Translations under genes and position numbers: made by a program
Shown: in pieces, positions 1 to 64,000 of the stretch
Layout: every line of letters starts with the position of its first letter
How positions within the stretch are numbered: the first letter of the stretch is position 1
NCBI GenBank assembly: GCA_016929395.1
Contig: JAFGIX010000025.1
Location: 27,720 to 91,719 of the forward strand
Direction of reading: 5' to 3'
Source: Candidatus Zymogenus saltonus
GTDB lineage: Bacteria; Desulfobacterota; Zymogenia; Zymogenales; Zymogenaceae
DNA length: 64,000 bases
Notes under the pieces: model-generated
The model's input: only the letters and a program-made list of their open reading frames with translations
Told to the model about the DNA's origin: nothing
Database searches by the model: none

Positions 1-1
1 C

Positions 2-2902
2 GAGAAGATACACTACAATGCCGATGACAAGACCTTCCTGAGCTTCCACGGACCAACGGGTGCCGGAAGCGAAAATGACAATATTATAAAGGTTTCCGAC
101 CTCGGATTTACAGTACTTGCGCTGAGATCGGTCTACAACGACAACAGGGATTTGAGGCTTAACAGCGAAGGCCCGAAGAGGAAGATCACATACATAGCGG
201 ACTTCATGCTCGAAAACCTCGTCTCCAAGAAGGACGGCGGCGTCTACACAAGCTACGATTACTCCAAGGGTCAACCCGATACGGGAACGAGGAGAACTCT
301 TGTGGATAACGCCCTCGCTATAAGGGCGTTCCTCACGGCGTACGCTGTAACGGAGGACAAGAAATACAGAGAGGCAGCCCTGAAGGTCTACGACTGGATG
401 GTGGAAGAGCTTTGGAAAGAGGAATACCTGATCTTCGTTGATGAAGAGGAGTACGACTACGAGGTCATACTGACACCCCAGTCGATAGGCGCGCTAATAG
501 CGGCGTTAAGGGAGCTTACGCTTAACGGCGATCCGGACAATATATACGACTACCTCGACAAGATGTCTTACACCACCGAGCGTATCCTTGACCAGGCGCA
601 GCTCCAGCTGTACGAGAACCGCTTCTTCCCATGGCACGCACCGCTGACTCTCATACCGGAAGACCCCAACGGAAGGTCCTACATAAAGCCGATTATAACG
701 CCGATAAGGGATAAGGATCAGACAAGAGACCTCGCGCCGATACTTGTGCGGAAGATGGTCTTAAACCTAACCCCGGCGGGAGCTATAGCATCCGGGGACG
801 AGCCGAAGGTATACGACTGGAAGAAGTGGAAGGCGAACCTGAGGTTCGATACTCCCGAACTGATTGTAAGCACAAAGGTGGACGATACGTTCGAGACGGA
901 TATAGGGATGTATTTCTCATCGTTGATCTACGACTACGAGAAAAACCTGAAGACAGAGCTCCCGACGTTCAACCCGTACTTTGCCGATCCCGACATACCA
1001 CACTACGCCGCTTACCTGAGCTATGAGGTTGCTGGATTCAACGTGAAGAACCTCACCTTGAACTCGACCATGGGAATAAAGCTTACCGGGTCAGACGTAG
1101 TAAAGGATATGGCGAAGAAGAGGGGAATGTCGCCCGATGAGTTCCTCAAGGATTTTGTCTCCAAGAGGGCGCCCAAAGAGGGCGAAGCAGGCAAATCCTT
1201 TGCAGGAAAGGTGATAGACAAGGTCAAGGGGGCTATCGGCACAAAAGAGAGATTTGAAGATATAATCTATCTCGAATATGCGGAGGGCAAGCCCTACTAC
1301 GAAGAGAAGATAGAAGAGGGATGGATTAAGGAGGAGATCGACAATTCCCTATACCCGTCATCGATCGCCCAGACGATGATAAGGCAGATGGAGCTTCTCG
1401 ATCAGCTGAATGACAAGAGTGAAAAAGAGCCTTCGGACAGACTGGTTAAAGATACGATGAGGCTGGCTGTGGTTGCGAAACACCGCTTCCTCGTGGATTT
1501 GACCGAGAAGATGAAGGAAGAGAAGAGAGGCTACATACCGCACGAGTTCGTGTTCAAGTGGGATAAAGAGCTGAAGAAAGAAGTCCCGGTCGTGAAAGAC
1601 AAGAACAGCGATCTCTTCGATCAGGTATCACTCATCTGGGCGATAGCCCTCTGGAACAAGAAGAGAGAAGAAGGCCTCTTCAACGAGCACGCTAATTACC
1701 TCGGGGACAAAAAGGTGGACGAAGAGCTTCTCGCATTCTACGTCAAGGCCCTCGTCGATAATCACTACGACAAGAAGAACGGTACCTTGATAACGGGAAG
1801 CGTAGATGCGGTAAAGGTGGGGATGGCCCTCGATATCCTGACGAGGATAGTAACGACGCTTCCCGAAGGACAGCTTCATGACCAGATTATGGAGATGATA
1901 AAGGCCCAGGCGGATTTCATCATGGACAAGATGATAGACGGTAGGGGAGTCATAGCGGTGGTGAAGGAGGACGGGACTCCATACAATGAGCTATGCGAGT
2001 TCGAGTCGATAGGGACCCATACGATCCCGCTAAACGCCCTCTACAGGACGTACGAGGTCACCGGTGACAAGAAATATCTCGATACGGCCTTGAACGTATT
2101 CCTCAAGCTGGACGAAAAGAAATGGGATCAGCAGTTAGGTCTCTATCTGTCATCCGGAACAATATACGACCATCAGGGAAAGACGAAGGTCGAGCTCAGC
2201 TACACGAATCTCGACCTGATATTCACCATTATGCTTATCTCGGAGCTCCAGCCGTACATGGAGCAGGAGAAGAAGATACTGACCGCATACCACATGATCA
2301 CCTTCATGAACAGGATCCTCGAGATAGGAAGTCTGGAGAGGTATCCCGAAAATAATGATAAGAAGGAGGGAGTGAAAAACAGTATAGAAAAGGATGTATA
2401 CTCGCCTCAGATTATAAGGAGCGTCAAGATCGTAGTTGACGAATCGCCGAAAGACGGCAAGCCGTGCGGCGTGTTCACCTTCCTCGTGATTATGGAGAAC
2501 TACTGCGTGGATGAACACGACCTGGCCGTAAATAACACGCTGACAAGGATGAGGGTCGAGGATACCCTGGCGGATGACTTCCACTACGTGCCGGGAACCA
2601 CCACGATAAACGGTAAGCCCTCGGCGGATCCGGTGGGAAGCAAAAAACTAAACTGGTACATACCGAGTCTGCGCTACAACAACAGGATAGTATTGAAATA
2701 CCAGGCCGTCGCGGACTGCGATATAAAGCCGGGTAAATATGAAAACACGCTTGATGTCAAATCCTTCATCTACTACGAGGGAGAGCTTTACCCATGCGAT
2801 GAGCTCGGCGTGCACGAGGGTGTGAAGATATCCGATGTGCTATGGACGGAAAAAGAGGAGGAGGAAAACTCCATTTGCCTGCCCTGTAACATGAAGGAAT
2901 AG
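2..2902 (+). CDS. DUF255/YyaL-like thioredoxin-fold plus (alpha/alpha)6 six-hairpin (N-acylglucosamine 2-epimerase-like) protein; 5' end lies outside the window; ~250-aa Cys-containing C-terminal extension
   Basis: The frame is open from position 2 with no upstream stop, and the listed ORF starts at a TTG. Motifs such as DNALAIRAFLTAYAVTEDKKYREAALKVYDWM and GGVYTSYDY are typical of AGE/DUF255 barrels. It ends with TAG at 2900-2902. Confidence 0.5.
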   Translation, partial: EKIHYNADDKTFLSFHGPTGAGSENDNIIKVSDLGFTVLALRSVYNDNRDLRLNSEGPKRKITYIADFMLENLVSKKDGGVYTSYDYSKGQPDTGTRRTLVDNALAIRAFLTAYAVTEDKKYREAALKVYDWMVEELWKEEYLIFVDEEEYDYEVILTPQSIGALIAALRELTLNGDPDNIYDYLDKMSYTTERILDQAQLQLYENRFFPWHAPLTLIPEDPNGRSYIKPIITPIRDKDQTRDLAPILVRKMVLNLTPAGAIASGDEPKVYDWKKWKANLRFDTPELIVSTKVDDTFETDIGMYFSSLIYDYEKNLKTELPTFNPYFADPDIPHYAAYLSYEVAGFNVKNLTLNSTMGIKLTGSDVVKDMAKKRGMSPDEFLKDFVSKRAPKEGEAGKSFAGKVIDKVKGAIGTKERFEDIIYLEYAEGKPYYEEKIEEGWIKEEIDNSLYPSSIAQTMIRQMELLDQLNDKSEKEPSDRLVKDTMRLAVVAKHRFLVDLTEKMKEEKRGYIPHEFVFKWDKELKKEVPVVKDKNSDLFDQVSLIWAIALWNKKREEGLFNEHANYLGDKKVDEELLAFYVKALVDNHYDKKNGTLITGSVDAVKVGMALDILTRIVTTLPEGQLHDQIMEMIKAQADFIMDKMIDGRGVIAVVKEDGTPYNELCEFESIGTHTIPLNALYRTYEVTGDKKYLDTALNVFLKLDEKKWDQQLGLYLSSGTIYDHQGKTKVELSYTNLDLIFTIMLISELQPYMEQEKKILTAYHMITFMNRILEIGSLERYPENNDKKEGVKNSIEKDVYSPQIIRSVKIVVDESPKDGKPCGVFTFLVIMENYCVDEHDLAVNNTLTRMRVEDTLADDFHYVPGTTTINGKPSADPVGSKKLNWYIPSLRYNNRIVLKYQAVADCDIKPGKYENTLDVKSFIYYEGELYPCDELGVHEGVKISDVLWTEKEEEENSICLPCNMKE

Positions 2903-3090
2903 GAGTCTGGTAGGCGAAATTTTAAGATTGGGAGGGGAGGGGGAGGTTGGATAAGGACGGATATAATTTAGGATTGTCTGGAAAAAGTGTGGGTGGATGG
3001 ATGAATGAATGATATTGGATCGACTAAAGGGGTATGGGGAAAGGGTGACGCAGATTAAGTAAAAGTGTAAATTCAAACTACAAAATATCA

Positions 3091-3126
3091 GGGGTGCAAA
3101 ATTGAGTTTTTGCACCCCTTTTTTTC
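3091..3126 (+). terminator. Rho-independent terminator downstream of the DUF255-like gene
   Basis: GGGGTGCAAAA-ttgag-TTTTGCACCCC perfect 11-bp stem followed by TTTTTTTT. Confidence 0.6.
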
Positions 3127-3341
3127 AGCAAATCCCGTATTATATGAAAAATACAATAAATAGGACTATTTAAATTTCTAGAGTTTTTAAGTAGTTAAAA
3201 ACTTCATATTTTTCCTGTCTCAAAATTCAATTCATACCGCTGTAAAACTAAAAAATCTAACAAAAACATTAAAATATCTGGTAATCAAAAAGCAAAAAAC
3301 AAAAAAAGTCCCTAAAAAACCTAAAAAAATCCATTTTTTTC

Positions 3342-3410
3342 TTGACATCCATCTTAATTCCCATTAAACTATGCCATAGCGACATAATATGCCGTAATGG
3401 CATAATAAAA
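3342..3410 (+). promoter_or_regulatory. Candidate sigma70-like promoter (TTGACA-17-TAAACT) followed by an inverted repeat ATGCC-N5-GGCAT (operator-like)
   Basis: TTGACA at 3342, a TAAACT -10-like hexamer 17 nt later, then TATGCCGTAATGGCATA, a near-perfect palindrome. It sits in a ~680-bp AT-rich non-coding stretch. Confidence 0.25.
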
Positions 3411-3811
3411 AGACGGGGAGGAAAACCATTATTTTTGACGTTCGATCGATGGCAGATTGGCGAATTTGTTGATTGGAATAAGGGTTGATGGAGATTTGTT
3501 TTTGAGATAGTGGCAACCTTAATTTTAGATAAAAGATACTGTGGGTTCCAATAGTGTTTCATTAGATGTATTTGAGAAGGCCGGTTGAGGTTTTAAAATT
3601 GACGGATAAGAGTAGTTAAATCATTGTAGCAATTATGGAAGGCAGGGGAAAAAACTGGGCCATGAGTAGAAAAATGAAGGATGAATAGAAATCGGTGAAA
3701 AGGAGGGCTTATTTTAGAAAACTCGATCTTCAAAGTAGTGGAAATCGGTTATTAAAAAACTATTCAAAAAATAACTTGGTACAGCATTGAGGGCTGAAAA
3801 ATATTTAGATT

Positions 3812-4231
3812 ATGGATGACAGGGGAGAAAAAGGAGAAAAGAAAAGCGGGGCGGAGGCGGCGAGAATATTGAATATTCCATACAGGACCCTTATGAGATG
3901 GAGCGAAGGAGGACTGATAAATGTGGAGGGAGGCGGTTACAGAGGCAAGGGAACCCTATGGACTGAGTTGAACATAAGGGAGGCTTCCGTAATATATGCG
4001 CTTAGAACCGCAAGGCTCAGCCTTCAGAAGATAAGAGACATCATGGAATACCTCAAGAGCCTTGGCGAAAACCCGATGTCATCGGGGGATTTTCTGGTGG
4101 TAAAAGGAGAAGACGGCGAGCCGAGGGAGATAATAAAATTCGTAAGTACGGGCGAAGCAATATCACTTTTAAAAAGAACGAGAGGCCAGTTGGTCCTCCC
4201 CTTGTGGAAACCGGGGGATGAATATAAATGA
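3812..4231 (+). CDS. Small HTH DNA-binding protein (MerR/excisionase-like HTH_17-type)
   Basis: AEAARILNIPYRTLMRWSEGGLI resembles the MerR/excisionase helix-turn-helix. It is the first gene after a long AT-rich leader. Confidence 0.5.
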   Translation: MDDRGEKGEKKSGAEAARILNIPYRTLMRWSEGGLINVEGGGYRGKGTLWTELNIREASVIYALRTARLSLQKIRDIMEYLKSLGENPMSSGDFLVVKGEDGEPREIIKFVSTGEAISLLKRTRGQLVLPLWKPGDEYK

Positions 4232-4265
4232 ACGTAATTTTATGACAATAAATTAGGAGGATAAA

Positions 4266-4610
4266 ATGAGAACGGAAACGGCGAAAATAATTGAAATAGA
4301 TTTTGAGGAAGAAAGTATTTTAGGGTCGGAGGTTGAGGAGATAAAAAATCTTGATGACTTTGAGATATTTGCTGAAAAGAAGGGCATCTTGGTTGCGTTT
4401 GAAAGGATGACCCACCACGGAATTCTCGCAAGAGAGAACGGGAATACCGTCATGATAATCAACAAGATTCTTCCTCAAGATCAGCAAACCCTCGTTGCTT
4501 TTCATCTATACTGTCGCTATATAATGAGCTCCGAGGAGATGTACGCAATAAACCTACCCGATAACTACGTCTTGTTGAGGCTTTTCTTGGATCTCCATGG
4601 AGACTTGTAA
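4266..4610 (+). CDS. Hypothetical protein (114 aa)
   Basis: ORF with an AGGAGG-like RBS (ttaggaggataaaATG) 8 nt upstream. No recognisable motif. Confidence 0.35.
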   Translation: MRTETAKIIEIDFEEESILGSEVEEIKNLDDFEIFAEKKGILVAFERMTHHGILARENGNTVMIINKILPQDQQTLVAFHLYCRYIMSSEEMYAINLPDNYVLLRLFLDLHGDL

Positions 4611-4669
4611 GAAAAATTGGCATAAACGAGACAATTAAAGTTAAAGGGGCTGTAAAGAGAAAAGGATAT

Positions 4670-4936
4670 TTGGAGGCAATAATAATGGAAACGAGAGAAG
4701 AGAGAAACGTTGATAAAAAGCTCATAGAGACGGTAAAAAGGCAGATAATGGAGGCAAGAAATATTCTGGAGGAGAGCGGAGACGAGATCCCTCTGGACGC
4801 CTTAAAGGAGCTTCAGGATCACTGCATCCTGTTCAAGTATTTCCCCGAGCTTAATGAATTTATTTCTGAATCGGGAATAGAAGGTCTGATCTATGATCTG
4901 TTAAACGGCGGCAGGGCGGTGGCGATAATGCAGTAG
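4670..4936 (+). CDS. Hypothetical acidic protein (88 aa)
   Basis: ORF closely following the previous gene on the same strand. The true start may be the internal ATG at 4685. Confidence 0.3.
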   Translation: MEAIIMETREERNVDKKLIETVKRQIMEARNILEESGDEIPLDALKELQDHCILFKYFPELNEFISESGIEGLIYDLLNGGRAVAIMQ

Positions 4937-5089
4937 GGCTAAAAAAGCTGTTTTTCATTCCTGAGGATTAATGGATAGAGGGGAAGAATTAGTAGTCTAT
5001 TGCCATTTTTGACGCAAGGAAAAAATAGTTAGCCCCGGCTGAGGTCGGGGCTTTTTGTATTATAGGGCAAAGGTATAAAGATAAATAAA

Positions 5090-5617
5090 TCATGATTTTT
5101 TTGGAGGCAGGGGAAAGATAAGGGAGACCCTATTGCGGTATTCCTCAAATTCGGTTCCGAAGTGTTCCAAAAGCCTCTTCTCCTCGATCTTCTTGAAATA
5201 GAGATAGGCGAGGGCGAAGAAAAAGAAAAACAGGAGTATCCCGGAGATCGAGCCGATGAAGATCGGTATAGAGAGATAAGCGGTAAAGGCCCCGAAGGCC
5301 ATTGGGTTTCTCGTAAAGCGATAGGGGCCCGTTATAACCAGCTTTTCTGTTACCGGGCTTATGGTTACGAGACGGTGGTAGTTGAAGGGCCCGCCCTTTC
5401 CCCTAACAATAAGCATTGCATTTGCCCAGAAGACGAAGAAAAGACCGACGGCGAGAAAGATGATCCCAAAAGGGATCCTGACCTCATCGGTGCCGAAGGT
5501 CTCAAAGCCAAGGAGCCTGTCGCAGAAGATATTGACGTGATAGATCGCAAATGGAATGATGACGCCGTTGAGGCCGAAACCGAGAAAGAGGCCGAGTATG
5601 TGTCTAAACGATTTCAA
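5090..5617 (-). CDS. Isoprenylcysteine carboxyl methyltransferase (ICMT)/phospholipid methyltransferase family membrane protein
   Basis: Multi-TM protein with VITGPYRFTRNPMAFG and a C-terminal EE..R motif typical of ICMT/PEMT-family methyltransferases. Confidence 0.7.
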   Translation of the reverse strand: MKSFRHILGLFLGFGLNGVIIPFAIYHVNIFCDRLLGFETFGTDEVRIPFGIIFLAVGLFFVFWANAMLIVRGKGGPFNYHRLVTISPVTEKLVITGPYRFTRNPMAFGAFTAYLSIPIFIGSISGILLFFFFFALAYLYFKKIEEKRLLEHFGTEFEEYRNRVSLIFPLPPKKS

Positions 5618-5776
5618 AAATACTCTCTAAAAATATTAGAGTAAAATATACAACATACAGAAAGAATATTCAACACAAAATGGAATAAAGACAAGATATA
5701 AACCATAAATAGATTGATAACGGGGCTTGTTTTAGATATAATATCAAATCAATAAGGAAATTACGGAACAGGGGAT

Positions 5777-7390
5777 ATGAAGATATTTATTATAGATCCA
5801 CCGCAGCAGGTTTTTAAGTATTTCATGGGACACATACCTTCTCCCGCGGTGACCCAGCTGGCGGCTTATATGGAGAGGGAGGGACACGAAGTCGAGATAT
5901 TGGATGTCACCACTTTTGAGAACTGCTGGGATGACCTCGAGCGGATGATAAGGGAGGGAAGACCGAATGTAGTGGGCATATCAAACAATTCAACAAACAC
6001 GATAAACAACGCCTTTCACACGGCTACACTGACGAAGATGATTGACCCTAAGATAGTAGTCGTTGGGGGAGGGGCACACATGACGGCACTTCCAGAGGAG
6101 AGCCTTAGTGTCAACGGGGATATAGACTTTATCGTGAGGGGAGAGGGGGAGGCCACGTTCGCGGAGCTGGTCAGCCGGCTGGGAGAGGGGAGAAAAGATT
6201 TTTCGAATATAAAGGGAATCGCATATCTGGACAACGGAAACGGAGGGAATTTCATTCAGACTCCGGATAGGGAGCTTGTGGAGGATATAAACGATCTGCC
6301 GATGCCGGCGTACCGCCTCCTTCCGATGCTCAAAGTAAAAAACCCGGAAGACTATGTAATGGCGTACAGGTTCCCGACCCTCGGGATGATACCTTATGAG
6401 TCGATCATGATTTCAACGACGAGAGGCTGTTTCGGCAAATGTCGTTTCTGCTCGGAGACCGCCTTTTGGCACCACACCTGGAGGTCGAGGAATGCAAAGA
6501 ACATGGTCGACGAGATGGAGCTTTTGAGCAAGGAGTACAACAGGACAAACTTCTACTTCGTCGACAACGCTTTCAACTGGAAGAGGGAGAGGATAACGGA
6601 ATTCATAGAAGAGCTCGAAAGCAGGGAGCTTAAAGGGATAACCTTCTGGTACCAGACGAGGGTAGAACTCTTTTTAAGGGATCTTGATCTGATCGACAGG
6701 CTAAAGAAATTGGGTCTATATCAGATGTCCTTCGGGGTAGAGACGGCGAGTCAGGATATTACGAATAAGTGGGGGAAAAATCAAAGGGTAGGTGATGTGA
6801 TAAAGGCGATGAAGGCCGCCAAGGAGCGGGATCTTGTACTTCTGACAAACGTCATGTGGGGTCACAGGGAGGATACGGCGGAGACCCTGAGGGCCACCTA
6901 CGAGATGATAAAGGGTTACTCCGATATATTCGCGCTCCAGATATTCACCCCGGTGCCGGGGACGCCCTATTATGAGGAATATCTGGAAAATGACATGATA
7001 AAGGAATACAACTGGGATTTGTGGGATATGTTCACGCCGGTCGTGGAGACGGATACGATCCCCCACGACAAGATGTTGAGAACAGTGGAGAAGATACAGT
7101 CGAGGTTTCACTTAAGACCTAAGATACTCTACAAGACATGGTTTTCAAAAAATCCATTTATAAGAAGAAACTACCAGACGACGATGGAGATAGTAAAGAG
7201 AACGCTTTCAAATACGCTCCACGAGGTGCAGACGAACTATCGTCCCTTCGAGGAGTTTATGGAGGAGAAGGGATATTCGATTGAGAAGACGATAAAAGGA
7301 ACGTGTATTGTCAAAGATAGGAGCAAGGGAGAGGGGAACGGGAGTAGGAGGGAGGATAGAAACGGGGACGTTCTGCATGAATCGGCCTAA
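5777..7390 (+). CDS. B12-binding domain radical SAM enzyme (class B), paralog 1
   Basis: N-terminal cobalamin-binding-like Rossmann region (IVVVGGGAHMTALPEE, DFIVRGEGE) and a CX3CX2C cluster motif (TTRGCFGKCRFCSE). Confidence 0.85.
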   Translation: MKIFIIDPPQQVFKYFMGHIPSPAVTQLAAYMEREGHEVEILDVTTFENCWDDLERMIREGRPNVVGISNNSTNTINNAFHTATLTKMIDPKIVVVGGGAHMTALPEESLSVNGDIDFIVRGEGEATFAELVSRLGEGRKDFSNIKGIAYLDNGNGGNFIQTPDRELVEDINDLPMPAYRLLPMLKVKNPEDYVMAYRFPTLGMIPYESIMISTTRGCFGKCRFCSETAFWHHTWRSRNAKNMVDEMELLSKEYNRTNFYFVDNAFNWKRERITEFIEELESRELKGITFWYQTRVELFLRDLDLIDRLKKLGLYQMSFGVETASQDITNKWGKNQRVGDVIKAMKAAKERDLVLLTNVMWGHREDTAETLRATYEMIKGYSDIFALQIFTPVPGTPYYEEYLENDMIKEYNWDLWDMFTPVVETDTIPHDKMLRTVEKIQSRFHLRPKILYKTWFSKNPFIRRNYQTTMEIVKRTLSNTLHEVQTNYRPFEEFMEEKGYSIEKTIKGTCIVKDRSKGEGNGSRREDRNGDVLHESA

Positions 7391-7489
7391 ATTGGGAAAT
7401 CGAGGCCTTGAGGATTTGTGGGGTAAAAAGGAGAAGGGTGTGGTTTGTGGTATATATTAAGTGATGACAAAAAAGGTGATGGGAGGAAG

Positions 7490-8911
7490 ATGAGAGTACT
7501 TATTGTCTCGGCAAACAGAGAGCTGGTTCCAGATCCGGTTTTCCCGTTGGGGGCGGCGTATGTCGCCTCGGCGGCGAGGGAATCGGGTCACGATACGGAT
7601 GTTTTGGATATATGTTTCGCGGATGACATTTCAAGAGAGGTCAAAGATAAAATATCGTCTTTTGGACCGGATCTTGTCGGTGTCTCGATAAGAAACGTCG
7701 ATAATGTCGCCTACCCCTTGGTTCTTACCTACGCCGAGGGACATAAAAACCTCATAGACGAGATACGCTCGTCCCACTTCGGTCCCATTGTGATGGGGGG
7801 GCCTGCCTTTACGCTGATGCCGGAGGAGTTTCTCGATTTCACGGGAGTCGAGATGGGGATACTGGGTGAGGGGGAAGATGCGATTGTGAAGCTTGCAGAT
7901 TCTCTGGAAAACGGGGGAAGCTTGGATAAAGTGCCCGGTCTCATTACAAGGGAGGCGGGCAAAACGCTGCAACGAAACGGAAACAAGACAAGGGTTGACG
8001 TCAACAAGATATGTACCCCCGCAAGGGATCTGCTCGATAGTGCCGCCTATCAGAAGTGGGGCGGCATGGTCGGGATACAGACAAAACGGGGATGTCCCAT
8101 CGACTGTATATATTGTACGTATCCGGTCGTGGAGGGGAAGGATATCAGATTGAGAGATCCGGGGGCCATAGTAGACGAGATAGAGAAAACCAACAAGGAG
8201 TACGGGGCGGACACCTTCTTTATTGTAGACAACGTATTCAATAACCCCCCGGAGCACGCAATAGAGGTTGCCGAAGAGATAAAAAGGAGAAAGATAGGCT
8301 TAAGGTTTTCGGCTTATATGAATCCGGGTTTTGTATCGGAGAGGCTGTTGGGGGTGCTTAAAGATGCGGGTTTTACAGGGGTCGACTACGGTGTGGATAG
8401 CCTTTCGGAGGGGGTGCTTAAAAACCTGAGAAAGAACTTCACGAAGGATAATGTGGTAAGGGCAGTCGAGTTGACAAGGGGGATGGGCATAGAGTGCTGC
8501 CTGAGCATGATATTTGGAGGCCCAGGGGAGACTCTCGACACGCTAAAGGAGACCGTCGATTCGATTGACGAGATTGCCCCGACGGCAGTCTTGGCAATCG
8601 TGGGAATCCGCCTCTATTCAGGAACGGGTATGCACAAGATCGCCAAAAGGGACAGGGTGGTCGGAGAAGAGGGAGTGGGATTGAAGCCGGTATTTTATAT
8701 ATCCCCGGATGTGGCCGATGAGGTGGTGGGCTTTGTGGCGGAGGCATCCCTTAAGCGCAACAACTGGCTCTTCCCAGGGCACATGATTATGGCCGGCCAG
8801 CAGCTTACACCGGATCAAAAGCCGGAGAGGTACGATCAGGGTCCCCTTGCGGAATTCAGGAAGCAGGGGATCAAGGGTAACCTGTGGGAGATGTTTGGCG
8901 CTATGAAATAG
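7490..8911 (+). CDS. B12-binding domain radical SAM enzyme (class B), paralog 2
   Basis: MRVLIVSAN..., IVMGGPAFTLMPEE, GILGEGED, then TKRGCPIDCIYCTY (CX3CX2C). Same architecture as the upstream gene. Start chosen at the ATG at 7490 within the 7445 ORF. Confidence 0.85.
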   Translation: MRVLIVSANRELVPDPVFPLGAAYVASAARESGHDTDVLDICFADDISREVKDKISSFGPDLVGVSIRNVDNVAYPLVLTYAEGHKNLIDEIRSSHFGPIVMGGPAFTLMPEEFLDFTGVEMGILGEGEDAIVKLADSLENGGSLDKVPGLITREAGKTLQRNGNKTRVDVNKICTPARDLLDSAAYQKWGGMVGIQTKRGCPIDCIYCTYPVVEGKDIRLRDPGAIVDEIEKTNKEYGADTFFIVDNVFNNPPEHAIEVAEEIKRRKIGLRFSAYMNPGFVSERLLGVLKDAGFTGVDYGVDSLSEGVLKNLRKNFTKDNVVRAVELTRGMGIECCLSMIFGGPGETLDTLKETVDSIDEIAPTAVLAIVGIRLYSGTGMHKIAKRDRVVGEEGVGLKPVFYISPDVADEVVGFVAEASLKRNNWLFPGHMIMAGQQLTPDQKPERYDQGPLAEFRKQGIKGNLWEMFGAMK

Positions 8912-8972
8912 TAGTGGAGACTTGACAATAAAATATAGAAGCGGACAATAACTTGTACTCGTAATATAGTAT

Positions 8973-11300
8973 ATGAACATTATCTTTATCTCATCTATCT
9001 TCCCGCCTGAATCCGGCGGGCCCGCGACCTACGTCAGGAGGCTGTCCCAGGACTTCCACAACAAGGGCCATCACGTAAAGCTCATCGCACTTTCTGAAAT
9101 AGAGATCGATGTAGATGACCCCCCTTATATAATCAGGATACCAAAAAAAGGCACGATATTTAGGAGGTCATTTAGACTTTTCAGGGCGGTTCTGAAACAC
9201 GGCAAGGATGTGGATATCATTTACGATAATGGAGGTCCCTGGGACACAGGCATACCGATTAGGTGGGCGAATATTTTTTTGAAAAAGAAATTGGTGACCA
9301 AGGTCGTTGGAGACAACGTCTGGGAATATGTGCGAAGAAACAGGTTGACAGATGACGGCATCAATGAATTTCAGGGTAAATTTTACGGTCCAAAGATAGC
9401 TCTCCTGAAGTACTTAAGAAATAAGACAACAATGGGCGCAGATTTAGTTATTACCCCGGGCCACTATCTGGCGGAGCTGGTGGCGGGCTGGGGTGTCAAG
9501 AGGGAAAATATCTCCGTTATTCACAATGCGGTTGATTTTAGCGAAAGGAACCAGGAGATACCAGAGATCATAAAGGGATGGGAGGGATCAAAGAAGATTA
9601 TAACCACCGCGGCAAGGCTGGTGCCCTGGAAGGGTATAGACGGCATAATAAGGGTAATTGCGGAGCTTGATAATGACGTCAATCTTTTGGTGATAGGAGA
9701 CGGCCCGGAGCTTTCAAACCTCAGAAAATTGACGGAAACCTTAGGGATAGACAAGAGGGTTCGCTTTACGGGACGTGTTACTCAAAAGGAAGTTCTCTCC
9801 CTCCTCTCACATTCCGACGTATTTGTCCTGAACACCGAATATGAGGGACTTCCCCATATTATCCTTGAGGCGTTCTCCGTCGGTGTTCCGGTGATTGCCA
9901 CCGATATTTGTGGAAATCCCGAGGTTGTTGAGAATGGTAAAAACGGCCTGTTGGTTCCTGTAAAGGATAATAAAGCGCTGAAGAATGCGATAATGAGGCT
10001 GATCAACGACACCGGATATTCAGCGAGGCTGGTTTCAAATTCAAGAGAGAGGCTTAATTACTTTGGATGGAACAGGCTTTTTGCACAAACGGAGAGAGTT
10101 TTTGACAGGCTTCTCAAGGGAATAAAGATCTTGTTCATAGCTTCTATCTACTATCCCGAATCGGGAGGTCCGGCCACTTACGTGAGGAACCTCGCCCACT
10201 ACCTTTACGGAGAGGGGCACAAGGTGAAGGTAATAGCCTTATCGGAGGTAAATAAGTTACCCGACGATCCTTTCTACCTTTCGAGAATTCCAAAAAGGGG
10301 GAGTATCTTTACAAGGTCTTTGAGCCTGTTTCTTTCTATTGTCAAGTATGGGCGGGATTACGACCTCCTCTACGATACGGGAGGAGGCCCCTGGGATACG
10401 GGCCTTCCGGTTCAAATGGCCAATTTTTTCTTGAGGAAAAGGCTCGCCATCAGGGTAGCTGGAGATATAGTCTGGGAATACGCCAGGAGAAACAGAATAA
10501 CAGTGGACGGACTCGACGAGTTTCAGCTGAAGTCTTACGGTCCCATAATCATGGTGATGAGACTCATAAGAAATTACTTTGCCAGGAGCGCCGACCTTGT
10601 AATATCGGGGAGTAACTACGTTGCGGGACTGACGAAGATATGGGGTGTAGACAAGAAAAAGATATCCGTGACACATAACGCCATCGAGCTGATAAATCCG
10701 AGAAAAATACCCACGCCGGAATTTGAAAAACCGAAGGGGGCGAGAAAGATCGTTGCCACAATAGCCCGCCTCGTTCCATGGAAGGGAATAGACGCCCTTA
10801 TCGAGGTTACGGCACAATTTCCGAAGGATATACACCTTTTGATAATTGGGGACGGACCCGAGAGAGAGAGACTTACGGATTTGGCAAAATCATTGAAGGT
10901 AATAAATCGGATTCACTTCATAGGAAGGGTGCCGAACGAGCAGATAATATCGTTTTTATCCTTCGCCGATGTCTTCGTCCTGAACACGGAATACGAGAGC
11001 CTCGCTCATGTAATTATCGAGGCGTACAACGCCGGTATCCCCGTAGTGGCAACAAATATCACGGGTAATCCGGAGATTATAGAAGACGGTAAGACAGGGA
11101 TCTTGGTTCCGTTGAAGGATAAAGACGCGCTGAAGGCGGCGATAGAGAGGATAATAACGAACAAAAAATTCGCCTCGAAAATTGTATCGGCGTCAAGGGA
11201 AAAACTCCCCTATTTCGGGCTCGAAAGGCAGTTAAAGGAGTCCGAGGAGCTTTTCAAGGATCTAATCTGGGGAAAAGAAGAAGGGAAAGCCGTGCGTTGA
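8973..11300 (+). CDS. Fused tandem GT4 (family 1) glycosyltransferase, two complete GT-B units in one 775-aa polypeptide
   Basis: Both halves start with I(F/L)FI(S/A)SI(F/Y)(P/Y)PESGGPATYVR. Each half carries the GT4 E-x7-E region (EGLPHIILEAFSVGVPVIATDICGNPEVVENGKNGLLV and ESLAHVIIEAYNAGIPVVATNITGNPEIIEDGKTGILV). Confidence 0.8.
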   Translation: MNIIFISSIFPPESGGPATYVRRLSQDFHNKGHHVKLIALSEIEIDVDDPPYIIRIPKKGTIFRRSFRLFRAVLKHGKDVDIIYDNGGPWDTGIPIRWANIFLKKKLVTKVVGDNVWEYVRRNRLTDDGINEFQGKFYGPKIALLKYLRNKTTMGADLVITPGHYLAELVAGWGVKRENISVIHNAVDFSERNQEIPEIIKGWEGSKKIITTAARLVPWKGIDGIIRVIAELDNDVNLLVIGDGPELSNLRKLTETLGIDKRVRFTGRVTQKEVLSLLSHSDVFVLNTEYEGLPHIILEAFSVGVPVIATDICGNPEVVENGKNGLLVPVKDNKALKNAIMRLINDTGYSARLVSNSRERLNYFGWNRLFAQTERVFDRLLKGIKILFIASIYYPESGGPATYVRNLAHYLYGEGHKVKVIALSEVNKLPDDPFYLSRIPKRGSIFTRSLSLFLSIVKYGRDYDLLYDTGGGPWDTGLPVQMANFFLRKRLAIRVAGDIVWEYARRNRITVDGLDEFQLKSYGPIIMVMRLIRNYFARSADLVISGSNYVAGLTKIWGVDKKKISVTHNAIELINPRKIPTPEFEKPKGARKIVATIARLVPWKGIDALIEVTAQFPKDIHLLIIGDGPERERLTDLAKSLKVINRIHFIGRVPNEQIISFLSFADVFVLNTEYESLAHVIIEAYNAGIPVVATNITGNPEIIEDGKTGILVPLKDKDALKAAIERIITNKKFASKIVSASREKLPYFGLERQLKESEELFKDLIWGKEEGKAVR

Positions 11301-11331
11301 CGGCAGATCTATAAAATAAAAAGCCCTGCCG

Positions 11332-12309
11332 CTACCAAGGATTTTTAAACCACTCGATGAATCTCTCGACGCCTTCCTTCATGGACGTGTTTGGATTATA
11401 GCCTAAAAGACTCCTTGCCTTTTCTATATCCGCAAAAGTGCGTTTTACATCTCCCGGCTGGCGGGGCAGCATGACCTTTTCGGTCTCCTTTCCCAGTCCC
11501 GATTCGATCAATTCTATAAGCTCTAAAAGATTAACGGACACCGACTCCCCCAAATTTATTATCTCATAGAAGGGCGTGGTCTCGGATGATATGAAACCAA
11601 ACGCGCCAATCAGCCCGTCTATTATATCATCGATATATGTGTAATCCCTGCTCCCCTTCCCCTGATCGTACACCTCTATTTTAGATCCGTTGTTTATCAG
11701 GTTTGTGAACTTGTGGATCGCCATGTCCGGACGCTGTCTCGGCCCGTATACGGTGAAAAAACGAAAGCAAAGAATCTTCAGGTTGTACAGCTTGTGATAG
11801 GTGTAGCAAAGCTCCTCACAGCATTTCTTGGTAACGCCGTAGGGGGATATCGGCTTGGCCATGAGGTCGTCCTCCGAAAAGGGGATGTTGGGACAGTCGC
11901 CGTAGACGGAGGATGAGGAGGCAAAGAGGAGGTCCTTAATATCGAGCTCCTTCATGGCCTCGAGGATATTGTTTGTGCCGAGGACGTTCACCTCCTGATA
12001 GAGGAGAGGATTCTTTATGGAGGGTCTTACGCCTGCCTTTGCGGCGAGGTGTACAACAAGATCGGGGGAGATCGACCTGAAGGAGTCGATTATAAAATCG
12101 TAGTTCCTGATATCCCCCTCAATGAGCTTAAACCCATCCTTTTTCAGGAGGGATTCAATATTTCTCCTTTTGAATTTCTCGGGATAGTAGTCGTCGAAGT
12201 TATCGATTACGAAAACCTCATTCCCAAGGGAAACGAGCCTATCCGAAAGGTGCGATCCGATAAAGCCCGCACCGCCTGTAACCACTACTTTTTTGATATC
12301 TTTTGACAT
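11332..12309 (-). CDS. NAD-dependent epimerase/dehydratase, extended SDR (UDP-sugar 4-epimerase/UDP-glucuronate epimerase-like)
   Basis: VVVTGGAGFIGSHL Rossmann motif, YxxxK context (YGVTK) and a length of 325 aa. Confidence 0.85.
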   Translation of the reverse strand: MSKDIKKVVVTGGAGFIGSHLSDRLVSLGNEVFVIDNFDDYYPEKFKRRNIESLLKKDGFKLIEGDIRNYDFIIDSFRSISPDLVVHLAAKAGVRPSIKNPLLYQEVNVLGTNNILEAMKELDIKDLLFASSSSVYGDCPNIPFSEDDLMAKPISPYGVTKKCCEELCYTYHKLYNLKILCFRFFTVYGPRQRPDMAIHKFTNLINNGSKIEVYDQGKGSRDYTYIDDIIDGLIGAFGFISSETTPFYEIINLGESVSVNLLELIELIESGLGKETEKVMLPRQPGDVKRTFADIEKARSLLGYNPNTSMKEGVERFIEWFKNPW

Positions 12310-12368
12310 ATTTATCTTTGAATACAGAATTTAAATAAAGATGTGAATTCTAATTGAAAAAGACGCTG

Positions 12369-13013
12369 TTACCTCTTCCTTTTCAGCGTGTATATTTTGC
12401 TCTTTTCCACCCCGAGCTCGCTTAGAGATGAGATCCTTTCCTTAACCTCTTCAGTATGTAGGATGAGAATTGCATCAAATGAAAAATCCCTGATCTCAGA
12501 CAGTGGTGAGATCTTCATCTCAAGGCAGAGGCCGCCTGCCCTGTCGTCCACGATTCCGACAATCTCAATTTCGTTTACCCTTGAAAATAAGACCGCAAGC
12601 TCCGCTATCTCGCCTGTGCCGTAAAGGAGTATATTATCGATGCCGTCGACCCTTATCTCACTCAGCACCTCTTGAAGGGAATCCTTGAGCTCCCTGTAGA
12701 ACCTGAGGGAATACCTGAGGTACTCATAGGTGAGACGGGTCTTTTCAGCTATCCCCTTCGGAGTGAGCATATACTTGACGCGGTGGGAGGGGATGGTCGT
12801 GGCCTTGAAATACCCTTTCTCCACAAGCCTCTTTATAAAGCGGTTGACAAGCCCCACGGAGATGTCGATCTTCTGGGAGAGGGTCCTCTGGCTGATGGTA
12901 TTATCCCTCTCTATCTCCTCCATTATACGGAGCGTTCTTATCTCCTCTCTGTCCACATCGATCTCCAAAACGTTCAACGAGTAAACAATATCAAATACTA
13001 TAGGTTTTGTCAA
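12369..13013 (-). CDS. Winged-helix plus Rossmann-like regulator (Rex-like architecture)
   Basis: wHTH segment ISQRTLSQKIDISVGLVNRFIKRLVEKGYF, then ILLYGTGEIAELAVLF...IEIVGIVDD, resembling the Rex NAD(H)-sensing fold. Embedded in the glycosyltransferase cluster. Confidence 0.45.
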   Translation of the reverse strand: MTKPIVFDIVYSLNVLEIDVDREEIRTLRIMEEIERDNTISQRTLSQKIDISVGLVNRFIKRLVEKGYFKATTIPSHRVKYMLTPKGIAEKTRLTYEYLRYSLRFYRELKDSLQEVLSEIRVDGIDNILLYGTGEIAELAVLFSRVNEIEIVGIVDDRAGGLCLEMKISPLSEIRDFSFDAILILHTEEVKERISSLSELGVEKSKIYTLKRKR

Positions 13014-13156
13014 AAAAAATTGTATAAAAAAGATTTAAATAAAGCGGGCCGAAAAGCGGTAATTTTGAAATATTAAGAATATCAGGTTGCAGTTAAAGTC
13101 GATATTGAGTATACTTTGAAAAATAATCTTCAGGAAAATATTTAGGGGAATATGCC

Positions 13157-14290
13157 TTGGCACACAGAATCCTGCACATTCAAAAGATAACGGGAATCAG
13201 CGGCTCCGAAAACCACCTTGTAGACCTCATGTCCAACCTTGACAGAAATAGGTTTGAGCCGACTTTTCTGGGGCTGGTAGAACCGAACAACCGCGTGGAT
13301 GACTATTTTGACATACTTGAATCGAGGTCTGTTCAAGGAGAGAGGATAGTGATCAGATCGCACCTTGATTTATCATGCCTTATGGAGATTGTGCGGTTCA
13401 TCAAGGGCGGGAGTTTCGACATAGTCCACACCCACCTGATCCACGGCGATATCTACGGCATCATGGCGGCGGTGATGGCCCGCGCCCCACACATCATCTC
13501 CTCGAAGCACGGTTACGACAACTACGACAAAACGAGCCACTTTTATAAAATAAACGGCCTGTTCAGCTTTTTCGTTAAGAGGGTGATAACGATCTCGGAC
13601 GCCCTGCAGGACAAGGTCAACAAGAGCGACATGATACCGAAAAAAAAGATGGTGACGGTCCATTACGGTCTCGACTGGGAGGGGTATCTGAAAAGGTCGA
13701 AGGCAACAGGCGAAAGGGTGAGGAAGGAGCTGAACGTGGGGGAGGGGATCTTCACGTTCGCCTCGGTAGGGAGGCTGGTGGACGTCAAGGGTTACCCGTA
13801 TCTGATCGAGGCGGCGGCAAGGATGAAGCGGGAGGGATATAAAGATTTTACGGTATTTATTATGGGGGACGGGCCCTTGAGGGAAGAGCTTACCAAAAAG
13901 GCCCACGACATGGGTGTAGGGGATGTGGTAAGGTTTCTGGGGAGGCGCGAGGACGTGTCGTCGATCCTTTCAATATCTGACGCCTTCGTCCTGCCGACGC
14001 TGGGGGAGGGATTCGGCCTGGTCCTTCTCGAGGCGATGGCCCATAGGCTCCCCGTCATATCAACATCCACGATGTCCATACCCGAGATCGTGGTCGAGGA
14101 GGAGACGGGCTTACTCGTCCAGCCTAAGGACCCGGAGGGGCTTGCCAAAGCGATGGGGCGCCTCATGAAAGAGCGGGCCGAGTCCAAAAGAATGGGCGAG
14201 GCTGGATTTGAGCGGCTTAAGGAGAAGTTCACGATCCCGGAGATGGTCAGAAAGACCGAACAGATTTACGAAGAAGTCCTCGGGATTTAG
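13157..14290 (+). CDS. GT4 (family 1) glycosyltransferase
   Basis: EGFGLVLLEAMAHRLPVISTSTMSIPEIVVEEETGLLV E-x7-E motif and a GT-B layout. Confidence 0.85.
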   Translation: MAHRILHIQKITGISGSENHLVDLMSNLDRNRFEPTFLGLVEPNNRVDDYFDILESRSVQGERIVIRSHLDLSCLMEIVRFIKGGSFDIVHTHLIHGDIYGIMAAVMARAPHIISSKHGYDNYDKTSHFYKINGLFSFFVKRVITISDALQDKVNKSDMIPKKKMVTVHYGLDWEGYLKRSKATGERVRKELNVGEGIFTFASVGRLVDVKGYPYLIEAAARMKREGYKDFTVFIMGDGPLREELTKKAHDMGVGDVVRFLGRREDVSSILSISDAFVLPTLGEGFGLVLLEAMAHRLPVISTSTMSIPEIVVEEETGLLVQPKDPEGLAKAMGRLMKERAESKRMGEAGFERLKEKFTIPEMVRKTEQIYEEVLGI

Positions 14291-15822
14291 TCCTTCGTCC
14301 TCCTGAACTTCCTGTTCATGGCGAGGATGAAGAGGGAGAGTATGGTGGCACTAATAATAGTCTGAACTCCCCTTATAAATGGGGCCAGAGGGCTTTTTAA
14401 CAAATCGTAAATAGGTTTGACCTTACCGAGTGTTAGCAAGTCAAGGCTTATCATAATTCCGTTGTAGGTGTTGAATAAGAATCCCACATCGTCTTTACCG
14501 TTGTAGTTAATGCCAATTATGAGAGAATAAATAAGGCCGAAAAGGAGCCAAAATCCAATCAACCACAGTAGCGCCCTTACCGGCCTCTCGCCGTAGAGGG
14601 AGATCCACTTGTAGAGGGTTAGCGCCTTTCTGATTATCCACTTTTCCCGCGTTCCCTTCCTTCGCATCTCCATGGCGCCGACAAAGAAGTCCCCCGCCTC
14701 GTGGTATCTGCCGCTCCTCTCGTAATTGAGCCGAAGCTGATTGTAGAGTTGTTGGACATGATAATGATTTCCTGCATCCTTTACTTTTCCCCTAAGAAAC
14801 TCCTCATCGTAAATCTCAATACGTTTAAAGATGTTCTTAAGAGATGTTACAAATTTTTCCAATATATTTTTTACATCCCAACTATTAGAGGGTGAACTTT
14901 GATTGAAATCATCATTTACTGCTACTTCTTCAAATAAATCTTTTTCAGTATAAGTTTGATTAACCCAGAAAACCTCCTTAAATTTAATATAACTAATATC
15001 CGTTCCTAAAAAACGGCAACGATTTAGGTCAACACCATCGAAGGTTACTTTGTCCGGTCTCTCGAATGAGACACCAAAAAACTTTGCTTTGTTTTCGTTG
15101 TAGAAAGTTTTTCCCTCAAATTTAACCTCACCTTTGCCTGAGAATTCAGCATAATTAAAAATTGTCCAATCATTGTCTGAGTCTTCGATATCCTCCAAAG
15201 CGTCTCCCCTTCCTTGACGGTATGGTAGACCCCCGGCCCCGTCGCACAGGCTCCCAGTGTTATAAGGAGTAACATCAGGACAACAGTGGAAACGGCCTTT
15301 ATTGAATTTTGCACCACTAAAGATTGTACCACCTTCGCCAGAGAATTTTGCATATCTGAAGCTTGTTCCCTCATCGCCAAAGAATTCTGTCCCAACAAAG
15401 TTTATCATTCCCTTGCCGGAGAATATTGCTTCACCGAAGTCTGTACCCATATTACCTAAAAATTTTGCCCTACTGAAGTCAGTCCCGCAATTACCGTAAA
15501 ATTTAGCATCAGATAAATCTACATCGCATAGAAAGCGAGCATGTGAGAAATTTGCATTCTCGAATTCAAGGCCATTAGTTGATTTAGAGTCATTACGCAA
15601 CCTTTTAAAATCAAAACTTTTTGGAAAAACAAAGCCCCTGAAATCATGTTTACCAGATTCGTACAATTTCTTGAATTCTTCATAAAATTTCTCAACGTTC
15701 TTATCTTCCCTCCAACTGTGGAAAATACATTTCTTTTTACCATCCCTATCTGCTTCTTCTATCGCAATGTGATTACAAAATTCTACAAGCCAAGGATAAT
15801 ATTTATATTCACACTTCGCCAT
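14287..15822 (-). CDS. Pentapeptide-repeat protein with a C-terminal two-TM channel-like membrane domain
   Basis: Long run of pentapeptide repeats (ENANFSHARFLCDVDLSDAKFYGNCGTDFSRAKFLGNMGTDFGEAIFSG...), then a C-terminal hydrophobic pair (ALLWLIGFWLLFGLIYSLIIG and TIISATILSLFILAM) with an intervening re-entrant-like segment. Confidence 0.7.
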   Translation of the reverse strand: MAKCEYKYYPWLVEFCNHIAIEEADRDGKKKCIFHSWREDKNVEKFYEEFKKLYESGKHDFRGFVFPKSFDFKRLRNDSKSTNGLEFENANFSHARFLCDVDLSDAKFYGNCGTDFSRAKFLGNMGTDFGEAIFSGKGMINFVGTEFFGDEGTSFRYAKFSGEGGTIFSGAKFNKGRFHCCPDVTPYNTGSLCDGAGGLPYRQGRGDALEDIEDSDNDWTIFNYAEFSGKGEVKFEGKTFYNENKAKFFGVSFERPDKVTFDGVDLNRCRFLGTDISYIKFKEVFWVNQTYTEKDLFEEVAVNDDFNQSSPSNSWDVKNILEKFVTSLKNIFKRIEIYDEEFLRGKVKDAGNHYHVQQLYNQLRLNYERSGRYHEAGDFFVGAMEMRRKGTREKWIIRKALTLYKWISLYGERPVRALLWLIGFWLLFGLIYSLIIGINYNGKDDVGFLFNTYNGIMISLDLLTLGKVKPIYDLLKSPLAPFIRGVQTIISATILSLFILAMNRKFRRTKD

Positions 15823-15917
15823 TTTAAGGCCTCATTTCTGTAAATATATGATGCAAAAAGATATATTGGAGGGGGAACAGAATCTTCCTCCTTACGGACA
15901 AACAAAAAGTCAACTAA

Positions 15918-17156
15918 CTACCTCCCCAACCCCTTCGCTATCGCCCGGAATACCTCGATCGTCTCGAGCTCCCTGTCGAAGCCGTCCACGTCGTAGTGGG
16001 CGTAAGCCGAGGTCTTTGCGATAACGACGTTATACTCCGGGTGGACGTACAAAAACTGGTTGTAGACACCTATCCCAAGGAAATCCCCCTCGGGGTTTTG
16101 AGGAATCCACCACTGGTAGCCGTAGCCGAGGACCCAGTCGGAAGCGGGATTGTCCCCCGGCATGAGGTGGGGGGCGTCCGGCGTGATAGAAGCCTTGACC
16201 TAATCCCTTGGCACGACCTGCTCGCAGTTCCAGCCGCCGCCGTTAAGATAGAGGCGGCCGAAGCGGGCGTAGTCGCGCAGGACGACGTTCAGCCCGCCGA
16301 AGGCGAGCTCCATCCCCTTGCCGTCGGTGAGGAAGTAGGCATCGGACTCCATCCCGATCTTTTTCCAGATCTTCTCTTCGAGATAAGACGACAGGTTTTG
16401 CCCCGTGGCCTCCCTCAAGACCATACCTAAAACCTGGGTGTCCATGCTGACGTAGTGGTTGTACGTTCCCGGCTCCCGCTCATTGATGAGGGACGCCACG
16501 AACTTGTCCAGCGACAGGTTCAGCGCGATTACCCTCCCCATCCTGTTGATGTCCGAGAAGAAGTCGAAGTAGTCCTCGTTGAAGCGGATGCCGGACGACA
16601 TCTGGAGGACGTCCTTTATCGAGACGCCGTCATAGCCGGTGCCTTTAAGCATCGGGACATAGTCGGAGACGGGATCGGCGATGTCCTTGATGTACCCCTC
16701 GTCGACGGCAATCCCCACCAGGGCCGAGACGAACGACTTCGCCACCGACCAGGAGATCGCCTTCGACTCCTCACTGTTTCCGAGGTAGTACTCCTCGAAG
16801 ACGATTTTGTCGTCCAAGATGACTACAAGTCCAGTGGTCCAGGTGTCTTCAAGAAACTTATTGATATTTTTGGTCTCCCCGTTGTAGACGTACGTCTCGG
16901 GAAGCTTCATCTCGGCCCTTCCGAACTCGTACGTGGTGTCGCCCCTGTGGACAACCCTGTAGTCGATGAAGCCTCCCATACTTCTGAAGTTCTCCACGAT
17001 GACGTCCTCGTCGAAGAGGGTGATGACCTTATAGAGCCTTATCAGCTCCTTGTGATAGATTGCCCCGAGGGCGACGAGGACAACAAGGAGGATGACAACG
17101 GCCTTGAAAAGCTTTGACAGGAATACGCCTTTTTTTCCTGTTTTCTTTTTGCTCAT
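15918..17156 (-). pseudogene. Beta-lactamase-family serine hydrolase interrupted by an in-frame TAG (codon at 16200-16202)
   Basis: The N-terminal ORF (16200..17156) and the C-terminal ORF (15918..16163) are in the same frame. The sequence reads ...WNCEQVVPRD-TAG-VKASITPDAPHLMPGDNPASDWVLGYGYQWW. Family homologs have Trp at the stop position (DWV). Confidence 0.6.
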
Positions 17157-17193
17157 GATTTTCTCCTTTAAAAAATAATTTCTATTATGGATA

Positions 17194-17985
17194 TTATCTC
17201 TGAAGCACAGGAACGTCCGGCATCTTTCGCTTGAACTCAGATTTTTCTATCAGGTTTTTGATAGCAGAAATCTTTGCCTTCGGTATTCCGAGAGCCTCAA
17301 TCTCGTTTTCCGCGCTCTTCAGCTCGATCAGGTGGTAAAGGATTCTGTCGGCTGTGAGATAGTCAATACCCAACTCACCCTCATCCGTCTGCCCCTCCCA
17401 GAGGTCGGCCGTTGGCGCCTTTTCGACAATTACCTTGGGAACGCCCATGAGATTTGCCATCATCCACACCTCGGTCTTGTAAATCGCCCCGAGGGGGTTG
17501 AAGGCCGATGCCGAATCTCCGTGGATCGTGCTGTATCCGAGCATTGTCTCGGTCTTGTTCGACGTCCCGAGGACGAGGGAGCCCCCCCTCTGGGCCTGAT
17601 CGTATAGGATGGACATCCTCTCCCTCGCCATCTTGTTTCCTCTCCTTACGTGATCGGCGTCCGGGAAACGGACGAAGTAGGCGTCCACCATCGGCGTTAT
17701 ATCGATGATCATAGTCTCTATGCCGAGCTTATCCGCCGAAAGCCCGGCGTGTTCGAGGCTCGCAGGGGAAGATGATTTATAGGGCATTAGTATCCCGGTC
17801 ACGTTCTCAGGCCCCAGGGCCTCCGCCGCCAGAAAGGCCCCGAGGGTGGAATCGACGCCTCCGCTCATCCCCAGGACAACCTTTTTAAATCCTTTTTCCG
17901 ACATCATATTTCGTATGAAATCAACAAGGGTCGTACGAAATTCCACGACCAAATCCAAAGAAAACTCTTTCGGGTAATCTCTCAA
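17194..17985 (-). CDS. nadE: NH3-dependent NAD+ synthetase
   Basis: PP-loop VVLGMSGGVDSTL and a length of 263 aa. Confidence 0.85.
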   Translation of the reverse strand: MRDYPKEFSLDLVVEFRTTLVDFIRNMMSEKGFKKVVLGMSGGVDSTLGAFLAAEALGPENVTGILMPYKSSSPASLEHAGLSADKLGIETMIIDITPMVDAYFVRFPDADHVRRGNKMARERMSILYDQAQRGGSLVLGTSNKTETMLGYSTIHGDSASAFNPLGAIYKTEVWMMANLMGVPKVIVEKAPTADLWEGQTDEGELGIDYLTADRILYHLIELKSAENEIEALGIPKAKISAIKNLIEKSEFKRKMPDVPVLQR

Positions 17986-18432
17986 ATTGTTCCTCTCTAA
18001 AAAAATGGCAAATAGTTATATAGGAAGCCTTTATAAAGATATATTAAAATAAAAAGATCGTCAAGTTTCTTTGGAAAGATGAGAGATTATAAAAAGATGC
18101 GCTGAACCACAGTTGAAATGAGATTAAAAAGGGAGGAGAAATACGTATTGTATTGACGTAAAAAGTTTTTGTGGATAAAATATAATTGAAAGGAAAGCTC
18201 ACAAAGTTACAATTTTGTTAAAAAGGCGATATATCGGAGTGTTGGATGGTGATATTTGAGGTGAATTTGTTGATCGGAAGGAGGTTGACAAACCACTAAC
18301 ATTAATACAAATTGTGATAATGATTACATAAAACATTAGAGCAGTATTGTAAATTAAGTTAAATTATGCTATAATTTTAAAGAATTATAAAATATTAAAA
18401 ATTTACATAAAGGATGTTGCAAAGCACAGTCC

Positions 18433-20271
18433 ATGTCAGACGACTTCAGTATCCAGAAGCATCTGGAGGCGATTAGAAATATTTCCGAGTCTTCCACGAA
18501 GAGCGGCGGGGCTATTTCTGTTTTAAGGGCTGTTTCCAAAGAGATTGTTGAGACTCTGGGCTACGGAAGGGTGATCATCGGCCTAAAGAACAGGAACTCC
18601 CTTGTCATGCGCTTTAGATTGGGAGGTGAAATTGGACGTGATGATAAAGATTTAAGGAAGACACTTCAGAATATCCCCGCCGTAACCCTGAGACCGGACA
18701 ATGATGATAGGCTGAGCGCCTCGGCATATGCCCTTTTAAAAGACACCTCGGTTATCGTAGAAGATTCAAACAGGTATGGTTTTAGAGAAAACGAGACATT
18801 CCAGGACGAGGAGCTTATAAAAAGCCTGGGTTTGAAATCGTATATCATCATTCCCATTACATTAGGGAATGAATCCATCGGTGTTATCATTATTGACGAC
18901 AAGTATATTTCACGTAAGCTAAATGATAATGACATAGCCAATATCAATGCCTTTTCTGATAACATTTCAGTTTCAATTGTAAATGCGAGGAAGTTCGATA
19001 TTCTTAAGAGGTCTCACGCAAAGATTAATGCTGTAAAAAAGGAGCTGCTCAGATCCCAGAGGATGTATCGTCTGATTATAGAAAGGGGAACTGATGCCAT
19101 ATTCATTATTCAGAATTACAGGATCGTCTTCGCAAACAGGATGCTTCAAAAGCTCCTTGGGTACGAGACAAAGGAGATAATCGGCAGGGACTTCTCGGAT
19201 TTCGTTTCGACTGAATCGAAACAATATCTTGTAGATTCATACGAAAACGCTTACAGAAAGAAGGCGCAGACGACCCAGTACGAATATTACGTCATCAAGA
19301 AAGATGGTTCAAAGATCGCCATATGGATGACCACATCCTTGACGCGCTACAACAATCAGCTTGCAATTCTGTGCTTCGCGAGGGATATAACCGAAAAGAA
19401 GAAATCCGAATCTGAATTGAGTGAGGCTAAAGATTACCTCGAAAACATTATAGAGAGCGCCAACGATATTATTTATGTGCTTGACAGGAGCGGGAGATTT
19501 ACATACCTCAATCCAAAGATGGAGGAGTTCGGATACAGAAGGGAGGATCTCATAGGGAAATACTTTCTCGAGGTCCTCTCGAATAGACACAGGGGCAGAA
19601 GATTCAGGAAGACCTTAAGGGAAGGGGTGAGACAGGTCTACGAGGTTGAGATGCTTGAAAGTGACGGAAAAAGCATAAGGAACGTGGTAATCAGCACCTC
19701 CCCCCTTTTCAATGATAAGAGCAAAATAGAGGGTGTTCTGGTCGTGGGAAAGGATATAACCGACAGGAAGAGGGTGGAAGAGAGATTGAAACGCCTCACC
19801 ATCACGGACAGCCTGACGGGTCTTTACAACCGAAGGCACTTTTTTAAGACATTAAGAGAAAATCTGGTATCGGCCAGAAAGGAATCATTTCCAATGTGTC
19901 TTATGATGCTGGACATCGATGACTTCAAGGTATTTAATGATACATATGGACATTTGGCCGGAGATGAAGTTCTTCGTACCTTTGGGAAGATTACTACGAA
20001 ATCGATACGCTGTAATGTTGACCTCGCCTTTAGATACGGCGGAGACGAATTTGCAATAATTCTTCCCAATGCCAAGAAGGAAAACGCTGAAAAGATCGCA
20101 TCCCGTATAACTCAGAAATTTGAGGAAAACTTCGGCGATCTGGAAATAAGTATCGGAATTTCCTCCTTGGACAACCATAAATCGATAGAAGAGCTTATCG
20201 ACACCGCGGATAATGCCATGTACGCCGCAAAGAGCAAGAAGAAGACACAGATTAGAACTCATAAGAACTAA
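18433..20271 (+). CDS. Sensor diguanylate cyclase (GAF plus PAS plus GGDEF)
   Basis: RYGGDEFAII GGDEF motif at the C-terminus, upstream PAS-like repeats and an N-terminal GAF-like region. Confidence 0.85.
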   Translation: MSDDFSIQKHLEAIRNISESSTKSGGAISVLRAVSKEIVETLGYGRVIIGLKNRNSLVMRFRLGGEIGRDDKDLRKTLQNIPAVTLRPDNDDRLSASAYALLKDTSVIVEDSNRYGFRENETFQDEELIKSLGLKSYIIIPITLGNESIGVIIIDDKYISRKLNDNDIANINAFSDNISVSIVNARKFDILKRSHAKINAVKKELLRSQRMYRLIIERGTDAIFIIQNYRIVFANRMLQKLLGYETKEIIGRDFSDFVSTESKQYLVDSYENAYRKKAQTTQYEYYVIKKDGSKIAIWMTTSLTRYNNQLAILCFARDITEKKKSESELSEAKDYLENIIESANDIIYVLDRSGRFTYLNPKMEEFGYRREDLIGKYFLEVLSNRHRGRRFRKTLREGVRQVYEVEMLESDGKSIRNVVISTSPLFNDKSKIEGVLVVGKDITDRKRVEERLKRLTITDSLTGLYNRRHFFKTLRENLVSARKESFPMCLMMLDIDDFKVFNDTYGHLAGDEVLRTFGKITTKSIRCNVDLAFRYGGDEFAIILPNAKKENAEKIASRITQKFEENFGDLEISIGISSLDNHKSIEELIDTADNAMYAAKSKKKTQIRTHKN

Positions 20272-20291
20272 AATCCTTCTCAAAAAAACAG

Positions 20292-21380
20292 ATGATTACA
20301 AGAAGACAAACCAGGGCCATAAGTGTCGGGGATGTGAGAATCGGCGGGGAGAATCCGGTTGTGGTTCAATCGATGACAAAGACCGACACGAAAGACGTCA
20401 AGGCGACCCTCTCCCAGATTGAAGATCTGTATAAAAGAGGCTGTGAGATTGTGAGGGTGGCGGTCAAGGATATGGATGCGACTTCGGCGTTGAAGGAGAT
20501 CGTTAAGGAGTCCCCCGTTCCGATAATTGCCGATATACACTTCGATTATCTCCTTGCAATATATTCAATGGAGGCGGGGGCCAAGGGAATAAGGATAAAT
20601 CCGGGAAACATCGGAGGCAGAGAGCGGCTGCTTAAAATAATCGATCGCGCCCGGTTGGATAATGTGGCGATACGTATCGGCGTGAACTCCGGGTCGCTGG
20701 AAAAGGAGATACTAAATAAGCACGGCGGGCCGACACCAAGGGCCATGGTGGAGAGCGGACTGAATTGCCTCAGGATATTTGAAGATTCAGATTATACAAA
20801 CACCAAGTTCTCTCTGAAGTCCGCAAACGTAATGGACACGGTTTACGCCTACAGGGAGTTTTCAAAGGTTTGCGATTATCCCCTTCATTTGGGGGTAACG
20901 GAGGCTGGGACGGTTTTCAAGGGTGCAGTAAAATCCGCCGTGGGCATAGGCATTCTGCTATATGAAGGGATCGGAGACACGATAAGGGTAAGCCTGACGG
21001 GAGATCCCGTAAAAGAGGTGATATGCGCCTACACGATCCTTTCGGCCCTCGGAATCAGAAAGAGGGGGGTCAATGTCATATCGTGTCCTACGTGCGGCAG
21101 GACCGAGATAGATATTGTAAAGATAGCCGACGAGGTGGAAAGAAGACTTGAGGGACTGGACCTTAATATAACCGTTGCAGTGATGGGATGCGAGGTAAAC
21201 GGGCCAGGGGAGGCAAGAGAGGCCGATGTGGGAATCGCCGGGGGCAAGGGTATGGGCCTTTTATTCAGGAACGGCAAGGTAATTAAGAAGGTAAAGGAAG
21301 CAGAGCTTTTGGATGAGCTCATCAAAGAAGTTGAAAAGATAAGGGCAGAAAACGAGTCTCATGAGGCCGGTTGTCACTGA
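20292..21380 (+). CDS. ispG: 4-hydroxy-3-methylbut-2-en-1-yl diphosphate synthase (flavodoxin)
   Basis: TRAISVGDVRIGGENPVVVQSMTKTDTKDV and a C-terminal CPTCGRTEIDI Fe-S motif. Confidence 0.9.
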   Translation: MITRRQTRAISVGDVRIGGENPVVVQSMTKTDTKDVKATLSQIEDLYKRGCEIVRVAVKDMDATSALKEIVKESPVPIIADIHFDYLLAIYSMEAGAKGIRINPGNIGGRERLLKIIDRARLDNVAIRIGVNSGSLEKEILNKHGGPTPRAMVESGLNCLRIFEDSDYTNTKFSLKSANVMDTVYAYREFSKVCDYPLHLGVTEAGTVFKGAVKSAVGIGILLYEGIGDTIRVSLTGDPVKEVICAYTILSALGIRKRGVNVISCPTCGRTEIDIVKIADEVERRLEGLDLNITVAVMGCEVNGPGEAREADVGIAGGKGMGLLFRNGKVIKKVKEAELLDELIKEVEKIRAENESHEAGCH

Positions 21381-21417
21381 TACTAACAAAGTGTTTGATA
21401 CTTAATGTACTTTTCAA

Positions 21418-23568
21418 ATGATAAGGCTGAACGAAATATTAGATAAGGTTCGAGATTACAATCCCAAAGGCGATCTCGATGTTATAAAGCAGGCATACGT
21501 GTTCTCAGCCATGGTGCACCAGGGACAGGTGCGGCTTTCCGGAGAGCCCTATCTATCTCACCCCCTGATGGTGGCGTCTCTCTTGGCCGACCTGAACATG
21601 GACGTCCCTTCGGTGGCGACGGGCCTTCTGCACGATACGGTCGAGGATACCCTTACTACTATAGAACAGATAGAGGAGACATTTGGAAAAGAGATTACCC
21701 TGCTTGTGGACGGCGTTACTAAAATCAGCAGGATGAGCTTTTCCACCCAGGAAGAGAGGCAGGCCGAGAATTTCAGAAAGATGATCATAGCCATGACGAA
21801 GGACATTCGGGTGCTTCTGATAAAGCTTACGGACCGCCTGCACAACATGAGGACGATTCAATTTCACAACTCGGAAAAGCGGAAGATCATCGCCCAGGAG
21901 ACGCTCGATATCTACGCGCCTCTGGCAAACAGACTTGGGATAGACTGGATTAAAAACGAGCTCGAAGACCTGACGTTCCTCGTTCTCCAGCCCGATATAT
22001 ACAGATACTTGCTGAAAAAAGTTGAATCGAAAAGGAGAGAGCTAGAGAAATACAGCAGCGCTGTTATGAAAATAATCGAAAAGGAGCTGAACAAAAACGG
22101 GATCAAGGCGCGTCTCCAGAATAGGATAAAGCACCTTTACGGAATACACAATAAGATGGTGATCCAGGAGATAGGGTTCGACGAGATTTATGATCTCGTC
22201 GCCTTCAGGGTCATTGTCGACACGATAAGTGACTGCTACGGCGCGATGGGGATAATCCACTCTCTCTGGAAGCCTGTCCCGGGGAGGATCAAGGACTTCA
22301 TCGCGATGCCCAAACCGAACATGTATCGAAGCCTCCACACAACGGTGATCGGTCCCAAGGGGGAGAGGATAGAGATACAGATAAGGACAGAGGAGATGCA
22401 CAAGATCGCCCAAAAGGGGATAGCCGCCCACTGGCGTTACAAGGAGATGAAAGGACAGGTAAAACAGCAGGATCAGGAGAGCTACGACTGGCTCAAAAGG
22501 CTTTTCGAGTGGCAGCAGGACGTGAAAGACCCCAGGGAATTCATAGCGACCGTCAAGATAGACCTGTTCCCGGAAGAGGTGTATGTATTTACTCCAAAGG
22601 GGGACGTTAAGGCCTTCCCAAGGGGGGCGACGCCGTTGGATTTCGCCTACAGTATCCATACGGACATAGGAAATACGTGTTCCGGTGCGAAAATAAGCGG
22701 TAAGATAGTGCCGTTGAAATACAAGCTCCAGAACGGCGATACCGTTGAGATAATAACGAACAAGAGCCAGAAGCCGAGCAAGGACTGGCTCCGCTCCGTT
22801 GCCACATCAAAGGCTAAACAGAAGATAAAGCATTGGTTCATAACGGAGCAAAGGGAGAGGAGCATTAGCCTGGGGAGGGAGATCCTTGAAAAGGAATTCC
22901 TTAAGAACGGTCTTAGTTTCCAGAAGAAGCAGAAATCGAGGCAGATGAACGAGGCGATGGAAAAGCTCAAGGCGAATAGTCTGGAAGAACTCCTGTCCAA
23001 GGTCGCAAATGCAAAGATAACGGTATCGGAGGTTTTGGAGTTTTTCATCCCGAAGGAAGATATCAAGGACACGGTAGATATTGAATCCATTCAGAAAAAG
23101 GAGATTAAGAAGGGGAAAAAGGAAAGGAGCAGCAGCGGAGTTTTGGTCAGCGGAGTGGACGATGTCATGGTCAGGTACGCCAAGTGCTGCAACCCGTTGC
23201 CTGGGGACAGAATAGTCGGATTTATAAGCCGCGGAAGAGGACTTACCATTCATAACTCCGAGTGCTCCAACCTTCTGGAATTTCCTTCGGAGCGCTTGAT
23301 CGAAGTAGGGTGGGACACCAAGGACAAGATGGGGGTATACACGAGCAGAATTTTGGTATCGTGTGAAAACAAGAAAGGAGTTCTCGCGTCCGTCGCAACG
23401 GCGATATCTGAGGCGGACGCGAACATCAGCAACGTTGAATTAACTACCGAAGATAATAAGGCAAATTTTCTTTTTCACCTGGAGGTCGTCGACCTCGATC
23501 ATTTAAACAGGGTTATTGGTTCGTTGACGAAAAAGAAGAGCGTCATAAGTGTAAAGAGGATGACCTGA
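21418..23568 (+). CDS. relA: Bifunctional (p)ppGpp synthetase/hydrolase RelA/SpoT
   Basis: HD domain (HPLMVASLLADLNMD, HDTVEDT), RelA_SpoT synthetase region, TGS and a C-terminal ACT domain. Length 716 aa. Confidence 0.9.
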   Translation: MIRLNEILDKVRDYNPKGDLDVIKQAYVFSAMVHQGQVRLSGEPYLSHPLMVASLLADLNMDVPSVATGLLHDTVEDTLTTIEQIEETFGKEITLLVDGVTKISRMSFSTQEERQAENFRKMIIAMTKDIRVLLIKLTDRLHNMRTIQFHNSEKRKIIAQETLDIYAPLANRLGIDWIKNELEDLTFLVLQPDIYRYLLKKVESKRRELEKYSSAVMKIIEKELNKNGIKARLQNRIKHLYGIHNKMVIQEIGFDEIYDLVAFRVIVDTISDCYGAMGIIHSLWKPVPGRIKDFIAMPKPNMYRSLHTTVIGPKGERIEIQIRTEEMHKIAQKGIAAHWRYKEMKGQVKQQDQESYDWLKRLFEWQQDVKDPREFIATVKIDLFPEEVYVFTPKGDVKAFPRGATPLDFAYSIHTDIGNTCSGAKISGKIVPLKYKLQNGDTVEIITNKSQKPSKDWLRSVATSKAKQKIKHWFITEQRERSISLGREILEKEFLKNGLSFQKKQKSRQMNEAMEKLKANSLEELLSKVANAKITVSEVLEFFIPKEDIKDTVDIESIQKKEIKKGKKERSSSGVLVSGVDDVMVRYAKCCNPLPGDRIVGFISRGRGLTIHNSECSNLLEFPSERLIEVGWDTKDKMGVYTSRILVSCENKKGVLASVATAISEADANISNVELTTEDNKANFLFHLEVVDLDHLNRVIGSLTKKKSVISVKRMT

Positions 23569-23918
23569 TATTTGGATTCAGGTTGATCGTTATTTATGAG
23601 GGGTCGGGATGTGAGGGGATGTCGTGTGAGTAAAATATCCATAAGGCCAATAGGACGTCCGCCGACGGAAATCGGGGGATAGGGTCTTATTGGGGTCAGG
23701 GAAGACGGCAGGGCCAAAGAAGCCGGAGGGCATCCAATTTCTAAAACTTTCTTACCAAAAAACAAGTACCTGTTTTCAGCGGGGGTCAAGAGAGCCGGCG
23801 GGGTGTAAGGAAGCGGAAAGCAAAATTCATCTTTTTTTAAATTGTCTCTTAAAATAATAATTGTCGCCGCCCTGAGTGGATCTGACTTGAAAAAGATTCG
23901 GAAATGTATCAACTCCTG

Positions 23919-24022
23919 AGGCCCGTTAGGCGGGAGGAGTACTAAAGGCTCATGCCCTCACCATCTACTACTCAGGCCCGTTCGGCGGCGGGGAGGACCG
24001 CAGGCTTAGGCCCTCACCACCT
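23919..24022. repeat. Tandem ~48-bp direct repeat (2 copies) overlapping the last codons of rpmB
   Basis: GGCCCGTTAGGCGGGAGGAGTACTAAAGGCTCATGCCCTCACCATC versus GGCCCGTTCGGCGGCGGGGAGGACCGCAGGCTTAGGCCCTCACCACC. Confidence 0.5.
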
Positions 24023-24194
24023 TTTCCGAGCGGAGACAGCGCGTACAGACCTTCGCCTTTATCACCTTGTTTCCGATCTTGATTCGCATGGTATGGATAT
24101 TGGGGTACCATCTCCGTTTTGTCTTGTTGTGGGCGTGGCTTACGTTATTTCCAACGACGGGCCCTTTCCCGCAGATATCGCAAACTCGACTCAT
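24006..24194 (-). CDS. rpmB: 50S ribosomal protein L28
   Basis: [32 protein letters not shown]... is the L28 signature. Length 62 aa. Confidence 0.9.
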
Positions 24195-24280
24195 CGTTTG
24201 TCTCTCCTGATAGTTGGACCGATAATATATTTACAGAATTGATTATTTTACCAAATTCTATGAGAAAATCAAGATAAAAT

Positions 24281-25138
24281 ATGAAAAAAAATAAGGATAT
24301 GGGCATTTTATATGTGGTTGCAACCCCGATAGGAAACCTAAAGGACATCACCATAAGGGGGCTTCAGACGCTCAGAGACGTGGATTTTATAGCCGCGGAA
24401 AACATAAAAAGGGCAAAAAAGCTCCTTTCGGTATATGACATAAAAACCAAAATAATAAGCTATCGGGAGGAGAACAGGGAGCGGGCAACAAGAATGATAA
24501 TTGATAAGATAAACGACGGGAAGAATATTGCCCTTATCTCGGATGCGGGCACGCCGACTGTGTCCGATCCAGGGGACTACCTTATTAAAAAATGCGTCGA
24601 GGGGGGAATTCCCGTGGTGCCCGTTCCCGGTCCGTCTTCAATAATCTGTGCCCTCTCTGTATCAGGACTCGATACGTCCGAGTTTTCTTTTCTGGGATTC
24701 CTTGCGAGAAAGGGGAAAAAGAGGTTGGAACAAATCTCGAAAATTGAAGGTGATGGGAGAACTTCGGTCATATTTGAATCGCCGAAGAGGATTGCCAAAA
24801 CCTTAAGCGATATTTTAAACATTATTGGAGAAAGAAAAGCGGCCGTTTGCAGGGAGCTCACAAAGCTAAACGAGGAGGTGATAAGAGGCTCTCTGTCCGT
24901 TATAATTGACGAGCTTGAAAAGAGGGGAGAGATCAAAGGGGAGATAGTGCTCATGGTTTCGGGAGGCGGGGGTATAAGAAGCAGGTTGGACAGGGATGAC
25001 TTAATCAGTGAGGTAAAGAAGTACGTCGAGCAAAATCCTGAAAAGAAGACCAAAGAGGTCGCAAAGATATTGGCAGCAAGGCTCGGGGTCTCCGTCAAGG
25101 AAATTTATAAGATCGCGGTTGGGGAAAGGGAAGACTAA
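24281..25138 (+). CDS. rsmI: 16S rRNA (cytidine1402-2'-O)-methyltransferase
   Basis: LYVVATPIGNLKDITIRGLQTLRDVDFIAAE and a tetrapyrrole-methylase-like fold. Confidence 0.85.
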   Translation: MKKNKDMGILYVVATPIGNLKDITIRGLQTLRDVDFIAAENIKRAKKLLSVYDIKTKIISYREENRERATRMIIDKINDGKNIALISDAGTPTVSDPGDYLIKKCVEGGIPVVPVPGPSSIICALSVSGLDTSEFSFLGFLARKGKKRLEQISKIEGDGRTSVIFESPKRIAKTLSDILNIIGERKAAVCRELTKLNEEVIRGSLSVIIDELEKRGEIKGEIVLMVSGGGGIRSRLDRDDLISEVKKYVEQNPEKKTKEVAKILAARLGVSVKEIYKIAVGERED

Positions 25139-25680
25139 AGCAATTCTGGAAATAGTAAAGATATTGATTGTAGAGCCCGGAGTCTCTGTCAAGGATATTT
25201 ATTAAATAGTAGACAAGGATAGTAGAGACTAAATCCGCTTTGGAAATCTTAAAGCTATAAGCCGTGGAGACTGATGACTTCGTCATGGGCGTTTATGAAT
25301 GAAATAGAAGACAGGGAAGGGAAGAGGAAAACAGGTTCTGGAAATCGAAAAAGCATAGACCGCAAAGCTAAAGGCTTCTTTCATGGACGTTTGCAACTGA
25401 AACAGCGGTTAAGGAGGGGAAGAGGCAATAGGATTTTGAAAATTGCAAAGATGAAGGACGCAGAGCCTGGAGACTCCGTCGTGGAACTTTATGAAACAGC
25501 AGTTAAGGAGATGAGAGACTAAATCTATTCAAAAAGTCGCAATGATGAAGACCGCAAAGCACGGGGTTTATTTAAGGGACATTTGTGACTGAAACAACAC
25601 CTTAAAGCCAGGGGATTTCATAAAGGGCATTAATTAGTGAAACAGCGGTCAAGGAATTGAAAAAACAAACAGGTTTTTAT
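25085..25680. repeat. Degenerate tandem-repeat array that begins inside the 3' end of rsmI and repeats its last ~57 bp twice more
   Basis: Copies ending in GA(G/C)ACTAA(A) at 25085-25140, 25177-25233 and 25448-25506. Additional ~55-bp sub-repeats ending in GAAACAGCGGTTAAGGA. Confidence 0.55.
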
Positions 25681-25687
25681 ATGGAGT

Positions 25688-26239
25688 CTATTTGTCCTCT
25701 TTATCTTCATCCTTTTCCTTCTTTTTTTTGTCCTCTTCCTTCTTTTGTGTACTAAGGAATTTCCCGAAGATATTCTTATAAATTTTCTTGTCCGATTTCA
25801 ATTCAAGTCTTATTGCTTCTTCATAACCGATGATTGTGTAATATATCGCCCTGTCGAAAAACAGGACAACGCGGTTGTTCAGCTCCAGAGACTGGTAAAG
25901 CTCGAAGGCCGTTGACAACTGACCGTCGGAGAGGATATGGATCCAGAGGTGTCTTTTGAGAAGAACAATGGCGCTGACTACCTCGTGAAGGGCAAAGCCC
26001 TCCTTAAACCTTTCCAGACCCAGTTTTGTGTAATAGTTTCTTATCTCCTCCTTGCTCGTTTCCCTCGATATCCAGTGGCTGAGCTGGCTGTATACAAGGT
26101 GAGCCCGCTTGTAAAGCTTCTCTTCATTAAATTCGTGATATGTCGGGGTTGATGGATTAGCCCTTACGTTGGTTAGCCAATGTTTGGTAAGTATATCGGC
26201 ATCATTTTCTATTAATGTAACAAGTTTTTCAGATATCAT
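25688..26239 (-). CDS. Hypothetical protein with a poly-Lys/Glu/Asp C-terminal tail
   Basis: 183-aa ORF with a C-terminal KKEEDKKKKEKDEDKEDK tail. Confidence 0.4.
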   Translation of the reverse strand: MISEKLVTLIENDADILTKHWLTNVRANPSTPTYHEFNEEKLYKRAHLVYSQLSHWISRETSKEEIRNYYTKLGLERFKEGFALHEVVSAIVLLKRHLWIHILSDGQLSTAFELYQSLELNNRVVLFFDRAIYYTIIGYEEAIRLELKSDKKIYKNIFGKFLSTQKKEEDKKKKEKDEDKEDK

Positions 26240-26304
26240 AGGTTACTCCATAAATATATAATATCAATAAATTATCATCAGCGGTTTGTGTTGTCAATAA
26301 AAAT

Positions 26305-26940
26305 CTATTTCATTTTAAATTCAAATGGAATGGCAAAGGAGCGGTCGCTTATGTAGACGTCCTGAACCATCACAACGAACCTGTTTACGGAGTTCGGGAG
26401 CTCCGGAAAGACCAGCAGTCCCTCGACGGCGGTCCCGGGGGGAATATCGAGGTATATATCGTACATGGTCTTTTTGAATGGCGCCGGGTCGCCCAGCGGC
26501 GCGTAGCGGTTAAAACGCACCAAAACCTCAGAGTAATCCAGGGAGCCCCTGAAGTACTGCCCGCTTACATAGACGCTCGATCTCTTCGGATTAAACCGCA
26601 TCATACTCTTGGTTTTATTCGTTATTGTGACCTCGAAGAGGAAAAACTTCTCCCTCATAGAATAGTAATTCAAAAAAGGATTTGTGATCTCGTGCTTCAG
26701 AAAGAAGAGGTCCGTGTCGGAATGATCCATATATCTGATTTTTATTACTGCGTCCAATACGGTAAAATAAATGGTGTTCCCGTCGAACCTGAATCCCTTC
26801 GGCAGATCCTTCCCGTCTCCGACGGGGATGACCATGACGGCTCCTTTTTTATTTCCCATCCCCGCACAGGAAAAAAGGAGCAAAATGATTGCCGATGCAA
26901 ATAGAATCTTAAAAGTACGCTTCATGAATATCTCAACCAA
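26305..26940 (-). CDS. Hypothetical lipoprotein
   Basis: Signal peptide with lipobox LLLFSC(A)G. Confidence 0.5.
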   Translation of the reverse strand: MVEIFMKRTFKILFASAIILLLFSCAGMGNKKGAVMVIPVGDGKDLPKGFRFDGNTIYFTVLDAVIKIRYMDHSDTDLFFLKHEITNPFLNYYSMREKFFLFEVTITNKTKSMMRFNPKRSSVYVSGQYFRGSLDYSEVLVRFNRYAPLGDPAPFKKTMYDIYLDIPPGTAVEGLLVFPELPNSVNRFVVMVQDVYISDRSFAIPFEFKMK

Positions 26941-27922
26941 TAAAATTAAGTTTCGTATTACACTTAATACAGATGTCTTTCGAGAGGCTGTGAACCTTTG
27001 TCCTGTATCCGCTCCTCTCGACGAGGAGCGCGTTACAGTTGGGACAGTATGAATTGCTACCGACGTCGGTCACAAGGTTTCCTAAGTAGACGTAGTTGAG
27101 CCTCTCCCTTGCGATATCGTAGGCCTTGAGCATCGTTGACGTGGGGGTGGGCGGTGCCGTAAACGAGCGGTGAGGGAAGTACCTGGAGAGGTGAAGAGGG
27201 ATGTCCGGATTGACGCCGGCGATGAAATCTGAAAGGGTCTTGATATCGTCGTCCGAGTCGTTCTCCCCGGGGATTATCAAACACGTCACCTCGACAAGAG
27301 CGGAACTGCTCGCGAGCCTTATCGTCTCTTTAACAGGCTCCAGTCTCCCCCGGCAGTTTTTCCTGTAGAAAGAATCGTGGATCGACTTCAGGTCGATATT
27401 CATCGCGTCGATGATCGGAAGAAGCTTCTCGAGGGGTTTTTTGTTTATGAAGCCATTGGTGACGAGGACATTGAAAAGGTTGTTTTCCTTGTTTACCTTT
27501 CCCGAGTCGAGTATGTATTCGTACCAGATAAGGGGCTCGTTGTAGGTATAGGCGATCCCTGTTGAGCCGTGCCTCTTTGCCAGCTCCGACACATCTTCGG
27601 GGGATGTGTATGAATGCGGTACGTCGGCCGTGACGAGAGACCAGTTCTGGCAGAAGGCGCAGGCGAGGTTGCAGCCGACGCTCCCCAGCGACAGTATCTG
27701 TGAGCCGGGGCTCATGTGATATAGGGGCTTCTTCTCGATGGGATCCATCTGGACGCTGGCTATGCGGCCGTAGGTAAGGGCGAGGAGCTTTCCCGACCTG
27801 TTCTCCCTGATTCCGCAGACCCCCCTGCTTCCATCCTTGATCGTGCACTCGTGGGGGCAGAGGGTGCACCTTACCCTCTTGTCGCCGTCAGCGTCTTCGT
27901 AGAACAAAGCCTCTTTTGTCAT
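26933..27922 (-). CDS. AmmeMemoRadiSam-system-type radical SAM enzyme
   Basis: N-terminal CTLCPHECTIKDGSRGVCG plus the GCNLACAFCQNW radical-SAM cluster characteristic of this family. Confidence 0.7.
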   Translation of the reverse strand: MTKEALFYEDADGDKRVRCTLCPHECTIKDGSRGVCGIRENRSGKLLALTYGRIASVQMDPIEKKPLYHMSPGSQILSLGSVGCNLACAFCQNWSLVTADVPHSYTSPEDVSELAKRHGSTGIAYTYNEPLIWYEYILDSGKVNKENNLFNVLVTNGFINKKPLEKLLPIIDAMNIDLKSIHDSFYRKNCRGRLEPVKETIRLASSSALVEVTCLIIPGENDSDDDIKTLSDFIAGVNPDIPLHLSRYFPHRSFTAPPTPTSTMLKAYDIARERLNYVYLGNLVTDVGSNSYCPNCNALLVERSGYRTKVHSLSKDICIKCNTKLNFIG

Positions 27923-27931
27923 AGGAAAGTC

Positions 27932-30233
<2,302 letters not shown>

Positions 30234-30398
30234 TTATATACGAAAAAAAGCGCGCTTTGCAAGTTCAATTGATTGTCGACCAATGTAAATTTGCTCTGAG
30301 TAAATAAAATAAAAGTTTTAAAAATTCCGGGAATATGCTATCTTTAATTGATATTGTTTTTTTGGTTTTTTATTCTAGATTTTTTTATGGGGGGCCAA

Positions 30399-30944
30399 AT
30401 GAGCGGTAGAGATTATTTTGGCGATAATATCTTAACGGGCCTCGGTACGACGAGGAGGACTTTTCTAAAAGGTCTTGCCCTGGCGGCGACCGCCGCGAGC
30501 GCGGGGACCGCGATGTCCGGATGCGGCGGATACCCCGAAGTTCCCGTGGGACTCAAGTTCCTGGACGAGAAGGGGTACGCCGTTATATCCACTTTTGCTG
30601 ACAGGATAATCCCGAGGGGAGGGCCGTACGATTTGGGAGCGCTCGATGCAGGGGTCGTGGAGTTCTTCGACGAGTTCGCCGCCACAGATTACCCGGAGGC
30701 GCAGAAGGACTTCAAGAGCGTGATAACGCTCCTGGAGCACGGGGCGCCGATGCTGGATTTCAAGTTCAAGAGATTCACCCAGATGACGACAGACGAGAGG
30801 GACGAATACCTCAGGGGGTGGGAGTCGGGCAAGCTAGTCCTTCTTCGGGGTGCATTTGTAGGACTGAAGAAGCTATGCTTCATGGGATTTTATACCAACG
30901 AAAAGGTGTGGCCCCATATCGGCTACGACGGGTCCTGGGTCTAA
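30399..30944 (+). CDS. Gluconate 2-dehydrogenase subunit-3-like protein with a Tat signal
   Basis: TTRRTFLKGLALAATAASAG twin-arginine signal. It forms a small-subunit partner for the following GMC oxidoreductase. Start chosen at the ATG at 30399 (GGGGG 7-10 nt upstream). Confidence 0.65.
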   Translation: MSGRDYFGDNILTGLGTTRRTFLKGLALAATAASAGTAMSGCGGYPEVPVGLKFLDEKGYAVISTFADRIIPRGGPYDLGALDAGVVEFFDEFAATDYPEAQKDFKSVITLLEHGAPMLDFKFKRFTQMTTDERDEYLRGWESGKLVLLRGAFVGLKKLCFMGFYTNEKVWPHIGYDGSWV

Positions 30945-30965
30945 TCGAGATAAAGGAGTAAAGGG

Positions 30966-32504
30966 ATGATAATCAATCCTAAAGATATAATTGGTGACGT
31001 AAAAGAATCGTGCGACGTCTGTATTGTGGGCTCCGGATCGTCAGGCGGGGTGATGGCGATGGAGATGGCGGGCGCCGGATACTCAGTGGTGGTTCTGGAG
31101 GAGGGTGGTCATTTTAAGGGGTCGAGCCTGAACCAGCGGGAGCCGGAGATGATGGGAGAGCTCTACCAGCAGAGGGCCGCCAGGACGACCAAAGACCTCT
31201 CGGTCGCCATCATGCAGGGGAAATGCGTGGGCGGGGGAACCGTGGTCAACGTCGCCGACTGCGTCAGGATCCACGACGAGGTTTTAAGAAGATGGGAGGT
31301 GGAGTTCGGCATAGAAGACATGACGCCGGAGATCATGAACCCCTACTTCGAGAAGGTGGAAAATATCCTGAAGGTAAAGAAGATAAAGGACTCGGAGTTG
31401 AACGGCTCCAACGTGATTGTAAAGAAGGGAATCGAGAAGCTGGGGTATTCCGGATCTCCCTTCGATACGAACCGCGAGGGGTGCATAGGGTGCGGATACT
31501 GTCTCTTGGGCTGCACCTACGACAAGAAGCAGGCGGTTTCCCTGAACTACATACCGATGGCCGTTGAAAACGGGGCGAAGGTGTACGTCTACACCAGGGC
31601 GGAGAGGGTGGAGGAAAAGGGGGGAAAGGCGAACAGGGTTCACGGTATCCTTCTCGATCCGAAGACGAAAACGCCGAGAGGTAACATTGAGGTTACGGCA
31701 AAGGTCATCATGATCGCCACGAACACCATAAACACCGACCAGCTTCTCTTGAAGTCGGGCCTCTGCAACTCCAGCGGGTTTGTGGGTAAAAACCTGATCC
31801 TCCAGCCCCAGACGATGGTGGCGGGGATGTTCAAGGAGGAGCTTCGGAGCTACAGAGGAATTCCCCAGGCCTACGTCTGCGACGAGTTCGAGGAGGTGGA
31901 CGAGGTGAGGGGGCTTACCGGCTTTCGCGTCGAGGGTATCTTCGGGATGCCCGGAATATCGTCGAGCCTTATGGGCGGCTTCGGCATGGAGACAAAGGAG
32001 CTGTTGACCAAATATAACAACCTCGCCGCTGCGATGGTCCTTGTTCCGGAGGAGCCGAGCGGCGAGGTCAAGCTCAACAAATACAAGAGGCCGGTCGTTC
32101 ACTACAAGATGCGGGAAGACACGAAAAAAAGGATGATGGAGGGAATGAAACAGGGCGCGAAGATCATGTTCGCCGCTGGAGCCGAGAAGGTGAGGCTCTT
32201 CTACGAGGTGCCGGCGATGCTGGACGACGAGTCGCAGCTAAATGTAATAGAAGAGAGGGGGATAGAGCCGTGCGGTCAGGCGATCATGGCGTTTCACATC
32301 CAGGGCACCTGCAGGATGGGCCCCGATCCGAAAAAGAGCGTCGTTAACAACTACATGGAGAGTCACGACGTGAAGAACCTCTTTGTAGTTGACGCCTCGG
32401 TCTGCCCGTCGACTTCGTCCTCCCACAACATGGTGGCCGTAATGGCGATGGCCCACAGGACGGCGGACTACGTCCTCACAAACAGGGAGAAATACTTCGG
32501 TTAG
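30966..32504 (+). CDS. GMC-family FAD-dependent oxidoreductase (large subunit)
   Basis: CDVCIVGSGSSGGVMAMEMAGAGYSVVVLEEGG FAD-binding fold. Length 512 aa. Confidence 0.8.
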   Translation: MIINPKDIIGDVKESCDVCIVGSGSSGGVMAMEMAGAGYSVVVLEEGGHFKGSSLNQREPEMMGELYQQRAARTTKDLSVAIMQGKCVGGGTVVNVADCVRIHDEVLRRWEVEFGIEDMTPEIMNPYFEKVENILKVKKIKDSELNGSNVIVKKGIEKLGYSGSPFDTNREGCIGCGYCLLGCTYDKKQAVSLNYIPMAVENGAKVYVYTRAERVEEKGGKANRVHGILLDPKTKTPRGNIEVTAKVIMIATNTINTDQLLLKSGLCNSSGFVGKNLILQPQTMVAGMFKEELRSYRGIPQAYVCDEFEEVDEVRGLTGFRVEGIFGMPGISSSLMGGFGMETKELLTKYNNLAAAMVLVPEEPSGEVKLNKYKRPVVHYKMREDTKKRMMEGMKQGAKIMFAAGAEKVRLFYEVPAMLDDESQLNVIEERGIEPCGQAIMAFHIQGTCRMGPDPKKSVVNNYMESHDVKNLFVVDASVCPSTSSSHNMVAVMAMAHRTADYVLTNREKYFG

Positions 32505-32788
32505 ACTATGTGAAAAGACGGCTTTCCCGTTTAGGGTCGGGGGAGGGGGGGTGACAGAACGGAAATACTTTTCAGCCTTTTTTATTTGAGTTTGGGCGTT
32601 GGTCGAAAATGAGAGAGGGGAGGGAGGATGTGGGGGAGTGGGGGAGAAAGACTTTTTTCCCTGTTTTTTCAACTTCGACTTTAGTCGCAAATGGATGGGG
32701 GCAGTGGGAAGTAGGGTAAAGGGTAGGTGGAAATAATTTCTTGGCCGGGGGTCGGGCTTGCCGCGTTTGCATGTTGCAATAAAAAGTT

Positions 32789-32830
32789 AGGGGGGCGAAA
32801 ATCTTCAACGGTAAGACAGGTCGCCCCCCT
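32789..32830 (-). terminator. Stem-loop (10-bp GC stem) followed by a T-run on the minus strand
   Basis: AGGGGGGCGA...TCGCCCCCCT with a 22-nt loop. On the minus strand it is followed by AACTTTTTATTG. Confidence 0.3.
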
Positions 32831-33142
32831 TAGTTTCATAAGCCCCTTTTGATTCAATTCAGTTTCATTGGTGTAAAAAGGGAGAGCATTGTAGATCAGA
32901 GAAATGAATTAGTTATAAAAGGCCGACTTCGTTTGGTTTAGAAGGCCTTCTGATAATCCGCTTGCATGTCCACAATATTATATAAGATTGCAGACTCTAT
33001 CCGGTGTTCATGGGTCAATGGCGATGTTGTACTTGTGCAAATTATGATACAAATGATTAAAAACGCTATAACCCTTCCAATATTTCCCGGCATCTAAATA
33101 TCAAATCTTAAGTTACGAGAATAGTTTCACAAGATGGCACCT

Positions 33143-33463
33143 TCAAATACCGAATCTGCTGAGTATATGAGCCAAAAATCCTGAGAAAACCCCGATAAAA
33201 CCCATAAAGGTGAGCATTGCTATAAAGGCAAAGAGGAAGATCAGCGTAATAACACAGCCGAAGCTCCCGAAAACCTTATAAAATCTCCTGAAATCGAATA
33301 TAACCTTGACGGGCTTTTCAGCGGTTGAAGACTTTTTTGTTACCTCATCGATTAGGACGGTGCTCCCGCAATATTTACAGAGGGCGTTTTCGCTCCCTTT
33401 CTCGATCTTCAGTGTGCCGCCGCAATTGGGACATTTAGCCGCGGTAAGTTTAACCTTTGACAT
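33143..33463 (-). CDS. Zinc-ribbon protein with a C-terminal TM helix
   Basis: CPNCGGT...CKYCGS zinc ribbon and a hydrophobic C-terminus. Confidence 0.4.
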   Translation of the reverse strand: MSKVKLTAAKCPNCGGTLKIEKGSENALCKYCGSTVLIDEVTKKSSTAEKPVKVIFDFRRFYKVFGSFGCVITLIFLFAFIAMLTFMGFIGVFSGFLAHILSRFGI

Positions 33464-33608
33464 TTAACCGATAAGACAGACTTGATTTTCAATCCAATAA
33501 ATACACTACAAAACCTTAATTATCGAATACAGTTTAAGTGGATAATTTTTTCTGTTCAGAAGAGATATATCGTATAGTATTCTGTTTTCGATATTTTAAC
33601 AAACACAA

Positions 33609-34181
33609 TCAAGTCTGATCTGGATACTTCCCGGTGATGTTGGAGTAAAAGGCCAATATCCTCTTCAGATCCGCTTCGTAGTTGCCGGTGGGGAATATCA
33701 ATGGGCCAATCCCTGCGGCCTTTTTGAGATAATCTACGAAGGTGAGAAGGATGGGTATCTTGACGCCCATGGCGATGTGGTAGAATCCCGATTTCCACTT
33801 CTCAACCTTCTTTCTCGTTCCCTCAGGCGCAAGCACCAGGATCATCTCCCTTTTCTCGTTGAAGACTTTTACTAAATAATCTACAACGTTTGACGACTGG
33901 GACCTGTTGATCGGGATGCACCCCATCCACTTGAAAAACGGGCCGAAGGGGCCTTTGAAGAGGCTTTTCTTTGCCAGTATCGACATTTTTTTCTTAAAAG
34001 CAAAGGCGACGAGAATGGCGATGGGGAAATCCCAGTTAGAGGTGTGGGTTGCGATTGCCACAAATTTAGGAATATTGGGAACTTCCCCTTCGAGCTGCCA
34101 GCCGAAGAGATTTAAGATGAACAGAGAGATTCGCCTGAGTATGGAATTTAATATAGGTGTTTCGTAAATAGTTATGCTCAT
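33609..34181 (-). CDS. Lysophospholipid (1-acyl-sn-glycerol-3-phosphate) acyltransferase, PlsC-like
   Basis: HTSNWD (H-x4-D acyltransferase motif) and PEGTR motif. Confidence 0.7.
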   Translation of the reverse strand: MSITIYETPILNSILRRISLFILNLFGWQLEGEVPNIPKFVAIATHTSNWDFPIAILVAFAFKKKMSILAKKSLFKGPFGPFFKWMGCIPINRSQSSNVVDYLVKVFNEKREMILVLAPEGTRKKVEKWKSGFYHIAMGVKIPILLTFVDYLKKAAGIGPLIFPTGNYEADLKRILAFYSNITGKYPDQT

Positions 34182-34402
34182 AATATGAGTTCTCCTTTAA
34201 AAAAATAATTGCAAGGATTTAAAGAGGAAGTGCCTTAAAAATCCCTACTAATCCGTAGACCTTGTCCATAGTCTATGGTCTTTATAGTATTAGAATATCT
34301 TTTGTCTCTGTTGATGTCAAATGAAAAATGGACTTTTTTACAATTCCTAATAATTGGTCTGATTGTCCGCTCAAGGCGAGGTGGAAAATGTGCAAATCGA
34401 AA

Positions 34403-34987
34403 TCAACCATTTTTGAAGAGACTCGATATTATGAGGGAGAGGATAAGAAAAGAGAGTATGATCACGATGACCGTTCTCCCTTTCCTTTTCAACAGGGGGA
34501 AATGAGTCACAACCTCGGTCAGGGATGCCGCAGACATAGAAAATAGCGAGACCAATGCGATATAGAAGCCGTAGCGCTCGCGGTAGTTGGTCAGGAAGAA
34601 TATCCCGAGATCGATGTAGACCGTGGAGATAAAGGTCGACAGCGCCTCCGCAAGGGAGGTGATGGAACGAAGCAACGGGCGTCTCTTCCCCACGATGAAA
34701 ACGGCCAAGATAAAAATCACAACCCCGATTATAGGTGCCGTTAACGCCTCCGTCGCCTCATTTTCGACAACAAGCGAAAGGCCGGATATGCTCTCGCTTA
34801 TGACGGCGCCGTCGCTGCAGCCCCTCACCTGAGACGCCCAGGGGAGAAAAAACGACGCGATCAGGAGGAGAGAGGCAAACAGCTTAAGCCGTTTTAGAAA
34901 AGCGGAGGCGGAGAGGGCGATTCCGATCCAAGTCGTCGGGTTTACTTCGTTTTGTTTCTCTTTTCCATCAAGTCGCTTAAGAGGCAT
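34403..34987 (-). CDS. Hypothetical multi-TM membrane protein
   Basis: Four or five hydrophobic segments. No recognisable motif. Confidence 0.3.
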   Translation of the reverse strand: MPLKRLDGKEKQNEVNPTTWIGIALSASAFLKRLKLFASLLLIASFFLPWASQVRGCSDGAVISESISGLSLVVENEATEALTAPIIGVVIFILAVFIVGKRRPLLRSITSLAEALSTFISTVYIDLGIFFLTNYRERYGFYIALVSLFSMSAASLTEVVTHFPLLKRKGRTVIVIILSFLILSLIISSLFKNG

Positions 34988-36489
34988 ATGGCTTCCTCTT
35001 TCGTCCTTATTGTTCCCGTGGTCTGGGAAAGGAGGATCTCGGACTTTAATTTTCCAACCTTGATACCCTCCTCGATCCCGGTCAGGGCCATGATCTCCCT
35101 GCCGGAAATCAGGGGAAGTATGGGCCTTCCACCATTATACACTCTGTCAAAGGCGCTGAAAATGTTCTCTATGAGCTCCCTGTTTCTTTTGAGCCTATCA
35201 TTGTTGAATGTATCCATTTTCCCCGCCAGCGTGTCGGCGAGGCCCAGGATCAGAAGCCCGGGGATATCCTTCCCCACGTCTCTCAGAAGCCTCCCGATCC
35301 CCCTTTCGCTCACCTTTTCGGCGGACGCGAGGGAGAGAAGGCGCATGTGGTTTTTTATGAGGTCTGTTCCCATCTTTGCAACCTTTCTTCCGAGGATTAT
35401 CCTTTTTGCGATGTTTTTGAAGATGTTTGCCCCCCTGTTCTCGTGGCCGTAGAATGTGGCGTCCTTTTCCCCCATGCCGTTGACTTCTGATCTGTTTGTT
35501 TTTTCACCCTTGGTTTCGGGTTTTCCTGCATCGTGGAAGAGGGCCGTGAACTTGATTAGGGAAGACCTGGTCCATCCGCCGCTGACGGACGCATTTAGAT
35601 AGTCGCGTAGAAAATCGCCCCTCTCCGGGAATTGGGCCTCCGGTCTTTCGACGATGGACTCGGCCTCCTTTAGGCATAGGAGAGAGTGGCCCCAGACATC
35701 CTCCGAATGATAGCGGTTCTGGCTTACCCCCCTCATGGTTTCTACTTCGGGGAATATAACGCCCAAAAGCCTCGATTGATCCATCAGCACAATCGATGAG
35801 TAAGAATAGCTGCCCAAAAAGAGCTTTACAAACTCCTCCCCCAGCCTCTCCTTTGCGGAGTTTTTTATAAGCCCCTTATAACGCCCGATCCTGTTAAGAG
35901 TCTCCTCCTCGATTTTAAATCCAGGTAAGGTCGCCATGAACCTGAAGGCCCTGACGAGCCTCAGGGGATCGTCTTTAAACGTATCTTCATGTGCCGTTCT
36001 GATTATTCCCTTTTCGATATCGTTTCTGCCGGTATTCGTGGGGTCGAGGATAGTGTTCTTTTCTATTATGTCGACCCTTAATGTGTTGATGGTAAAGTCC
36101 CTCGCCTCGGCGTCCGATATATGATTATCTCCCTTGGGGGAGGAGAAGTCGAAGACGGCCTTCCCCCTAACGACACGATAGATCCTCTCCTCTTCGTCGA
36201 GGACGACGAGGGTACCCGGGAGTTCCGTCGCCCACCTCTTTGCAAATTTTTGAGAGTCGCCGAATACGATGAAATCGAAATCCTTGATTTGGCCAGATGA
36301 TTTCAAGCCGATCAGATAGTCCCGGATTGCGCCCCCCACGAGGTAGACGTCGCACCCGGACGAGAGCACGAAATCGTGGAATCGGTCGTATTCCGGAATT
36401 AGATTTTTGAGGGGAATTATGTCCATCATAAAAAGAGGGGGGATTTGGGGGAACGGTTGGTCCCCCCAAATCCTTGAGTGAAAAAGCAT
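34942..36489 (-). CDS. cca: CCA tRNA nucleotidyltransferase with HD domain
   Basis: CDVYLVGGAIRDYLIG (GGxxRD), RLVRAFRF and a downstream HD segment. The start may be the internal MMDIIP. Confidence 0.8.
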   Translation of the reverse strand: MLFHSRIWGDQPFPQIPPLFMMDIIPLKNLIPEYDRFHDFVLSSGCDVYLVGGAIRDYLIGLKSSGQIKDFDFIVFGDSQKFAKRWATELPGTLVVLDEEERIYRVVRGKAVFDFSSPKGDNHISDAEARDFTINTLRVDIIEKNTILDPTNTGRNDIEKGIIRTAHEDTFKDDPLRLVRAFRFMATLPGFKIEEETLNRIGRYKGLIKNSAKERLGEEFVKLFLGSYSYSSIVLMDQSRLLGVIFPEVETMRGVSQNRYHSEDVWGHSLLCLKEAESIVERPEAQFPERGDFLRDYLNASVSGGWTRSSLIKFTALFHDAGKPETKGEKTNRSEVNGMGEKDATFYGHENRGANIFKNIAKRIILGRKVAKMGTDLIKNHMRLLSLASAEKVSERGIGRLLRDVGKDIPGLLILGLADTLAGKMDTFNNDRLKRNRELIENIFSAFDRVYNGGRPILPLISGREIMALTGIEEGIKVGKLKSEILLSQTTGTIRTKEEAICLLSDLMEKRNKTK

Positions 36490-36493
36490 TATG

Positions 36494-37405
36494 TTATTTC
36501 TTTGAAGCTTTGACCTTGCCTTTGTCTCTTCTTAAGTATTTTAGACTCTTCCAGAGGGCCACTATGAATATCAGGAAAAGCAGAAGCCAGGGCAAAACGG
36601 CAAAGATGAAGATCATCAGCGCCCTGATTGAATAAGAAAAGGCCTCGAGGGAGTCTCTGATCGAGTTTTTGAGGGGCGTCCATGCGCTCTTTGACGGACC
36701 GATAGGCGAGGGCTCGGCGAGGTTCAAGGTTATCGTGGACATGCCCAGCAGATTGTCATAGTAGCGAAGGGTCCCCTTGATGCTCTCGATTTCTTCAAGG
36801 ATTCTACCGAGCTCCCTCTCCACCTCCAGAAGATCCTTGACGTTGGTAGTCCGCTTGGCCAGGAGATCCAGAAGCCTCCTCTGCATCTCCTCTTTGGTCT
36901 TGAGCCTCAACTCCAGATCGTAGTACGTCTTTGTAATGTCCTCTCCCGTGATCTTCTTGGACTCGATATCGCCCAGTGTCTCGATTTTTTTTATGAGGCT
37001 CTCAAAATTATCGGGGGGGACGCGAATCGTTATTTCACCGCTCATGTTGCCGAGGTCCGACTTGTATGACGAAGAGTCGGCGATAAATCCCTTCTCTGAC
37101 TTCACCATGTCCTGAAGGGTGTCGAAGGACTTGAGGAAGTTTTTTGTCTTTATCGTTATCTGGGCGCTCTTTATTATCTTCCTCTTTATTACATTTGGGA
37201 CTTCGGTTTCGGGGGTTGTAACGGTTTCGCCGGGTGCAGGCGGCGCCTCGGCCGGCTCTTCGGCAAGTTCGTATTCCATGACCAATTCCTTAGTTTTACC
37301 CCCCATGCCGGGAAAGCGTGCTTCCTCCGACTTTCCGCACGAGAAGGCCGCAAAGGCCAAAACTAAGATGGAGACAAGTAAGATATTTAATCTATTGTTT
37401 TTCAT
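36494..37405 (-). CDS. DUF4349-like lipoprotein with a C-terminal TM anchor
   Basis: Lipobox AFSCG, coiled-coil middle and a C-terminal hydrophobic helix followed by a basic tail. Confidence 0.45.
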   Translation of the reverse strand: MKNNRLNILLVSILVLAFAAFSCGKSEEARFPGMGGKTKELVMEYELAEEPAEAPPAPGETVTTPETEVPNVIKRKIIKSAQITIKTKNFLKSFDTLQDMVKSEKGFIADSSSYKSDLGNMSGEITIRVPPDNFESLIKKIETLGDIESKKITGEDITKTYYDLELRLKTKEEMQRRLLDLLAKRTTNVKDLLEVERELGRILEEIESIKGTLRYYDNLLGMSTITLNLAEPSPIGPSKSAWTPLKNSIRDSLEAFSYSIRALMIFIFAVLPWLLLFLIFIVALWKSLKYLRRDKGKVKASKK

Positions 37406-37586
37406 TTTGATATCCCTCCATATTTTTCTATTATGACAGATAAAAGCGTGTCATTGTTTCATCTAAAAAGCACTCTTTTATCAATGTATAACACAAATAA
37501 TGCGACAAAACAAATAGAAATCGCTTTCCTAAATTCTTGACAAAGGCGGCAAAATCGGGTATTTATAATACAGGGGGGAGAAGAGT

Positions 37587-38363
37587 ATGGGAGAAAGTCT
37601 TTGTTCTTCGGCATGTAGAGCACGTAAAGATATTGGATTTAGGTTTTTCGTAAGTTTAGTCTCAGGTTTCCTCATTTTGGCGTCGCTTTTTGGCTGTGAG
37701 CTTTCAGCGGGCGGTGCCAATACGGACAGGTCAAGAAACATCAGGGAGCTTGAGAGGGCGGTGGTTGATCTGGAGCGGAAGGTGGATGAGATAACCCTCC
37801 AGCTCTCAAAGCTTGACGAAAGGCTGAAGGAGTACGAAAAGGGACTGAATATAAAAGGCTCGGAAGGCGAAGGGGAGAAGATAAGCGAGGAGAAGATCAC
37901 GGGAGACGATGACGCCGCTTCACCGGGTACGTATGAGACGCCAAAGGGCGGCGGGAACGGGAGTTCAGAGACGGATCTGCCGAAAGGAGGGGATCCCCAG
38001 GGGCTCTATGACAGAGCCCTAAAGGAGATACTGAACAGAAATGCGGAGAAGGCCTTGCCCCTCTTCATCGACTTCGTAGGCAGTTACCCGAAACACGAGC
38101 TGACCGACAACGCATATTATTGGATTGGGGAATGCTATTACTCGCTTAAAAAATATGAACTTGCCCTCGAGAATTTCACCATAGTCAAGGAAAGATTTCC
38201 CGAATCGGGAAAGACACCGGATGCCCTCCTCAAGATGGGCTATTCTTACGTTGAACTGGGGGACAAGGAGAGGGCCAAGGAGGTATTGAGCGATCTGGTC
38301 TCAAAATATCCTGACAGCTCTTCAGCGGATCTCGCCAGGAAGAGGCTTTTGGAGCTTAAATGA
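37587..38363 (+). CDS. cpoB: Tol-Pal system protein CpoB/YbgF (coiled coil plus TPR)
   Basis: N-terminal coiled coil (ELERAVVDLERKVDEITLQL) and a C-terminal YbgF TPR block (YDRALKEIL..., YYWIGECYYSLKKYELALENF). Confidence 0.75.
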   Translation: MGESLCSSACRARKDIGFRFFVSLVSGFLILASLFGCELSAGGANTDRSRNIRELERAVVDLERKVDEITLQLSKLDERLKEYEKGLNIKGSEGEGEKISEEKITGDDDAASPGTYETPKGGGNGSSETDLPKGGDPQGLYDRALKEILNRNAEKALPLFIDFVGSYPKHELTDNAYYWIGECYYSLKKYELALENFTIVKERFPESGKTPDALLKMGYSYVELGDKERAKEVLSDLVSKYPDSSSADLARKRLLELK

Positions 38364-38395
38364 TATTTGTTTTAAGATGAATTTTATGGATAAAA

Positions 38396-39595
38396 ATGAT
38401 GAGTAAAGCTATGAATAAAAGGCTGATTCTTATATTGGCAATTCTCGTGTTTCTCCCGGCGATTTTCATATTTGCACAGGATGAGGCAACAACACCGGAG
38501 ACGACGGACAATGAAAACGTCTATACGGTTAAGGCCGGGGACACCCTTTCGAGCATAGCCCAGTCCTATCTCGGCAGCGCGTCAAAGTGGCGGGACTTAT
38601 GGGAACTGAATCCTCAGATCAAAGACCCTAACAAGTTGACGGTCGGCCAAAAGATAATCCTGAGCAAAGCGAAAGAGGAAGAAATAAAGCCAACAGAGGC
38701 ACCATCCACGCCCACACCGGAAACGGAGACCGTGGACGGAGGAATATCCGAAGAGACCTTGACGACACCGGAGATTGCCCCGCCGGCAATGACTACGGTT
38801 ACGGAAAAGCCGAAGGAGAAATTCACCTTAAAGCCTTCCGATTACTATACCATACCTAAGGTGAAAATATCCGGCTTTTTATCAGAAAAAGACCTCGAGG
38901 ACTCCGGGTACATTTACCGTTCCCGTCACAACAGAAAGATGATAACCGATGACAACATAGTATTTATAAGGTTGCCGAAGGACAAGATGGTAAAATTGAA
39001 GCCGAACGACAGGTTTTCGATTTTCAGGATTCTTGAAAAGGTAAAACACCCCGTAACGGGTAAAAAAATCGGCTATGCTATTAGCGTAGTCGGCGATCTG
39101 GAGGTTACCTCCCTCGGGGAAGATACGGCCTCTGCAATAATAGTGACGGCAAGCGACATTATCAAGGAGGATGACAGGATTATTCCCTATGAACAAACCG
39201 ATGAAAAGGTGAGAATCGTCAAGGGGGAATTTCCAGTTGTGGGCTATATCGTGTATTCCGTTATGACCTCAAGGGACATATTGGAAGAATCTCTTCTGTC
39301 CGATGATGACGTTGTCTATTTGGACAGGGGTTATGCGGACGGGGTTAGGATTGGAAATATTTTTGATGTTTTGAGACTTAACGAGAAATACAATACAAGG
39401 AAGCTGACGGCCGAGGAATATGAAAAGATGTTGCAGAAAGGCGGTGATGAGGACAGCCGAAGCGTAGTTTATCCACCGGATATAATAGGGCGAGTAGTCG
39501 TGATCAATGTGGGTGAATACACATCAACGGCCGTTATAAACAGCGCTAACGACGTCATTCACCTCGGGGATATGGTAAGACTTCAAATCGAGTAA
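38396..39595 (+). CDS. LysM-domain secreted protein
   Basis: Signal peptide, then LysM (YTVKAGDTLSSIAQSYLGSASKWRDLWELNPQI...GQKIIL) and a Pro/Thr-rich linker. Confidence 0.7.
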   Translation: MMSKAMNKRLILILAILVFLPAIFIFAQDEATTPETTDNENVYTVKAGDTLSSIAQSYLGSASKWRDLWELNPQIKDPNKLTVGQKIILSKAKEEEIKPTEAPSTPTPETETVDGGISEETLTTPEIAPPAMTTVTEKPKEKFTLKPSDYYTIPKVKISGFLSEKDLEDSGYIYRSRHNRKMITDDNIVFIRLPKDKMVKLKPNDRFSIFRILEKVKHPVTGKKIGYAISVVGDLEVTSLGEDTASAIIVTASDIIKEDDRIIPYEQTDEKVRIVKGEFPVVGYIVYSVMTSRDILEESLLSDDDVVYLDRGYADGVRIGNIFDVLRLNEKYNTRKLTAEEYEKMLQKGGDEDSRSVVYPPDIIGRVVVINVGEYTSTAVINSANDVIHLGDMVRLQIE

Positions 39596-39620
39596 ATCCA
39601 CCGTCCTTAAACAGAGCTTT

Positions 39621-39651
39621 GCGGCGTCGGGGCTCCTCGGCGCCGTTTTTT
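39621..39651 (+). terminator. Rho-independent terminator after the LysM gene, immediately followed by a TTGACA-17-TATATT promoter-like element for dprA
   Basis: GCGGCGTCGGGGCTCCTCGGCGCCG stem-loop then TTTTTT. TTGACA at 39654 and TATATT at 39677. Confidence 0.45.
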
Positions 39652-39690
39652 ATCTTGACATGAATAAATATTTTTTATATATTTTCATTC

Positions 39691-40800
39691 ATGAACGACA
39701 CTTCCGTATATTCCCTGGCGCTCTCTCAATTGAGCGGCATAGGCAACATCACCTTCAAGAGACTTGTGGAGCATTTCGGAAGCGCCCGGGAGGTATTTAA
39801 AGCGGGGCGAAAGAGTCTGGGCGAGATAGAGGGGGTTTTTGAAGCAAAGATAAAGGCCATAACCTCCTTCGATGACTGGGAGTCGGTAAGGGAAAAGATT
39901 AAGGCCGTCGAAGACAAGAGGGCGAGAATCATTTCCATAGAAGACAAAGAGTATCCCAAAAGGCTCAAGAATATCTACGACGCCCCGTCGATCTTGTATA
40001 TAAAGGGCTCCTTTGCGGAAGAGGACGAACTCTCCGTTGCGGTCGTCGGCTCCCGGAGGGCCAGCACCTACGGATACCTGACCGCCGAAAATATTGCGGC
40101 CGGCCTCGCCCAAAGGGGAATAACCGTGGTAAGCGGGATGGCCAGGGGGATAGACTCGAAGGCCCACACAGCGGCGTTGAACGCAGGCGGGAGGACGATA
40201 GCGGTATTGGGCTCCGGGATCGATGTCGTCTATCCACCGGAGGGAAAGGGGCTTTACAACGAGATAGTAGAAAGGGGTGTAGTCATAACGGAATTTCCAC
40301 TGGGGACACATCCCGAGCCGGGCAACTTCCCAAGGAGGAACAGGATAATAAGCGGGCTTTCGGTAGGGGTGGTGATAATCGAGGCCTCGGAGACGAGCGG
40401 GGCGCTGATTACGGCAGAGCTCGCCATCGATCAAAACCGGGAGGTCTTCGCAATCCCCGGAAATATCAACTCTGTAAGGTCCAAGGGGACGAACAACCTG
40501 ATAAAGAAGGGGGCAAAGCTGGTTGAGAGCGCCGAAGAGATAATAGATGAGTTGAGGTTCATATTCGGGGAAAGGTTTAGAATCGACGCGGCCCAGCAAA
40601 AAGATTGGTCGACAAGCGGCGAGTCGTTCACGGAAGAGGAAAGGAGGGTGCTGACCTGTTTGGGATTGGAGCCCGCTCACATAGACACCCTGATCGACGA
40701 GACGGGCTTTAAAAGTGAGATTGTCCTGAGAATACTCCTGGAATTGGAGATGAGGGGTTTTGTAAAACAGATTCCAGGGAAAAACTTTGTTCTAAATTGA
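39691..40800 (+). CDS. dprA: DNA-processing protein DprA (Smf)
   Basis: VAVVGSRRASTYG...VVSGMARGIDSKAH...AVLGSGIDVVYPPE Rossmann-like DprA core. Confidence 0.85.
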   Translation: MNDTSVYSLALSQLSGIGNITFKRLVEHFGSAREVFKAGRKSLGEIEGVFEAKIKAITSFDDWESVREKIKAVEDKRARIISIEDKEYPKRLKNIYDAPSILYIKGSFAEEDELSVAVVGSRRASTYGYLTAENIAAGLAQRGITVVSGMARGIDSKAHTAALNAGGRTIAVLGSGIDVVYPPEGKGLYNEIVERGVVITEFPLGTHPEPGNFPRRNRIISGLSVGVVIIEASETSGALITAELAIDQNREVFAIPGNINSVRSKGTNNLIKKGAKLVESAEEIIDELRFIFGERFRIDAAQQKDWSTSGESFTEEERRVLTCLGLEPAHIDTLIDETGFKSEIVLRILLELEMRGFVKQIPGKNFVLN

Positions 40801-40815
40801 TTTTTGGTTGGTTAA

Positions 40816-43128
40816 ATGACAAATGCACTGGTTATAGTTGAGTCTCCCGCAAAGGCAAAAACGATAGAGAAGTTCCTCGGCGGTGGATTCAAGGTCCTGG
40901 CGTCCTACGGACACGTCCGCTCGATCCCCAGCAAGAAGGGATCGGTAGACATCGAGAAAGACTTCGAGCCGAAGTACGCCGTTATCGAGAACAAACAGAA
41001 GTACATCGACATAATTGAGGCTGAGATAAAAAAGGGGGTTGACGAAATATACCTCGCCACAGACCTCGACAGGGAAGGAGAGGCGATAGCATGGCATCTC
41101 ACGGTCGTTTTGGGAATCGACAACGGCAACGGGAAGGTGACCGTGCACAGGATAAGGTTTTCGGAAATCACCCAGAGCGCCATCAGTGATGCGGTGAAAA
41201 ATCCGGAGAAGATATCCAAGGATCTCGTCAACGCCCAGAGGGCAAGGGAGATACTTGACTATCTTGTCGGCTTCAACCTTAGCCCATTCCTCTGGAAGAA
41301 GGTCAAGTTCGGGCTTTCGGCGGGTAGGGTACAGTCGGTTGCCCTGAGGATGATCTGTGAGCGTGAAAAAGAGATCGAGGCGTTCGATCCCGAGGAGTTC
41401 TGGACGATCACGGGCATTTTTACCGATGAGGGCAGGTACGATCCGTTTTCGGCAAACCTGATCTCGGTGAAGGGCGAGAAGCTGGACAAGTTCGACATAG
41501 CGAGCGAGAAGAAGGCGGTCGAGATAATCGACGACATGACGGGCCTGAAGTTTTCGGTGGGCGAGATAAGGAGGAGGGACACCAAGAGGTCCCCTTACCC
41601 CCCGTATATTACCAGCACGCTTCAGCAGGACGCGTCGAACAAGCTCGGCTTTACGGCAAAGAGGACCATGGATGTGGCCCAGAAGCTCTACACGGGTAAG
41701 GAGGTAAATGGAGAGCTGGTCGGCCTGATAACGTACATGAGGACAGACAGCAACAACATCGCCGAGTCCGCACTTGCAGAGGCGAAGGAGGTTATCGAGG
41801 GCACATTTGGCGACACATACTCGCTGAAGTCGCCGAGGCGCTTTGCAAAAAAGGTCAGGGGCGCCCAGGAGGCCCACGAGGCTATTCGTCCAACGTCGTT
41901 CAAGAGAGAACCGAAGTCTCTAAAGAAATTCCTCACGAGGGAAGAGTACAGGCTCTATGACCTTATCTGGAAGAGGGCACTGGCCTCTCAGATGACAGAT
42001 ATGATTTTGGACTCCATATCGGTGGACATTGTATCGGAGAGGGGGGATCTTTTCAGGACGACCGGTTCCACCGTGAAGTTCCCAGGGTTTTCCAAGGTCT
42101 ATCCGGTGGCGAAGGACGACGAGGCGGCAGCCATAGGGGAAAATCTCAAAAAGTATAAGGGGGGAGAGCCCCTCTCAACCATAGGATTTGTCCCAGAACA
42201 GCACTACACGGCACCGCCGCCGAGATACAACGAGGCATCTCTCATAAGGGCCCTCGAAGAGCATGGGATAGGAAGGCCCTCCACTTACGCCGGGATAATA
42301 AACACGCTCAAAACGAGAAAATACGTGAGGATAGTCGACAGGCGTTTTTTCCCCGAAGATGTCGGGATGATAGTGAGCGATCTTCTGGTAAACCATTTCA
42401 ACAGGTATGTCGACTACGAGTTTACCGCCCATATGGAAGAAGACCTCGATAACATAGCCGGGGGGAAGATGGAGTGGCTCCCGATGATAAAAGATTTCTG
42501 GGGGCCGTTCAACGAGCTCCTCGATGTCAAGGATAGAGAGGTGAGAAAGGAGGACGTTTACAATCAGAAGACGGACAAAACTTGTCCGGAGTGCGGAAAG
42601 CCGGTATTGATAAAGCTGGGCAAGTTCGGGAGATTCTACGCCTGCAGCGGTTATCCCGACTGCCGGTACGTCGCCCCCCTTGAGGGTAGGGAGGAGGAGG
42701 TCCCGGAGACGGATGAGATTTGCGAAAAGTGCGGAAAGCCGATGCAGGTAAAGAAGAGCAAGTACGGGTACTTCCTCGGCTGTACGGGATATCCCGAATG
42801 CAAATTCAACAAGCCGATTAAGGCTCCTTTCGACACGGAAGTAACCTGTCCGGAGTGCGGCAAGGGGACGCTCGTGGAGAGGGAGGGAAAGACAAAGAGG
42901 AGCAAGGGGATGGTATTTTACGGGTGCTCGAGGTTTCCCAAGTGCAACTACACCATAAGGGAGCGCCCGTATCCGGAACCGTGCCCCAAATGCGGTGCGC
43001 CATTCGTCGTCCTCAAGACGGATAAGGACGGCACGAAAAGACTGGAGTGTATAAAGGATAATTGTGACCACTCGGAAGAGATAGGGTTAAAGGACCTTGA
43101 GAGGTTAGAAAAGAGGAAAAGTGCCTGA
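40816..43128 (+). CDS. topA: DNA topoisomerase I
   Basis: Toprim (ALVIVESPAKAKTIEKFLG), catalytic core and four C-terminal C4 zinc ribbons. Confidence 0.9.
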   Translation: MTNALVIVESPAKAKTIEKFLGGGFKVLASYGHVRSIPSKKGSVDIEKDFEPKYAVIENKQKYIDIIEAEIKKGVDEIYLATDLDREGEAIAWHLTVVLGIDNGNGKVTVHRIRFSEITQSAISDAVKNPEKISKDLVNAQRAREILDYLVGFNLSPFLWKKVKFGLSAGRVQSVALRMICEREKEIEAFDPEEFWTITGIFTDEGRYDPFSANLISVKGEKLDKFDIASEKKAVEIIDDMTGLKFSVGEIRRRDTKRSPYPPYITSTLQQDASNKLGFTAKRTMDVAQKLYTGKEVNGELVGLITYMRTDSNNIAESALAEAKEVIEGTFGDTYSLKSPRRFAKKVRGAQEAHEAIRPTSFKREPKSLKKFLTREEYRLYDLIWKRALASQMTDMILDSISVDIVSERGDLFRTTGSTVKFPGFSKVYPVAKDDEAAAIGENLKKYKGGEPLSTIGFVPEQHYTAPPPRYNEASLIRALEEHGIGRPSTYAGIINTLKTRKYVRIVDRRFFPEDVGMIVSDLLVNHFNRYVDYEFTAHMEEDLDNIAGGKMEWLPMIKDFWGPFNELLDVKDREVRKEDVYNQKTDKTCPECGKPVLIKLGKFGRFYACSGYPDCRYVAPLEGREEEVPETDEICEKCGKPMQVKKSKYGYFLGCTGYPECKFNKPIKAPFDTEVTCPECGKGTLVEREGKTKRSKGMVFYGCSRFPKCNYTIRERPYPEPCPKCGAPFVVLKTDKDGTKRLECIKDNCDHSEEIGLKDLERLEKRKSA

Positions 43129-44437
43129 GATAGTAGTAATAGGGGGTGGCCTTGCGGGGTCGGAGGCCGCCTGGAAGGCCTCGAAGATGGGGGTAAAGGT
43201 CACCCTCTACGAGATGAAGCCAAAGAAATTCTCCCCAGCCCACAAGAGCGGAGGACTTGCGGAGCTTGTCTGCAGCAACTCCCTGAGATCGGAATCGGAG
43301 GAGAACGCGTCCGGTCTCCTGAAAAAGGAGATGACGATCCTGGACTCCATCATCATCTCAGCCGCCGAAAAGACGAGGGTGCCGGCGGGCTCGGCCCTGG
43401 CCGTCGACAGGCAGAGGTTCTCGGAATATATCACCGATAAATTGAAATCGGAGCCTAATATCGAGATAGTGACCGAAGAGGTGGGAAAGCTCGAATTCGA
43501 CGTGCCCACAGTTGTGGCCACTGGTCCCCTGACAACGGAGGGTCTCACGGAGGAGATAATGGGGCTGACGGGGAGCGACAAACTTTTTTTCTACGACGCC
43601 ATCTCCCCGATCATATTTACCGAGAGCATAAATATGAATGCGGCCTTTCGCGGCTCCCGGTACGGAAAGGGGGGCGATGACTACATTAATCTTCCGATGA
43701 GCGAAGAGGAATACTACGGATTAGTAAGGGAGATAAAGAAGGCCGACGAGGTGACCCCCCACTCCTTCGAGGACAAAAAAATATTCGAGGGGTGTCTCCC
43801 CATTGAGGTGATGGTGAGAAGGGGGGACAACACCCTAGCCTTCGGTCCAATGAAGCCGGTCGGGCTCGAAGACCCGAAGACGGGAGAGCGTCCCTTTGCG
43901 GTCGTCCAGTTGAGGCAGGAGAACAAAGAGGGGACGCTTTACAATATAGTCGGCTTCCAGACAAGGCTCAAGCAGGGAGAGCAGGACAGGGTGTTCAGGA
44001 TGATACCGGGCCTTGAAAACGCCCAGTTCGCCCGTTACGGAAGCGTCCACAGAAACACGTTCATTTCATCTCCTCGGCTCCTCTTTCCGACCCTTGAGCT
44101 GAAGAGGAGGCCCGGTCTCTTCATATCGGGCCAACTGGTGGGTGTCGAGGGATACGTGGAGTCTGCGGCGATGGGAATCCTGTCGGGCATCAACGCCGCG
44201 CTTCTTGCCCTGAACGAGGGCTTGATGATTCCCCCCAGAGACACGGCCCTGGGCTCCCTCGTTTCTTATATCACCGACAAGAGAAACAGGGACTTTCAGC
44301 CGATGAATATAAATTTCGGCCTTTTCCCGTCGCCCCCGGCGGGGGTTAGGAAAAAGGACAGGAAGAGATACATGGTTAAGAGGGCATTAAAAGAGATGGG
44401 GCTTTGGGAAGAGAAGATAAGTCGGCTGACCGCCTAA
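43121..44437 (+). CDS. trmFO: Methylenetetrahydrofolate--tRNA-(uracil54-C5)-methyltransferase TrmFO
   Basis: IVVIGGGLAGSEAAW FAD motif. Length 438 aa. Overlaps the topA stop. Confidence 0.85.
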   Translation: MPEIVVIGGGLAGSEAAWKASKMGVKVTLYEMKPKKFSPAHKSGGLAELVCSNSLRSESEENASGLLKKEMTILDSIIISAAEKTRVPAGSALAVDRQRFSEYITDKLKSEPNIEIVTEEVGKLEFDVPTVVATGPLTTEGLTEEIMGLTGSDKLFFYDAISPIIFTESINMNAAFRGSRYGKGGDDYINLPMSEEEYYGLVREIKKADEVTPHSFEDKKIFEGCLPIEVMVRRGDNTLAFGPMKPVGLEDPKTGERPFAVVQLRQENKEGTLYNIVGFQTRLKQGEQDRVFRMIPGLENAQFARYGSVHRNTFISSPRLLFPTLELKRRPGLFISGQLVGVEGYVESAAMGILSGINAALLALNEGLMIPPRDTALGSLVSYITDKRNRDFQPMNINFGLFPSPPAGVRKKDRKRYMVKRALKEMGLWEEKISRLTA

Positions 44438-44499
44438 ATCCCTCGGCGCAGTCGGTATGTCAAAAGGGTATGACCCGTATTACGCATTTAATAGAAAAA

Positions 44500-44838
44500 A
44501 TGGGGGATATGATGGACAGTGAATCATCGGCTCTGGTGATTTTTGTGACGGCGGGAAGCGAGATTGAAGCGGAAAATATCGCCATGGCACTTGTCCAGGA
44601 TAGGCTTACCGCGTGTGTCAGCATAGTCCCGAAGATAAGGTCGATTTACATCTGGGAGGAGAAGCTCGAGAAGGAGGAGGAGATCCTTCTGATCATCAAG
44701 ACCCGAGAGGCGCTATTTGAAAGGGTAAGGGGAAGGGTCAAGGAGCTTCATAGCTACTCCGTCCCGGAGATAATAGCCCTGCCCGTAACAAATGCGCTCA
44801 AGGAGTATCTCGACTGGATTTTTGAGGTGACGGTCTGA
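44500..44838 (+). CDS. cutA: Divalent-cation tolerance protein CutA
   Basis: ALVIFVTAGSEIEAENIAMALVQDRLTACVSIVPKIRSIYIWEEKLEKEEEILLIIKT. Start chosen at the ATG at 44500, giving a typical ~112 aa. Confidence 0.8.
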   Translation: MGDMMDSESSALVIFVTAGSEIEAENIAMALVQDRLTACVSIVPKIRSIYIWEEKLEKEEEILLIIKTREALFERVRGRVKELHSYSVPEIIALPVTNALKEYLDWIFEVTV

Positions 44839-45319
44839 TTACATTAAGCTTGGGAGTGGTTTTTTATAAGAAGGGCAGGGGAGATTATTAAAACGTGTTA
44901 GGAGGGCTGTTCATCGTAACAACGGGTGGACTGGGTCAAGGGTAAAATGTTTTTCTAACTCCGGTCTGGGAAAAAATTCGAGGGCGATAGATGAATAGAG
45001 GGAGAGCATCGAGACTCCTGTCAGGATGTAATAACACCTTGACAAAAAGGAGAGGGACGGGGATTAAAAAGGAGTGTTTCATGCGTCGTATGTTGGGCAT
45101 TGTGAAATCGGGACAAGGTTTGGACGGCGTAGGAGATGCCTTAAGTGGACCGGCGGCAAGTCAGAAACGCCGATAGAACATCGAGCAGGCGATACATGAG
45201 GGGGTGTAGATCGGAGGAAAAAATGAGCGGAGATTTGAGGGGAGAGAGGAGCTAAGATTGAGGGAAAAAGTGAGGCGGAGATTGAAGGGAGGGAAAGGGG
45301 ATCGTTCTACTTATTCGAC

Positions 45320-45823
45320 TTACTCATTGTCCAGCTGAGAGAGAGCCTTTTTAAGAACAGAGCCGATAAACTCCTTCAGCTCCTCGTCTTCAATATCTTC
45401 GGTAAGCTTTTTAAGCCTTTTCATAGCTGTTTTTGAAGGAGGGACGGTTTTTTTGTCCTTCGGCACGTGGGGCAGGGTCTCCAATTCCACCGGTATCTCC
45501 CCCTGGATGAATCTGATCTCTTTAACGATGTCGTCACCGAGCCTCTTGTTGAGTTTTTTGATTATCTTTTCCTTCATCATCGTGAGCTGCTGAGTCCATG
45601 TCGGATTTTTTGTGATCACAACAAGCGCCCCGCGGTTGATCTGCTTTGGGGCCGAGTTCTTTGCGACCCTGTCTCCAACCACCTCGCCCCACACGGAAAA
45701 TACTTTGTGCTCCTCTACCTTGGCTCCCCATCCCCTGTTCTTGAGGATGTCCCTTATTATATCTGATATTTCCCCGCCGTTTTGGTATTTGTCGCGCTCA
45801 TCCATGTCAGAATGGTAACACAT
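45320..45823 (-). CDS. DUF721 (DciA-like) protein
   Basis: VWGEVVGDRVAKNSAPKQINRGALVVITKNPTWTQQL pattern of DUF721. Confidence 0.55.
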   Translation of the reverse strand: MCYHSDMDERDKYQNGGEISDIIRDILKNRGWGAKVEEHKVFSVWGEVVGDRVAKNSAPKQINRGALVVITKNPTWTQQLTMMKEKIIKKLNKRLGDDIVKEIRFIQGEIPVELETLPHVPKDKKTVPPSKTAMKRLKKLTEDIEDEELKEFIGSVLKKALSQLDNE

Positions 45824-46029
45824 TAAAAATTTCAGTCAATTGTTTTTCGACTTGAAAAAGGGCGTCTAATATTCTATTATTCTATGAAATTCACTTGGTT
45901 AAAAAAGATTAGCGCCTTCTGACTTTTTCTTGATTTCAAGAGAAAATACTATATAATTACGTTGTATGTGTAAAGATTTCTGACATCGAAGTAAAGCGGT
46001 TTTTTTCAAACGGGACTTGGAGATGGGCG

Positions 46030-46521
46030 ATGAGGATCGGTGTGATATCCGATACGCACATTTCATCCGTTGGGGATGATTTCAAGGATTTCGTAAAAAT
46101 CCACTTTTCCGATGTGGATGTAATAATCCACGCAGGGGACTTTATCGACGTATCCGTTGCAGAATATTTGTACAATTACGCCGAGCTCAATTTCTACGGT
46201 GTATCCGGCAATATGGATCGGGGCGTGATACAGGATGAATTGCCTAAGAAAAGGGTGGAGAATTTCGATGGGGTGAGGATAGGGATTATTCACGGATGGG
46301 GTTCGCCGAGCGATTTGCCGTCGAGGGTCGCCGCAGAGTTTTCCGTAGATTCGGTTGACTGCGTGGTGTTCGGACACAGCCACACGGCGATGAACAGAAG
46401 GGAAGGCGGCGTGCTCCTCTTTAATCCAGGGGCCCCGTTTGACAGGAGGTTTTCGAGGGACAACACCATAGGTTATCTGACAGTGGACAGCGGAATAGAA
46501 GGGGAGATAGTTTCGATTTGA
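46030..46521 (+). CDS. YfcE/MJ0936-family metallophosphoesterase
   Basis: RIGVISDTH...HAGDF...GHSH metallophosphatase motifs. Confidence 0.75.
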   Translation: MRIGVISDTHISSVGDDFKDFVKIHFSDVDVIIHAGDFIDVSVAEYLYNYAELNFYGVSGNMDRGVIQDELPKKRVENFDGVRIGIIHGWGSPSDLPSRVAAEFSVDSVDCVVFGHSHTAMNRREGGVLLFNPGAPFDRRFSRDNTIGYLTVDSGIEGEIVSI

Positions 46522-47039
46522 ACGGCGAAAAAAGAGAGAACCTCTGGGCGCCTTGGAGGATAGAATACATTAAGGGTGAGGGGAGCAGGGAGAAGGGCTG
46601 TATCTTTTGTAACAGACTGAAGGAGGAGAGAGACAGGGAAAACCTGATTCTTGCTAGGGGTGATCACTCTTTCATTATAATGAATCGTTATCCCTACAAC
46701 AACGGCCACCTGATGGTTACCCCGTATCGTCACATTGGCGATATTCTAAAGCTGAAAAGAGAGGAACTGCTCGAGATATTTTCCCTTGTGAAGGTCTCGA
46801 CGGAAGCGATATCCAGAACGATGAATCCCAGCGGATTCAACATTGGGATGAACCTAGGAAAGGTGGCCGGGGCCGGGGTGGACGATCATATTCATGTTCA
46901 TGTCGTGCCGCGATGGGAGGGAGACACAAACTTCATGCCGGTTCTGGGGGAGGTCAAGGTGATCTCGGAGCATATACTATCGACTTACGATACCCTTAAG
47001 GGCGAAATAATAAACTTTTTAGATAAGGAGAAGCCATGA
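46518..47039 (+). CDS. HIT-superfamily (GalT/Ap4A-phosphorylase-like) nucleotide transferase/hydrolase
   Basis: CIFC zinc-knuckle-like segment plus the HIHVHVVPR histidine triad. Confidence 0.7.
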   Translation: MNGEKRENLWAPWRIEYIKGEGSREKGCIFCNRLKEERDRENLILARGDHSFIIMNRYPYNNGHLMVTPYRHIGDILKLKREELLEIFSLVKVSTEAISRTMNPSGFNIGMNLGKVAGAGVDDHIHVHVVPRWEGDTNFMPVLGEVKVISEHILSTYDTLKGEIINFLDKEKP

Positions 47040-47692
47040 AATATATTAAAATAATCCTGTTTACGGCGATTGTAATGATCCTCGTGCTCTTTGCGGTGAG
47101 GAATCAGGGGATGGTGAACTTCGTCTTGGGCTATAAGACCACTTTCATGATGGGGACTGAGGCCAAAGAGGAAGTAAATAAGGAAAAGGAGATAAAAGAG
47201 AAGGCCGGAACCGAAGCGGCCACCCCTAATGGCGAAGTTCCGACGGGCACAGAAGCCGGAGTTGAATTCATTCCATCGGATGAGGTAACGGCCCCCGAAT
47301 CTGTGGTCGTAACGGAGACGGAAAAGGCTCCCAGAGAGATAGGATACGAAAGGGAGTTTGAGATACCCCTCTTCCTGCTCGTGTTTATTGAGGCGTTTGT
47401 CTTGATACTCCTGATGTCCCTTGTGGGAATATTCGAGGATATATCGTTGAGACAAAGAATAAGGGGGCTGAACAAGGAAAATAAAAAGATGAAATCGGAG
47501 CTTAATATCCTTAAAAAGGGCGAAAGGGAACCGGAAAAGACCAAAGCCGGAAAAACGGAAGAAGGCGCCAAGATCACCGATGAAGAGAAATCTGACAAGG
47601 GGAAGAAGGAAGCAAAGAAGAAGGGGTCTTTTTTGAAAAATATCAAAGGGGAAAAGAAAACGCTGCCTGAGGGTGAAGATAAGGGATTGTAA
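47036..47692 (+). CDS. Membrane protein with a LapA-like (DUF1049) N-terminal TM region and a Lys/Glu-rich C-terminus
   Basis: ILFTAIVMILVLFAVRNQGMVNFVLGY, a second TM, then a KE-rich tail. Confidence 0.4.
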   Translation: MKYIKIILFTAIVMILVLFAVRNQGMVNFVLGYKTTFMMGTEAKEEVNKEKEIKEKAGTEAATPNGEVPTGTEAGVEFIPSDEVTAPESVVVTETEKAPREIGYEREFEIPLFLLVFIEAFVLILLMSLVGIFEDISLRQRIRGLNKENKKMKSELNILKKGEREPEKTKAGKTEEGAKITDEEKSDKGKKEAKKKGSFLKNIKGEKKTLPEGEDKGL

Positions 47693-47786
47693 CTTGTTTT
47701 ATTTCCGCCTCGGAGTGAATAGTATTGGAAGAAGAGCGGCGTTGGTGTATTGAGGCTGAAATGGAGAGATGGCCGTTGAATTAAGT

Positions 47787-47943
47787 GAAGATAGGGAGAT
47801 AACGCTTAAAGGCTGTTTGGGGGCGAGGTACCACGAGATATAAATAGTAATATTGAATAAGAGTAGCGATGGTGTTTTGAAAGTTGAGATGGGGAAGTGA
47901 CGCTTAAAGGCTGTTTGGGAGAGAAGTACCACGAGATATAAAA
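47787..47943. repeat. Two ~58-bp direct repeats 97 bp apart in the intergenic region upstream of the radical SAM operon
   Basis: GAAGATAGGGAGATAACGCTTAAAGGCTGTTTGGGGGCGAGGTACCACGAGATATAAA versus GTTGAGATGGGGAAGTGACGCTTAAAGGCTGTTTGGGAGAGAAGTACCACGAGATATAAA. Confidence 0.55.
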
Positions 47944-48087
47944 TTACAAATGCATTGTGATTTGATTTTTCGTTTTCAAACTCGACAAATAGCACAAAGC
48001 AGGATCGCTGTGGTATATCGAAATGGAGATGGGCAAAGTGGAGATGCGGAGGCAACTTTTTAAGGCTATTTCTTTAAACAGGGCAAC

Positions 48088-48960
48088 ATGAGATATGAAG
48101 GTATTGTAATCCGCCCGCCAAGCGAGGCGGGAAGTCTGATCCTCCAGGTTACATTGGGCTGCTCTCACAACAAGTGCACTTTTTGTCCGACATACAAAAA
48201 AAAGAAATTCAAGATCAGGCCACTTGAATCCATCAGGGCCGACCTGAAAGAGGTCATGGGGTGCGGGAGGATAAGGAGGATATTTTTGGCCGACGGCGAC
48301 GCGCTCATAATCCCCCAGAAGACTTTAGGTCCGATTTTCGACAGCATAAATGAGTTTATATACGGGATCGACAGGATCGGGATATACGGAAACGTCAAAA
48401 GCATATTGAGAAAGACCCCTGAAGAATTGAAGGCCCTAAAGGAGAAAGGGCTGGGGATAATCTACATGGGTCTTGAAAGCGGTGACGGCGAAATTTTAAA
48501 AAAGGTGAAGAAGGGGACGGGGCCGGAGGATGCCGTTGAAGCGGCGAGAAGGGTCAGGGAGGCCGGAATCCTCCTGTCGGTGACCGTCCTTATGGGATTG
48601 GGGGGGAAGAACGGCTCCAAGCGTCACGCCCTCGAGACGGGGAAGATCCTCTCGGAAATGAACCCCGATTTTGTAGGCGCATTGACCCTGATGATCGTTC
48701 CCGGCACCCCACTGTATGAAGATTTGCAGAAAGGCACATTTGTCCTTCCGGACCAGATGGGTTTTCTGGAAGAGCTCTATCTTATCCTCAAAAGCATAAA
48801 CGTAAACAGCTGTCTCTTTACATCAAACCACGCATCGAACTACCTTCCGTTAAGGGTAAATCTTCCCGATCAAAAAGATGAAGCAATATCTTTGATTCGC
48901 AATATCCTCGACGAAGAGAGGATAGATCTTCTTCGCCCCGAATATACAAGGGGTCTTTAG
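48088..48960 (+). CDS. Radical SAM enzyme with a non-canonical CX4CX2C cluster motif
   Basis: IRPPSEAGSLILQVTLGCSHNKCTFCPTYKKKKF, then a Gly-rich SAM-binding-like segment (IFLADGDAL) and a TIM-barrel-like remainder. Length 290 aa, with no SPASM or B12 domains. Confidence 0.7.
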   Translation: MRYEGIVIRPPSEAGSLILQVTLGCSHNKCTFCPTYKKKKFKIRPLESIRADLKEVMGCGRIRRIFLADGDALIIPQKTLGPIFDSINEFIYGIDRIGIYGNVKSILRKTPEELKALKEKGLGIIYMGLESGDGEILKKVKKGTGPEDAVEAARRVREAGILLSVTVLMGLGGKNGSKRHALETGKILSEMNPDFVGALTLMIVPGTPLYEDLQKGTFVLPDQMGFLEELYLILKSINVNSCLFTSNHASNYLPLRVNLPDQKDEAISLIRNILDEERIDLLRPEYTRGL

Positions 48961-48976
48961 GAATTCACTCCTTATC

Positions 48977-51900
48977 ATGGGATCATATTTCAGAGAAGAT
49001 TTATTTGACAGAAGGATAACACTTCTCGATAGTATTCTCGACTACACCCAGGGCATTGGAATCAGAAATAAAGATTTTTGGATGCTCAAGAAGAGCGATC
49101 TGCGCTTTTGCCTCGGGGAGACGGAGATAAATATACGAATTCCGTTTATATTCGGGGGTGAGAGTGAAGAGATAATTGAAGAGGCCCTGGAGGAGCTTCT
49201 CTCCCTTATAAAGGGACGTATCGAGCCCCCGATTATCTACGACAGCCGCGGCGGCATGATGATATCGGTGTTGGATGAAAAGGTCAAGCTCCCCCCAAAA
49301 GGGTACAGGCTCGGAGGAGATTTCACCACCAAGATCGAATATAACTCCGCACTTGTCACTCTCATTTCGGATTCCCTCATGGATGCGGGGATTATCGTAA
49401 GCTGGCTTTCTCCAAAGCTATCAGGGAGAAAGCTTATTAACGAGCTAACGAGAATTTACAGAAAGGCGATCGAAGAGGAGATAAGGTTCGGCGGGAATGA
49501 AAAGACGGCCTTTCTCACCCACCTTGCGCTATCGAAATTCTTAACCGAAAAGAAGGAGATCATAAAAAAGGTAAGCATAAAGGGAATATCTTATGAGAAG
49601 CTCGAGCGCTCGATAAGCATCTTTTTCTACGCTTTGATCCTCAGCATTATCGAGGATATATTTAACAAATTCAGGAGGAAACAGCTCTCTTACGATCTCA
49701 AGAGGATTGAGTACCTTTTAATGGGGAGCACGACACCCTTTTTCGCCCTCGGCATAAAGAACTCCCTTTTGAACAGTGAGATCAATCCATACAACCTGTC
49801 GCTGAAGATAATATCCAAACTGGAAGGCGTGTACAGCCGGACGGCTAAGAGGGCGATAAGTCTCTTCGATCTCCTCTCCAAAATGACGGAAGCCGTAATA
49901 AGAGACAAGGCGCTTTCCGATGACATCCTGGGATTCTATTCAACCAGCAAGTTCAGGGATGACATATTGGATTATCTGGTACTGTATGACGATCAGAGAG
50001 ATGAGACGAATGCATTTCTCTCACGGCTGGCGTATGACGAAAAAACCTTCAGGAGCCTTTGGGAGGATCAGAAGACGGCATCGAGGTTGATGGTGGGGCT
50101 TTACAAGATCAACGAGAGACATTTTACAGACAAGGAACGAACCACCAAGGTAAAGCAGATGATCAATCATCTGAAGGTCTACAAGAAATGGGGTACACTC
50201 CGCATGTTCTCGACGGGGAAGGAGGGGACAAAGTTCAAGATTTCGGAGGTGCTCAAGCGCTACATCGCTTATAGGGTCGATCTCGGCTACGATACGTACA
50301 TCACCACATCGAAACAAGCCTTTGAAAACAAGAAGAATAAGCTGAAGTTCAACGAACTCGTCCACAGCTACGACGAGGGGCGGCTTTACAGAATTTCCGC
50401 AGATCATAAGCTGACCTTGATAAAAAAGGAGGGGAGAAAGGAGGGCCACCTCTTTGTGGACCTCAAGGGATTTACAAGAAGGACAAGGAAATCGGGAAGC
50501 CTTGTCATGGCGGAGTTTTTAAAGCTCGAGTTTTTTTTACCTATAATAGAGGCCGCAAAAAACTACTACCTCAAAGTGGGAAAAGACCCTTCATTGGGGC
50601 TCGATCTCAACAATCTCCTGGGCGATGCGGTGACCTTTTCGGGAAATATACTTGCGCTGTTTGAGCTGGCAAAAGAGATAAGAAAGATAGTCTCGCAATA
50701 TCAGAAAAAATTGATACAGAAATACCCGGAATTTGACGAAAGGATTCAGAGGGAAAAGTTGAAGTCGAGGTATCAGGCCGATCTCAAGAGACTCAACGAG
50801 AATTCAAAGATGATAATCGGCACTATCATCGAGCTGAACGAGATCATGGATGCAAAGAGGGGCATGAGCCCGGTGGAGATGATGAAGGCCCAGTTGAGCC
50901 ATTTCAACAAGAGCATCGAGGCCTACGTAGACGCCATAGGGGAGATCTCCACAAGGATAAAGGATACGGATCGGGTGGACATAAAAGAGAGGCTGGCCGA
51001 GAGCGAAGGGGTTCTGAGAGACAAGCTGTCCTTCATAAACAAAGGGAAGAAAGAGCTAAAGATGGAAGTGGAAAAGCAGCGCCTGGAAAAGAGATCGATG
51101 GAGTTCTACAAGGAGATATGCCAGGACGAGATAGTACAGATAAGGCGGCTTAACGCAATGCTATCGACTGTCTACAAAAAGAAGACGGAGCTGGTACAAG
51201 CCTATTACGAGAAGCTCGGAGAGATAGTGGATCTTGGTATGAACACCGGGCTATATATCTCTTACGGGGATGTTGTGGAATCGGTTGATCTGAAGGACAA
51301 CATTTGGGGAGACGTCAAGGTAAACATCGCTGATAAAATAAACGAGGCCGCAAGGGGCGCGACAAGGAGTCAGAGCATCAAGAAAAGGGTGGACAGATAT
51401 GTGGAGAGGTGCTGTTTTGAGATGGAAAATCCGAATCTCATCTACCCGTTCAACGTTATAGTCGGAACGGACTATTCCTTGATAAAGCCGATAGATGAAG
51501 AGCCGACCTTCTTTGAGGAGGAGATAGACTCCATCCTTGATTATGCGGAGAGGCTCTTTGCCGATGAGTGCGACGGAGAAAAAAAGGTCTCAGGACTCGA
51601 GATATGGGAGAAGGAAAAGGAGCAGTTTAACAAGGAGTTCATCTCTACGAGTACCGATATATACAACCTCGGGGAGGCCCTGTCCGGGGATGCGCTGAGA
51701 GAGTTTATTCGGGAGAGCAGGGGCCGCCTGTACTTTTTTGAGAAGAGGGTCTTGAGGGGGGAGCTCAATCAAGAATTCTGGAAGCTCTTTGCATTCGAGG
51801 GGACCGAGATTCATCTCATTTTTGGGGTCGAGAACAAAAAGGATCGGGATCTCGTGGAGATATTCAGATACGCCGGCAACATCGATTACACGGGAACCAC

Positions 51901-52042
51901 AAAAAGGGAGCATACGGAGGTTTATGAGATAATCCGTCCCACATCTCTTTTCTACAAGTTTATAATGGACTATCACTTCCTGGAATGGTATGAGGGATCG
52001 AAGGTGAAGGATGAAGAGAGGAAGGGAATTGTGAGAATGTAA
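48977..52042 (+). CDS. Giant (1021 aa) uncharacterised protein with a central class-III nucleotidyl-cyclase-like palm motif
   Basis: GHLFVDLKGFTRRTRKSGSLVMAEFLKLEFFLPIIEAAKNYYLKVGKDPSLGLDLNNLLGDAVTFSG matches FxDxxGFT...GDAxxxxF of adenylyl/guanylyl cyclases. The flanking N- and C-regions are helical and coiled-coil rich. It starts 16 bp after the radical SAM gene. Confidence 0.6.
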   Translation: MGSYFREDLFDRRITLLDSILDYTQGIGIRNKDFWMLKKSDLRFCLGETEINIRIPFIFGGESEEIIEEALEELLSLIKGRIEPPIIYDSRGGMMISVLDEKVKLPPKGYRLGGDFTTKIEYNSALVTLISDSLMDAGIIVSWLSPKLSGRKLINELTRIYRKAIEEEIRFGGNEKTAFLTHLALSKFLTEKKEIIKKVSIKGISYEKLERSISIFFYALILSIIEDIFNKFRRKQLSYDLKRIEYLLMGSTTPFFALGIKNSLLNSEINPYNLSLKIISKLEGVYSRTAKRAISLFDLLSKMTEAVIRDKALSDDILGFYSTSKFRDDILDYLVLYDDQRDETNAFLSRLAYDEKTFRSLWEDQKTASRLMVGLYKINERHFTDKERTTKVKQMINHLKVYKKWGTLRMFSTGKEGTKFKISEVLKRYIAYRVDLGYDTYITTSKQAFENKKNKLKFNELVHSYDEGRLYRISADHKLTLIKKEGRKEGHLFVDLKGFTRRTRKSGSLVMAEFLKLEFFLPIIEAAKNYYLKVGKDPSLGLDLNNLLGDAVTFSGNILALFELAKEIRKIVSQYQKKLIQKYPEFDERIQREKLKSRYQADLKRLNENSKMIIGTIIELNEIMDAKRGMSPVEMMKAQLSHFNKSIEAYVDAIGEISTRIKDTDRVDIKERLAESEGVLRDKLSFINKGKKELKMEVEKQRLEKRSMEFYKEICQDEIVQIRRLNAMLSTVYKKKTELVQAYYEKLGEIVDLGMNTGLYISYGDVVESVDLKDNIWGDVKVNIADKINEAARGATRSQSIKKRVDRYVERCCFEMENPNLIYPFNVIVGTDYSLIKPIDEEPTFFEEEIDSILDYAERLFADECDGEKKVSGLEIWEKEKEQFNKEFISTSTDIYNLGEALSGDALREFIRESRGRLYFFEKRVLRGELNQEFWKLFAFEGTEIHLIFGVENKKDRDLVEIFRYAGNIDYTGTTKREHTEVYEIIRPTSLFYKFIMDYHFLEWYEGSKVKDEERKGIVRM

Positions 52043-52070
52043 TGGCAAATATTTTTTAGGTAAAAAAACG

Positions 52071-52823
52071 ATGAGAAAAAGAGAGATACTTTTTGATTTT
52101 GCGATTGTTTTGCTTTCAACGGCGGTGATTCTTTCTCTTATGGTTTCCAATGTTTCGGCATTTGAGACCGCCGGTGAGCTGAAGGCAAAGGGGGATGAGG
52201 CCTTTTTCAACGGCGACTTTAATGATGCGATTGACTATTACACAGAGGCCATTGAAGAGGACAATGGTTTTGCAGATGCCTATAACGCAAGGGCCTGGGC
52301 CTACAATGTCGTAGGGAGATATTACGATTCGATAGCGGATTGTGACAGGGCCTTAAGACTTGACCCGAGTCTTGTCTACGCCTATATAAACCGTTCCTGG
52401 GCAAAAAACGGCCTGGGTAAATTCAAGGAGGCAATTTCCGACTGCGACGAGGCAATAAGTCTAAGACCTCCCCTTTTTCTTGCAGACGCCTACGTAAACA
52501 GGGCGTGGGCAAAAAACGGCATAGGCTTATTTAAAGAAGCCCTTTTAGACTGCAACAGGGCGATAGAGATAGACCCAAACATCGCCTCCGCATTTACCAA
52601 CAGGGCATGGGCAATGAACGGACTCGGAAGGTTCGGCGAGGCGATATCGGATTGCAACAGGGCGATAGGGATTAAGCCGAATTACATCCTGTCATACTCC
52701 TATTTCAACAGGGGATGGGCTTATTACGAGCTTGGGAGGCACGAAGAGGCCAGAGAAGACTACAGGAGGGCGTGTGATCTTAAGAACGAGCTCGGCTGCA
52801 AATTATACGATAAGTTGAAATAG
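52071..52823 (+). CDS. Secreted TPR-repeat protein
   Basis: Signal peptide, then about six 34-aa TPRs each containing AISDC(D/N)(E/R)AI. Confidence 0.75.
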   Translation: MRKREILFDFAIVLLSTAVILSLMVSNVSAFETAGELKAKGDEAFFNGDFNDAIDYYTEAIEEDNGFADAYNARAWAYNVVGRYYDSIADCDRALRLDPSLVYAYINRSWAKNGLGKFKEAISDCDEAISLRPPLFLADAYVNRAWAKNGIGLFKEALLDCNRAIEIDPNIASAFTNRAWAMNGLGRFGEAISDCNRAIGIKPNYILSYSYFNRGWAYYELGRHEEAREDYRRACDLKNELGCKLYDKLK

Positions 52824-53120
52824 TAAGGAGAAACTGTATCCGAAGTGATTGGGAGGGGCAGTTGGGCAGGGGTGCCGGGGATTGGAAGTGTAGGAAGGCC
52901 GGGGCAAGGATGCGATGATGCGCAATTTCATACAAAGGGGATGGAAATAGAAATTATTCAGGATTTGCCCTCGTCATAACCCGGATTCTGGGGGGGGGTG
53001 ACTGTCGGACGGGATTGCTAATTTGAATAAGGGGAGGGGGGATAAAGATCGGCAGGAGTTGAAAAATATTAAGGGCAAAAAGGGGGGCCGCCTCTTGGAT
53101 TCCGAGAGAGGCTTATCAGC

Positions 53121-53340
53121 CGACGGAAGATAATAGGCGTTGGAAGGTTATGCGGCGGGAAGAGGTGATCAGGGGATGGGAATTGGGGGTGGGGGAGGGA
53201 AATTTATTGGGGGGGAATCTCTTTTTGTCATAAAAGGATTGGCTTAAATACTTAAAAAAGGCCTGTAAGTCGATAGAAGGAAATCGGTGGCGGCAGGTTA
53301 AGCGGCGGGAAGATGTGATTTAGGGAAGCGGGGGAGCAGA
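53121..53340. repeat. Two ~58-bp purine-rich direct repeats 150 bp apart
   Basis: CGACGGAAGATAATAGGCGTTGGAAGGTTATGCGGCGGGAAGAGGTGATCAGGGGA versus CGATAGAAGGAAATCGGTGGCGGCAGGTTAAGCGGCGGGAAGATGTGATTTAGGGAA. G-run-rich surroundings. Confidence 0.5.
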
Positions 53341-53346
53341 GCAAGT

Positions 53347-53676
53347 CTATTTTATCGTGATATAGATACGATTGGGGATACATACAATCGTATCTCCCTT
53401 CTTTGATATTCTGCCCATGTTGATGCACACCTTGTTTGGACACGGCGAATCCTTCATGTACACCTCACCATCTTCTATGACGACCGTGCTGACGCCAAGA
53501 ATGCCTGTCACCTCGATGACCCTGTCCTCGGAGATGGGGTAGGTGCCGAAAACCTCGTTTCCCTCCTCGATGACCACCGTCCGTCCAGCATTTGCAGATA
53601 TGGATTTGAAAAAGACAAAGGCCGTTGCTATCAGGACGACGCATATAACGATGAAAATTATGTCGCTTCTCTTCAT
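53347..53676 (-). CDS. NusG-domain-II (DUF1312) containing membrane-anchored protein
   Basis: N-terminal TM helix and CPNKVCINMGRISKKGDTIVCIPNRIYI, matching the CPDQVC...G.TIVCLP pattern of the NusG_II family. Confidence 0.55.
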   Translation of the reverse strand: MKRSDIIFIVICVVLIATAFVFFKSISANAGRTVVIEEGNEVFGTYPISEDRVIEVTGILGVSTVVIEDGEVYMKDSPCPNKVCINMGRISKKGDTIVCIPNRIYITIK

Positions 53677-54142
53677 ATCACTCCAAGATTGATGGGGCTG
53701 ATCCTATTTAGATGTTATGGATTAAAACAGCTTTTGAAATATAGGGGAACGGCCGTAAGGCCCGTTCCCCTATATTTTTTTTAGGCAATTCAGGTGCAGG
53801 AAAAACAGTTAATAAATTTAGCTCAAAAGCTATGTCTCTAAAACTGGTAGTGGAAATGCCGCTTGTTATTTAATCATCTCCCAATCACACAAACGGCATA
53901 ACGTCTAAAGGATTTTGGGCTCAATTCCCGACCTTCCCCCACCAGCCCCATTTATTTCACCAGCCCACTGTCGTCAATCAAGACTAACTTGCCCGACCTA
54001 CGCCCACTAGACATCTGCCGGTCAATATCGGTTCAGCCAACCCCCCTTATACCAGCCAAAGGCCCGTTGAACTATCCCGAGACCGTTGACTCATCGCCGT
54101 TTTCCCCCTGCACCTTTCCTTCCTGTTTTCTCGGTCCGCCCC

Positions 54143-54562
54143 TTAGTCTCTCTGGGTGTGACAATCGAGGCACTCCGTAGGAGGAGTCTTGCCCGCGGCC
54201 AGCTCTTTATTGTGGCAGACCACACAGGTTTGATGCATGGAGTCTTTATAGGTTAATTCGCCGCTGTCTGCGTTGTGGCAAGACTTACATTGTGCGGGCG
54301 TACCGGCGACGAACTCCTCGTCTTCGGTGTGGTGGCACGTGATGCACGATATATCCAGGTTGCTCTGGTGATACTGGTGTTTAAAATCAATGGGGAGGTA
54401 TCTGCTCGTTGCCTTTGTCGTGTCGTCGATTTTTTCTATCACTTCTCCGTAGTATGCGGTGAGGGCGTCGACAGCCGAAAACGCCAAAACGAAGACCGTA
54501 AATAGAGAAATTGCGGCAAAGATACTTAAAATAGTAAATCCTTTTCTATTCTTCTTTTTCAT
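54143..54562 (-). CDS. Tetraheme cytochrome c (c3-like) with an N-terminal signal/anchor
   Basis: Four CxxCH motifs (CITCH, CKSCH, CVVCH, CLDCH) within 70 aa. Confidence 0.75.
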   Translation of the reverse strand: MKKKNRKGFTILSIFAAISLFTVFVLAFSAVDALTAYYGEVIEKIDDTTKATSRYLPIDFKHQYHQSNLDISCITCHHTEDEEFVAGTPAQCKSCHNADSGELTYKDSMHQTCVVCHNKELAAGKTPPTECLDCHTQRD

Positions 54563-54571
54563 TTTTCACCT

Positions 54572-56209
54572 CTATTTATATTCAAGTCCCTCGATATCCA
54601 TGATCAAACGATTCGCCATCCATCCGTTAATCTGAGCGGAGCCGAAGCCGTGAAATCCGCTCGTCCAGTTGCTGGCGATGAATACGTTGTCGATCGGAGT
54701 CCTGATCGGTATCTTCTGCCACTGCTCTTTATCCATGTAGAAGCCGTATATGATACCTTCATGGTTCAGAGTGTACTCGTTTATCGTTACCGGAGTTATG
54801 ACCTCCATCTCCTCGATGTATCTCTTCTCCTTGATCTCGGGGATAGCGTTGGCCGCAAGGTTTATCAGCTCCCAGGCCTTTTCCTCTTTCATCTTCTGGT
54901 ATTCTTTTTTGTCCTTGGCCCAGATATTGTAATCGCTGAAGGCGTGGAGAACTAAAACCGATTTACCCTTTGGCGCGTATACCGGGTCGCCGTAGTTGGA
55001 GTAGATGGTTATCGACACCGCACCTTCCTTGAAGTTACCCTTCATCATGTTGTCATAGGCGGCGGCGCTGTCTAAAGACGTGTTATAGAATATCTCCGTG
55101 TCTTTATGGCCGAACTTTTTAAGGTCGATATTCAAGCCGAGATAGACGCCGAAGAGGGAGTTTGCTACCTTCATATTTTTAACTTTATCCACGTATTTCT
55201 TCGGCAGGTTTTCCTGGCCGATGAGCTTGTAGATAAGCTGATACGGGTCGGTGTTGGCGACTATGTAGCGTGCGGTGTAGACATCTCCATACTCGGTCTT
55301 GACGCCCCTGGCTAAGCCGTCTTCAATGATTATCTCGGTGACGAGGGTGCCGGTCTTCACGGTGCCTCCCAGCTCCTCGATCCTCTCGGCGTAGGCGTTG
55401 GACAGGTTCTGGCTGGTTCCCATTACATGTACGGGACCGTCTTTAAGATATGTATTGTTTGCCATCAATAACAGGACCGCTGTTTCATCCGGAACGGGAG
55501 CGCCGTAGTATACCCAGAACTGGGAGACAACGGCCTTCAGATCCTCGTTCGTGAAACACTCGTCCAAAATATCCTGCATTGTTTTGCCCTGCCACTTAAA
55601 GAAGGTCTTCTGCTTTAAGGGCACCTGCATCTTTGTGGTAAAGGCCTTGAAGCCGCTGTAGCGAAACAGATTGGATAGAGACATATACTCTTTCGAGAAT
55701 TCAACACAGAGCTTGTGAAACTTGTCGATCCCCTCCGATTCCTCCGGCCACTTCTCCTTCAGGGCGTTGTCCTATCCCTCCCAGGTGGAAGGGAGCGTAA
55801 CGTCCACGCCGCCGGGGTAGATCGATCGATAGAGCTCGGGCAACTGGTAGGTTTCGACCTTGTCGTAGACACCGCAGAGGGTCATGAGTCTTCTCAGGGC
55901 GCCGTCCTCGGTTCTGGGACCTCCCCCGGCCATCTCATGGAGTGATGTCTCGAAGACAAAGTCACCGCGAGTGAAGTTGGTGGCGCACCCCCCTACCTTG
56001 TGGTGCTGCTCTAAAAGTAAGACCTTGAGCCCGTTCGAGGCAAGATGGGCGCCCGCAGAGAGACCGCCCATTCCACCGCCGATTATAATTACGTCGTAAT
56101 CGGCCTCGAAATCGGGAGCCTTTGTCTTTCCACAGCCCGTTATCAAGGATAGAGACGCCGAGACGGCAATTGTTAGAATAATAAACAGCCATCGATTCTT
56201 TTTAATCAT
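54572..56209 (-). pseudogene. CrtI-like FAD-dependent oxidoreductase (lipoprotein-type signal) interrupted by an in-frame TAG (55770-55772) at a Trp conserved in its tandem paralog
   Basis: ORFs 55772..56209 and 54572..55684 are in the same frame. The sequence reads ...VTLPSTWEG-TAG-DNALKEKWPEESEGIDKFHKL..., aligning with TWEEWDNTLKERWPEE of the downstream paralog. It has a DYDVIIIGGGMGGLSAG FAD motif. Confidence 0.65.
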
Positions 56210-56234
56210 TTTAAACCCCTTTTATATTTTGCTA

Positions 56235-57845
56235 TTATTCAATTCCTTCCATATCCAGTATAAGTCTCGATCCCATGTAACCGTTTATCTGGGCGGGGCC
56301 AACACCGTGCCAGGCCTTAGTCCAGCTTCCAGCTATGAAAAGGTTATCTATGGGTGTATTGTTCGGTATCTTCTCCCACTGCTCGGTATCCAGGTAAAAG
56401 CCGTAGGGTATGCCGTGATAGTTCTTGGTGAACTCCTCGATCGTTACAGGAGTCATTATCTCCATGACCTCTATGTTTTTTTTGTCCTTCAGCTCGGGGA
56501 TTACGTTGGCCGCAAGGTTTATCAGCTCCCATGCCTTCTCCTCTTTCATTTTCTGATACTCTTTCCTGTCCTTGGGCCAGATGTCGTAATCGGAGTACTC
56601 GAGGAGCGCGACCACCGACTTGCCCTTAGGGGCGTAGATTGGGTCGCCGTAGTTGGAGTAGATGGTAATTGATGCCATCCCCTCGGCGAAATTTCCCTCC
56701 ATCATATTTTTATATACGAGCGTCGTATCCGTGCTTGTGTTGTAGAATATCTCGGTGTCCGTGTAGCCGAGCTTCTTGAGGTCGATGTTCAACCCAAGGT
56801 ACGTCACAAAGAGGGAGTTTGCCGGCTTGAGGGATTTTATCCTTTCCACGTACTTCTTCGGGAAGTTCTCCTCGCCAGCGAGTTTAAAGACAAGCTGGTA
56901 CGGGTCGGTGTTGGCCAGGACGTATCTGGAGGTGTAGACATCGCCGTATTCAGTTTTGACGCCCCTGGCTAAGCCGTCCTCGATGATGATCTCGGTCACA
57001 AGGGTTCCGGTCTTGACGACGCCCTTGTTTTCTTCTATAAGCTCTTTATATGCATTGGCCAGCGCCTGAGATGTGCCCTTGATGTGCCAGACGCTGTCGC
57101 TTAAGAATGCGTCGGTTGCGGCCAGGGTCAGAAGTGCGAGTTGATCGTTAGCGGGTGCTCCATAGTAAACCCAGAGCTGGGAGACGACGGCCTTGAGCCC
57201 CTCATCGGTAAAGCACTCGTCCATAAGCTCGGTCAAGGTCTTCTTGCTCCACGTCATCAGCGACTTGTGTTTCAGGGGCACGGACATCTTCGTCTTAAAG
57301 GCCTTGAAGCCTGTGTAGCGATAGAGGTCTTTTATGGCCAGAATGTCGCTGTAGGTGGTGGATGAAAGCTCGTGGAATTTTTCTATCCCCGCGGCCTCCT
57401 CCGGCCACCTCTCTTTCAGAGTGTTGTCCCATTCCTCCCATGTTGTGGGCATTATAATGTCGACGTCCACGGTAGGATAGATGGAGCGGTAAAAATCGGG
57501 GAGCTCGTAAATATCCACCTTGTCATATACACCGCAAAGTTTCATTACCGTGCCCAAATCCCCCCTGTTCATCTCGTGAAGGGCGACCTCGAACGTGAAA
57601 TCGCCTCTGGTGAAATTGGTCGTACAGCCCCCCACCTTGTGGTGCTGTTCCAGCAGGAGCACCTTTAGGCCGGCGTTGGAAAGGTGGGCGCCAGCAGACA
57701 GTCCCGCCATTCCTCCGCCTACGATGATTACGTCGTAATCCGCCTCGAATGCAGGGGGCTTCTTCTTGGCGCATCCAAAATTGAATATAAGCGCCGTTGA
57801 CAAAGATATCGCAAAAAGAAGTAGAAAAAGATATTTCTTTCTCAT
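56235..57845 (-). CDS. CrtI/phytoene-desaturase-family FAD-dependent oxidoreductase with a lipoprotein-type signal peptide (intact paralog)
   Basis: MRKKYLFLLLFAISLSTALIFNFGC lipobox-like N-terminus, then DYDVIIVGGGMAGLSAGAHL. Length 536 aa. About 65-70% identical to the upstream interrupted copy. Confidence 0.8.
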   Translation of the reverse strand: MRKKYLFLLLFAISLSTALIFNFGCAKKKPPAFEADYDVIIVGGGMAGLSAGAHLSNAGLKVLLLEQHHKVGGCTTNFTRGDFTFEVALHEMNRGDLGTVMKLCGVYDKVDIYELPDFYRSIYPTVDVDIIMPTTWEEWDNTLKERWPEEAAGIEKFHELSSTTYSDILAIKDLYRYTGFKAFKTKMSVPLKHKSLMTWSKKTLTELMDECFTDEGLKAVVSQLWVYYGAPANDQLALLTLAATDAFLSDSVWHIKGTSQALANAYKELIEENKGVVKTGTLVTEIIIEDGLARGVKTEYGDVYTSRYVLANTDPYQLVFKLAGEENFPKKYVERIKSLKPANSLFVTYLGLNIDLKKLGYTDTEIFYNTSTDTTLVYKNMMEGNFAEGMASITIYSNYGDPIYAPKGKSVVALLEYSDYDIWPKDRKEYQKMKEEKAWELINLAANVIPELKDKKNIEVMEIMTPVTIEEFTKNYHGIPYGFYLDTEQWEKIPNNTPIDNLFIAGSWTKAWHGVGPAQINGYMGSRLILDMEGIE

Positions 57846-57893
57846 AAAATCAACTCCTTCAGATACATTGACTCGTCGTATATAAATAACATC

Positions 57894-58577
57894 TCATTTG
57901 GTTTTTTCCAGCATCTTCTTGACCCTGGACTGAAAAAGCCTCCTCAGGATATAGCTTCTCAACTCGTCTGCCATCTCCGACATCCTGGCCGTAATCCTGA
58001 TGTTTTCATCCCTTGATTTTCCCGAGACGACCCTCTTCCTCAGCTTTATCTCTTCCTCGACGATCTTTTCACCGTGATCGATGTAGAACCTCACGTCGTT
58101 GATATCCATCTTGAGCTCCTTGAAGCCCCACACTATATGTCTCGCGAAATTGAGGTCCTCGTGATTGTATGGTTTTTTGCCGCCCTTGTTGTATGGAATT
58201 AGGATGTTCATGGCCTCGGCCCTTTTCAGGAGCTCTTTATCCATCCCCGAAGCCTTGATAAACTCATCCCTGTCCATCAGCTCGGGCTCACCATGGGCCT
58301 TTGGGCTGAAGATCGCGTCCCTCAAGGATATGAGACCGTTCAGGTTCGCCCCGTTGTCGATGCTCTTGATTATACTCCTTATTACGGAGAGAGGGTAATA
58401 CTTTTTCTCCTTGAGCTCTATTACAAGGGCAATACGATCGATGCAGGATTCGTCGTAATAGGACATCGATTTATTGACCTTTTCAGGCTTGGGCAAAAGC
58501 CCCTCCTTGACGTAGTACCTGATAGTGGATTGGGGGACTCCGGTTATCTTTTCCAACTCGCTGATTTTTAAAGACAT
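57894..58577 (-). CDS. MerR-family transcriptional regulator
   Basis: LKISELEKITGVPQSTIRYYVKEGLL HTH, then a coiled-coil-like effector region. Confidence 0.75.
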   Translation of the reverse strand: MSLKISELEKITGVPQSTIRYYVKEGLLPKPEKVNKSMSYYDESCIDRIALVIELKEKKYYPLSVIRSIIKSIDNGANLNGLISLRDAIFSPKAHGEPELMDRDEFIKASGMDKELLKRAEAMNILIPYNKGGKKPYNHEDLNFARHIVWGFKELKMDINDVRFYIDHGEKIVEEEIKLRKRVVSGKSRDENIRITARMSEMADELRSYILRRLFQSRVKKMLEKTK

Positions 58578-58791
58578 ATATAATATGTTGGAATCTTTAG
58601 TTGTTTTTAAGAATTCTAATCTGAAGTTTGAAGTTAAGCTTGAGGCAATAGTATAAAAATGTCTCCATTATGTCAAGCCATTTTTGTTTTAAAAGTATAA
58701 AAGAAAAAGGTTGAAAATAGGTTGAATATATCAAGTAAAAGTGTTAACAAAGAGGGGGTGAATAATAAACGGTATTTATAAGGGGCAAAAA

Positions 58792-59556
58792 ATGTATCTC
58801 GAAAAATTCAGGCTCGACGGAAAGACGGCCATTGTAACTGGCGGGAGCAGGGGGATAGGAAGGGAGATAGCCCTGGCGTTGTCGGAAGCCGGGGCAAACG
58901 TTACGGTCGCAAGCAGGAAACTCGAAGCCTTAAAGGAGGTCGTGGCGGAGATCGAGGCAGACGGGGGAAAGGGGCACGCCGTTTCCGCCCACGCCGGGAA
59001 TCTTGAGGCCCTTGAGAGCATAGTAAACGAGACCGTAGAAAAATTCGGCTCGGTGGATATTCTTGTCAACAACGCCGCCATAAATCCGAAGTTCGGGCCC
59101 GTGGAGGATATGGACGAGGCGCTCTTCAACAAGATGATCGATGTAAACCTTAAGGCATATCTGTTTTTGAGCAAAATGGTCCTCGGCCCGATGGAGAAGG
59201 CGGGTGGAGGATCTATAATCAATATTTCGTCGATAGAGGCCTTTTCACCTTCCTTCGGCACAGGCGTTTACAACATCACAAAGGCGTCTGTGGTGATGCT
59301 GACAAAGGTTTTGGCAAAGGAGTGGGCCTCGAAAAATATCCGCGTAAACACCATAGCCCCAGGATTGATAAAGACCCATTTCTCCGAGATGCTTTGGAGC
59401 GCCGATGAGATACTAAAGATATATCTGAACCACTGCCCGATGGGAAGGATAGGCGAGGCTTACGAGGTGGCCGGGCTCGCCCTCTTTCTCGCATCGAACG
59501 CGTCGAGCTACACGACGGGCACGATATTGACCGCGGACGGCGGTTACCTGCTTTAG
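58792..59556 (+). CDS. SDR-family short-chain dehydrogenase/reductase
   Basis: TAIVTGGSRGIGREIA, NNAA and YNITKASV (YxxxK) motifs. Confidence 0.85.
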   Translation: MYLEKFRLDGKTAIVTGGSRGIGREIALALSEAGANVTVASRKLEALKEVVAEIEADGGKGHAVSAHAGNLEALESIVNETVEKFGSVDILVNNAAINPKFGPVEDMDEALFNKMIDVNLKAYLFLSKMVLGPMEKAGGGSIINISSIEAFSPSFGTGVYNITKASVVMLTKVLAKEWASKNIRVNTIAPGLIKTHFSEMLWSADEILKIYLNHCPMGRIGEAYEVAGLALFLASNASSYTTGTILTADGGYLL

Positions 59557-59562
59557 ACGATT

Positions 59563-60266
59563 TTGATTGAATTTCGGCGGAAAGACGCAGTTACTATGGA
59601 TGATTTTAAAGGCGAGCTGAGGGAGTTCTTTTCAATTGAACGCGTTGGATTCGGAGTAGCTGATATAACGGGACATCATCCCCTGTCCGGGGAGTTTCCG
59701 AGGGCATTGTCGATATGTTTGCCATATAAATATTGGCAGAGATTCAATGTCTATAATGAAGAGCGATTTCACGAGCTGTTGGAGGAAACACGTGCCATAA
59801 TGGGCGAAACCATAAACAGGCTCTCCGGACTGCTGAAGCTAAACAGCGGAGTGATAAAACATATGATTGTCCCTCAAGTGGGGCAGGATCCCGAGACACC
59901 CTTATGGCTCTTTTCCCCCACAAGCTCGCGGCGGTGCGCGCAGGTCTGGGATGGATCGGCAAAAGCTCCCTTCTGATTACGAGGGAACACGGCCCCAGAG
60001 TATACCTCGCAACCGTACTTGTCGACTGCGATATCGAGCCGGACAGGCCTGTCTTGGAAAGCGGATGCGGAGGCTGCACCGCCTGCGTTGAAGCCTGTCC
60101 ATATCTCTGTATAAAAGACCTGAATTGGCATTCCGGGACGCCGAGGGAAGAGCTCTTGGACGTTTACCTCTGCAACGCTAAAAGGGAGGAAGCTATTAAG
60201 TCGAAGGGACGAAAGGACGAATGCGGCCAGTGTCTGCTGGCCTGCCCCTACGGGAAGGGCGCTTAG
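59563..60266 (+). pseudogene. QueG-like 4Fe-4S double-cluster protein, apparently frameshifted
   Basis: ORF 59563..59976 (N-part) and ORF 59904..60266 overlap in different frames. The second ORF contains KLAAVRAGLGWIGKSSLLI and two Cys clusters (CGGCTACVEACPY, CGQCLLACPY) typical of epoxyqueuosine-reductase-type ferredoxin domains. A C5 run lies at 59915-59919. Confidence 0.45.
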
Positions 60267-60385
60267 TTATGAAGAATCTCCGATTACATTTTAGAAAAAC
60301 TTAAAACAATCGATGACTACTTATGTCTCTTATTTATTAAGCTGACTTAAGCTGTCTCTGTAGATTTAGTTAATCAGTTGTGCTT

Positions 60386-60679
<294 letters not shown>

Positions 60680-61003
60680 TTATAAGTGTCGATAATCAAT
60701 AGGCAAAAAAGTATTAAAATATGAAATTCCTAAAGAGCCTCATTTTACGCCACCCAACACTCCATTAAGCCGCCATCCCACCCGCAGATAACTTACGCCT
60801 CTTACCGTTTTTTCATACAACCTACTTTACACTGTCACCCGTTTTCACCACGCCCACTGCCATTGACAACGCCCACCGCCATGTACTAACCGATCCTTCC
60901 GCCGCCAACCCCCTGAATCCCTCATCCTCCCTCTTGCTACTTCCCAACCACACTTAACAAATGAAAGCTTTTAGTCAAAGTTCCTAAAAAACCCCTACGC
61001 TCA

Positions 61004-62182
61004 TTAATCTGCTGAATCGGGGTTGATTCTTACGGCGGTTTCATGTTCCCATGAATCGCCGTCCGATATGGGCTCGTAGTCATCGAACCAGTAAGCCTTC
61101 GGATTGCTTCTGCACATGATGAGGCGGTTGTAATCGTCCGGATTCACCGCCTGGTGATATTTGAAATATGTATATCCATCCCTCATCCCGACGACCTCGA
61201 CCTTTCCCGTATCGTGGGACATGATGTATCTCGAACGCTTCGCAAGGCCGGATACGTGGGATTTAGCCTCCTCGAAAACCTCGAACGCCCGCTCGACCTC
61301 CACTGCGTACATCTCGTTTCCAATAACGGGTCTGCACTGGAAGATATAGTACGGCGGGACGCCCACATAAGAGAGAACCCTGAAGAGCTCCGCGAGGGTT
61401 TCGGGATCGTCGTTGACGCCCTTAATCATAGGGGTTTGATTTACGGTAAGGGCGCCGGCTCTCTTCAGCATGTTCAGGGAGTCTATCGATTCCTCCGTCA
61501 ATTCCCTTGGATGGTTGAAGTGGACCATCATGTATATTTTCTTGTCTTTTGTGCTGTATTTACTGATCATCTCAAGGAGGGACGGGTCTTGGGTGATTCT
61601 CATAGGGTAAAAGGCGGGCATCTTTGACCCGATCCTGATGATCTTGACATGGTCTATCTCTCTGATCTGCCTGACGATGTTTCCGAGCTTTGGCGTGGAG
61701 AGCAGGAGAGGGTCGCCCCCGGTAAGAAGGACGTTTGTGATCTCCGGGTGATTGCGGATATATTCCAAGCCCTTGCTTACGTCCCTGACGACCTCCTCGT
61801 TGCCGCCGATGAAAAGGCGCTTCCTGAAGCAGAAGCGGCAGAATCCCCCGCAGATGTCGTTGACCAGCAGGAGCACCGTGGGGGTGTATTTGTGCTGAAG
61901 TCCAGGGGCCACCGTATATTGCTCCTCGTGGGAGGCGTCCAGCGTTCCCCAGTCCGTAAGCTCATCGAGATCGGGTATTATGATGCGGCGGATTGTATCT
62001 TTGGGATCTTTGAAGTCAATGAGGGAGAGGTAATACTCGTTGGCCCTGAACTGGAATTTATCCGTTACCTTTGTGAGATTTTCCCTCTCTGTCGGTGAAA
62101 GCCCTTCAACCCTGTTGATCTTTGTGATATATTTCGGCTTGATATTATTGCTATCTTGCTTCATATGTACCTCCTTCTCCAA
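61004..62182 (-). CDS. kamA: Lysine 2,3-aminomutase (KamA-family radical SAM, PLP-dependent)
   Basis: CGGFCRFCFRKR CX3CX2C motif and a KamA-type layout. Length 392 aa. Confidence 0.8.
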   Translation of the reverse strand: MEKEVHMKQDSNNIKPKYITKINRVEGLSPTERENLTKVTDKFQFRANEYYLSLIDFKDPKDTIRRIIIPDLDELTDWGTLDASHEEQYTVAPGLQHKYTPTVLLLVNDICGGFCRFCFRKRLFIGGNEEVVRDVSKGLEYIRNHPEITNVLLTGGDPLLLSTPKLGNIVRQIREIDHVKIIRIGSKMPAFYPMRITQDPSLLEMISKYSTKDKKIYMMVHFNHPRELTEESIDSLNMLKRAGALTVNQTPMIKGVNDDPETLAELFRVLSYVGVPPYYIFQCRPVIGNEMYAVEVERAFEVFEEAKSHVSGLAKRSRYIMSHDTGKVEVVGMRDGYTYFKYHQAVNPDDYNRLIMCRSNPKAYWFDDYEPISDGDSWEHETAVRINPDSAD

Positions 62183-62518
62183 CTTACAAACAAAATGAGA
62201 TTCGATGATGTCTGTTCCTAACCCTTAGATCAATATGCTAAAAGGGCAGATATCCTGATTGGTTTCCTCCAGTTTATTTACGAATTTTCAAGTATTAGCG
62301 TTCTGCTGGTCGATTAGAAAGCCTAACCAAATCATACGGGGATTCTTTTTGTGAAATGGTGCAGAATTTTTATGATTTATTTGTATTAACAATATAACAA
62401 GTTGAGAAAAAAATATCAAGGGAAAATGGAAAATTTTTTAAATTTTTTTACTGGACACATTTGGAGGCTATTTATTCCTTGACAAAGATTTCCTCTTTAT
62501 ATATCTTAATTATCAGGT

Positions 62519-62593
62519 GGGCGGTTAACTCAGCGGTAGAGTGCCATCCTCACACGGTGGAAGTCGCTGGTTCAAATCCAGCACCGCCTACCA
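62519..62593 (+). tRNA. tRNA-Val (anticodon CAC)
   Basis: 75-nt cloverleaf: acceptor GGGCGGT/ACCGCCT, D-arm ACTC/GAGT, anticodon stem CCATC/GGTGG with loop CTCACAC (U33, A37), T-arm GCTGG TTCAAAT CCAGC, 3' CCA encoded. Confidence 0.85.
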
Positions 62594-62762
62594 GTAAAAC
62601 CCCCCGGTCAAATTTCCGTCCTGTGAGTTGACGATTTGTCCGCAATGAATGGGGAAGATAGAAATCAAACTGTAACAAAGCATCTCTGGAATTAATGTTT
62701 AAATCGGCGGCTGTTTTCTTTAGTTATAATATTGGTACTGATTCAATTAATGGAGAAATGAT

Positions 62763-62954
62763 ATGTTTGGACTTGGAATTGTAGAATTAGTTATAATTCT
62801 TGTTGTTGCATTTTGCACTGTTTTCCTTCCTGTTTTGATTGTAGTATTATTGGTTATCAAATTGACCAATACATCAAAGAAAGAAGAAACAAAAGATAAA
62901 GATGCTGAATTTGAAGTTGCAGGGGATGAAGATAGAGATGTTGAGAAAAGTTGA
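62763..62954 (+). CDS. Small hypothetical membrane protein (63 aa)
   Basis: One long hydrophobic helix followed by an acidic/basic tail. Weak support. Confidence 0.2.
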   Translation: MFGLGIVELVIILVVAFCTVFLPVLIVVLLVIKLTNTSKKEETKDKDAEFEVAGDEDRDVEKS

Positions 62955-63218
62955 AATATGTTTAATATTGAAAATACGCTAAAGAATTAAACGTACAGAT
63001 TAATACCTTTTTAAAAGCCAAATTATTTACGCCCACCAAAACTGCCTCAATAAGTCTTTTCTTACCTTTAAAGACAACATAATCTCCAGATCATCCTTGA
63101 AAACAAACGTAAAGTCCCTGTTCAAGAAACGGGTCTTCGGTGGCTACCATGTGCGACTTGAGAAAGTACCCTCATTTCTCCCCCATCATATTTTTTAGTA
63201 AAAAAGGCGGGTTTTACC

Positions 63219-63247
63219 TTGACATCTTGCGGTCGCCTAACTATAAT
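63219..63247 (+). promoter_or_regulatory. Consensus sigma70 promoter (TTGACA-17-TATAAT) upstream of the terminal CrtI-like gene
   Basis: TTGACA at 63219-63224, a 17-nt spacer and TATAAT at 63242-63247. It sits ~35 nt before the ATG at 63282, which has a GGAAGGGGAGG RBS. Confidence 0.5.
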
Positions 63248-63281
63248 CTGACCCCTTAATAACCGGAAGGGGAGGGGTGTT

Positions 63282-64000
63282 ATGGCACGTGTTGTAATTA
63301 TTGGATCGGGTGTTGCCGGCCTTACGGCCGGGGCCTATATGGCAAAATCGGGGCATAAGGTAAAGATTTTCGAGCAGTTTGATAATATCGGAGGCGTCAC
63401 CGCCACGCTGCACAAGGACGGGTATTCGTGGGACCTGGGGCCGATGCTTCTTCAGGGCTTCGGGCCCGGGGAGCTGGGTGGAGACATCTTGGAGGATCTC
63501 TCGATATCCGACAAGGTCACACTCGTCAGGGACGACCGGGGCATTGTTATGCCCGATTTCGAATTATGGAAGCCTCACGAGTACGGAGGCCCCCATTGGC
63601 GCAGGGATTACCTGAAGGACGTCTTTCCCGACGAGGCCGAGGGCCTTGACCGCTATTACGAGTTCTACGACCGGATGATGGATCTCATGGCCTTAAACTA
63701 CCGCGCAAGCAGGGAATCAGGCCCTAAGAAGCTTTTTCTGAAGCTCTGGATGTTGTGGATTTTCAGGAAAGTGAAACAGATGCAGGGCTGGTCTGCTGAG
63801 GACGTGATGAACCACTTCTTCAGGGGGCCGGAGTTAAAAGGACTTTATACCGGAATTCTCGCCGATTTCGTTGTTCGTCCCAGCCAGTTTATGGGCCTTG
63901 CCGTACCGGCCGTGAATATCGAGACCGCCTTCGACAAAAGGATCCCCCTTAAGTATACTGCGGCGGGAAAGCGTCCCAGCTATCAGTACATCATAGGCGG
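63282..64000 (+). CDS. CrtI/phytoene-desaturase-family NAD(P)/FAD-dependent oxidoreductase (cytoplasmic type; 3' end outside the window)
   Basis: MARVVIIGSGVAGLTAGAYMAKSGHKVKIFEQFDNIGGVTAT dinucleotide-binding motif. The ORF is open to the window end. Confidence 0.75.
   Translation, partial: MARVVIIGSGVAGLTAGAYMAKSGHKVKIFEQFDNIGGVTATLHKDGYSWDLGPMLLQGFGPGELGGDILEDLSISDKVTLVRDDRGIVMPDFELWKPHEYGGPHWRRDYLKDVFPDEAEGLDRYYEFYDRMMDLMALNYRASRESGPKKLFLKLWMLWIFRKVKQMQGWSAEDVMNHFFRGPELKGLYTGILADFVVRPSQFMGLAVPAVNIETAFDKRIPLKYTAAGKRPSYQYIIG

Follow-up and report, generated by a model that had tools for sequence, protein, structure and literature searches.

Kuenenia and Desulfotalea are known to have extended FASII clusters that contain SAM-radical enzymes (PMC2649909), and the radical SAM proteins (rSAMs) of family TIGR04072 belong to clusters of this extended FASII/ladderane type, found in Kuenenia, Desulfotalea and Nitrospirota. 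The archaeal ring synthases GrsA/GrsB, the Gmm and GDGT methylases and the desaturase Ted are likewise class-B rSAMs; these archaeal enzymes, frequently found in pairs of divergent homologues, act without oxygen on unactivated carbons in the tails of membrane lipids. HpnJ, HpnR and HpnP are hopanoid B12-rSAMs that modify a lipid or a sugar-derived head group, and B12-rSAM homologues at about 30% identity are lipid methylases, ring synthases or desaturases. Other described systems with features in common with the present locus are BchE, the anaerobic Mg-protoporphyrin IX monomethyl ester cyclase; the ICMT/PEMT enzymes Ma-ICMT (4A2N), MddA and the lipid A phosphate methyltransferase LmtA; and generic GT4-based EPS/LPS-core loci.

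The locus described here lies in a 64,000-nucleotide stretch of DNA (the window) from Ca. Zymogenus saltonus, Desulfobacterota. On balance, and with slightly more confidence than doubt, it is read as two juxtaposed modules, a lipid-tailoring trio (5090–8911) and a lineage-specific envelope-glycan block (8973–14290). Domain searches and translations recover in place every gene named in a preliminary description of this DNA, and its picture of an exporter-free locus in which class-B rSAMs adjoin an epimerase and three GT-B domains is borne out, with no Wzx, Wzy or ABC exporter found in 5–16 kb.

The first rSAM, rSAM-1 (5777..7390, plus strand, 537 aa), combines a B12-binding domain (PF02310) with a Radical_SAM domain (PF04055) and is assigned by sequence to an unnamed subfamily distantly resembling BchE, HpnJ and HpnR. 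BchE is its top curated match, and JGI annotation commonly gives rSAM-1 homologues that name; however, the score of 214 bits stays below the cut-off of 481, the host is a non-phototrophic member of the Desulfobacterota, and no bch genes occur in the window. The HpnJ and HpnR models are matched over most of the protein's length, yet far under their cut-offs (138 against 578 bits and 134 against 650 bits), and neither squalene-hopene cyclase nor other hpn genes lie nearby. The RiPP enzyme ApyD is also matched, at 129 bits, and the closest solved structure is 9CCB, an entry cited in a paper on MgmA, the glutamine methylase of MCR. Archaeal proteins from Thermoplasmata and Bathyarchaeia are 29–34% identical to rSAM-1, but the likeness to the archaeal lipid enzymes is at superfamily level only: the host is bacterial, isoprenoid tetraether substrates are not expected, and the window holds no tes, mss or grs genes. 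Relatives at 65% identity or more comprise only about 10 protein clusters, and those at 34–45% identity are located in KS/PDH-like/thioesterase/FabD clusters.

The second, rSAM-2 (7490..8911, plus strand, 473 aa), has the same two domains, PF02310 and PF04055, and is identical to MBN1572542.1 of Ca. Zymogenus saltonus. Its reading frame extends upstream to a TTG at 7445; the ATG at 7490 is the probable start, since the ATG version corresponds exactly to the database protein and the TTG-start version is absent from the records. Against the NCBIfam model TIGR04072, "lipid biosynthesis B12-binding/radical SAM protein", rSAM-2 scores 367.9 bits with a cut-off of 360, a margin of only 8 bits that makes it a borderline member by sequence. 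Its Zymogenia clade is 52–100% identical internally and at most 44% identical to the bulk of the family. BzaD (210 bits) and TsrM (167 bits in NCBIfam) are also matched, and TsrM 6WTE is the top solved relative at 130 bits. None of the curated NCBIfam C- or P-methyltransferase or glycan-associated rSAM families is reached, KedN5, PhpK and TIGR04295 all falling far under cut-off. The two rSAMs, called adjacent class-B paralogs in the preliminary description, are indeed adjacent and of class B, but not close to each other, being 24% identical and assigned to different subfamilies. Orthologues of both share the CxxxCxxC cysteines without exception (C218/C222/C225 in one set, C202/C206/C209 in the other).

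Distant relatives of both rSAMs lie inside clusters of fatty-acid/lipid rather than sugar-nucleotide genes (FabD/G/F, ACP, FabZ, thioesterase, phytoene-desaturase-like, LpxL-like and PlsAR-like), in agreement with the mention of lipids among the substrates offered earlier. Specifically, the rSAM-2 relatives at 38–43% identity adjoin FabD-FabG-ACP-FabZ (L085) or FabG-FabF (L072), other relatives stand in KS-KS-amine-oxidase-thioesterase (L004) and FabD-thioesterase (L009) contexts, and L072 brings both rSAM subfamilies together in one FabD/FabG/FabF/LpxL-like/PlsAR-like cluster. The likeness of rSAM-2 to the described TIGR04072 clusters covers the domain architecture and, for those of PMC2649909, an anaerobic desulfobacterotal host, whereas its own neighbourhood contains a PEMT-like methyltransferase and rSAM-1 instead of FAS genes. 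No FAS, ACP or acyltransferase gene lies beside the trio itself, so the lipid assignment depends on homologues at 34–43% identity.

The third member of the trio is a PEMT/ICMT-family integral-membrane SAM-dependent methyltransferase (5090..5617, minus strand, 175 aa) with about 4–5 hydrophobic segments, a gene that the preliminary description had overlooked. It is transcribed divergently from rSAM-1 and matches PF04191 at 46 bits with a cut-off of 25. With the known ICMT/PEMT enzymes it shares the Pfam PEMT domain, a polytopic build and the SAM-binding region, and its C-terminal SAM-binding region (R-N-P-M…EE…F…Y) aligns with the ICMT structure 4A2N. All of the protein's weak curated matches are to lipid- or thiol-methylating enzymes, and it stays under every curated equivalog cut-off (27–29 against 160–325 bits). 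A bidirectional terminator-like hairpin (5031..5052; stem of 9 bp, 7 of them GC, with a T-run after it on both strands), a consensus match only, would close this gene on the minus strand together with the upstream plus-strand genes. The best sigma-70-like promoter match of the region (5714..5742, plus strand; TTGATA-17-TATAAT, 11/12 positions), likewise a consensus match only, ends 35 bp before the rSAM-1 start.

Comparison of the window (L001) with L087–89, L003, L002 (the same as L005), L006 and L090 reveals that the methyltransferase and both rSAMs form a unit retained across lineages. The trio recurs in six loci of Zymogenia-like Desulfobacterota. These fall into about three independent genomic contexts, one formed by the Zymogenus loci, one by L003 and one by the group of L002, L006 and L090, with flanking genes that bear no relation from one context to the next. 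The methyltransferase gene varies in orientation, lying either divergent upstream or co-directional downstream, while it remains the sole neighbour conserved with both rSAMs. Its orthologues in L002, L003, L006, L087 and L090 (49–90% identity) all adjoin the rSAM pair. The family's proteins at 27–49% identity are without rSAM neighbours, so the association is a narrow one, and a comparably tight pairing of a PEMT protein with two B12-rSAMs was not found in the literature searched.

The envelope-glycan block begins 61 bp 3' of rSAM-2 with an internally duplicated GT4–GT4 glycosyltransferase (8973..11300, plus strand, 775 aa), which is a fused double GT4 as described before, with two full Glyco_transf_4 + Glycos_transf_1 units whose halves are 51.6% identical. 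An extended-SDR NAD-dependent sugar-nucleotide epimerase/dehydratase follows (11332..12309, minus strand, 325 aa; GxxGxxG and YxxxK motifs); its best curated match is GalE at 175 bits (cut-off 262), with TviC at 139 bits, also under cut-off. Upstream of it on the minus strand, and divergent from the next gene, is a winged-HTH regulator (12369..13013) scoring 68.6 bits against MarR_EPS TIGR04176 (cut-off 88). Here the winged helix of the preliminary description stands and its Rex-like character is rejected, as HTH_24 and C2185-like_N domains are found in place of Rex domains. The other GT4 noted previously is confirmed as a single glycosyltransferase (13157..14290, plus strand, 377 aa), with TIGR03088 as top curated match at 196 bits (cut-off 409). 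Generic EPS/LPS-core loci share with the block its GT4s, extended-SDR epimerase and MarR_EPS-like regulator, but the block lacks a priming transferase, flippase, polymerase and ABC exporter, and none of its GTs reaches a curated equivalog. Homologues of the GT4–GT4 protein at 31–40% identity sit in envelope-glycan contexts (GGDEF/APS-kinase/Kdo-kinase-like/GT) from which rSAMs are absent, and fusion homologues also occur in Kdo-kinase-like/GT2/GT4/DegT contexts.

Convergent with the single GT4 gene is a pentapeptide-repeat-like protein (14287..15822, minus strand, 511 aa), probably unrelated to either module; the comparison of its conservation covered the same organism (L001). Weak pentapeptide matches, at about 24 bits, and a pair of hydrophobic helices towards the C terminus (414–440 and 482–503) uphold part of its earlier portrayal; the channel-like domain finds no family support, and neither NCBIfam nor PADLOC gives a match.

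The preliminary description had proposed that 5777–14290 is one pathway, in which the rSAMs C-methylate or rearrange a sugar or head group and the glycosyltransferases and epimerase build a doubly modified glycan or glycolipid. The arrangement in the window is consistent with this, as rSAM-1, rSAM-2 and GT4–GT4 run in the same direction, separated by gaps of 54–61 bp that hold no terminator-like site, and the rSAM/GT4–GT4 adjacency is kept in L087–89 (GT 86% identical) and on a Logan contig carrying P0123 and P0261 (74–75% identity). The proposal nevertheless fails on comparison with related loci, and we regard a single pathway as unlikely: the survey of synteny finds the rSAM pair kept with the PEMT-like methyltransferase, while no glycosyltransferase, epimerase or regulator lies within ±10 kb of the orthologous pairs in L002/L005, L003, L006 and L090. 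Only in one genus-level group, the close Ca. Zymogenus subclade, does the block follow the trio; GT4–GT4 orthologues at about 75% identity or more are confined to that subclade, outside which a 5.8-billion-protein database holds none above 41%. A GT4–GT4–B12/rSAM fusion (P0281) in a Wzy/Wzx polysaccharide locus and a TIGR04072 rSAM adjoining a GT4 and glycan block in L085 favour coupling in principle, but identity is low, at only 24% between the P0281 rSAM domain and rSAM-1 or rSAM-2 and only 25% between the L085 GT4 and the GTs of the window. The low TIGR04295, KedN5 and PhpK scores, and the block's own regulator and divergent promoter region, also argue against one pathway.

The BchE and ApyD matches of rSAM-1, the BzaD and TsrM matches of rSAM-2 and the 9CCB–MgmA connection would suit a non-lipid substrate, either a peptide or protein (C-methylation of the RiPP or MCR type together with carboxyl methylation, prenyl-cysteine carboxylates being substrates of ICMT-type enzymes) or a tetrapyrrole/corrinoid cofactor (BchE-like/BzaD-like). 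This appears improbable: all of these scores are well under the family cut-offs, no small precursor ORF, protease, transporter, bza/cob or bacteriochlorophyll gene is conserved with the trio in any lineage examined, and of the homologues whose context is informative, the nearest all sit in fatty-acid/lipid clusters. That the three genes are chance neighbours of unrelated function would fit the rSAM-free relatives of the methyltransferase and a coupling read from gene context, but is made very improbable by the trio's persistence through complete flank turnover and PEMT inversion and by the 4-bp overlap of the rSAM genes in two trio loci.

Collectively, the PEMT/ICMT-type membrane methyltransferase, the BchE/HpnJ-like rSAM-1 and the TIGR04072-type rSAM-2 probably make up an uncharacterised unit for anaerobic lipid tailoring, which would act on a membrane lipid in the absence of oxygen. 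Both rSAMs, which are soluble, would apply 5'-deoxyadenosyl-radical and cobalamin chemistry to unactivated acyl- or alkyl-chain carbons, most likely as C-methylation and alternatively as desaturation or cyclisation, and the membrane methyltransferase would place an O- or N-methyl group on that same lipid, at a head group, carboxylate or phosphate. The second module, comprising GT4–GT4, the sugar-nucleotide epimerase, the EPS-type winged-HTH regulator and the GT4, would be an addition 3' of the trio in the Ca. Zymogenus subclade. The co-directional, terminator-free 61-bp junction of rSAM-2 with GT4–GT4 leaves room for a functional link in this organism, and a glycolipid link within Zymogenus is possible: there the rSAMs and the block may share a transcript, and the block could glycosylate the product of a trio that would itself act independently of it.

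The region most likely consists of two juxtaposed modules: Module A, a trio encoding two B12-binding radical SAM enzymes (rSAM-1 and rSAM-2) and a membrane methyltransferase (PEMT), and Module B, a glycosyltransferase (GT) block. ORF listing and Pfam/NCBIfam scans locate every gene named in the preliminary description, namely rSAM-1 (5777–7390, plus strand, 537 aa), rSAM-2 (7445/7490–8911, plus), a fused GT4-GT4 (8973–11300, plus, 775 aa), an extended-SDR epimerase/dehydratase (11332–12309, minus), a wHTH regulator (12369–13013, minus), a further GT4 (13157–14290, plus) and a protein with a weak pentapeptide match and two C-terminal hydrophobic helices (14287–15822, minus), whose C-terminus had been called channel-like and finds no family support as such. 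A PEMT/ICMT-family membrane methyltransferase gene (5090–5617, minus), divergent from rSAM-1, had been missed. By consensus matching only, a strong promoter-like site precedes rSAM-1 (5714–5742) and a bidirectional terminator-like hairpin (5031–5052) lies at the end of the PEMT gene.

Both radical SAM proteins carry a B12-binding domain (PF02310) followed by a Radical_SAM domain (PF04055), above the Pfam cut-offs. The CxxxCxxC cysteines that serve as [4Fe-4S] ligands, C218/C222/C225 in rSAM-1 and C202/C206/C209 in rSAM-2, are invariant across the respective orthologue alignments. Domains and motif together assign both proteins to class B (cobalamin-dependent) of the radical SAM superfamily, with cobalamin binding and SAM cleavage predicted. 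The start of rSAM-2 is probably the ATG at 7490, from which the product is identical to MBN1572542.1 (Candidatus Zymogenus saltonus, Desulfobacterota); a TTG start was rejected, as an exact look-up of that version returned nothing and the ATG is also the start in the gene calls for that contig. The two enzymes had been described as paralogues, but their mutual identity is 24%, and an all-against-all comparison places them in separate subfamilies, the rSAM-1 subfamily at 34–49% identity and the rSAM-2/TIGR04072 subfamily at 38–43%.

Placement against known clades was approximated from curated HMM scores and pairwise identities. rSAM-2 is a borderline pass for TIGR04072, the ladderane-type "lipid biosynthesis B12-binding/radical SAM protein" (367.9 bits, cut-off 360), and rSAM-1 does not pass (113 bits). 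rSAM-1 is distantly BchE/HpnJ/HpnR-like, with 138 bits against HpnJ (cut-off 578) and 134 bits against HpnR (cut-off 650), and no hpn genes were found near it. Against BchE (TIGR02026, cut-off 481), the scores are 214 bits for rSAM-1 and 86 bits for rSAM-2; a tetrapyrrole reading was dropped because these scores are below the cut-off and no bch genes were found in the window. Scores against KedN5, PhpK and TIGR04295 (B12_rSAM_oligo) are 86, 84 and 64 bits for rSAM-1 and 40, 106 and 60 bits for rSAM-2, with cut-offs of 700, 600 and 400. An analogy to the Bza (B12 lower-ligand) operon, which pairs a methyltransferase with two B12-radical SAM enzymes, was set aside: rSAM-2 and rSAM-1 reach 210 and 93 bits against BzaD (cut-off 450), and the methyltransferase here is a membrane PEMT, where BzaC is soluble. 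A defence-system reading, prompted by GT4-conflict Pfam matches, was abandoned because PADLOC gave no meaningful match: the radical SAM enzymes, at 34.5 and 53.8 bits, weakly match just one candidate model (PDC-M51A), and only wHTH models pick up the regulator, again weakly.

The product of 5090–5617 is predicted to be a polytopic PEMT/ICMT membrane methyltransferase. PF04191 matches at 46 bits (cut-off 25), several hydrophobic segments are present, and the conserved C-terminal SAM-binding region aligns to the solved ICMT structure 4A2N. A metagenome scan with the PEMT alignment returned only relatives of 27–49% identity, none with a radical SAM neighbour, and so yielded no further trio; that such relatives, all below 50% identity, lack these neighbours indicates that the association is narrow and specific to one clade.

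The comparison of loci combined the DNA around rSAM-1 orthologues, a scan of GTDB species representatives and a mapping of the window proteins onto all loci. Six loci combine PEMT, rSAM-1 and rSAM-2: the window (L001, the same organism), L087–89, L003, L002=L005, L006 and L090. Identities to the window trio are 91%, 85% and 90% in L087–89, 74%, 59% and 71% in the Zymogenaceae MAG locus L003, and 68%, 55% and ~50% in L002=L005 and L006, from two "uncultured delta proteobacterium" MAGs. L090 carries an extra rSAM-1 paralogue. Close orthologues of rSAM-1 are rare, amounting to ~10 protein clusters at ≥65% identity among 5.8 billion proteins. The flanks of the trio are unrelated between about three independent contexts. 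PEMT is divergent and upstream in the Zymogenaceae loci and co-directional and downstream in the others, and the two radical SAM genes overlap by 4 bp in L006 and L090. Collectively, these comparisons show the trio as a putative functional unit that has been conserved.

A soluble 371-aa protein is encoded directly upstream of rSAM-1 in L002 (8839–9954), L006 (8703–9821) and L090 (3128–4246); it is 73–87% conserved among these loci, absent from the window and without family assignment apart from a weak GNAT match (E = 0.009), and may act in the non-Zymogenaceae trio clade as a fourth component, an acyltransferase. Additionally, a second rSAM-2 paralogue (P0134, MBN1572368.1) on a 33-kb contig of the same species' MAG, 55% identical and nearer the L002/L006 type, hints at a second trio in the Ca. 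Zymogenus saltonus genome.

Every relative of the radical SAM enzymes with an informative context lies in a fatty-acid or lipid cluster. Specifically, L004 (an unassigned metagenome contig) and L007 (Nitrospirae) encode two ketosynthases, a phytoene-desaturase-like amine oxidase, a 4HBT thioesterase and two rSAM-1-type enzymes; a Deltaproteobacteria MAG (L009) encodes FabD, a thioesterase, an rSAM-1-type enzyme and a DUF4070-type B12-radical SAM; and in L085 (Nitrospirota) a TIGR04072 enzyme is followed by FabD, FabG, ACP and FabZ. In L072, another Deltaproteobacteria MAG, the cluster comprises PlsAR-like genes, a B12-radical SAM, an LpxL-like acyltransferase, FabD, an rSAM-1-type enzyme, a DUF4070 radical SAM, an rSAM-2-type enzyme, FabG and FabF. 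L072 (3032–16183) thus holds four B12-radical SAM genes in one lipid cluster, its PlsAR-like genes combining HGD-D/DUF2229 with a BcrAD ATPase, and is alone among the loci seen in having both subfamilies plus FAS genes. In L085 (1–13812), the genes directly upstream of the TIGR04072 enzyme and its FabD-FabG-ACP-FabZ group encode a GT4, an amine oxidase, a WecA-type transferase, AsnB, a GT1, a double GT2, another B12-radical SAM and a Wzx flippase, a second, independent case of lipid-type radical SAM enzymes abutting a glycan block.

These are FAS-type clusters of the kind first reported from Kuenenia and Desulfotalea, where they were hypothetically linked to ladderanes and polyunsaturated hydrocarbons (PMC2649909); a 2026 review still regards the function of their radical SAM enzymes as unknown (PMC13459092). 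A search of open-access text found no paper assigning a function to TIGR04072 or to brGDGT/bacterial lipid B12-radical SAM methylases, and none describing the trio. The trio is of a known kind, the lipid-associated B12-radical SAM clusters, and forms a distinct compact variant that includes PEMT and lacks FAS genes. rSAM-2 passes the TIGR04072 model, yet the FAS neighbourhood of its L085 and L072 relatives is missing: in the window, L002, L003, L006 and L090, no ACP or FabD/F/G/Z gene turned up closer than ~10 kb to the trio.

We infer that the trio tailors a membrane lipid anaerobically, because its homologues, at 34–43% identity, lie in lipid contexts and because ICMT/PEMT-type enzymes act on lipid and thiol substrates. 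The targets of the two radical SAM enzymes would be unactivated carbons in an acyl or alkyl chain, and a head group, carboxylate or phosphate would receive its methyl group from the membrane methyltransferase. As the commonest class-B chemistry, C-methylation is the likeliest radical SAM reaction, with desaturation and cyclisation as alternatives. Archaeal B12-radical SAM homologues that are ~30% mutually identical act as lipid methylases, ring synthases or an O2-independent desaturase, so sequence alone cannot fix the chemistry; solved class-B enzymes of differing chemistry have one common fold, so a structural comparison would not tell functions apart. The product might be an undescribed lipid with, for example, acyl or alkyl chains methylated, desaturated or cyclised at two positions and a methylated head group or carboxylate.

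Module B has a different distribution. Pfam scans identify two Glyco_transf_4 + Glycos_transf_1 units in the product of 8973–11300 and a single unit in that of 13157–14290, and the EX7E motif of GT4 (GT-B fold) enzymes is seen as E-G-L-P-H-I-I-L-E in the translation; the halves of GT4-GT4 are 51.6% identical, indicating internal duplication. The succession of GT4-GT4, epimerase, regulator and GT4 after the radical SAM pair occurs only in the window and L087–89, and on a 5.2-kb Logan contig GT4-GT4 alone is visible beside rSAM-2 (74–75% identity). Although the database searched includes proteins from the other MAGs with a trio, it yielded no GT4-GT4 orthologue between 75% and 41% identity. In other bacteria, one a Desulfobacterota MAG, homologues at 31–40% identity adjoin no radical SAM gene; their neighbours encode a GGDEF regulator, APS kinase, an ATP-grasp protein, Kdo-kinase-like proteins, DegT, GT2 and GT4. 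The regulator, formerly read as Rex-like, has HTH_24/MarR-type wHTH and C2185-like_N domains but neither the N-terminal DNA-binding nor the CoA-binding Rossmann domain of Rex, and is MarR_EPS-like below the cut-off (68.6 bits, cut-off 88). Within window 1–24 kb, neither a complete Wzx/Wzy- or ABC-dependent polysaccharide locus nor a priming transferase, flippase, polymerase or ABC exporter was found, in agreement with the preliminary description. Module B, a shallow addition to the trio, is an ordinary, generic and lineage-specific envelope-glycan block with its own regulator.

The preliminary description had suggested one pathway uniting both modules, with the radical SAM enzymes and glycosyltransferases jointly building a doubly modified glycoconjugate. 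Some support for this comes from the operon-like local layout, from the GT neighbours in L085 and from P0281, a GT4-GT4-B12/radical SAM fusion in a Wzy/Wzx locus; however, the P0281 radical SAM domain and the L085 GT4 share just 24–25% identity with their window counterparts, and orthologous trios occur elsewhere without GTs. The main idea of the preliminary description is not borne out, and the integrated pathway is judged unlikely. At 1,246 aa, P0281 (JGI 3300075153, 40.8-kb contig) joins GT4-GT4 and a B12-binding radical SAM domain in one protein, and its polysaccharide locus also encodes Wzy, Wzx, a deacetylase, methyltransferases and a radical SAM/SPASM protein. It is a genuine glycan-associated class-B enzyme of another subfamily, and it was discarded as a Rosetta-stone link because its radical SAM domain shares just 24% identity with rSAM-1 or rSAM-2. 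A narrower connection rests on the 61-bp gap between rSAM-2 and GT4-GT4, in which consensus matching detects no terminator-like site: co-transcription, and hence glycosylation of the trio product in Ca. Zymogenus, could follow from this layout but is rather improbable.

The sole hints of a RiPP, protein or cofactor substrate are below-cut-off matches to ApyD, BzaD, TsrM and MgmA/9CCB, with no backing from conserved partner genes; the RiPP reading was dropped because no conserved precursor or partner genes were found across the trio loci. That PEMT accompanies the radical SAM enzymes by chance is unlikely, as the trio is kept across rearranged contexts. Two juxtaposed modules, with the trio acting on lipid, remain the preferred reading.

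Other features of the window were recorded alongside. The first ORF, at 1–2902 (plus), encodes the C-terminal end of a giant surface protein that carries CLIPPER/DUF11 repeats and is followed by a MerR regulator (3812–4231) and two small ORFs (4266–4610 and 4670–4936); all are conserved at genus level only, and in the close relative L087 (1–7368) the surface protein reaches at least 4,659 aa. Downstream of the region (15918–17156, minus), a beta-lactamase-family ORF (16200–17156) covers no more than the first two thirds of its Pfam model; the displaced rest may be the short ORF 15918–16163, which would point to a frameshift. Three more radical SAM genes lack a B12 domain (26933–27922, minus; 48088–48960, plus; 61004–62182, minus), the second followed by a 1,021-aa protein without Pfam match (48977–52042) and a TPR protein. 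The segment 54143–58577 (minus) encodes a MerR regulator, a 536-aa amine-oxidase/phytoene-desaturase-like flavoprotein and cytochrome c3; a second flavoprotein gene is apparently split (55772–56209 and 54572–55684), possibly a frameshift or pseudogene. Such phytoene-desaturase-like enzymes adjoin rSAM-1/rSAM-2 relatives in lipid clusters elsewhere and here lie ~40 kb from the trio. GGDEF, RelA/SpoT and IspG genes mark the window as bacterial.

For annotation, the locus cautions against deducing a sugar substrate for a class-B radical SAM enzyme from a shallow linkage to glycosyltransferase genes. An anaerobic toolkit for editing inert lipid tails is emerging in the B12-radical SAM enzymes: archaeal ring synthases, methylases and one desaturase of this type have been demonstrated, and the TIGR04072/ladderane-type bacterial enzymes have been without an assigned function since 2009, more than 15 years. 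Tentatively, the trio would be a self-contained, O2-independent lipid-tailoring system of Zymogenia-like Desulfobacterota that yields an undescribed membrane lipid, which the GT4-GT4, GT4 and epimerase of Zymogenus would glycosylate. With three genes, no FAS genes, one TIGR04072 member, a second radical SAM subfamily and a membrane methyltransferase, it is small enough for heterologous expression, which could reveal the chemistry, and it might also lead to new lipid biomarkers for bacteria of anoxic sediments. If this reading is true, the trio would offer a compact, genetically tractable entry to TIGR04072 radical SAM chemistry.

Follow-up and report, generated by a model that had tools for sequence, protein, structure and literature searches.

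Whether the in-frame TAG in a serine hydrolase gene is a genuine nonsense mutation, a stop that is read through or edited, or a fault of the data was the question raised by this locus. The DNA analysed, a stretch of 64 kb (hereafter, the window), belongs to Candidatus Zymogenus saltonus, a MAG (Zgenome_24, JAFGIX01) recovered from the anoxic, sulfidic sediment at Zodletone Spring (bioRxiv 10.1101/2021.03.22.436540). The stop is probably a real and young TGG>TAG nonsense mutation, which has left an accessory hydrolase gene as a pseudogene or a null allele.

Structure and ancestry of the interrupted hydrolase gene

The whole interrupted gene (15918..17156, minus strand) comprised 412 codons and encoded a membrane-anchored, class C beta-lactamase-related, NylB-like serine hydrolase. 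Its codon 319 was an in-frame amber TAG (16200..16202, minus strand), for which the sequence and the orthologs gave TGG (Trp319) as the ancestral state. The N-terminal ORF (16200..17156, minus strand) encoded 318 aa with the TM anchor and the part of the fold that contains Ser137-x-x-Lys140. The stranded C-terminal part (15918..16199, minus strand) had 93 codons, namely 12 codons at 16164..16199 and an 81-aa ORF at 15918..16163, and the gene reached its natural terminus at a second TAG (15918-15920, minus strand). The minus strand around the stop read GTG CCA AGG GAT TAG GTC AAG GCT TCT ATC ACG. The ORFs 16200..17156 and 15918..16163 were in a common frame with one TAG as the sole stop between them, and the 12 sense codons at 16164..16199, VKASITPDAPHL, kept the hydrolase homology going from the TAG up to the first ATG. 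That ATG, at 16163, encodes the internal Met332 of the intact hydrolase and is no real start.

The joined 412-aa protein was matched by the PF00144 (Beta-lactamase) profile over the whole catalytic domain, at residues 108-392 with the stop included (1.3e-31; 110.4 bits with a cut-off of 27; profile positions 15-317 of 329). The Ser-x-x-Lys nucleophile motif (S137-V-A-K140) was invariant among the 22 aligned sequences and aligned with SVxKS in 8rlj and NylB. These were the top PDB relatives, i.e., 8rlj (6e-60), a class C beta-lactamase-related serine hydrolase, and 1wyb (4.7e-42), the NylB 6-aminohexanoate-dimer hydrolase. A second block, GYGYQWW (G344-Y-G-Y-Q-W-W350), was invariant in the homologs and is encoded in the stranded C-terminal codons. 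The C-terminal part of the domain was not encoded in an uninterrupted frame, as the TAG at codon 319 removes 93 residues with GYGYQWW among them.

The ancestral state of the stop column was explored in proteins and in DNA. Thousands of full-length homologs of the joined hydrolase (404-413 aa) were found in a search of 5.8 billion protein clusters, the best with identities of 90, 89, 84 and 83%. The orthologs had 411-413 aa and at most 90% identity, and their C-terminus lay at the matching ...GLGR residue. The closest database proteins were all full length and all had W at the stop column, which was Trp in 21/21 aligned homologs in the context [D/G/S/A/E]-W-V, and the sequences of 8rlj and 1wyb retained it as well (EGWV and EDWV, respectively). 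A GTDB scan with one genome per species gave 71 loci, 68 of which aligned across the stop column; the codon was TGG in 59, TAT/TAC in 8, TTC in 1 and TAG in 0. The window's own genome was absent from these results. Tyr or Phe occurred at this column only in relatives with less than 37% identity. The 90%-identity ortholog was syntenic with the window (NadE, hydrolase, GGDEF protein, GcpE, RelA/SpoT), and its DNA read GAC TGG GTC in three independent assemblies. TGG was also found at the column in a second relative with 89% identity, and the ancestral codon was TGG in every syntenic ortholog.

No other instance of the stop was encountered. A degenerate DNA pattern with TAG at the hydrolase column and the conserved flanks had 0 matches in JGI metagenome contigs; in the control, the TAG form of the pattern recovered the window and the TGG form recovered 11 of the fetched loci. 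The window hydrolase allele had 0 matches in JGI metagenomes in either its TAG or its TGG version, and no intact (TGG) copy of it was found in the protein-cluster search, where the top match was 90%. On the aligned sequences, one G>A transition in the coding strand, which the plus strand shows as C>T (CCCA>CCTA), produced the hydrolase TAG, and the change appears in this lineage only. A sense codon in the orthologs together with a stop limited to one lineage, the pattern of a pseudogene, was thus found at the hydrolase. The earlier note had proposed two ORFs of one hydrolase family in a common frame and a conserved Trp changed from TGG to TAG. Its coordinates, frame and family agreed with the minus-strand reading and with the PF00144 match that spans the stop, and its Trp column and codon change agreed with the homolog alignment, the GTDB genomes and the GAC TGG GTC of the syntenic orthologs.

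Composition changed sharply from gene to gene around 15001..18500. The hydrolase gene (57% GC) is adjoined by a 511-aa ORF (14287..15822, minus strand) in a 41% GC stretch, which had a repetitive N-terminal half, a hydrophobic C-terminus and no Pfam match, and the start of the GGDEF gene at 18433 was AT-rich (36% GC).

Further lesions, source of the sequence and age of the stop

A second in-frame TAG was located at 55772..55774 on the minus strand, as the earlier note had anticipated in speaking of two Trp-to-amber changes within 64 kb. It interrupts a gene for a CrtI/phytoene-desaturase-like FAD oxidoreductase with a lipoprotein-type N-terminus (54572..56209, minus strand; 545 codons, with the TAG as codon 146). 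The TAG joins the ORFs 55772..56209 and 54572..55684 into a 545-aa protein, in which the Pfam Amino_oxidase match covered residues 47-536 and whose homologs had 538-545 aa. The GenBank protein MBN1572582.1 is the C-terminal fragment of this interrupted oxidoreductase. The stop column was aromatic and not strictly Trp (W 9, F 9 and Y 2 in an alignment with 20 homologs). The closest ortholog, from the sister species, was 80% identical, syntenic and intact, and had the ancestral TGG at the column (GGG TGG GAC). An intact tandem paralog with 65% identity was present at 56235..57845 (minus strand). The gene cluster (54143..58577, minus strand) contained a MerR gene (57894..58577), the two tandem oxidoreductases, both of which had lipoprotein-like N-termini, and a cytochrome c3 gene (54143..54562), and this order was kept in the sister species. 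No real genes split by a single in-frame stop were found in a six-frame scan of the window beyond the two ambers.

A third lesion was of a different type. The gene for a Fer4_16 iron-sulfur protein (59563..60266, plus strand) was frameshifted by +2 nt near 59895-59898, and its counterpart in the sister species was intact with 220 aa. In the DNA alignment, the insertion gave the ORFs 59563..59976 and 59904..60266 in differing frames; a tblastn search with the sister protein against the window likewise gave two HSPs in differing frames, and the Fer4_16 domain was detected only in the second ORF (59904..60266). The frameshifted gene is separated from the interrupted oxidoreductase by 4 kb and shares its neighbourhood of MerR, oxidoreductase paralogs, cytochrome c3 and SDR genes. 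With a third gene broken by a +2 frameshift, the decay of genes in this region is not a matter of TAG alone.

The domain-bearing ORFs that were scanned or Logan-annotated (TopA, DprA, LigA, RelA, GcpE, NadE and others) had full-length domain matches, and several other ORFs of the window had no Pfam match. A 1021-aa protein at 48977..52042 (plus strand), with no Pfam match at 1e-5, was 90% identical in the sister species; this large conserved protein directly follows a radical SAM gene (48088..48960) in both genomes. At 5777..8911 (plus strand), a pair of neighbouring genes for B12-binding radical SAM proteins of 537 and 488 aa stands beside genes for an epimerase and for a double GT4 glycosyltransferase of 775 aa, a cluster that looks like one for cell-envelope or glycan modification.

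Zgenome_24 was assembled with MegaHit from Illumina HiSeq 2500 reads, and according to its description the class of Candidatus Zymogenus is rare in most of the settings in which it occurs (bioRxiv 10.1101/2021.03.22.436540). The Logan contigs of run SRR13394437 were 100% identical to the window at 1..14231, 15214..16458, 16434..31234, 44572..56561 and 56532..62547, and extended only about 1.7 kb past it. The contig at 15214..16458 holds the hydrolase TAG and that at 44572..56561 holds the second TAG; all three lesions were reproduced. Since both assemblies come from the same reads, their identity excludes an assembler artefact and does not exclude a population polymorphism. Breaks between Logan contigs were observed at both ends of the 1,245-bp piece bearing the hydrolase TAG, at about 15214 and at 16434..16458 inside the hydrolase gene. 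They suggest branching of the assembly graph, with a related strain or species in the sample sharing k-mers.

The TAG could be a data artefact or a minority allele missing from the dominant cells, most of which would have TGG; it could have come from a low-coverage consensus error, from DNA damage, which would account for a plus-strand C>T at each amber site, or from a segregating variant picked by the assemblers. Coverage may be modest for an organism described as a rare member of its community, each amber is a C>T change when read on the plus strand, the break at 16434-16458 hints at related sequence in the sample, and the window allele is known from one sequencing run only. Nevertheless, this account is unlikely. 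MegaHit and Logan were 100% identical over 15214..31234 and 44572..62547 with all three lesions included, no Logan break lay within 230 nt of the hydrolase TAG, and the TGG version of the allele was assembled nowhere in the protein-cluster search. Substitution errors of Illumina sequencing are random and are lost in the consensus. Moreover, the third lesion, an insertion of 2 nt where the sequence is not repetitive, is not of the damage type, and the lineage-specific spectrum had no excess of C>T or G>A. In the three-taxon comparison, the window branch had 12 G>A and 13 C>T changes, a symmetric spectrum like those of the two sister branches. On this symmetry, a G-to-A hypermutation or deaminase signature was rejected. 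Codons 319, 321 and 324 had looked like a G>A cluster, but it dissolved, as K321 and I324 were common in other homologs.

The age of the hydrolase stop was evaluated from selection on either side of it. The pairwise dN/dS of the hydrolase was 0.064-0.079 downstream of the stop and 0.114 upstream, and the downstream value was not above that of the control pair. Along the window branch, the 93 downstream codons had 2 conservative nonsynonymous and 11 synonymous changes, for which P was about 1e-5 to 7e-5 under neutrality. Hence, the relaxed selection after the stop (dN/dS near 1) that marks a pseudogene was not seen at the hydrolase, and a pseudogene with these values can only be a young one. 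The values for the oxidoreductase were 0.10 upstream and 0.12 downstream of its stop. Because selection downstream is intact, the stops must be either very recent, relative to a lineage-specific divergence of roughly 5%, or not inactivating.

Termination, read-through and editing at TAG

The use of TAG was surveyed across the window. The 51 non-overlapping long ORFs of the window ended in TAA (19), TGA (18) and TAG (14); when the two in-frame cases were left aside, TAG ended 12 of 49. Both interrupted genes themselves end in TAG, the hydrolase at the last residue of its sister ortholog and the oxidoreductase one residue beyond. TAG coincided exactly with the C-terminus of the sister ortholog in at least 5 genes, including the hydrolase; further TAG-ended genes that matched the sister ends were 26305..26940, 48088..48960, 53347..53676 and 58792..59556. 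No backup stops were found near the TAG terminators, the median distance to the next stop being 13 codons, as compared with 7-8 for TAA and TGA. Among about 17,400 in-frame codons, 2 were TAG and 162 were TGG. TAG was thus not depleted as a terminator, and neither in-frame TAG was present in any relative, so the recurrent, conserved in-frame TAG of a reassigned UAG was lacking. Wholesale reassignment of TAG was rejected on its terminator usage and on the match to the C-termini of orthologs. The earlier note had argued in the same direction from TAG as a genuine terminator elsewhere in the window, and the 12 other long ORFs and the matching ortholog ends sustained that argument.

Partial read-through is a narrower proposal. 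A weak amber suppressor, e.g., a duplicated tRNA-Trp with a CUA anticodon, would insert Trp at UAG, so that TGG>TAG changes would be tolerated and pile up at Trp codons while release factor 1 still ended most TAG stops. Both nonsense lesions were TGG>TAG, with none to TGA or at another amino acid, exactly as a suppressor predicts; furthermore, the undiminished purifying selection 3' of both stops is equally expected from read-through, and the truncated genes showed no further decay. The terminator data argue against this proposal, in that TAG ends about 1/4 of the ORFs without nearby backup stops and ends both affected genes at the C-terminus of the ortholog or one residue past it, and read-through of the hydrolase terminator would append at least 40 residues. 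Had TAG been neutral at Trp codons along this branch, we estimate that some dozen of the 162 in-frame TGG codons would have been altered, not 2, and TAG was at neither column in any relative examined. The search for a tRNA with a CUA anticodon that the earlier note had called for was run on the window and found none, the only tRNA being Val-CAC; an Rfam search of the window gave tRNA only. The frameshift, finally, shows that plain gene decay is under way in the window. Partial UAG read-through to Trp is hence quite improbable, and its more specific form, a recently arisen suppressor of low efficiency that would place this free-living bacterium at an early, ambiguous-decoding stage of stop-codon capture, with nearly neutral TGG>TAG changes just beginning to build up, is slightly more improbable again.

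Pyrrolysine is encoded by TAG in some sulfate-reducing and related Deltaproteobacteria, and the hydrolase gene, intact apart from its in-frame TAG and found in a relative of the Desulfobacterota, recalls such cases. However, no pyl genes, tRNA-Pyl or methylamine methyltransferases were found in the window, and the hydrolase column was an invariant Trp in the aligned homologs and not a conserved TAG. Pyrrolysine is also absent from the genome paper (bioRxiv 10.1101/2021.03.22.436540). That the TAG encodes pyrrolysine is barely conceivable.

Premature stops in some fungi are restored by A-to-I editing of the mRNA. An analogous event in the window, with TadA or another deaminase converting UAG into UIG that is read as UGG (Trp), would restore exactly the ancestral amino acid through the changed A. 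The two sites were also alike around the TAG at the RNA level (AGGGAU(U)AGGWCAA). In the DNA, the amber sites at 16196..16207 and 55766..55778 (minus strand) had in common AGGGAT(T)AGG-W-CAA-S-GC, both with CCCA>CCTA on the plus strand; from the Trp codon on, TGGG-W-CAA-S-GC was found at both, with 10/12 bases identical. A site-specific mutational or editing motif, TGGGWCAA, was considered and rejected, for the window has four intact copies (33011+, 44932+, 42195- and 57431-), of which that at 57431 is the equivalent Trp codon of the tandem paralog; the likeness on which editing would draw is therefore not specific to the amber sites. The known editing of bacterial mRNA from A to I needs YUACGAA in a stem-loop that resembles the anticodon arm, and a change of the +1 C abolishes it; of the TadA recoding events reported in the same paper, nearly all are Tyr>Cys or Thr>Ala (PMC12255301). 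The sites in the window, UUAGGUC and AUAGGAC, each had 3 mismatches from YUACGAA, the +1 position among them, and neither TAG lay in a significant hairpin (z of +1.6/-0.7 for 61 nt and -0.5/-0.2 for 121 nt). Neither TAG thus showed the YUACGAA loop of a TadA site, and editing as the cause has a very small probability, below that of read-through.

The earlier note had asked whether suppression, a systematic G-to-A error or editing might underlie the two amber changes. None gained ground. Suppression found no CUA tRNA in the window and TAG terminators that were neither depleted nor backed up; the G-to-A error was countered by an independent assembly of the same run with 100% identity and by the nearly equal counts of G>A and C>T; and editing failed on the site sequences and on the hairpins. 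Moreover, none of the three would explain the third lesion, because that lesion is a +2 frameshift.

Proposed origin and comparison with known systems

The young nonsense mutation would be a TGG>TAG transition that the Candidatus Zymogenus saltonus population at Zodletone Spring acquired recently, in which a dispensable, membrane-anchored hydrolase would be cut at residue 318 of 412. Translation would end at this TAG through normal termination by release factor. The truncated product would keep Ser137-x-x-Lys140 and lose the last 93 residues; because the invariant GYGYQWW block goes with them, the product is predicted from the fold to be inactive. The oxidoreductase TAG would have arisen independently, through another G:C>A:T transition, a common class of mutation, in a gene that has an intact tandem paralog, and the frameshifted Fer4_16 gene would be a third ordinary lesion.

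Some observations count against the reading as an ordinary pseudogene. Two of two nonsense lesions were exactly TGG>TAG, and this particular result is improbable; for two nonsense mutations at the codon usage of the window, the probability of both being TGG>TAG was 0.0006 with equal rates and 0.01 with a strong G:C>A:T bias. The corresponding probability was about 0.07 for two nonsense events on some common codon path and about 0.14 for some common amino acid. The coincidence is mildly surprising, and it was noticed only after the fact. In addition, the two amber sites were alike in local sequence, and three lesions in about 50 genes are on the high side for a free-living bacterium.

The result bears mainly on annotation, in which the two hydrolase ORFs are to be treated as one serine-hydrolase pseudogene and MBN1572582.1 as a fragment of the interrupted oxidoreductase. 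Several fresh lesions are thereby placed in genes of the genome that typifies Candidatus Zymogenia. Wider interest would follow only if the suppressor proposal were true, since to our knowledge there is no documented case of a free-living bacterium at an ambiguous, intermediate stage of capturing UAG.

The locus was compared with several known systems. The hydrolase belongs to the same fold family as NylB and 8rlj, shares the Ser-x-x-Lys motif with them, and has as its mutated column one that is Trp in both structures; unlike them, it has an N-terminal membrane anchor and is interrupted in this genome. With TAG-recoded phages and Pyl-decoding organisms, the window shares an in-frame TAG in otherwise functional-looking genes; it differs from them in that TAG still ends genes often and verifiably, in-frame TAG makes up only 2 of about 17,400 codons, no suppressor tRNA was seen in the window, and the TAG is not shared by relatives. 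TadA recoding from A to I also involves an A whose deamination would alter the decoded amino acid, whereas the YUACGAA stem-loop that it requires was missing at both sites. TGG>TAG is a classic amber mutation, and single G:C>A:T nonsense transitions are known to make bacterial pseudogenes. The hydrolase resembles these in its one base change confined to one lineage, its intact syntenic orthologs, the accessory nature of the gene and the lesions of other types nearby. It is unlike the typical nonsense pseudogene in that one codon change recurs in two of the three lesions within 64 kb and in that selection downstream is not relaxed, indicating that the mutation is very young or still polymorphic.

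Follow-up and report, generated by a model that had tools for sequence, protein, structure and literature searches.

Most cAMP and cGMP is made by class III nucleotidyl cyclases, which are recently also known to produce cCMP and cUMP. A pair of residues specifies the purine: ATP goes with Lys and Asp, GTP with Glu and Cys or Ser. The closest known systems to the large protein described here are the bacterial class III cyclases CyaB of P. aeruginosa (3r5g), Cya2 (2w01), CyaC (1wc1) and Rv1900c (1ybt). The Pycsar pyrimidine cyclases (the cUMP synthase 7r65 and the uridylate/cytidylate cyclases 8jsz and 8jsf) have the same fold; they are small, and their genes are located in mobile defence islands, next to that of a TIR or transmembrane effector. 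For the radical SAM enzyme encoded next to the large protein, the relatives of known structure are MgmA (9ccb) and OxsB (5ul2), which are class B, cobalamin-dependent methyltransferases with an N-terminal cobalamin-binding domain.

The large protein differs from the class III cyclases listed above in several respects. It is missed by the Pfam model PF00211, its cyclase domain is interrupted by an insertion, and the positions of the Lys and Asp (or Glu and Cys) are taken by Asn and Val. Moreover, family members have around 1,000 residues, with unrecognised N- and C-terminal domains and no fusion to known sensor domains.

Three co-directional genes in Candidatus Zymogenus

The window (the whole stretch of DNA that was analysed, 64,000 nucleotides) contains a locus that the initial annotation had described as a candidate signalling or defence operon, made up of a radical SAM gene, a gene for a 1021-residue protein with a cyclase-like core and a gene for a secreted TPR protein, co-directional and separated by gaps of 16 and 28 nt. 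Indeed, three open reading frames with exactly these gaps are found on the + strand. As set out below, this reading was supported in part: a class III cyclase domain is present, but the data do not support a three-gene operon or a defence system. The features of the locus are as follows.

47783..47942, + strand: two 62-nt direct-repeat copies, intergenic, upstream of the radical SAM gene
48088..48960, + strand: stand-alone radical SAM gene, 290 aa (PF04055, 68.8 bits; cut-off 29.5)
48160..48186, + strand: CX4CX2C iron-sulfur cluster motif (C25, C30, C33; CSHNKCTFC), from the sequence and its conservation in homologues
48977..52042, + strand: large gene, 1021 aa, class III cyclase-homology-domain protein of an unannotated family (open reading frame, homologue searches, model)
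48977..50425, + strand: N-terminal domain of the large protein, mostly helical, residues 1-483
50426..50722, + strand: cyclase homology domain, first half, residues 484-582
50723..51232, + strand: helical (coiled-coil-like) insertion within the cyclase domain, residues 583-752 (model)
51233..51487, + strand: cyclase homology domain, second half, residues 753-837
51641..52039, + strand: C-terminal alpha/beta domain, residues 889-1021 (model; conserved motif DIYNxGxALS)
52071..52823, + strand: TPR gene, 250 aa, with a signal-peptide-like N-terminus

The genes are preceded by an intergenic region of 395 nt that does contain a repeat, as had been noted. The two copies (47783-47844 and 47881-47942) are 85% identical with a period of 98; the repeat is present as a single copy in the locus of the closest relative, L004, and absent in locus L005. 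No Rfam model matched the region, and promoter and terminator scans gave nothing above shuffled expectation. The assignment of the third gene to the TPR proteins was upheld (TPR_1, E = 2.3e-40), and the N-terminus of its product is hydrophobic and by inspection resembles a signal peptide.

The cyclase homology domain of the large protein

Two segments of the large protein, LFVDLKGFT (residues 492-500) and LLGDAVTFSG (residues 547-556), had been singled out as resembling the metal-binding segments of class III cyclases, inside an otherwise unrecognisable helical or coiled-coil scaffold. Both segments are present, and no model in Pfam, NCBIfam or PADLOC matched the 1021-residue protein. For the fold, we used an AlphaFold model based on an alignment of 89 sequences (pLDDT 84.4); an earlier model based on 22 close sequences (pLDDT 63, key strands below 50) was set aside. 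According to the model, the protein carries a complete class III nucleotidyl-cyclase homology domain, a beta-alpha-beta-beta-alpha-beta palm with a dimerisation arm, which is split by a long helical insertion, and the surrounding scaffold is indeed mostly helical or coiled coil.

In the first half of the domain, strand 1 carries D495 (within LFVDLKGFT) and strands 2 and 3 carry G549-D550 (within LLGDAVTFSG), with N546 at the position of the purine-specifying Lys. The insertion follows between the helix after strand 3 and strand 4, and is modelled with long helices at residues 588-628, 632-663, 667-700 and 716-752. Its length varies across the family from 3 to 170 residues (median, 73), the Zymogenus protein having 170. 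The second half comprises the GLYISYG strand, the beta-hairpin arm and a helix with N789-x3-R793 (KINEAARG). A linker of low model confidence (residues 838-888) leads to the C-terminal domain, in which Y896, N897, G899, A901, S903, F963, G967, G973 and E984 are conserved. Residues 1-483 are possibly a sensor or regulatory module.

Sequence searches alone did not reveal this relationship. PF00211 (Guanylate_cyc) matched none of 52 divergent full-length members and, at E <= 10, none of 40 cores from which the insertion had been spliced out, nor were any PDB cyclases found by HMMER (phmmer/hmmsearch), again including the 40 spliced cores. A profile alignment of the spliced core with CyaB, Cya2 and CyaC by hhalign was significant (E = 7.9e-5), and it places D495 and D550 opposite the metal-binding Asp pair and N546 opposite the specificity Lys (IDKFVGD). 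The second half of the domain was not significant in hhalign, which proposed an alternative register for it; N789 and R793 have the canonical N-x3-R spacing and lie within a predicted helix (786-794).

Judged from the alignment, both putative metal-binding Asp residues are conserved, D495 in 89/89 and D550 in 85/89 members, and N789 (82/89) and R793 (83/89) are nearly as constant. The base-recognition positions depart from the canonical pair: Asn546 (75/89) lies four residues before D550, and Val782 (78/89), seven residues before N789, is at the second specificity position under the inferred register. Since Asn546 and Val782 take the places of the purine-specifying Lys and Asp, the substrate and product are not assignable as cAMP or cGMP.

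The domain could also be a pseudo-cyclase within a large structural or regulatory protein, that is, a non-catalytic nucleotide-binding module with a regulatory or scaffolding role that senses ATP or GTP and makes no second messenger. The ATP-binding protein 6yii of P. aeruginosa, which is class III adenylyl cyclase-like, matches the large protein less well in structure than the true cyclases do, and, set beside it, the family has an almost invariant metal-binding Asp pair and Asn and Arg pair. The Asp pair and N789, R793 and R797 are kept in 92-100% of the 89 members, at an overall identity of only about 20% among these, a degree of conservation that is typical of a maintained active site, and the two halves of the cyclase domain are the most conserved regions of the protein (41% and 34%, against 12% in the insertion). 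We therefore regard loss of catalysis as a minority option, with roughly one chance in four in its favour.

Gene family and gene neighbourhood

The large protein belongs to a family that is chromosomal, lacks annotation and occurs in Myxococcota and Desulfobacterota. There are 22 close homologues, and a search seeded with a diverse alignment returned the same close set again without adding to it; a profile search of cluster representatives gave 220 matches at E <= 1e-3 and 115 at E <= 1e-30. The hosts are Candidatus Zymogenus, Zymogenaceae, Thermodesulfobacteriota, Myxococcales and Myxococcota, and the proteins are about 800-1040 residues long. No relatives were detected by tblastn in 72,556 plasmids and 50,697 phage records, and the chromosomal context of the gene is syntenic within clades rather than patchy or mobile-element-like.

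The radical SAM protein has a motif with the spacing C25-x4-C30-x2-C33 (GCSHNKCTFC), as had been read from the sequence. This spacing, CSHN[KR]C[TAS]FC, is kept in 120/120 homologues examined and thus characterises the whole family rather than this one protein; precedents are OxsB and Megacluster-4-11 of RadicalSAM.org. MgmA is the best solved relative (E = 1.2e-14), and with respect to its GCPGN-CTFC one residue is inserted; OxsB also has a homologous radical SAM core (E = 1.5e-6). The alignments begin at residue 175 of MgmA and residue 302 of OxsB, whereas in the 290-residue protein the Cys motif starts at residue 25. Since the alignment starts only at MgmA residue 175, the protein has no cobalamin-binding domain: it is a class-B-like core without it. 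Its NCBIfam matches, class B models included, were all far below the cut-offs, and viperin families were absent among these 25 matches.

The family of this radical SAM protein is very large, with at least 7,996 homologues, in Desulfobacterota. Its gene usually lies upstream of lnt-prfB without the large gene; in 4/4 outgroup contexts it adjoins corC or a metalloenzyme gene, followed by lnt and prfB. The pair of radical SAM and large gene is absent from five distinct radical SAM contexts and is found only in Zymogenaceae-type loci, where the identity of the large protein goes down to 47%. At six distant loci, the large gene has no radical SAM neighbour. Across the close and distant loci its neighbours are variable housekeeping genes, and at two loci a linkage to a CAP-domain gene was seen. 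Co-transcription of the radical SAM gene and the large gene is probable in Zymogenaceae, but the former is not a conserved or dedicated partner of the latter.

The third gene is even less constant. In L004, where the large protein shows 90% identity, it is missing together with the stretch of roughly 1 kb in which it sits; in no other locus examined is it found beside the large gene. The TPR gene is a recent, strain-level, lineage-specific insertion outside any conserved unit. Accordingly, the trio was found in none of the other loci examined, and its recurrence in independent genomes, the expectation for a three-gene system, was not observed.

These data bear directly on the proposal that all three gene products (radical SAM enzyme, cyclase-like protein, secreted TPR protein) work together, encoded by a single functional operon for signalling or anti-phage defence, with modification of the nucleotide product or of the protein by the radical SAM enzyme. 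The short gaps between co-directional genes, the fold common to the Pycsar cyclases and the adjacency of radical SAM and large gene in all Zymogenaceae-type loci speak for it. However, this adjacency is not independent evidence, because it is part of a larger block in which about ten housekeeping genes are syntenic (dprA-topA-trmFO-cutA-dciA-metallophosphoesterase-HIT-LapA-rSAM-BIG, with rSAM and BIG denoting the radical SAM and the large gene), and both the abundance of the radical SAM family away from the large gene and the six distant loci argue against the proposal. For the trio, the proposal is already largely refuted by the L004 locus and by the absence of the trio elsewhere. Nor did the viperin- or Pycsar-like defence logic of the initial annotation hold up: PADLOC matched none of the three proteins, no effector gene (TIR, transmembrane or nuclease) is present at the locus, no viperin model in NCBIfam matches the radical SAM protein, and, unlike the Pycsar cyclases, the large gene has a syntenic chromosomal context and no plasmid or phage copies. 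A defence or mobile-element reading was rejected in view of the PADLOC, plasmid and phage searches together with synteny, and we consider the functional operon as a whole to be highly improbable. With a radical SAM gene that has orthologues far and wide and a TPR gene that is a recent insertion, the locus is best seen as a lineage-specific juxtaposition and not as a signalling or defence system of three components.

Least probable of all, if by little, is that a palm-domain nucleotidyltransferase of the GGDEF or another type, such as a diguanylate cyclase or an oligonucleotide synthase, forms the core in place of a class III mononucleotide cyclase. Two points speak for it: a GGDEF domain is the best single Foldseek match (3icl_B, E = 0.037), and the first motif, which is DxKxFT-like, is similar to D-x-D-x-F-K in GGDEF domains.

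Proposed function and implications

On balance, we favour the explanation that the large gene encodes an active member of a class III cyclase-domain family whose radical SAM and TPR neighbours are a lineage-specific juxtaposition. The protein would be cytoplasmic and chromosomally inherited, with the cyclase homology domain as its conserved heart, flanked by a helical N-terminal domain of roughly 480 residues and a C-terminal domain of roughly 130 residues. By analogy with other class III cyclases, it may act as a head-to-tail homodimer, in which D495 and D550 would bind two divalent metal ions and N789 and R793 would stabilise the transition state, so that a nucleotide-derived signal would be formed from an NTP. 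Regulation or dimerisation may be the role of the helical modules that flank the domain or are inserted into it. In Candidatus Zymogenaceae, the radical SAM gene, an orthologue of a widespread Desulfobacterota gene, would have come to sit upstream of the large gene.

A more far-reaching view, which we put forward as speculation, is that the family is an unrecognised subclass of class III cyclases, confined to Myxococcota and Desulfobacterota, whose Asn/Val pocket would make a nucleotide signal of a non-canonical kind, such as a pyrimidine cNMP or some other nucleotide-derived product, for housekeeping and not for phage defence. The expandable insertion and the N-terminal domain would then be a new type of regulatory module, and in Zymogenaceae the product or the protein itself might in addition be a target of the co-transcribed radical SAM enzyme.

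The large protein is a new architecture of a known enzyme superfamily, and the locus is no new three-gene system. The negative result on the neighbourhood removes a tempting but unsupported hypothesis of a defence system made of a radical SAM enzyme and a cyclase. What is left is a family in which the catalytic core looks intact and the base-recognition residues are non-canonical, and which is a well-defined place to look for a new substrate specificity, or for a new mode of regulation of the cyclase fold by way of an insertion within the domain. Since Pfam, NCBIfam and PADLOC all miss the family, the second-messenger repertoire of Myxococcota and Desulfobacterota is underestimated by current annotation.

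Fold and family of the large protein

ORF calls in the window exactly reproduced the three co-directional genes of the initial annotation, with gaps of 16 and 28 nt:

48088-48960 (+), radical SAM ORF, 290 aa
48977-52042 (+), large ORF, 1021 aa
52071-52823 (+), TPR ORF, 250 aa

The two cyclase-like segments that had been noted in the large protein, LFVDLKGFT (residues 492-500) and LLGDAVTFSG (547-556), were indeed both present. With 22 close sequences as input, the model was of poor quality (pLDDT 63); with 89 diverse sequences, it reached a pLDDT of 84.4 and a pTM of 0.64. Structural matches at ranks 1 to 25 were class III nucleotidyl cyclase domains without exception, among them AC9, AC5 C1, Cya2, CyaC, Rv1900c, soluble guanylate cyclase, bPAC, the Pycsar cUMP and cCMP synthases and the cyclase-like ATP-binding protein 6yii (PDB entry). 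Foldseek by itself scored weakly (best E = 0.037) because the cyclase domain is split, and its compact matches were still cyclase or GGDEF domains. The segment thus does adopt a cyclase/palm fold in the prediction and, as far as prediction allows, the cyclase fold of the large protein is confirmed and very probably correct.

Domains of the large protein
Residues 1-483: helical N-terminal domain; mean identity to distant members, 20%
Residues 484-582: cyclase domain, first half; mean identity to distant members, 41%
Residues 583-752: helical insertion, 3-170 residues across the family (median 73); mean identity, 12%
Residues 753-837: cyclase domain, second half; mean identity to distant members, 34%
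Residues 838-888: low-confidence linker; mean identity to distant members, 9%
Residues 889-1021: alpha/beta C-terminal domain; mean identity to distant members, 28%

What the family keeps is the cyclase core; the insertion is a loop of expandable length, at its longest in the clade to which the large protein belongs. A word-indexed search returned 22 homologues, all of ~1021 aa and 47-92% identical to the large protein; an exhaustive profile search reached 220 cluster representatives at E <= 1e-3, of which 115 also passed E <= 1e-30; most were 800-1040 aa long. According to genome titles, the close set comes from Candidatus Zymogenus, Zymogenaceae and Thermodesulfobacteriota and the more distant members from Myxococcales and Myxococcota; Candidatus Zymogenia is a proposed class within Desulfobacterota (bioRxiv 10.1101/2021.03.22.436540). 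The 1021-aa protein had zero matches in Pfam, NCBIfam, PADLOC and PDB sequences. None of 52 divergent members matched any Pfam model, and therefore the family is unannotated.

The radical SAM protein and gene order

The radical SAM assignment held (PF04055, 68.8 bits versus a cut-off of 29.5), as did the unusual CX4CX2C motif, GCSHNKCTFC (C25-x4-C30-x2-C33), which recurs as CSHN[KR]C[TAS]FC in 120 of 120 homologues. It represents a one-residue insertion compared with GCPGN-CTFC of the best solved relative (PDB 9ccb), the glutamine C-methyltransferase MgmA. MgmA is B12 dependent, whereas the 290-aa protein has no cobalamin-binding domain. Published precedents for CX4CX2C are OxsB and RadicalSAM.org Megacluster-4-11. 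Every NCBIfam match was far under its cut-off. The family is very large, with at least 7,996 matches at E <= 1e-10, of which the top-ranked have 285-332 aa, mostly 290, at 55-65% identity. Outside Zymogenaceae the gene has a conserved linkage: in all four distinct outgroup contexts, corC or a metalloenzyme gene comes next, with lnt (apolipoprotein N-acyltransferase) and prfB beyond it, and the large cyclase-like gene is absent from all four. This order is consistent across loci L013-L017 and L023 (about 7001-11600), where the metalloenzyme gene is of the PF01676 family.

Zymogenaceae-type loci keep the order dprA-topA-trmFO-cutA-dciA(-)-metallophosphoesterase-HIT-LapA-radical SAM-large gene, with a short gap between the last two (~17-38 nt). 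What lies 3' of the large gene is different at each locus: unknown genes, URO-D or an opposite-strand acyltransferase. The third protein, described as a secreted TPR protein, is a TPR protein (Pfam TPR_1, E = 2.3e-40); its N-terminus resembles a signal peptide by inspection only. In the closest relative, L004 (large protein 90% identical), ~1 kb with the TPR gene is missing (window ~52043-53050 versus L004 ~9067-9350), and the genes flanking this stretch are ~90% identical between the two. Lying between the large gene and a NusG_II-domain gene, the stretch was gained or lost at strain level.

At six large-protein homologues outside the clade (L012, L018-L022), no radical SAM gene was found within ~6 kb. 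In the Myxococcales-type loci L012 (4901-5305 and upstream) and L022 (2482-5322), the large gene is divergent from a small unknown gene, beyond which lie glnB (P-II) and an ntrB/ntrC-like two-component pair, a second clade-specific synteny. A gene for a CAP-domain protein (550-600 aa) precedes the large gene in L019 (4202-6004) and L020 (4340-6004), its stop overlapping the start of the homologues P0159 and P0166 (the latter from Myxococcota) by 4 bp; this protein is possibly a genuine partner in that subclade. Since the trio recurs in no other locus examined, and the radical SAM-large gene pair recurs only by common descent within a syntenic block of ~10 genes, the proposed three-gene system is not supported and support for the pair is weak and non-independent. 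Functional coupling of the two proteins is very improbable.

The upstream repeat described earlier was also found, in a 395-nt intergenic region before the radical SAM gene:

47783-47844 and 47881-47942, 62-nt direct repeat, two copies, 85% identity, period 98

It is present in single copy in L004, absent in L005 and without a match in Rfam. Intergenic conservation with L004 is limited to ~130 nt adjoining the start codon. At 46030-47692 lie genes for a YfcE-like metallophosphoesterase, a HIT-family hydrolase and a LapA-like membrane protein, whose 4-bp overlaps (46518/46521, 47036/47039) suggest translational coupling. In this clade, therefore, two nucleotide-hydrolase-type genes lie closely upstream of the cyclase-like gene, separated from it by the 395-nt gap.

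Further observations concern gene integrity. Tandem paralogous amino-oxidase/phytoene-desaturase-like genes follow in the window:

54572-56209 (-) and 56235-57845 (-)

One has an intact reading frame of 536 aa. The other, a single 544-aa ORF in L004 (10629-12263), is broken in the window into ORFs of 370 and 145 aa, which suggests a frameshift, pseudogene or assembly error there. Some relatives from metagenome-assembled genomes have apparently truncated or split genes, namely a 443-aa large-protein fragment, P0292 (L010, 7653-9062), and topA as two ORFs (L003, 1030-3329); these are probably assembly frameshifts.

Active site and proposed function

Conservation was counted over 89 members (mean column identity, 26%). 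D495, G556, G758, G764 and G794 are invariant, and G549, D550, A551, N789, E790, R793 and R797 each reach 90% conservation or more. Insertion-spliced cores were aligned by hhalign with CyaB, Cya2 and CyaC sequences recovered from PDB alignments. In the first half (E = 7.9e-5, probability 61%), D495 and D550 pair with the first and second metal-binding Asp and N546 with the purine-specifying Lys. Because the second half gave no significant alignment (E = 0.16), in a register on non-conserved positions, we infer the transition-state pair N789-x3-R793 from conservation, its place in predicted helix 786-794 and its spacing, which is canonical in class III cyclases. If this register holds, Val782 would occupy the base-specifying Asp position. 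Thus, the active site appears maintained and the specificity pocket appears to be of neither ATP nor GTP type. Catalytic activity is somewhat favored; a pseudo-cyclase is unlikely, and a new cyclase subclass with noncanonical product specificity is quite unlikely.

The initial annotation also likened the operon to defense and signaling systems. The defense reading was rejected: PADLOC had no matches for any of the three proteins, no TIR, transmembrane or nuclease effector was found nearby, inheritance is chromosomal and syntenic, and tblastn against 72,556 plasmids and 50,697 phage records was negative. Likeness to Pycsar is confined to the fold.

The large protein is thus a conserved multidomain protein of ~1000 aa with a predicted class III cyclase fold and conserved metal-binding Asp residues. 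It may act as a homodimer in two-metal nucleotidyl cyclization or a related nucleotidyl transfer, with a signaling nucleotide as output; regulatory or dimerization roles would fall to the N-terminal domain and to the helical insertion within the cyclase domain. The locus is no categorically new system; the large protein belongs to a known enzyme superfamily, as a variant that is new in architecture and sequence and is missed by standard annotation.

Follow-up and report, generated by a model that had tools for sequence, protein, structure and literature searches.

An in-frame TAG at a tryptophan codon in an oxidoreductase gene of 'Candidatus Zymogenus saltonus' is most likely a recent nonsense mutation

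An oxidoreductase gene of 'Candidatus Zymogenus saltonus' is broken by a single in-frame TAG in a 64,000-nucleotide stretch of DNA (GCA_016929395.1 JAFGIX010000025.1:27720-91719), all of which was analysed and is here called the window. The question is whether this TAG is a mutation that ended the gene, an error in the deposited sequence, or a codon that the organism reads through. The initial annotation listed a recent pseudogene, a sequencing or assembly error and programmed read-through, and chose none of the three. The parts of the gene are as follows:

54572..56209, minus strand: interrupted FAD-dependent oxidoreductase gene of the amine-oxidase/CrtI superfamily, 545 codons plus a terminal TAG
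55772..55774, minus strand: in-frame TAG at codon 146, local context GGA TAG GAC
55775..56209, minus strand: N-terminal fragment, 145 codons, with a signal peptide and a GxGxxG FAD-binding fold
54572..55771, minus strand: C-terminal fragment, 399 codons plus stop, in which homology to the ortholog resumes directly after the TAG

The minus strand around this first stop reads ACC TGG GAG GGA TAG GAC AAC GCC CTG AAG GAG AAG TGG, which translates as T W E G * D N A L K E K W (...PSTWEG*DNALKEKWPEE...). The initial annotation had proposed that the ORFs at 55772..56209 and 54572..55684 belong to a single gene; its ORF coordinates are correct, although it placed the TAG at 55770-55772, two bases from the actual position of 55772-55774. 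If the stop is read through, Pfam Amino_oxidase (PF01593) covers residues 47-536 of 545, scoring 63.5 bits against a cut-off of 19.8, and a 544-aa ortholog aligns end to end. Since both matches span the two ORFs, these are not chance neighbours, and judged from the sequence they are one 545-codon minus-strand gene interrupted by TAG. Homology resuming straight after the stop had also been pointed out, and the C-terminal fragment of 399 codons is indeed homologous to the ortholog from that point. GenBank splits the gene into MBN1572583.1 (145 aa) and MBN1572582.1 (370 aa), the latter annotated from the ATG at 55684. The N terminus carries a lipoprotein-type signal, MIKKNRWLFIILTIAVSASLSLITGC.

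The codon that the stop replaced can be read from the neighbouring genes and from relatives. The following neighbours are relevant:

56235..57845, minus strand: intact oxidoreductase paralog, 536 aa, with TGG at the aligned position (GenBank MBN1572584.1)
54143..54562, minus strand: gene for a tetraheme class III cytochrome c, following the interrupted oxidoreductase gene after 9 nt
57894..58577, minus strand: MerR-family regulator, heading a conserved gene cluster

The paralog reads TWEEWDNTLKERWPEE where the interrupted gene has its stop. It had been described as lying downstream, but it is transcriptionally upstream, at higher plus-strand coordinates, and separated from the interrupted gene by 25 nt. 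The closest relative found is represented by loci L002-L005, from several JGI, NCBI, ENA and Logan assemblies. Its genes follow the order seen in the window: radical SAM, Fer4_16, SDR, MerR, oxidoreductase copy A, copy B, tetraheme cytochrome c3, NusG_II, a 1021-aa protein and radical SAM. Its copy B is unbroken, 544 aa long and 81% identical in amino acid sequence to the interrupted gene from end to end. TGG stands opposite the first TAG in L002, L004 and L005 and in both of the relative's copies. The suggestion of a TGG-to-TAG change is thus borne out by the ortholog and by the paralog in the window. The further description of the site as a conserved tryptophan applies among near relatives, where the codon is TGG, but not across the wider family, since the column holds F in 60, W in 41 and Y in 12 of 119 homologs. 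The top homologs of the interrupted oxidoreductase are all full length, at about 540 aa, and no naturally split form occurs among them. Searches for a second sequence of the same species returned little: protein searches found nothing nearer than 81-91% identity, a degenerate-codon DNA pattern with TNG at the stop site had no matches in JGI metagenomes, and exact-protein look-ups past the window edges led only to Logan contigs from SRR13394437.

The protein family of the interrupted gene bears on what would be lost. The gene had been called CrtI-like, which is right at the level of the superfamily (PF01593) but not at that of the CrtI family. The two copies in the window score 109.6 and 115.1 bits with TIGR02734 (CrtI phytoene desaturase), below the family cut-off of 238.1, and the top NCBIfam matches (carot_isom, desat_CrtD and crtI_fam) reach 110-130 bits against cut-offs of 238-587. 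The best long-coverage PDB match is phytoene dehydrogenase 4dgk, at E = 2e-9. The window protein shares the FAD-binding amine-oxidase fold with CrtI, CrtISO and CrtD; unlike them, it has a lipoprotein-type signal, a cytochrome c3 partner and a MerR regulator, and its scores fall far under the cut-offs of those families. The pairing of cytochrome c3 with the oxidoreductase is seen again in other genomes. In a more distant genome (L072), there are two oxidoreductase-then-cytochrome c3 units, accompanied by MerR, NusG_II and the large protein. This arrangement argues that the interrupted gene is of the conserved cytochrome-adjacent type and is not an obvious spare duplicate. The conserved pairing with the tetraheme cytochrome c3 and the MerR regulator suggests that the three form a redox module, which remains a prediction from gene neighbourhood.

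Several features of this region were recorded alongside. The minus-strand cluster at 54143-58577, as also seen in L002 and L072, comprises MerR, one or two lipoprotein-type CrtI-superfamily oxidoreductases, cytochrome c3, and the NusG_II-domain and 1021-aa proteins; homologs at about 55-70% identity are numerous in metagenomic bins annotated as Deltaproteobacteria/Desulfobacterales, with some annotated as Spirochaetes. The gene for the 1021-aa protein (48977-52042, plus strand) has no Pfam matches, its ortholog in the relative is 90% identical, and it is always adjoined by a 290-aa radical SAM gene (48088-48960). A 250-aa TPR-repeat gene at 52071-52823 (plus strand) is missing from the syntenic place in L002, where the 1021-aa gene comes straight after NusG_II. 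A third gene of the amine-oxidase/CrtI superfamily starts within the window (63252-63998, plus strand) and runs past its end. Elsewhere, a pair of B12-binding radical SAM genes (537 and 488 aa; 5777-8911, plus strand) lies beside glycosyltransferase genes.

A simple explanation for the stop would be that the organism really carries TGG and that the deposited contig holds a wrong base or a minority allele. The proteins MBN1572582.1, MBN1572583.1 and MBN1572584.1 sit on a 95,203-bp contig of the Candidatus Zymogenus saltonus MAG. This MAG, Zgenome_24 (JAFGIX000000000), is the type material of the class 'Ca. Zymogenia' and was obtained from 281 Gbp of Illumina HiSeq 2500 sequence assembled with MEGAHIT (10.1101/2021.03.22.436540). 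Logan contigs of SRR13394437 are 100% identical to the window over 4990, 1245 and 6016 bp, at 51572-56561, 15214-16458 and 56532-62547. These stretches contain, respectively, the first TAG and the two further lesions described below. Given this identity, the MAG was presumably built from run SRR13394437. Logan and MEGAHIT are different algorithms applied to the same reads, and their agreement at all three lesions makes an assembler-specific error unlikely, though a polymorphic site or a consensus artefact would still be compatible with it. Substitution errors in Illumina data, being random from read to read, do not survive into the consensus of deep sequencing, and the first site lies 788 bp inside a 24.5-kb Logan contig. 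Nor could the paralog have donated the TAG by gene conversion or by a chimeric assembly: the two copies share 71-77% DNA identity, their longest exact shared run is 28 bp, and the codon is TGG in the paralog and TAG in the interrupted gene, with no mixture of the two. The idea of an artefact draws on the origin of the MAG from a very complex sediment metagenome, on the somewhat high count of three lesions per 64 kb, and on breaks in the Logan contigs at 15214/15240 and 16434/16458, which flank the second stop and fit nearby strain variation. The third lesion is a 2-bp insertion in non-homopolymer sequence, however, which is an atypical error for either Illumina or MEGAHIT. Weighing both sides, we regard an artefact as unlikely. 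Strain variation, or else a branch in the assembly graph, may account for the Logan contig breaks on either side of the 1245-bp stretch with the second TAG.

The initial annotation had reported the same Trp-to-TAG pattern in a second gene at 16200-16202. The position is exact, and a census of the window revealed one more broken gene:

15918..17156, minus strand: second interrupted gene, a PF00144 serine hydrolase of 412 codons
16200..16202, minus strand: second in-frame TAG, at codon 319, local context GAT TAG GTC
59596..60266, plus strand: third broken gene, Fer4_16 (4Fe-4S, QueG-like), frameshifted, with pieces 59563..59976 and 59904..60266
59893..59901, plus strand: frameshift site, GAGACACCC, net +2 (an extra AC) relative to the frame of the ortholog

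Across the second stop the serine hydrolase reads ...VVPRD*VKASITP..., and Pfam Beta-lactamase (PF00144) spans residues 108-392, over the stop. All 120 homologs have W in the column of the stop. Full-length 412-aa orthologs are found at 90% identity, and the syntenic gene of a relative (L006) has TGG at the stop. In the relative, a single ORF of 220 aa encodes the Fer4_16 protein. About 55 ORFs were covered by a Pfam census, which showed all other domain matches in the window to be complete and, apart from the Fer4_16 frameshift, no further nonsense codon or truncated gene. In total, about three genes among roughly 60 are disrupted. Three other candidates were set aside: 23952..24242 and the C terminus of 25688..26239 reflect only start-site or low-complexity-tail differences, and the TAG of the SDR gene at 59554-59556, which is followed by an in-frame ORF, is a normal gene end. 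General decay, under which many genes would carry random nonsense codons, had been named as an observation that would refute the initial reading. The census lends it a frameshifted third gene but no more nonsense codons.

The extent of divergence around the stops gives an indication of their age. Relative to the orthologs, dN/dS of the oxidoreductase gene goes from 0.10 upstream of the first stop to 0.12 downstream of it, and that of the serine hydrolase gene from 0.11 to 0.06 across the second. Similar values on the two sides suggest that the regions downstream have not drifted for long. This shows that the lesions are probably young relative to the species split, and with a dS of 0.5-1.0 to the nearest relative the comparison allows only that much, dN/dS at this distance being unable to separate a recent pseudogene from a gene translated via suppression.

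Two in-frame TAGs, both aligned with tryptophan, raise the question of whether TAG has a different meaning in this organism, either as a tryptophan codon or as a pyrrolysine codon. That coincidence is the sole point in favour of a changed code. The 42 ORFs of 150 aa or longer use TAA as their terminator in 16 cases, TGA in 14 and TAG in 12 (29%), and the TAG-terminated genes, which include both interrupted ones, end at C termini shared with their orthologs. The terminal TAG of the SDR gene lies two residues past the end of its Pfam match. For the relative's orthologs that end in TAG, 7 of 9 end in TAG here too, and one further gene has gained TAG. This use of TAG as a terminator, together with the ortholog comparison, leads us to reject global recoding of TAG. 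The affected genes are not methylamine methyltransferases, their orthologs have TGG and not TAG, and TGG is among the few codons one transition away from TAG. Reassignment of the code is contradicted by these data, and a change of this kind is almost certainly not the explanation.

The comparison with known codes leads to the same place. Stop-codon reassignment, as of UGA to Trp in code 4 or of TAG to Gln in some phages (code 15), likewise presents as an in-frame stop opposite a sense codon of the homologs. Unlike in such codes, TAG terminates about 29% of long ORFs in the window, no cognate tRNA was seen, and 2 of about 60 genes are hit. The papers searched report bacterial reassignments of UGA to Trp but none of UAG to Trp. 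Pyrrolysine decoding resembles the present case in placing an in-frame TAG in a genome of the Desulfobacterota lineage, some members of which encode pyrrolysine. Its TAGs are conserved in methylamine methyltransferase genes (mtmB/mtbB/mttB), however, whereas the window genes are unrelated to these and have orthologs with TGG. Neither pylT nor pylSBCD occurs within the 64-kb window.

A weaker form of decoding would be suppression, in which the TAGs are partly read by a host or phage amber suppressor tRNA or by basal near-cognate read-through. The occurrence of two independent TAGs with no TGA or TAA lesion is consistent with suppression, as is the apparent constraint that persists downstream of the stops. 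The initial annotation had recommended a check for a suppressor tRNA(CUA). None is present in the window, where the only tRNA is tRNA-Val(CAC). When GTDB species representatives were scanned for an anticodon arm of the tRNATrp type with CUA, 59 loci were recovered, many of them genuine tRNA(CUA) genes, which serve as a working positive control. The scan, which covered one anticodon-arm type and is weak negative evidence, returned none from the window's organism. It does show that CUA-anticodon tRNA genes exist in scattered bacterial MAGs, one Desulfobacterales MAG included, which again is compatible with suppression. Against this, TAG ends genes as often here as it does in the relative, and the relative has no stop at either site. 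Stable structure is likewise absent from the 120 nt after each TAG (z = +0.95 and +0.81 against shuffled sequence), and no Rfam element was found near either stop. The base after the TAG is G at both sites. In E. coli, TAG-G is not known as a leaky context, and UAG read by near-cognate tRNAs is decoded as Gln, Tyr or Lys and not as Trp, both of which count against suppression. Programmed read-through would further be expected to conserve the stop among relatives, and the relative has TGG at both sites. Programmed read-through or recoding is thus without support, and suppression in the broader sense appears quite unlikely.

The tRNA(CUA) loci of the GTDB scan have some features of their own. 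Those of canonical tRNA length include loci from Obscuribacterales/Melainabacteria/Cyanobacteria MAGs (L013, L021, L027, L048, L065 and L070), from the Desulfobacterales MAG Bpl_7 (L051) and from an Actinomycetales MAG (L066). The Obscuribacterales tRNA(CUA) forms a conserved family, GCTGCCTTAAGCTCAGCGG..., and that of L066 looks to be derived from tRNA-Trp. Loci of 71 nt correspond to the tRNA-Pyl type of Methanomassiliicoccales. None of the tRNA(CUA) loci is related to the window's organism.

The two nonsense changes could also share a mutational origin. Both are TGG>TAG in the context TGGG>TAGG (CCCA>CCTA on the plus strand), and both are on the same strand. From the codon counts of the window (169 TGG, 236 CAG, 61 CAA and 24 CGA), a pair of nonsense mutations would both be TGG>TAG with a probability of about 0.066 if stops arose through G:C>A:T transitions only, and of about 0.006 for a mixed spectrum. 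The two stops might then be the visible part of a context-specific burst of G-to-A change (C-to-T in CCCA), produced for example by a DNA cytosine deaminase toxin or by deamination at a methylated motif; such hypermutation would be compatible with the pseudogene reading. The shared context and strand, with a joint probability of 0.006-0.07, favour it. It rests on two events only, however, and 71 of the 169 TGG codons (42%) are followed by G in any case. The third lesion is an indel. Tetranucleotide counts also gave no sign of long-term TGGG>TAGG mutation pressure, as TGGG is not depleted in the window (observed/expected 0.97) and TAGG, far from being enriched, is under-represented (0.72). A burst of hypermutation is very unlikely on these counts, and we take the shared TGG>TAG type to be a mild, post hoc coincidence that is no evidence for a mechanism. 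Independently of these tests, CTAG is strongly under-represented in the whole window, with 16 occurrences on both strands and an observed/expected ratio of 0.12.

A more speculative proposal is that an amber-suppressor tRNA is encoded by the lineage or by a phage or plasmid residing in it, or else that the stops are scars of a CCCA-specific cytosine deaminase. An amber-suppressor tRNA would explain both why the two nonsense lesions are TAG and why the sequence downstream looks intact. We consider the proposal highly improbable.

The most likely explanation, and one in which we have considerable confidence, is that a recent G-to-A nonsense mutation has truncated the oxidoreductase. With regard to the three alternatives originally left side by side, a recent pseudogene is favoured by the TGG of the ortholog, by a dN/dS of about 0.1 and by the normal use of TAG as a terminator; assembly error is disfavoured by the identical Logan sequence and the deep Illumina reads, and read-through by the lack of the stop in the relative. 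In the proposed sequence of events, a G-to-A transition from TGG to TAG would have occurred, probably recently, in the genotype that dominates the sampled 'Ca. Zymogenus saltonus' population. Translation would end at codon 146 of the 545-codon FAD oxidoreductase, and the product would be an exported 145-residue stub without the substrate-binding domain and the C-terminal FAD-binding segment. Because the stub would lack those segments, the enzyme would be lost, making the gene a recent pseudogene or null allele from which presumably no full-length oxidoreductase is made. The cytochrome c3 gene, which follows after 9 nt, may also be expressed less because of the premature stop. The serine hydrolase would be inactivated likewise at 16200-16202, and the 2-bp frameshift would break the third gene, Fer4_16. 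The window therefore carries a modest load of recent inactivating mutations rather than signs of recoding.

Two findings sit less easily with a null allele. The copy that would be lost is the conserved, cytochrome-adjacent one, whose loss is not obviously neutral, and the two nonsense changes are of the same type, TGG>TAG in TGGG. The same two points, the second TGG>TAG within 64 kb and the identity of the lost copy, are the oddities of the locus when it is set beside a bacterial nonsense (amber) pseudogene at a tryptophan codon. In other respects the likeness is close: a single TGG-to-TAG transition, two halves that are both homologous to an intact ortholog, TAG as a normal terminator and a paralog next door, with no essential difference.

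If suppression were true, it would amount to a natural amber suppressor in a free-living relative of the Desulfobacterota; no support for it was found here. The case illustrates a general trap, in that in-frame TAGs at tryptophan positions mimic recoding, yet TGG is one transition from TAG. The entries MBN1572583.1 (A0A9D8PNN3) and MBN1572582.1 (A0A9D8PNX5) are parts of one interrupted gene, best treated as a pseudogene, and the type MAG of the class 'Ca. Zymogenia' would carry about three inactivated genes in 64 kb.
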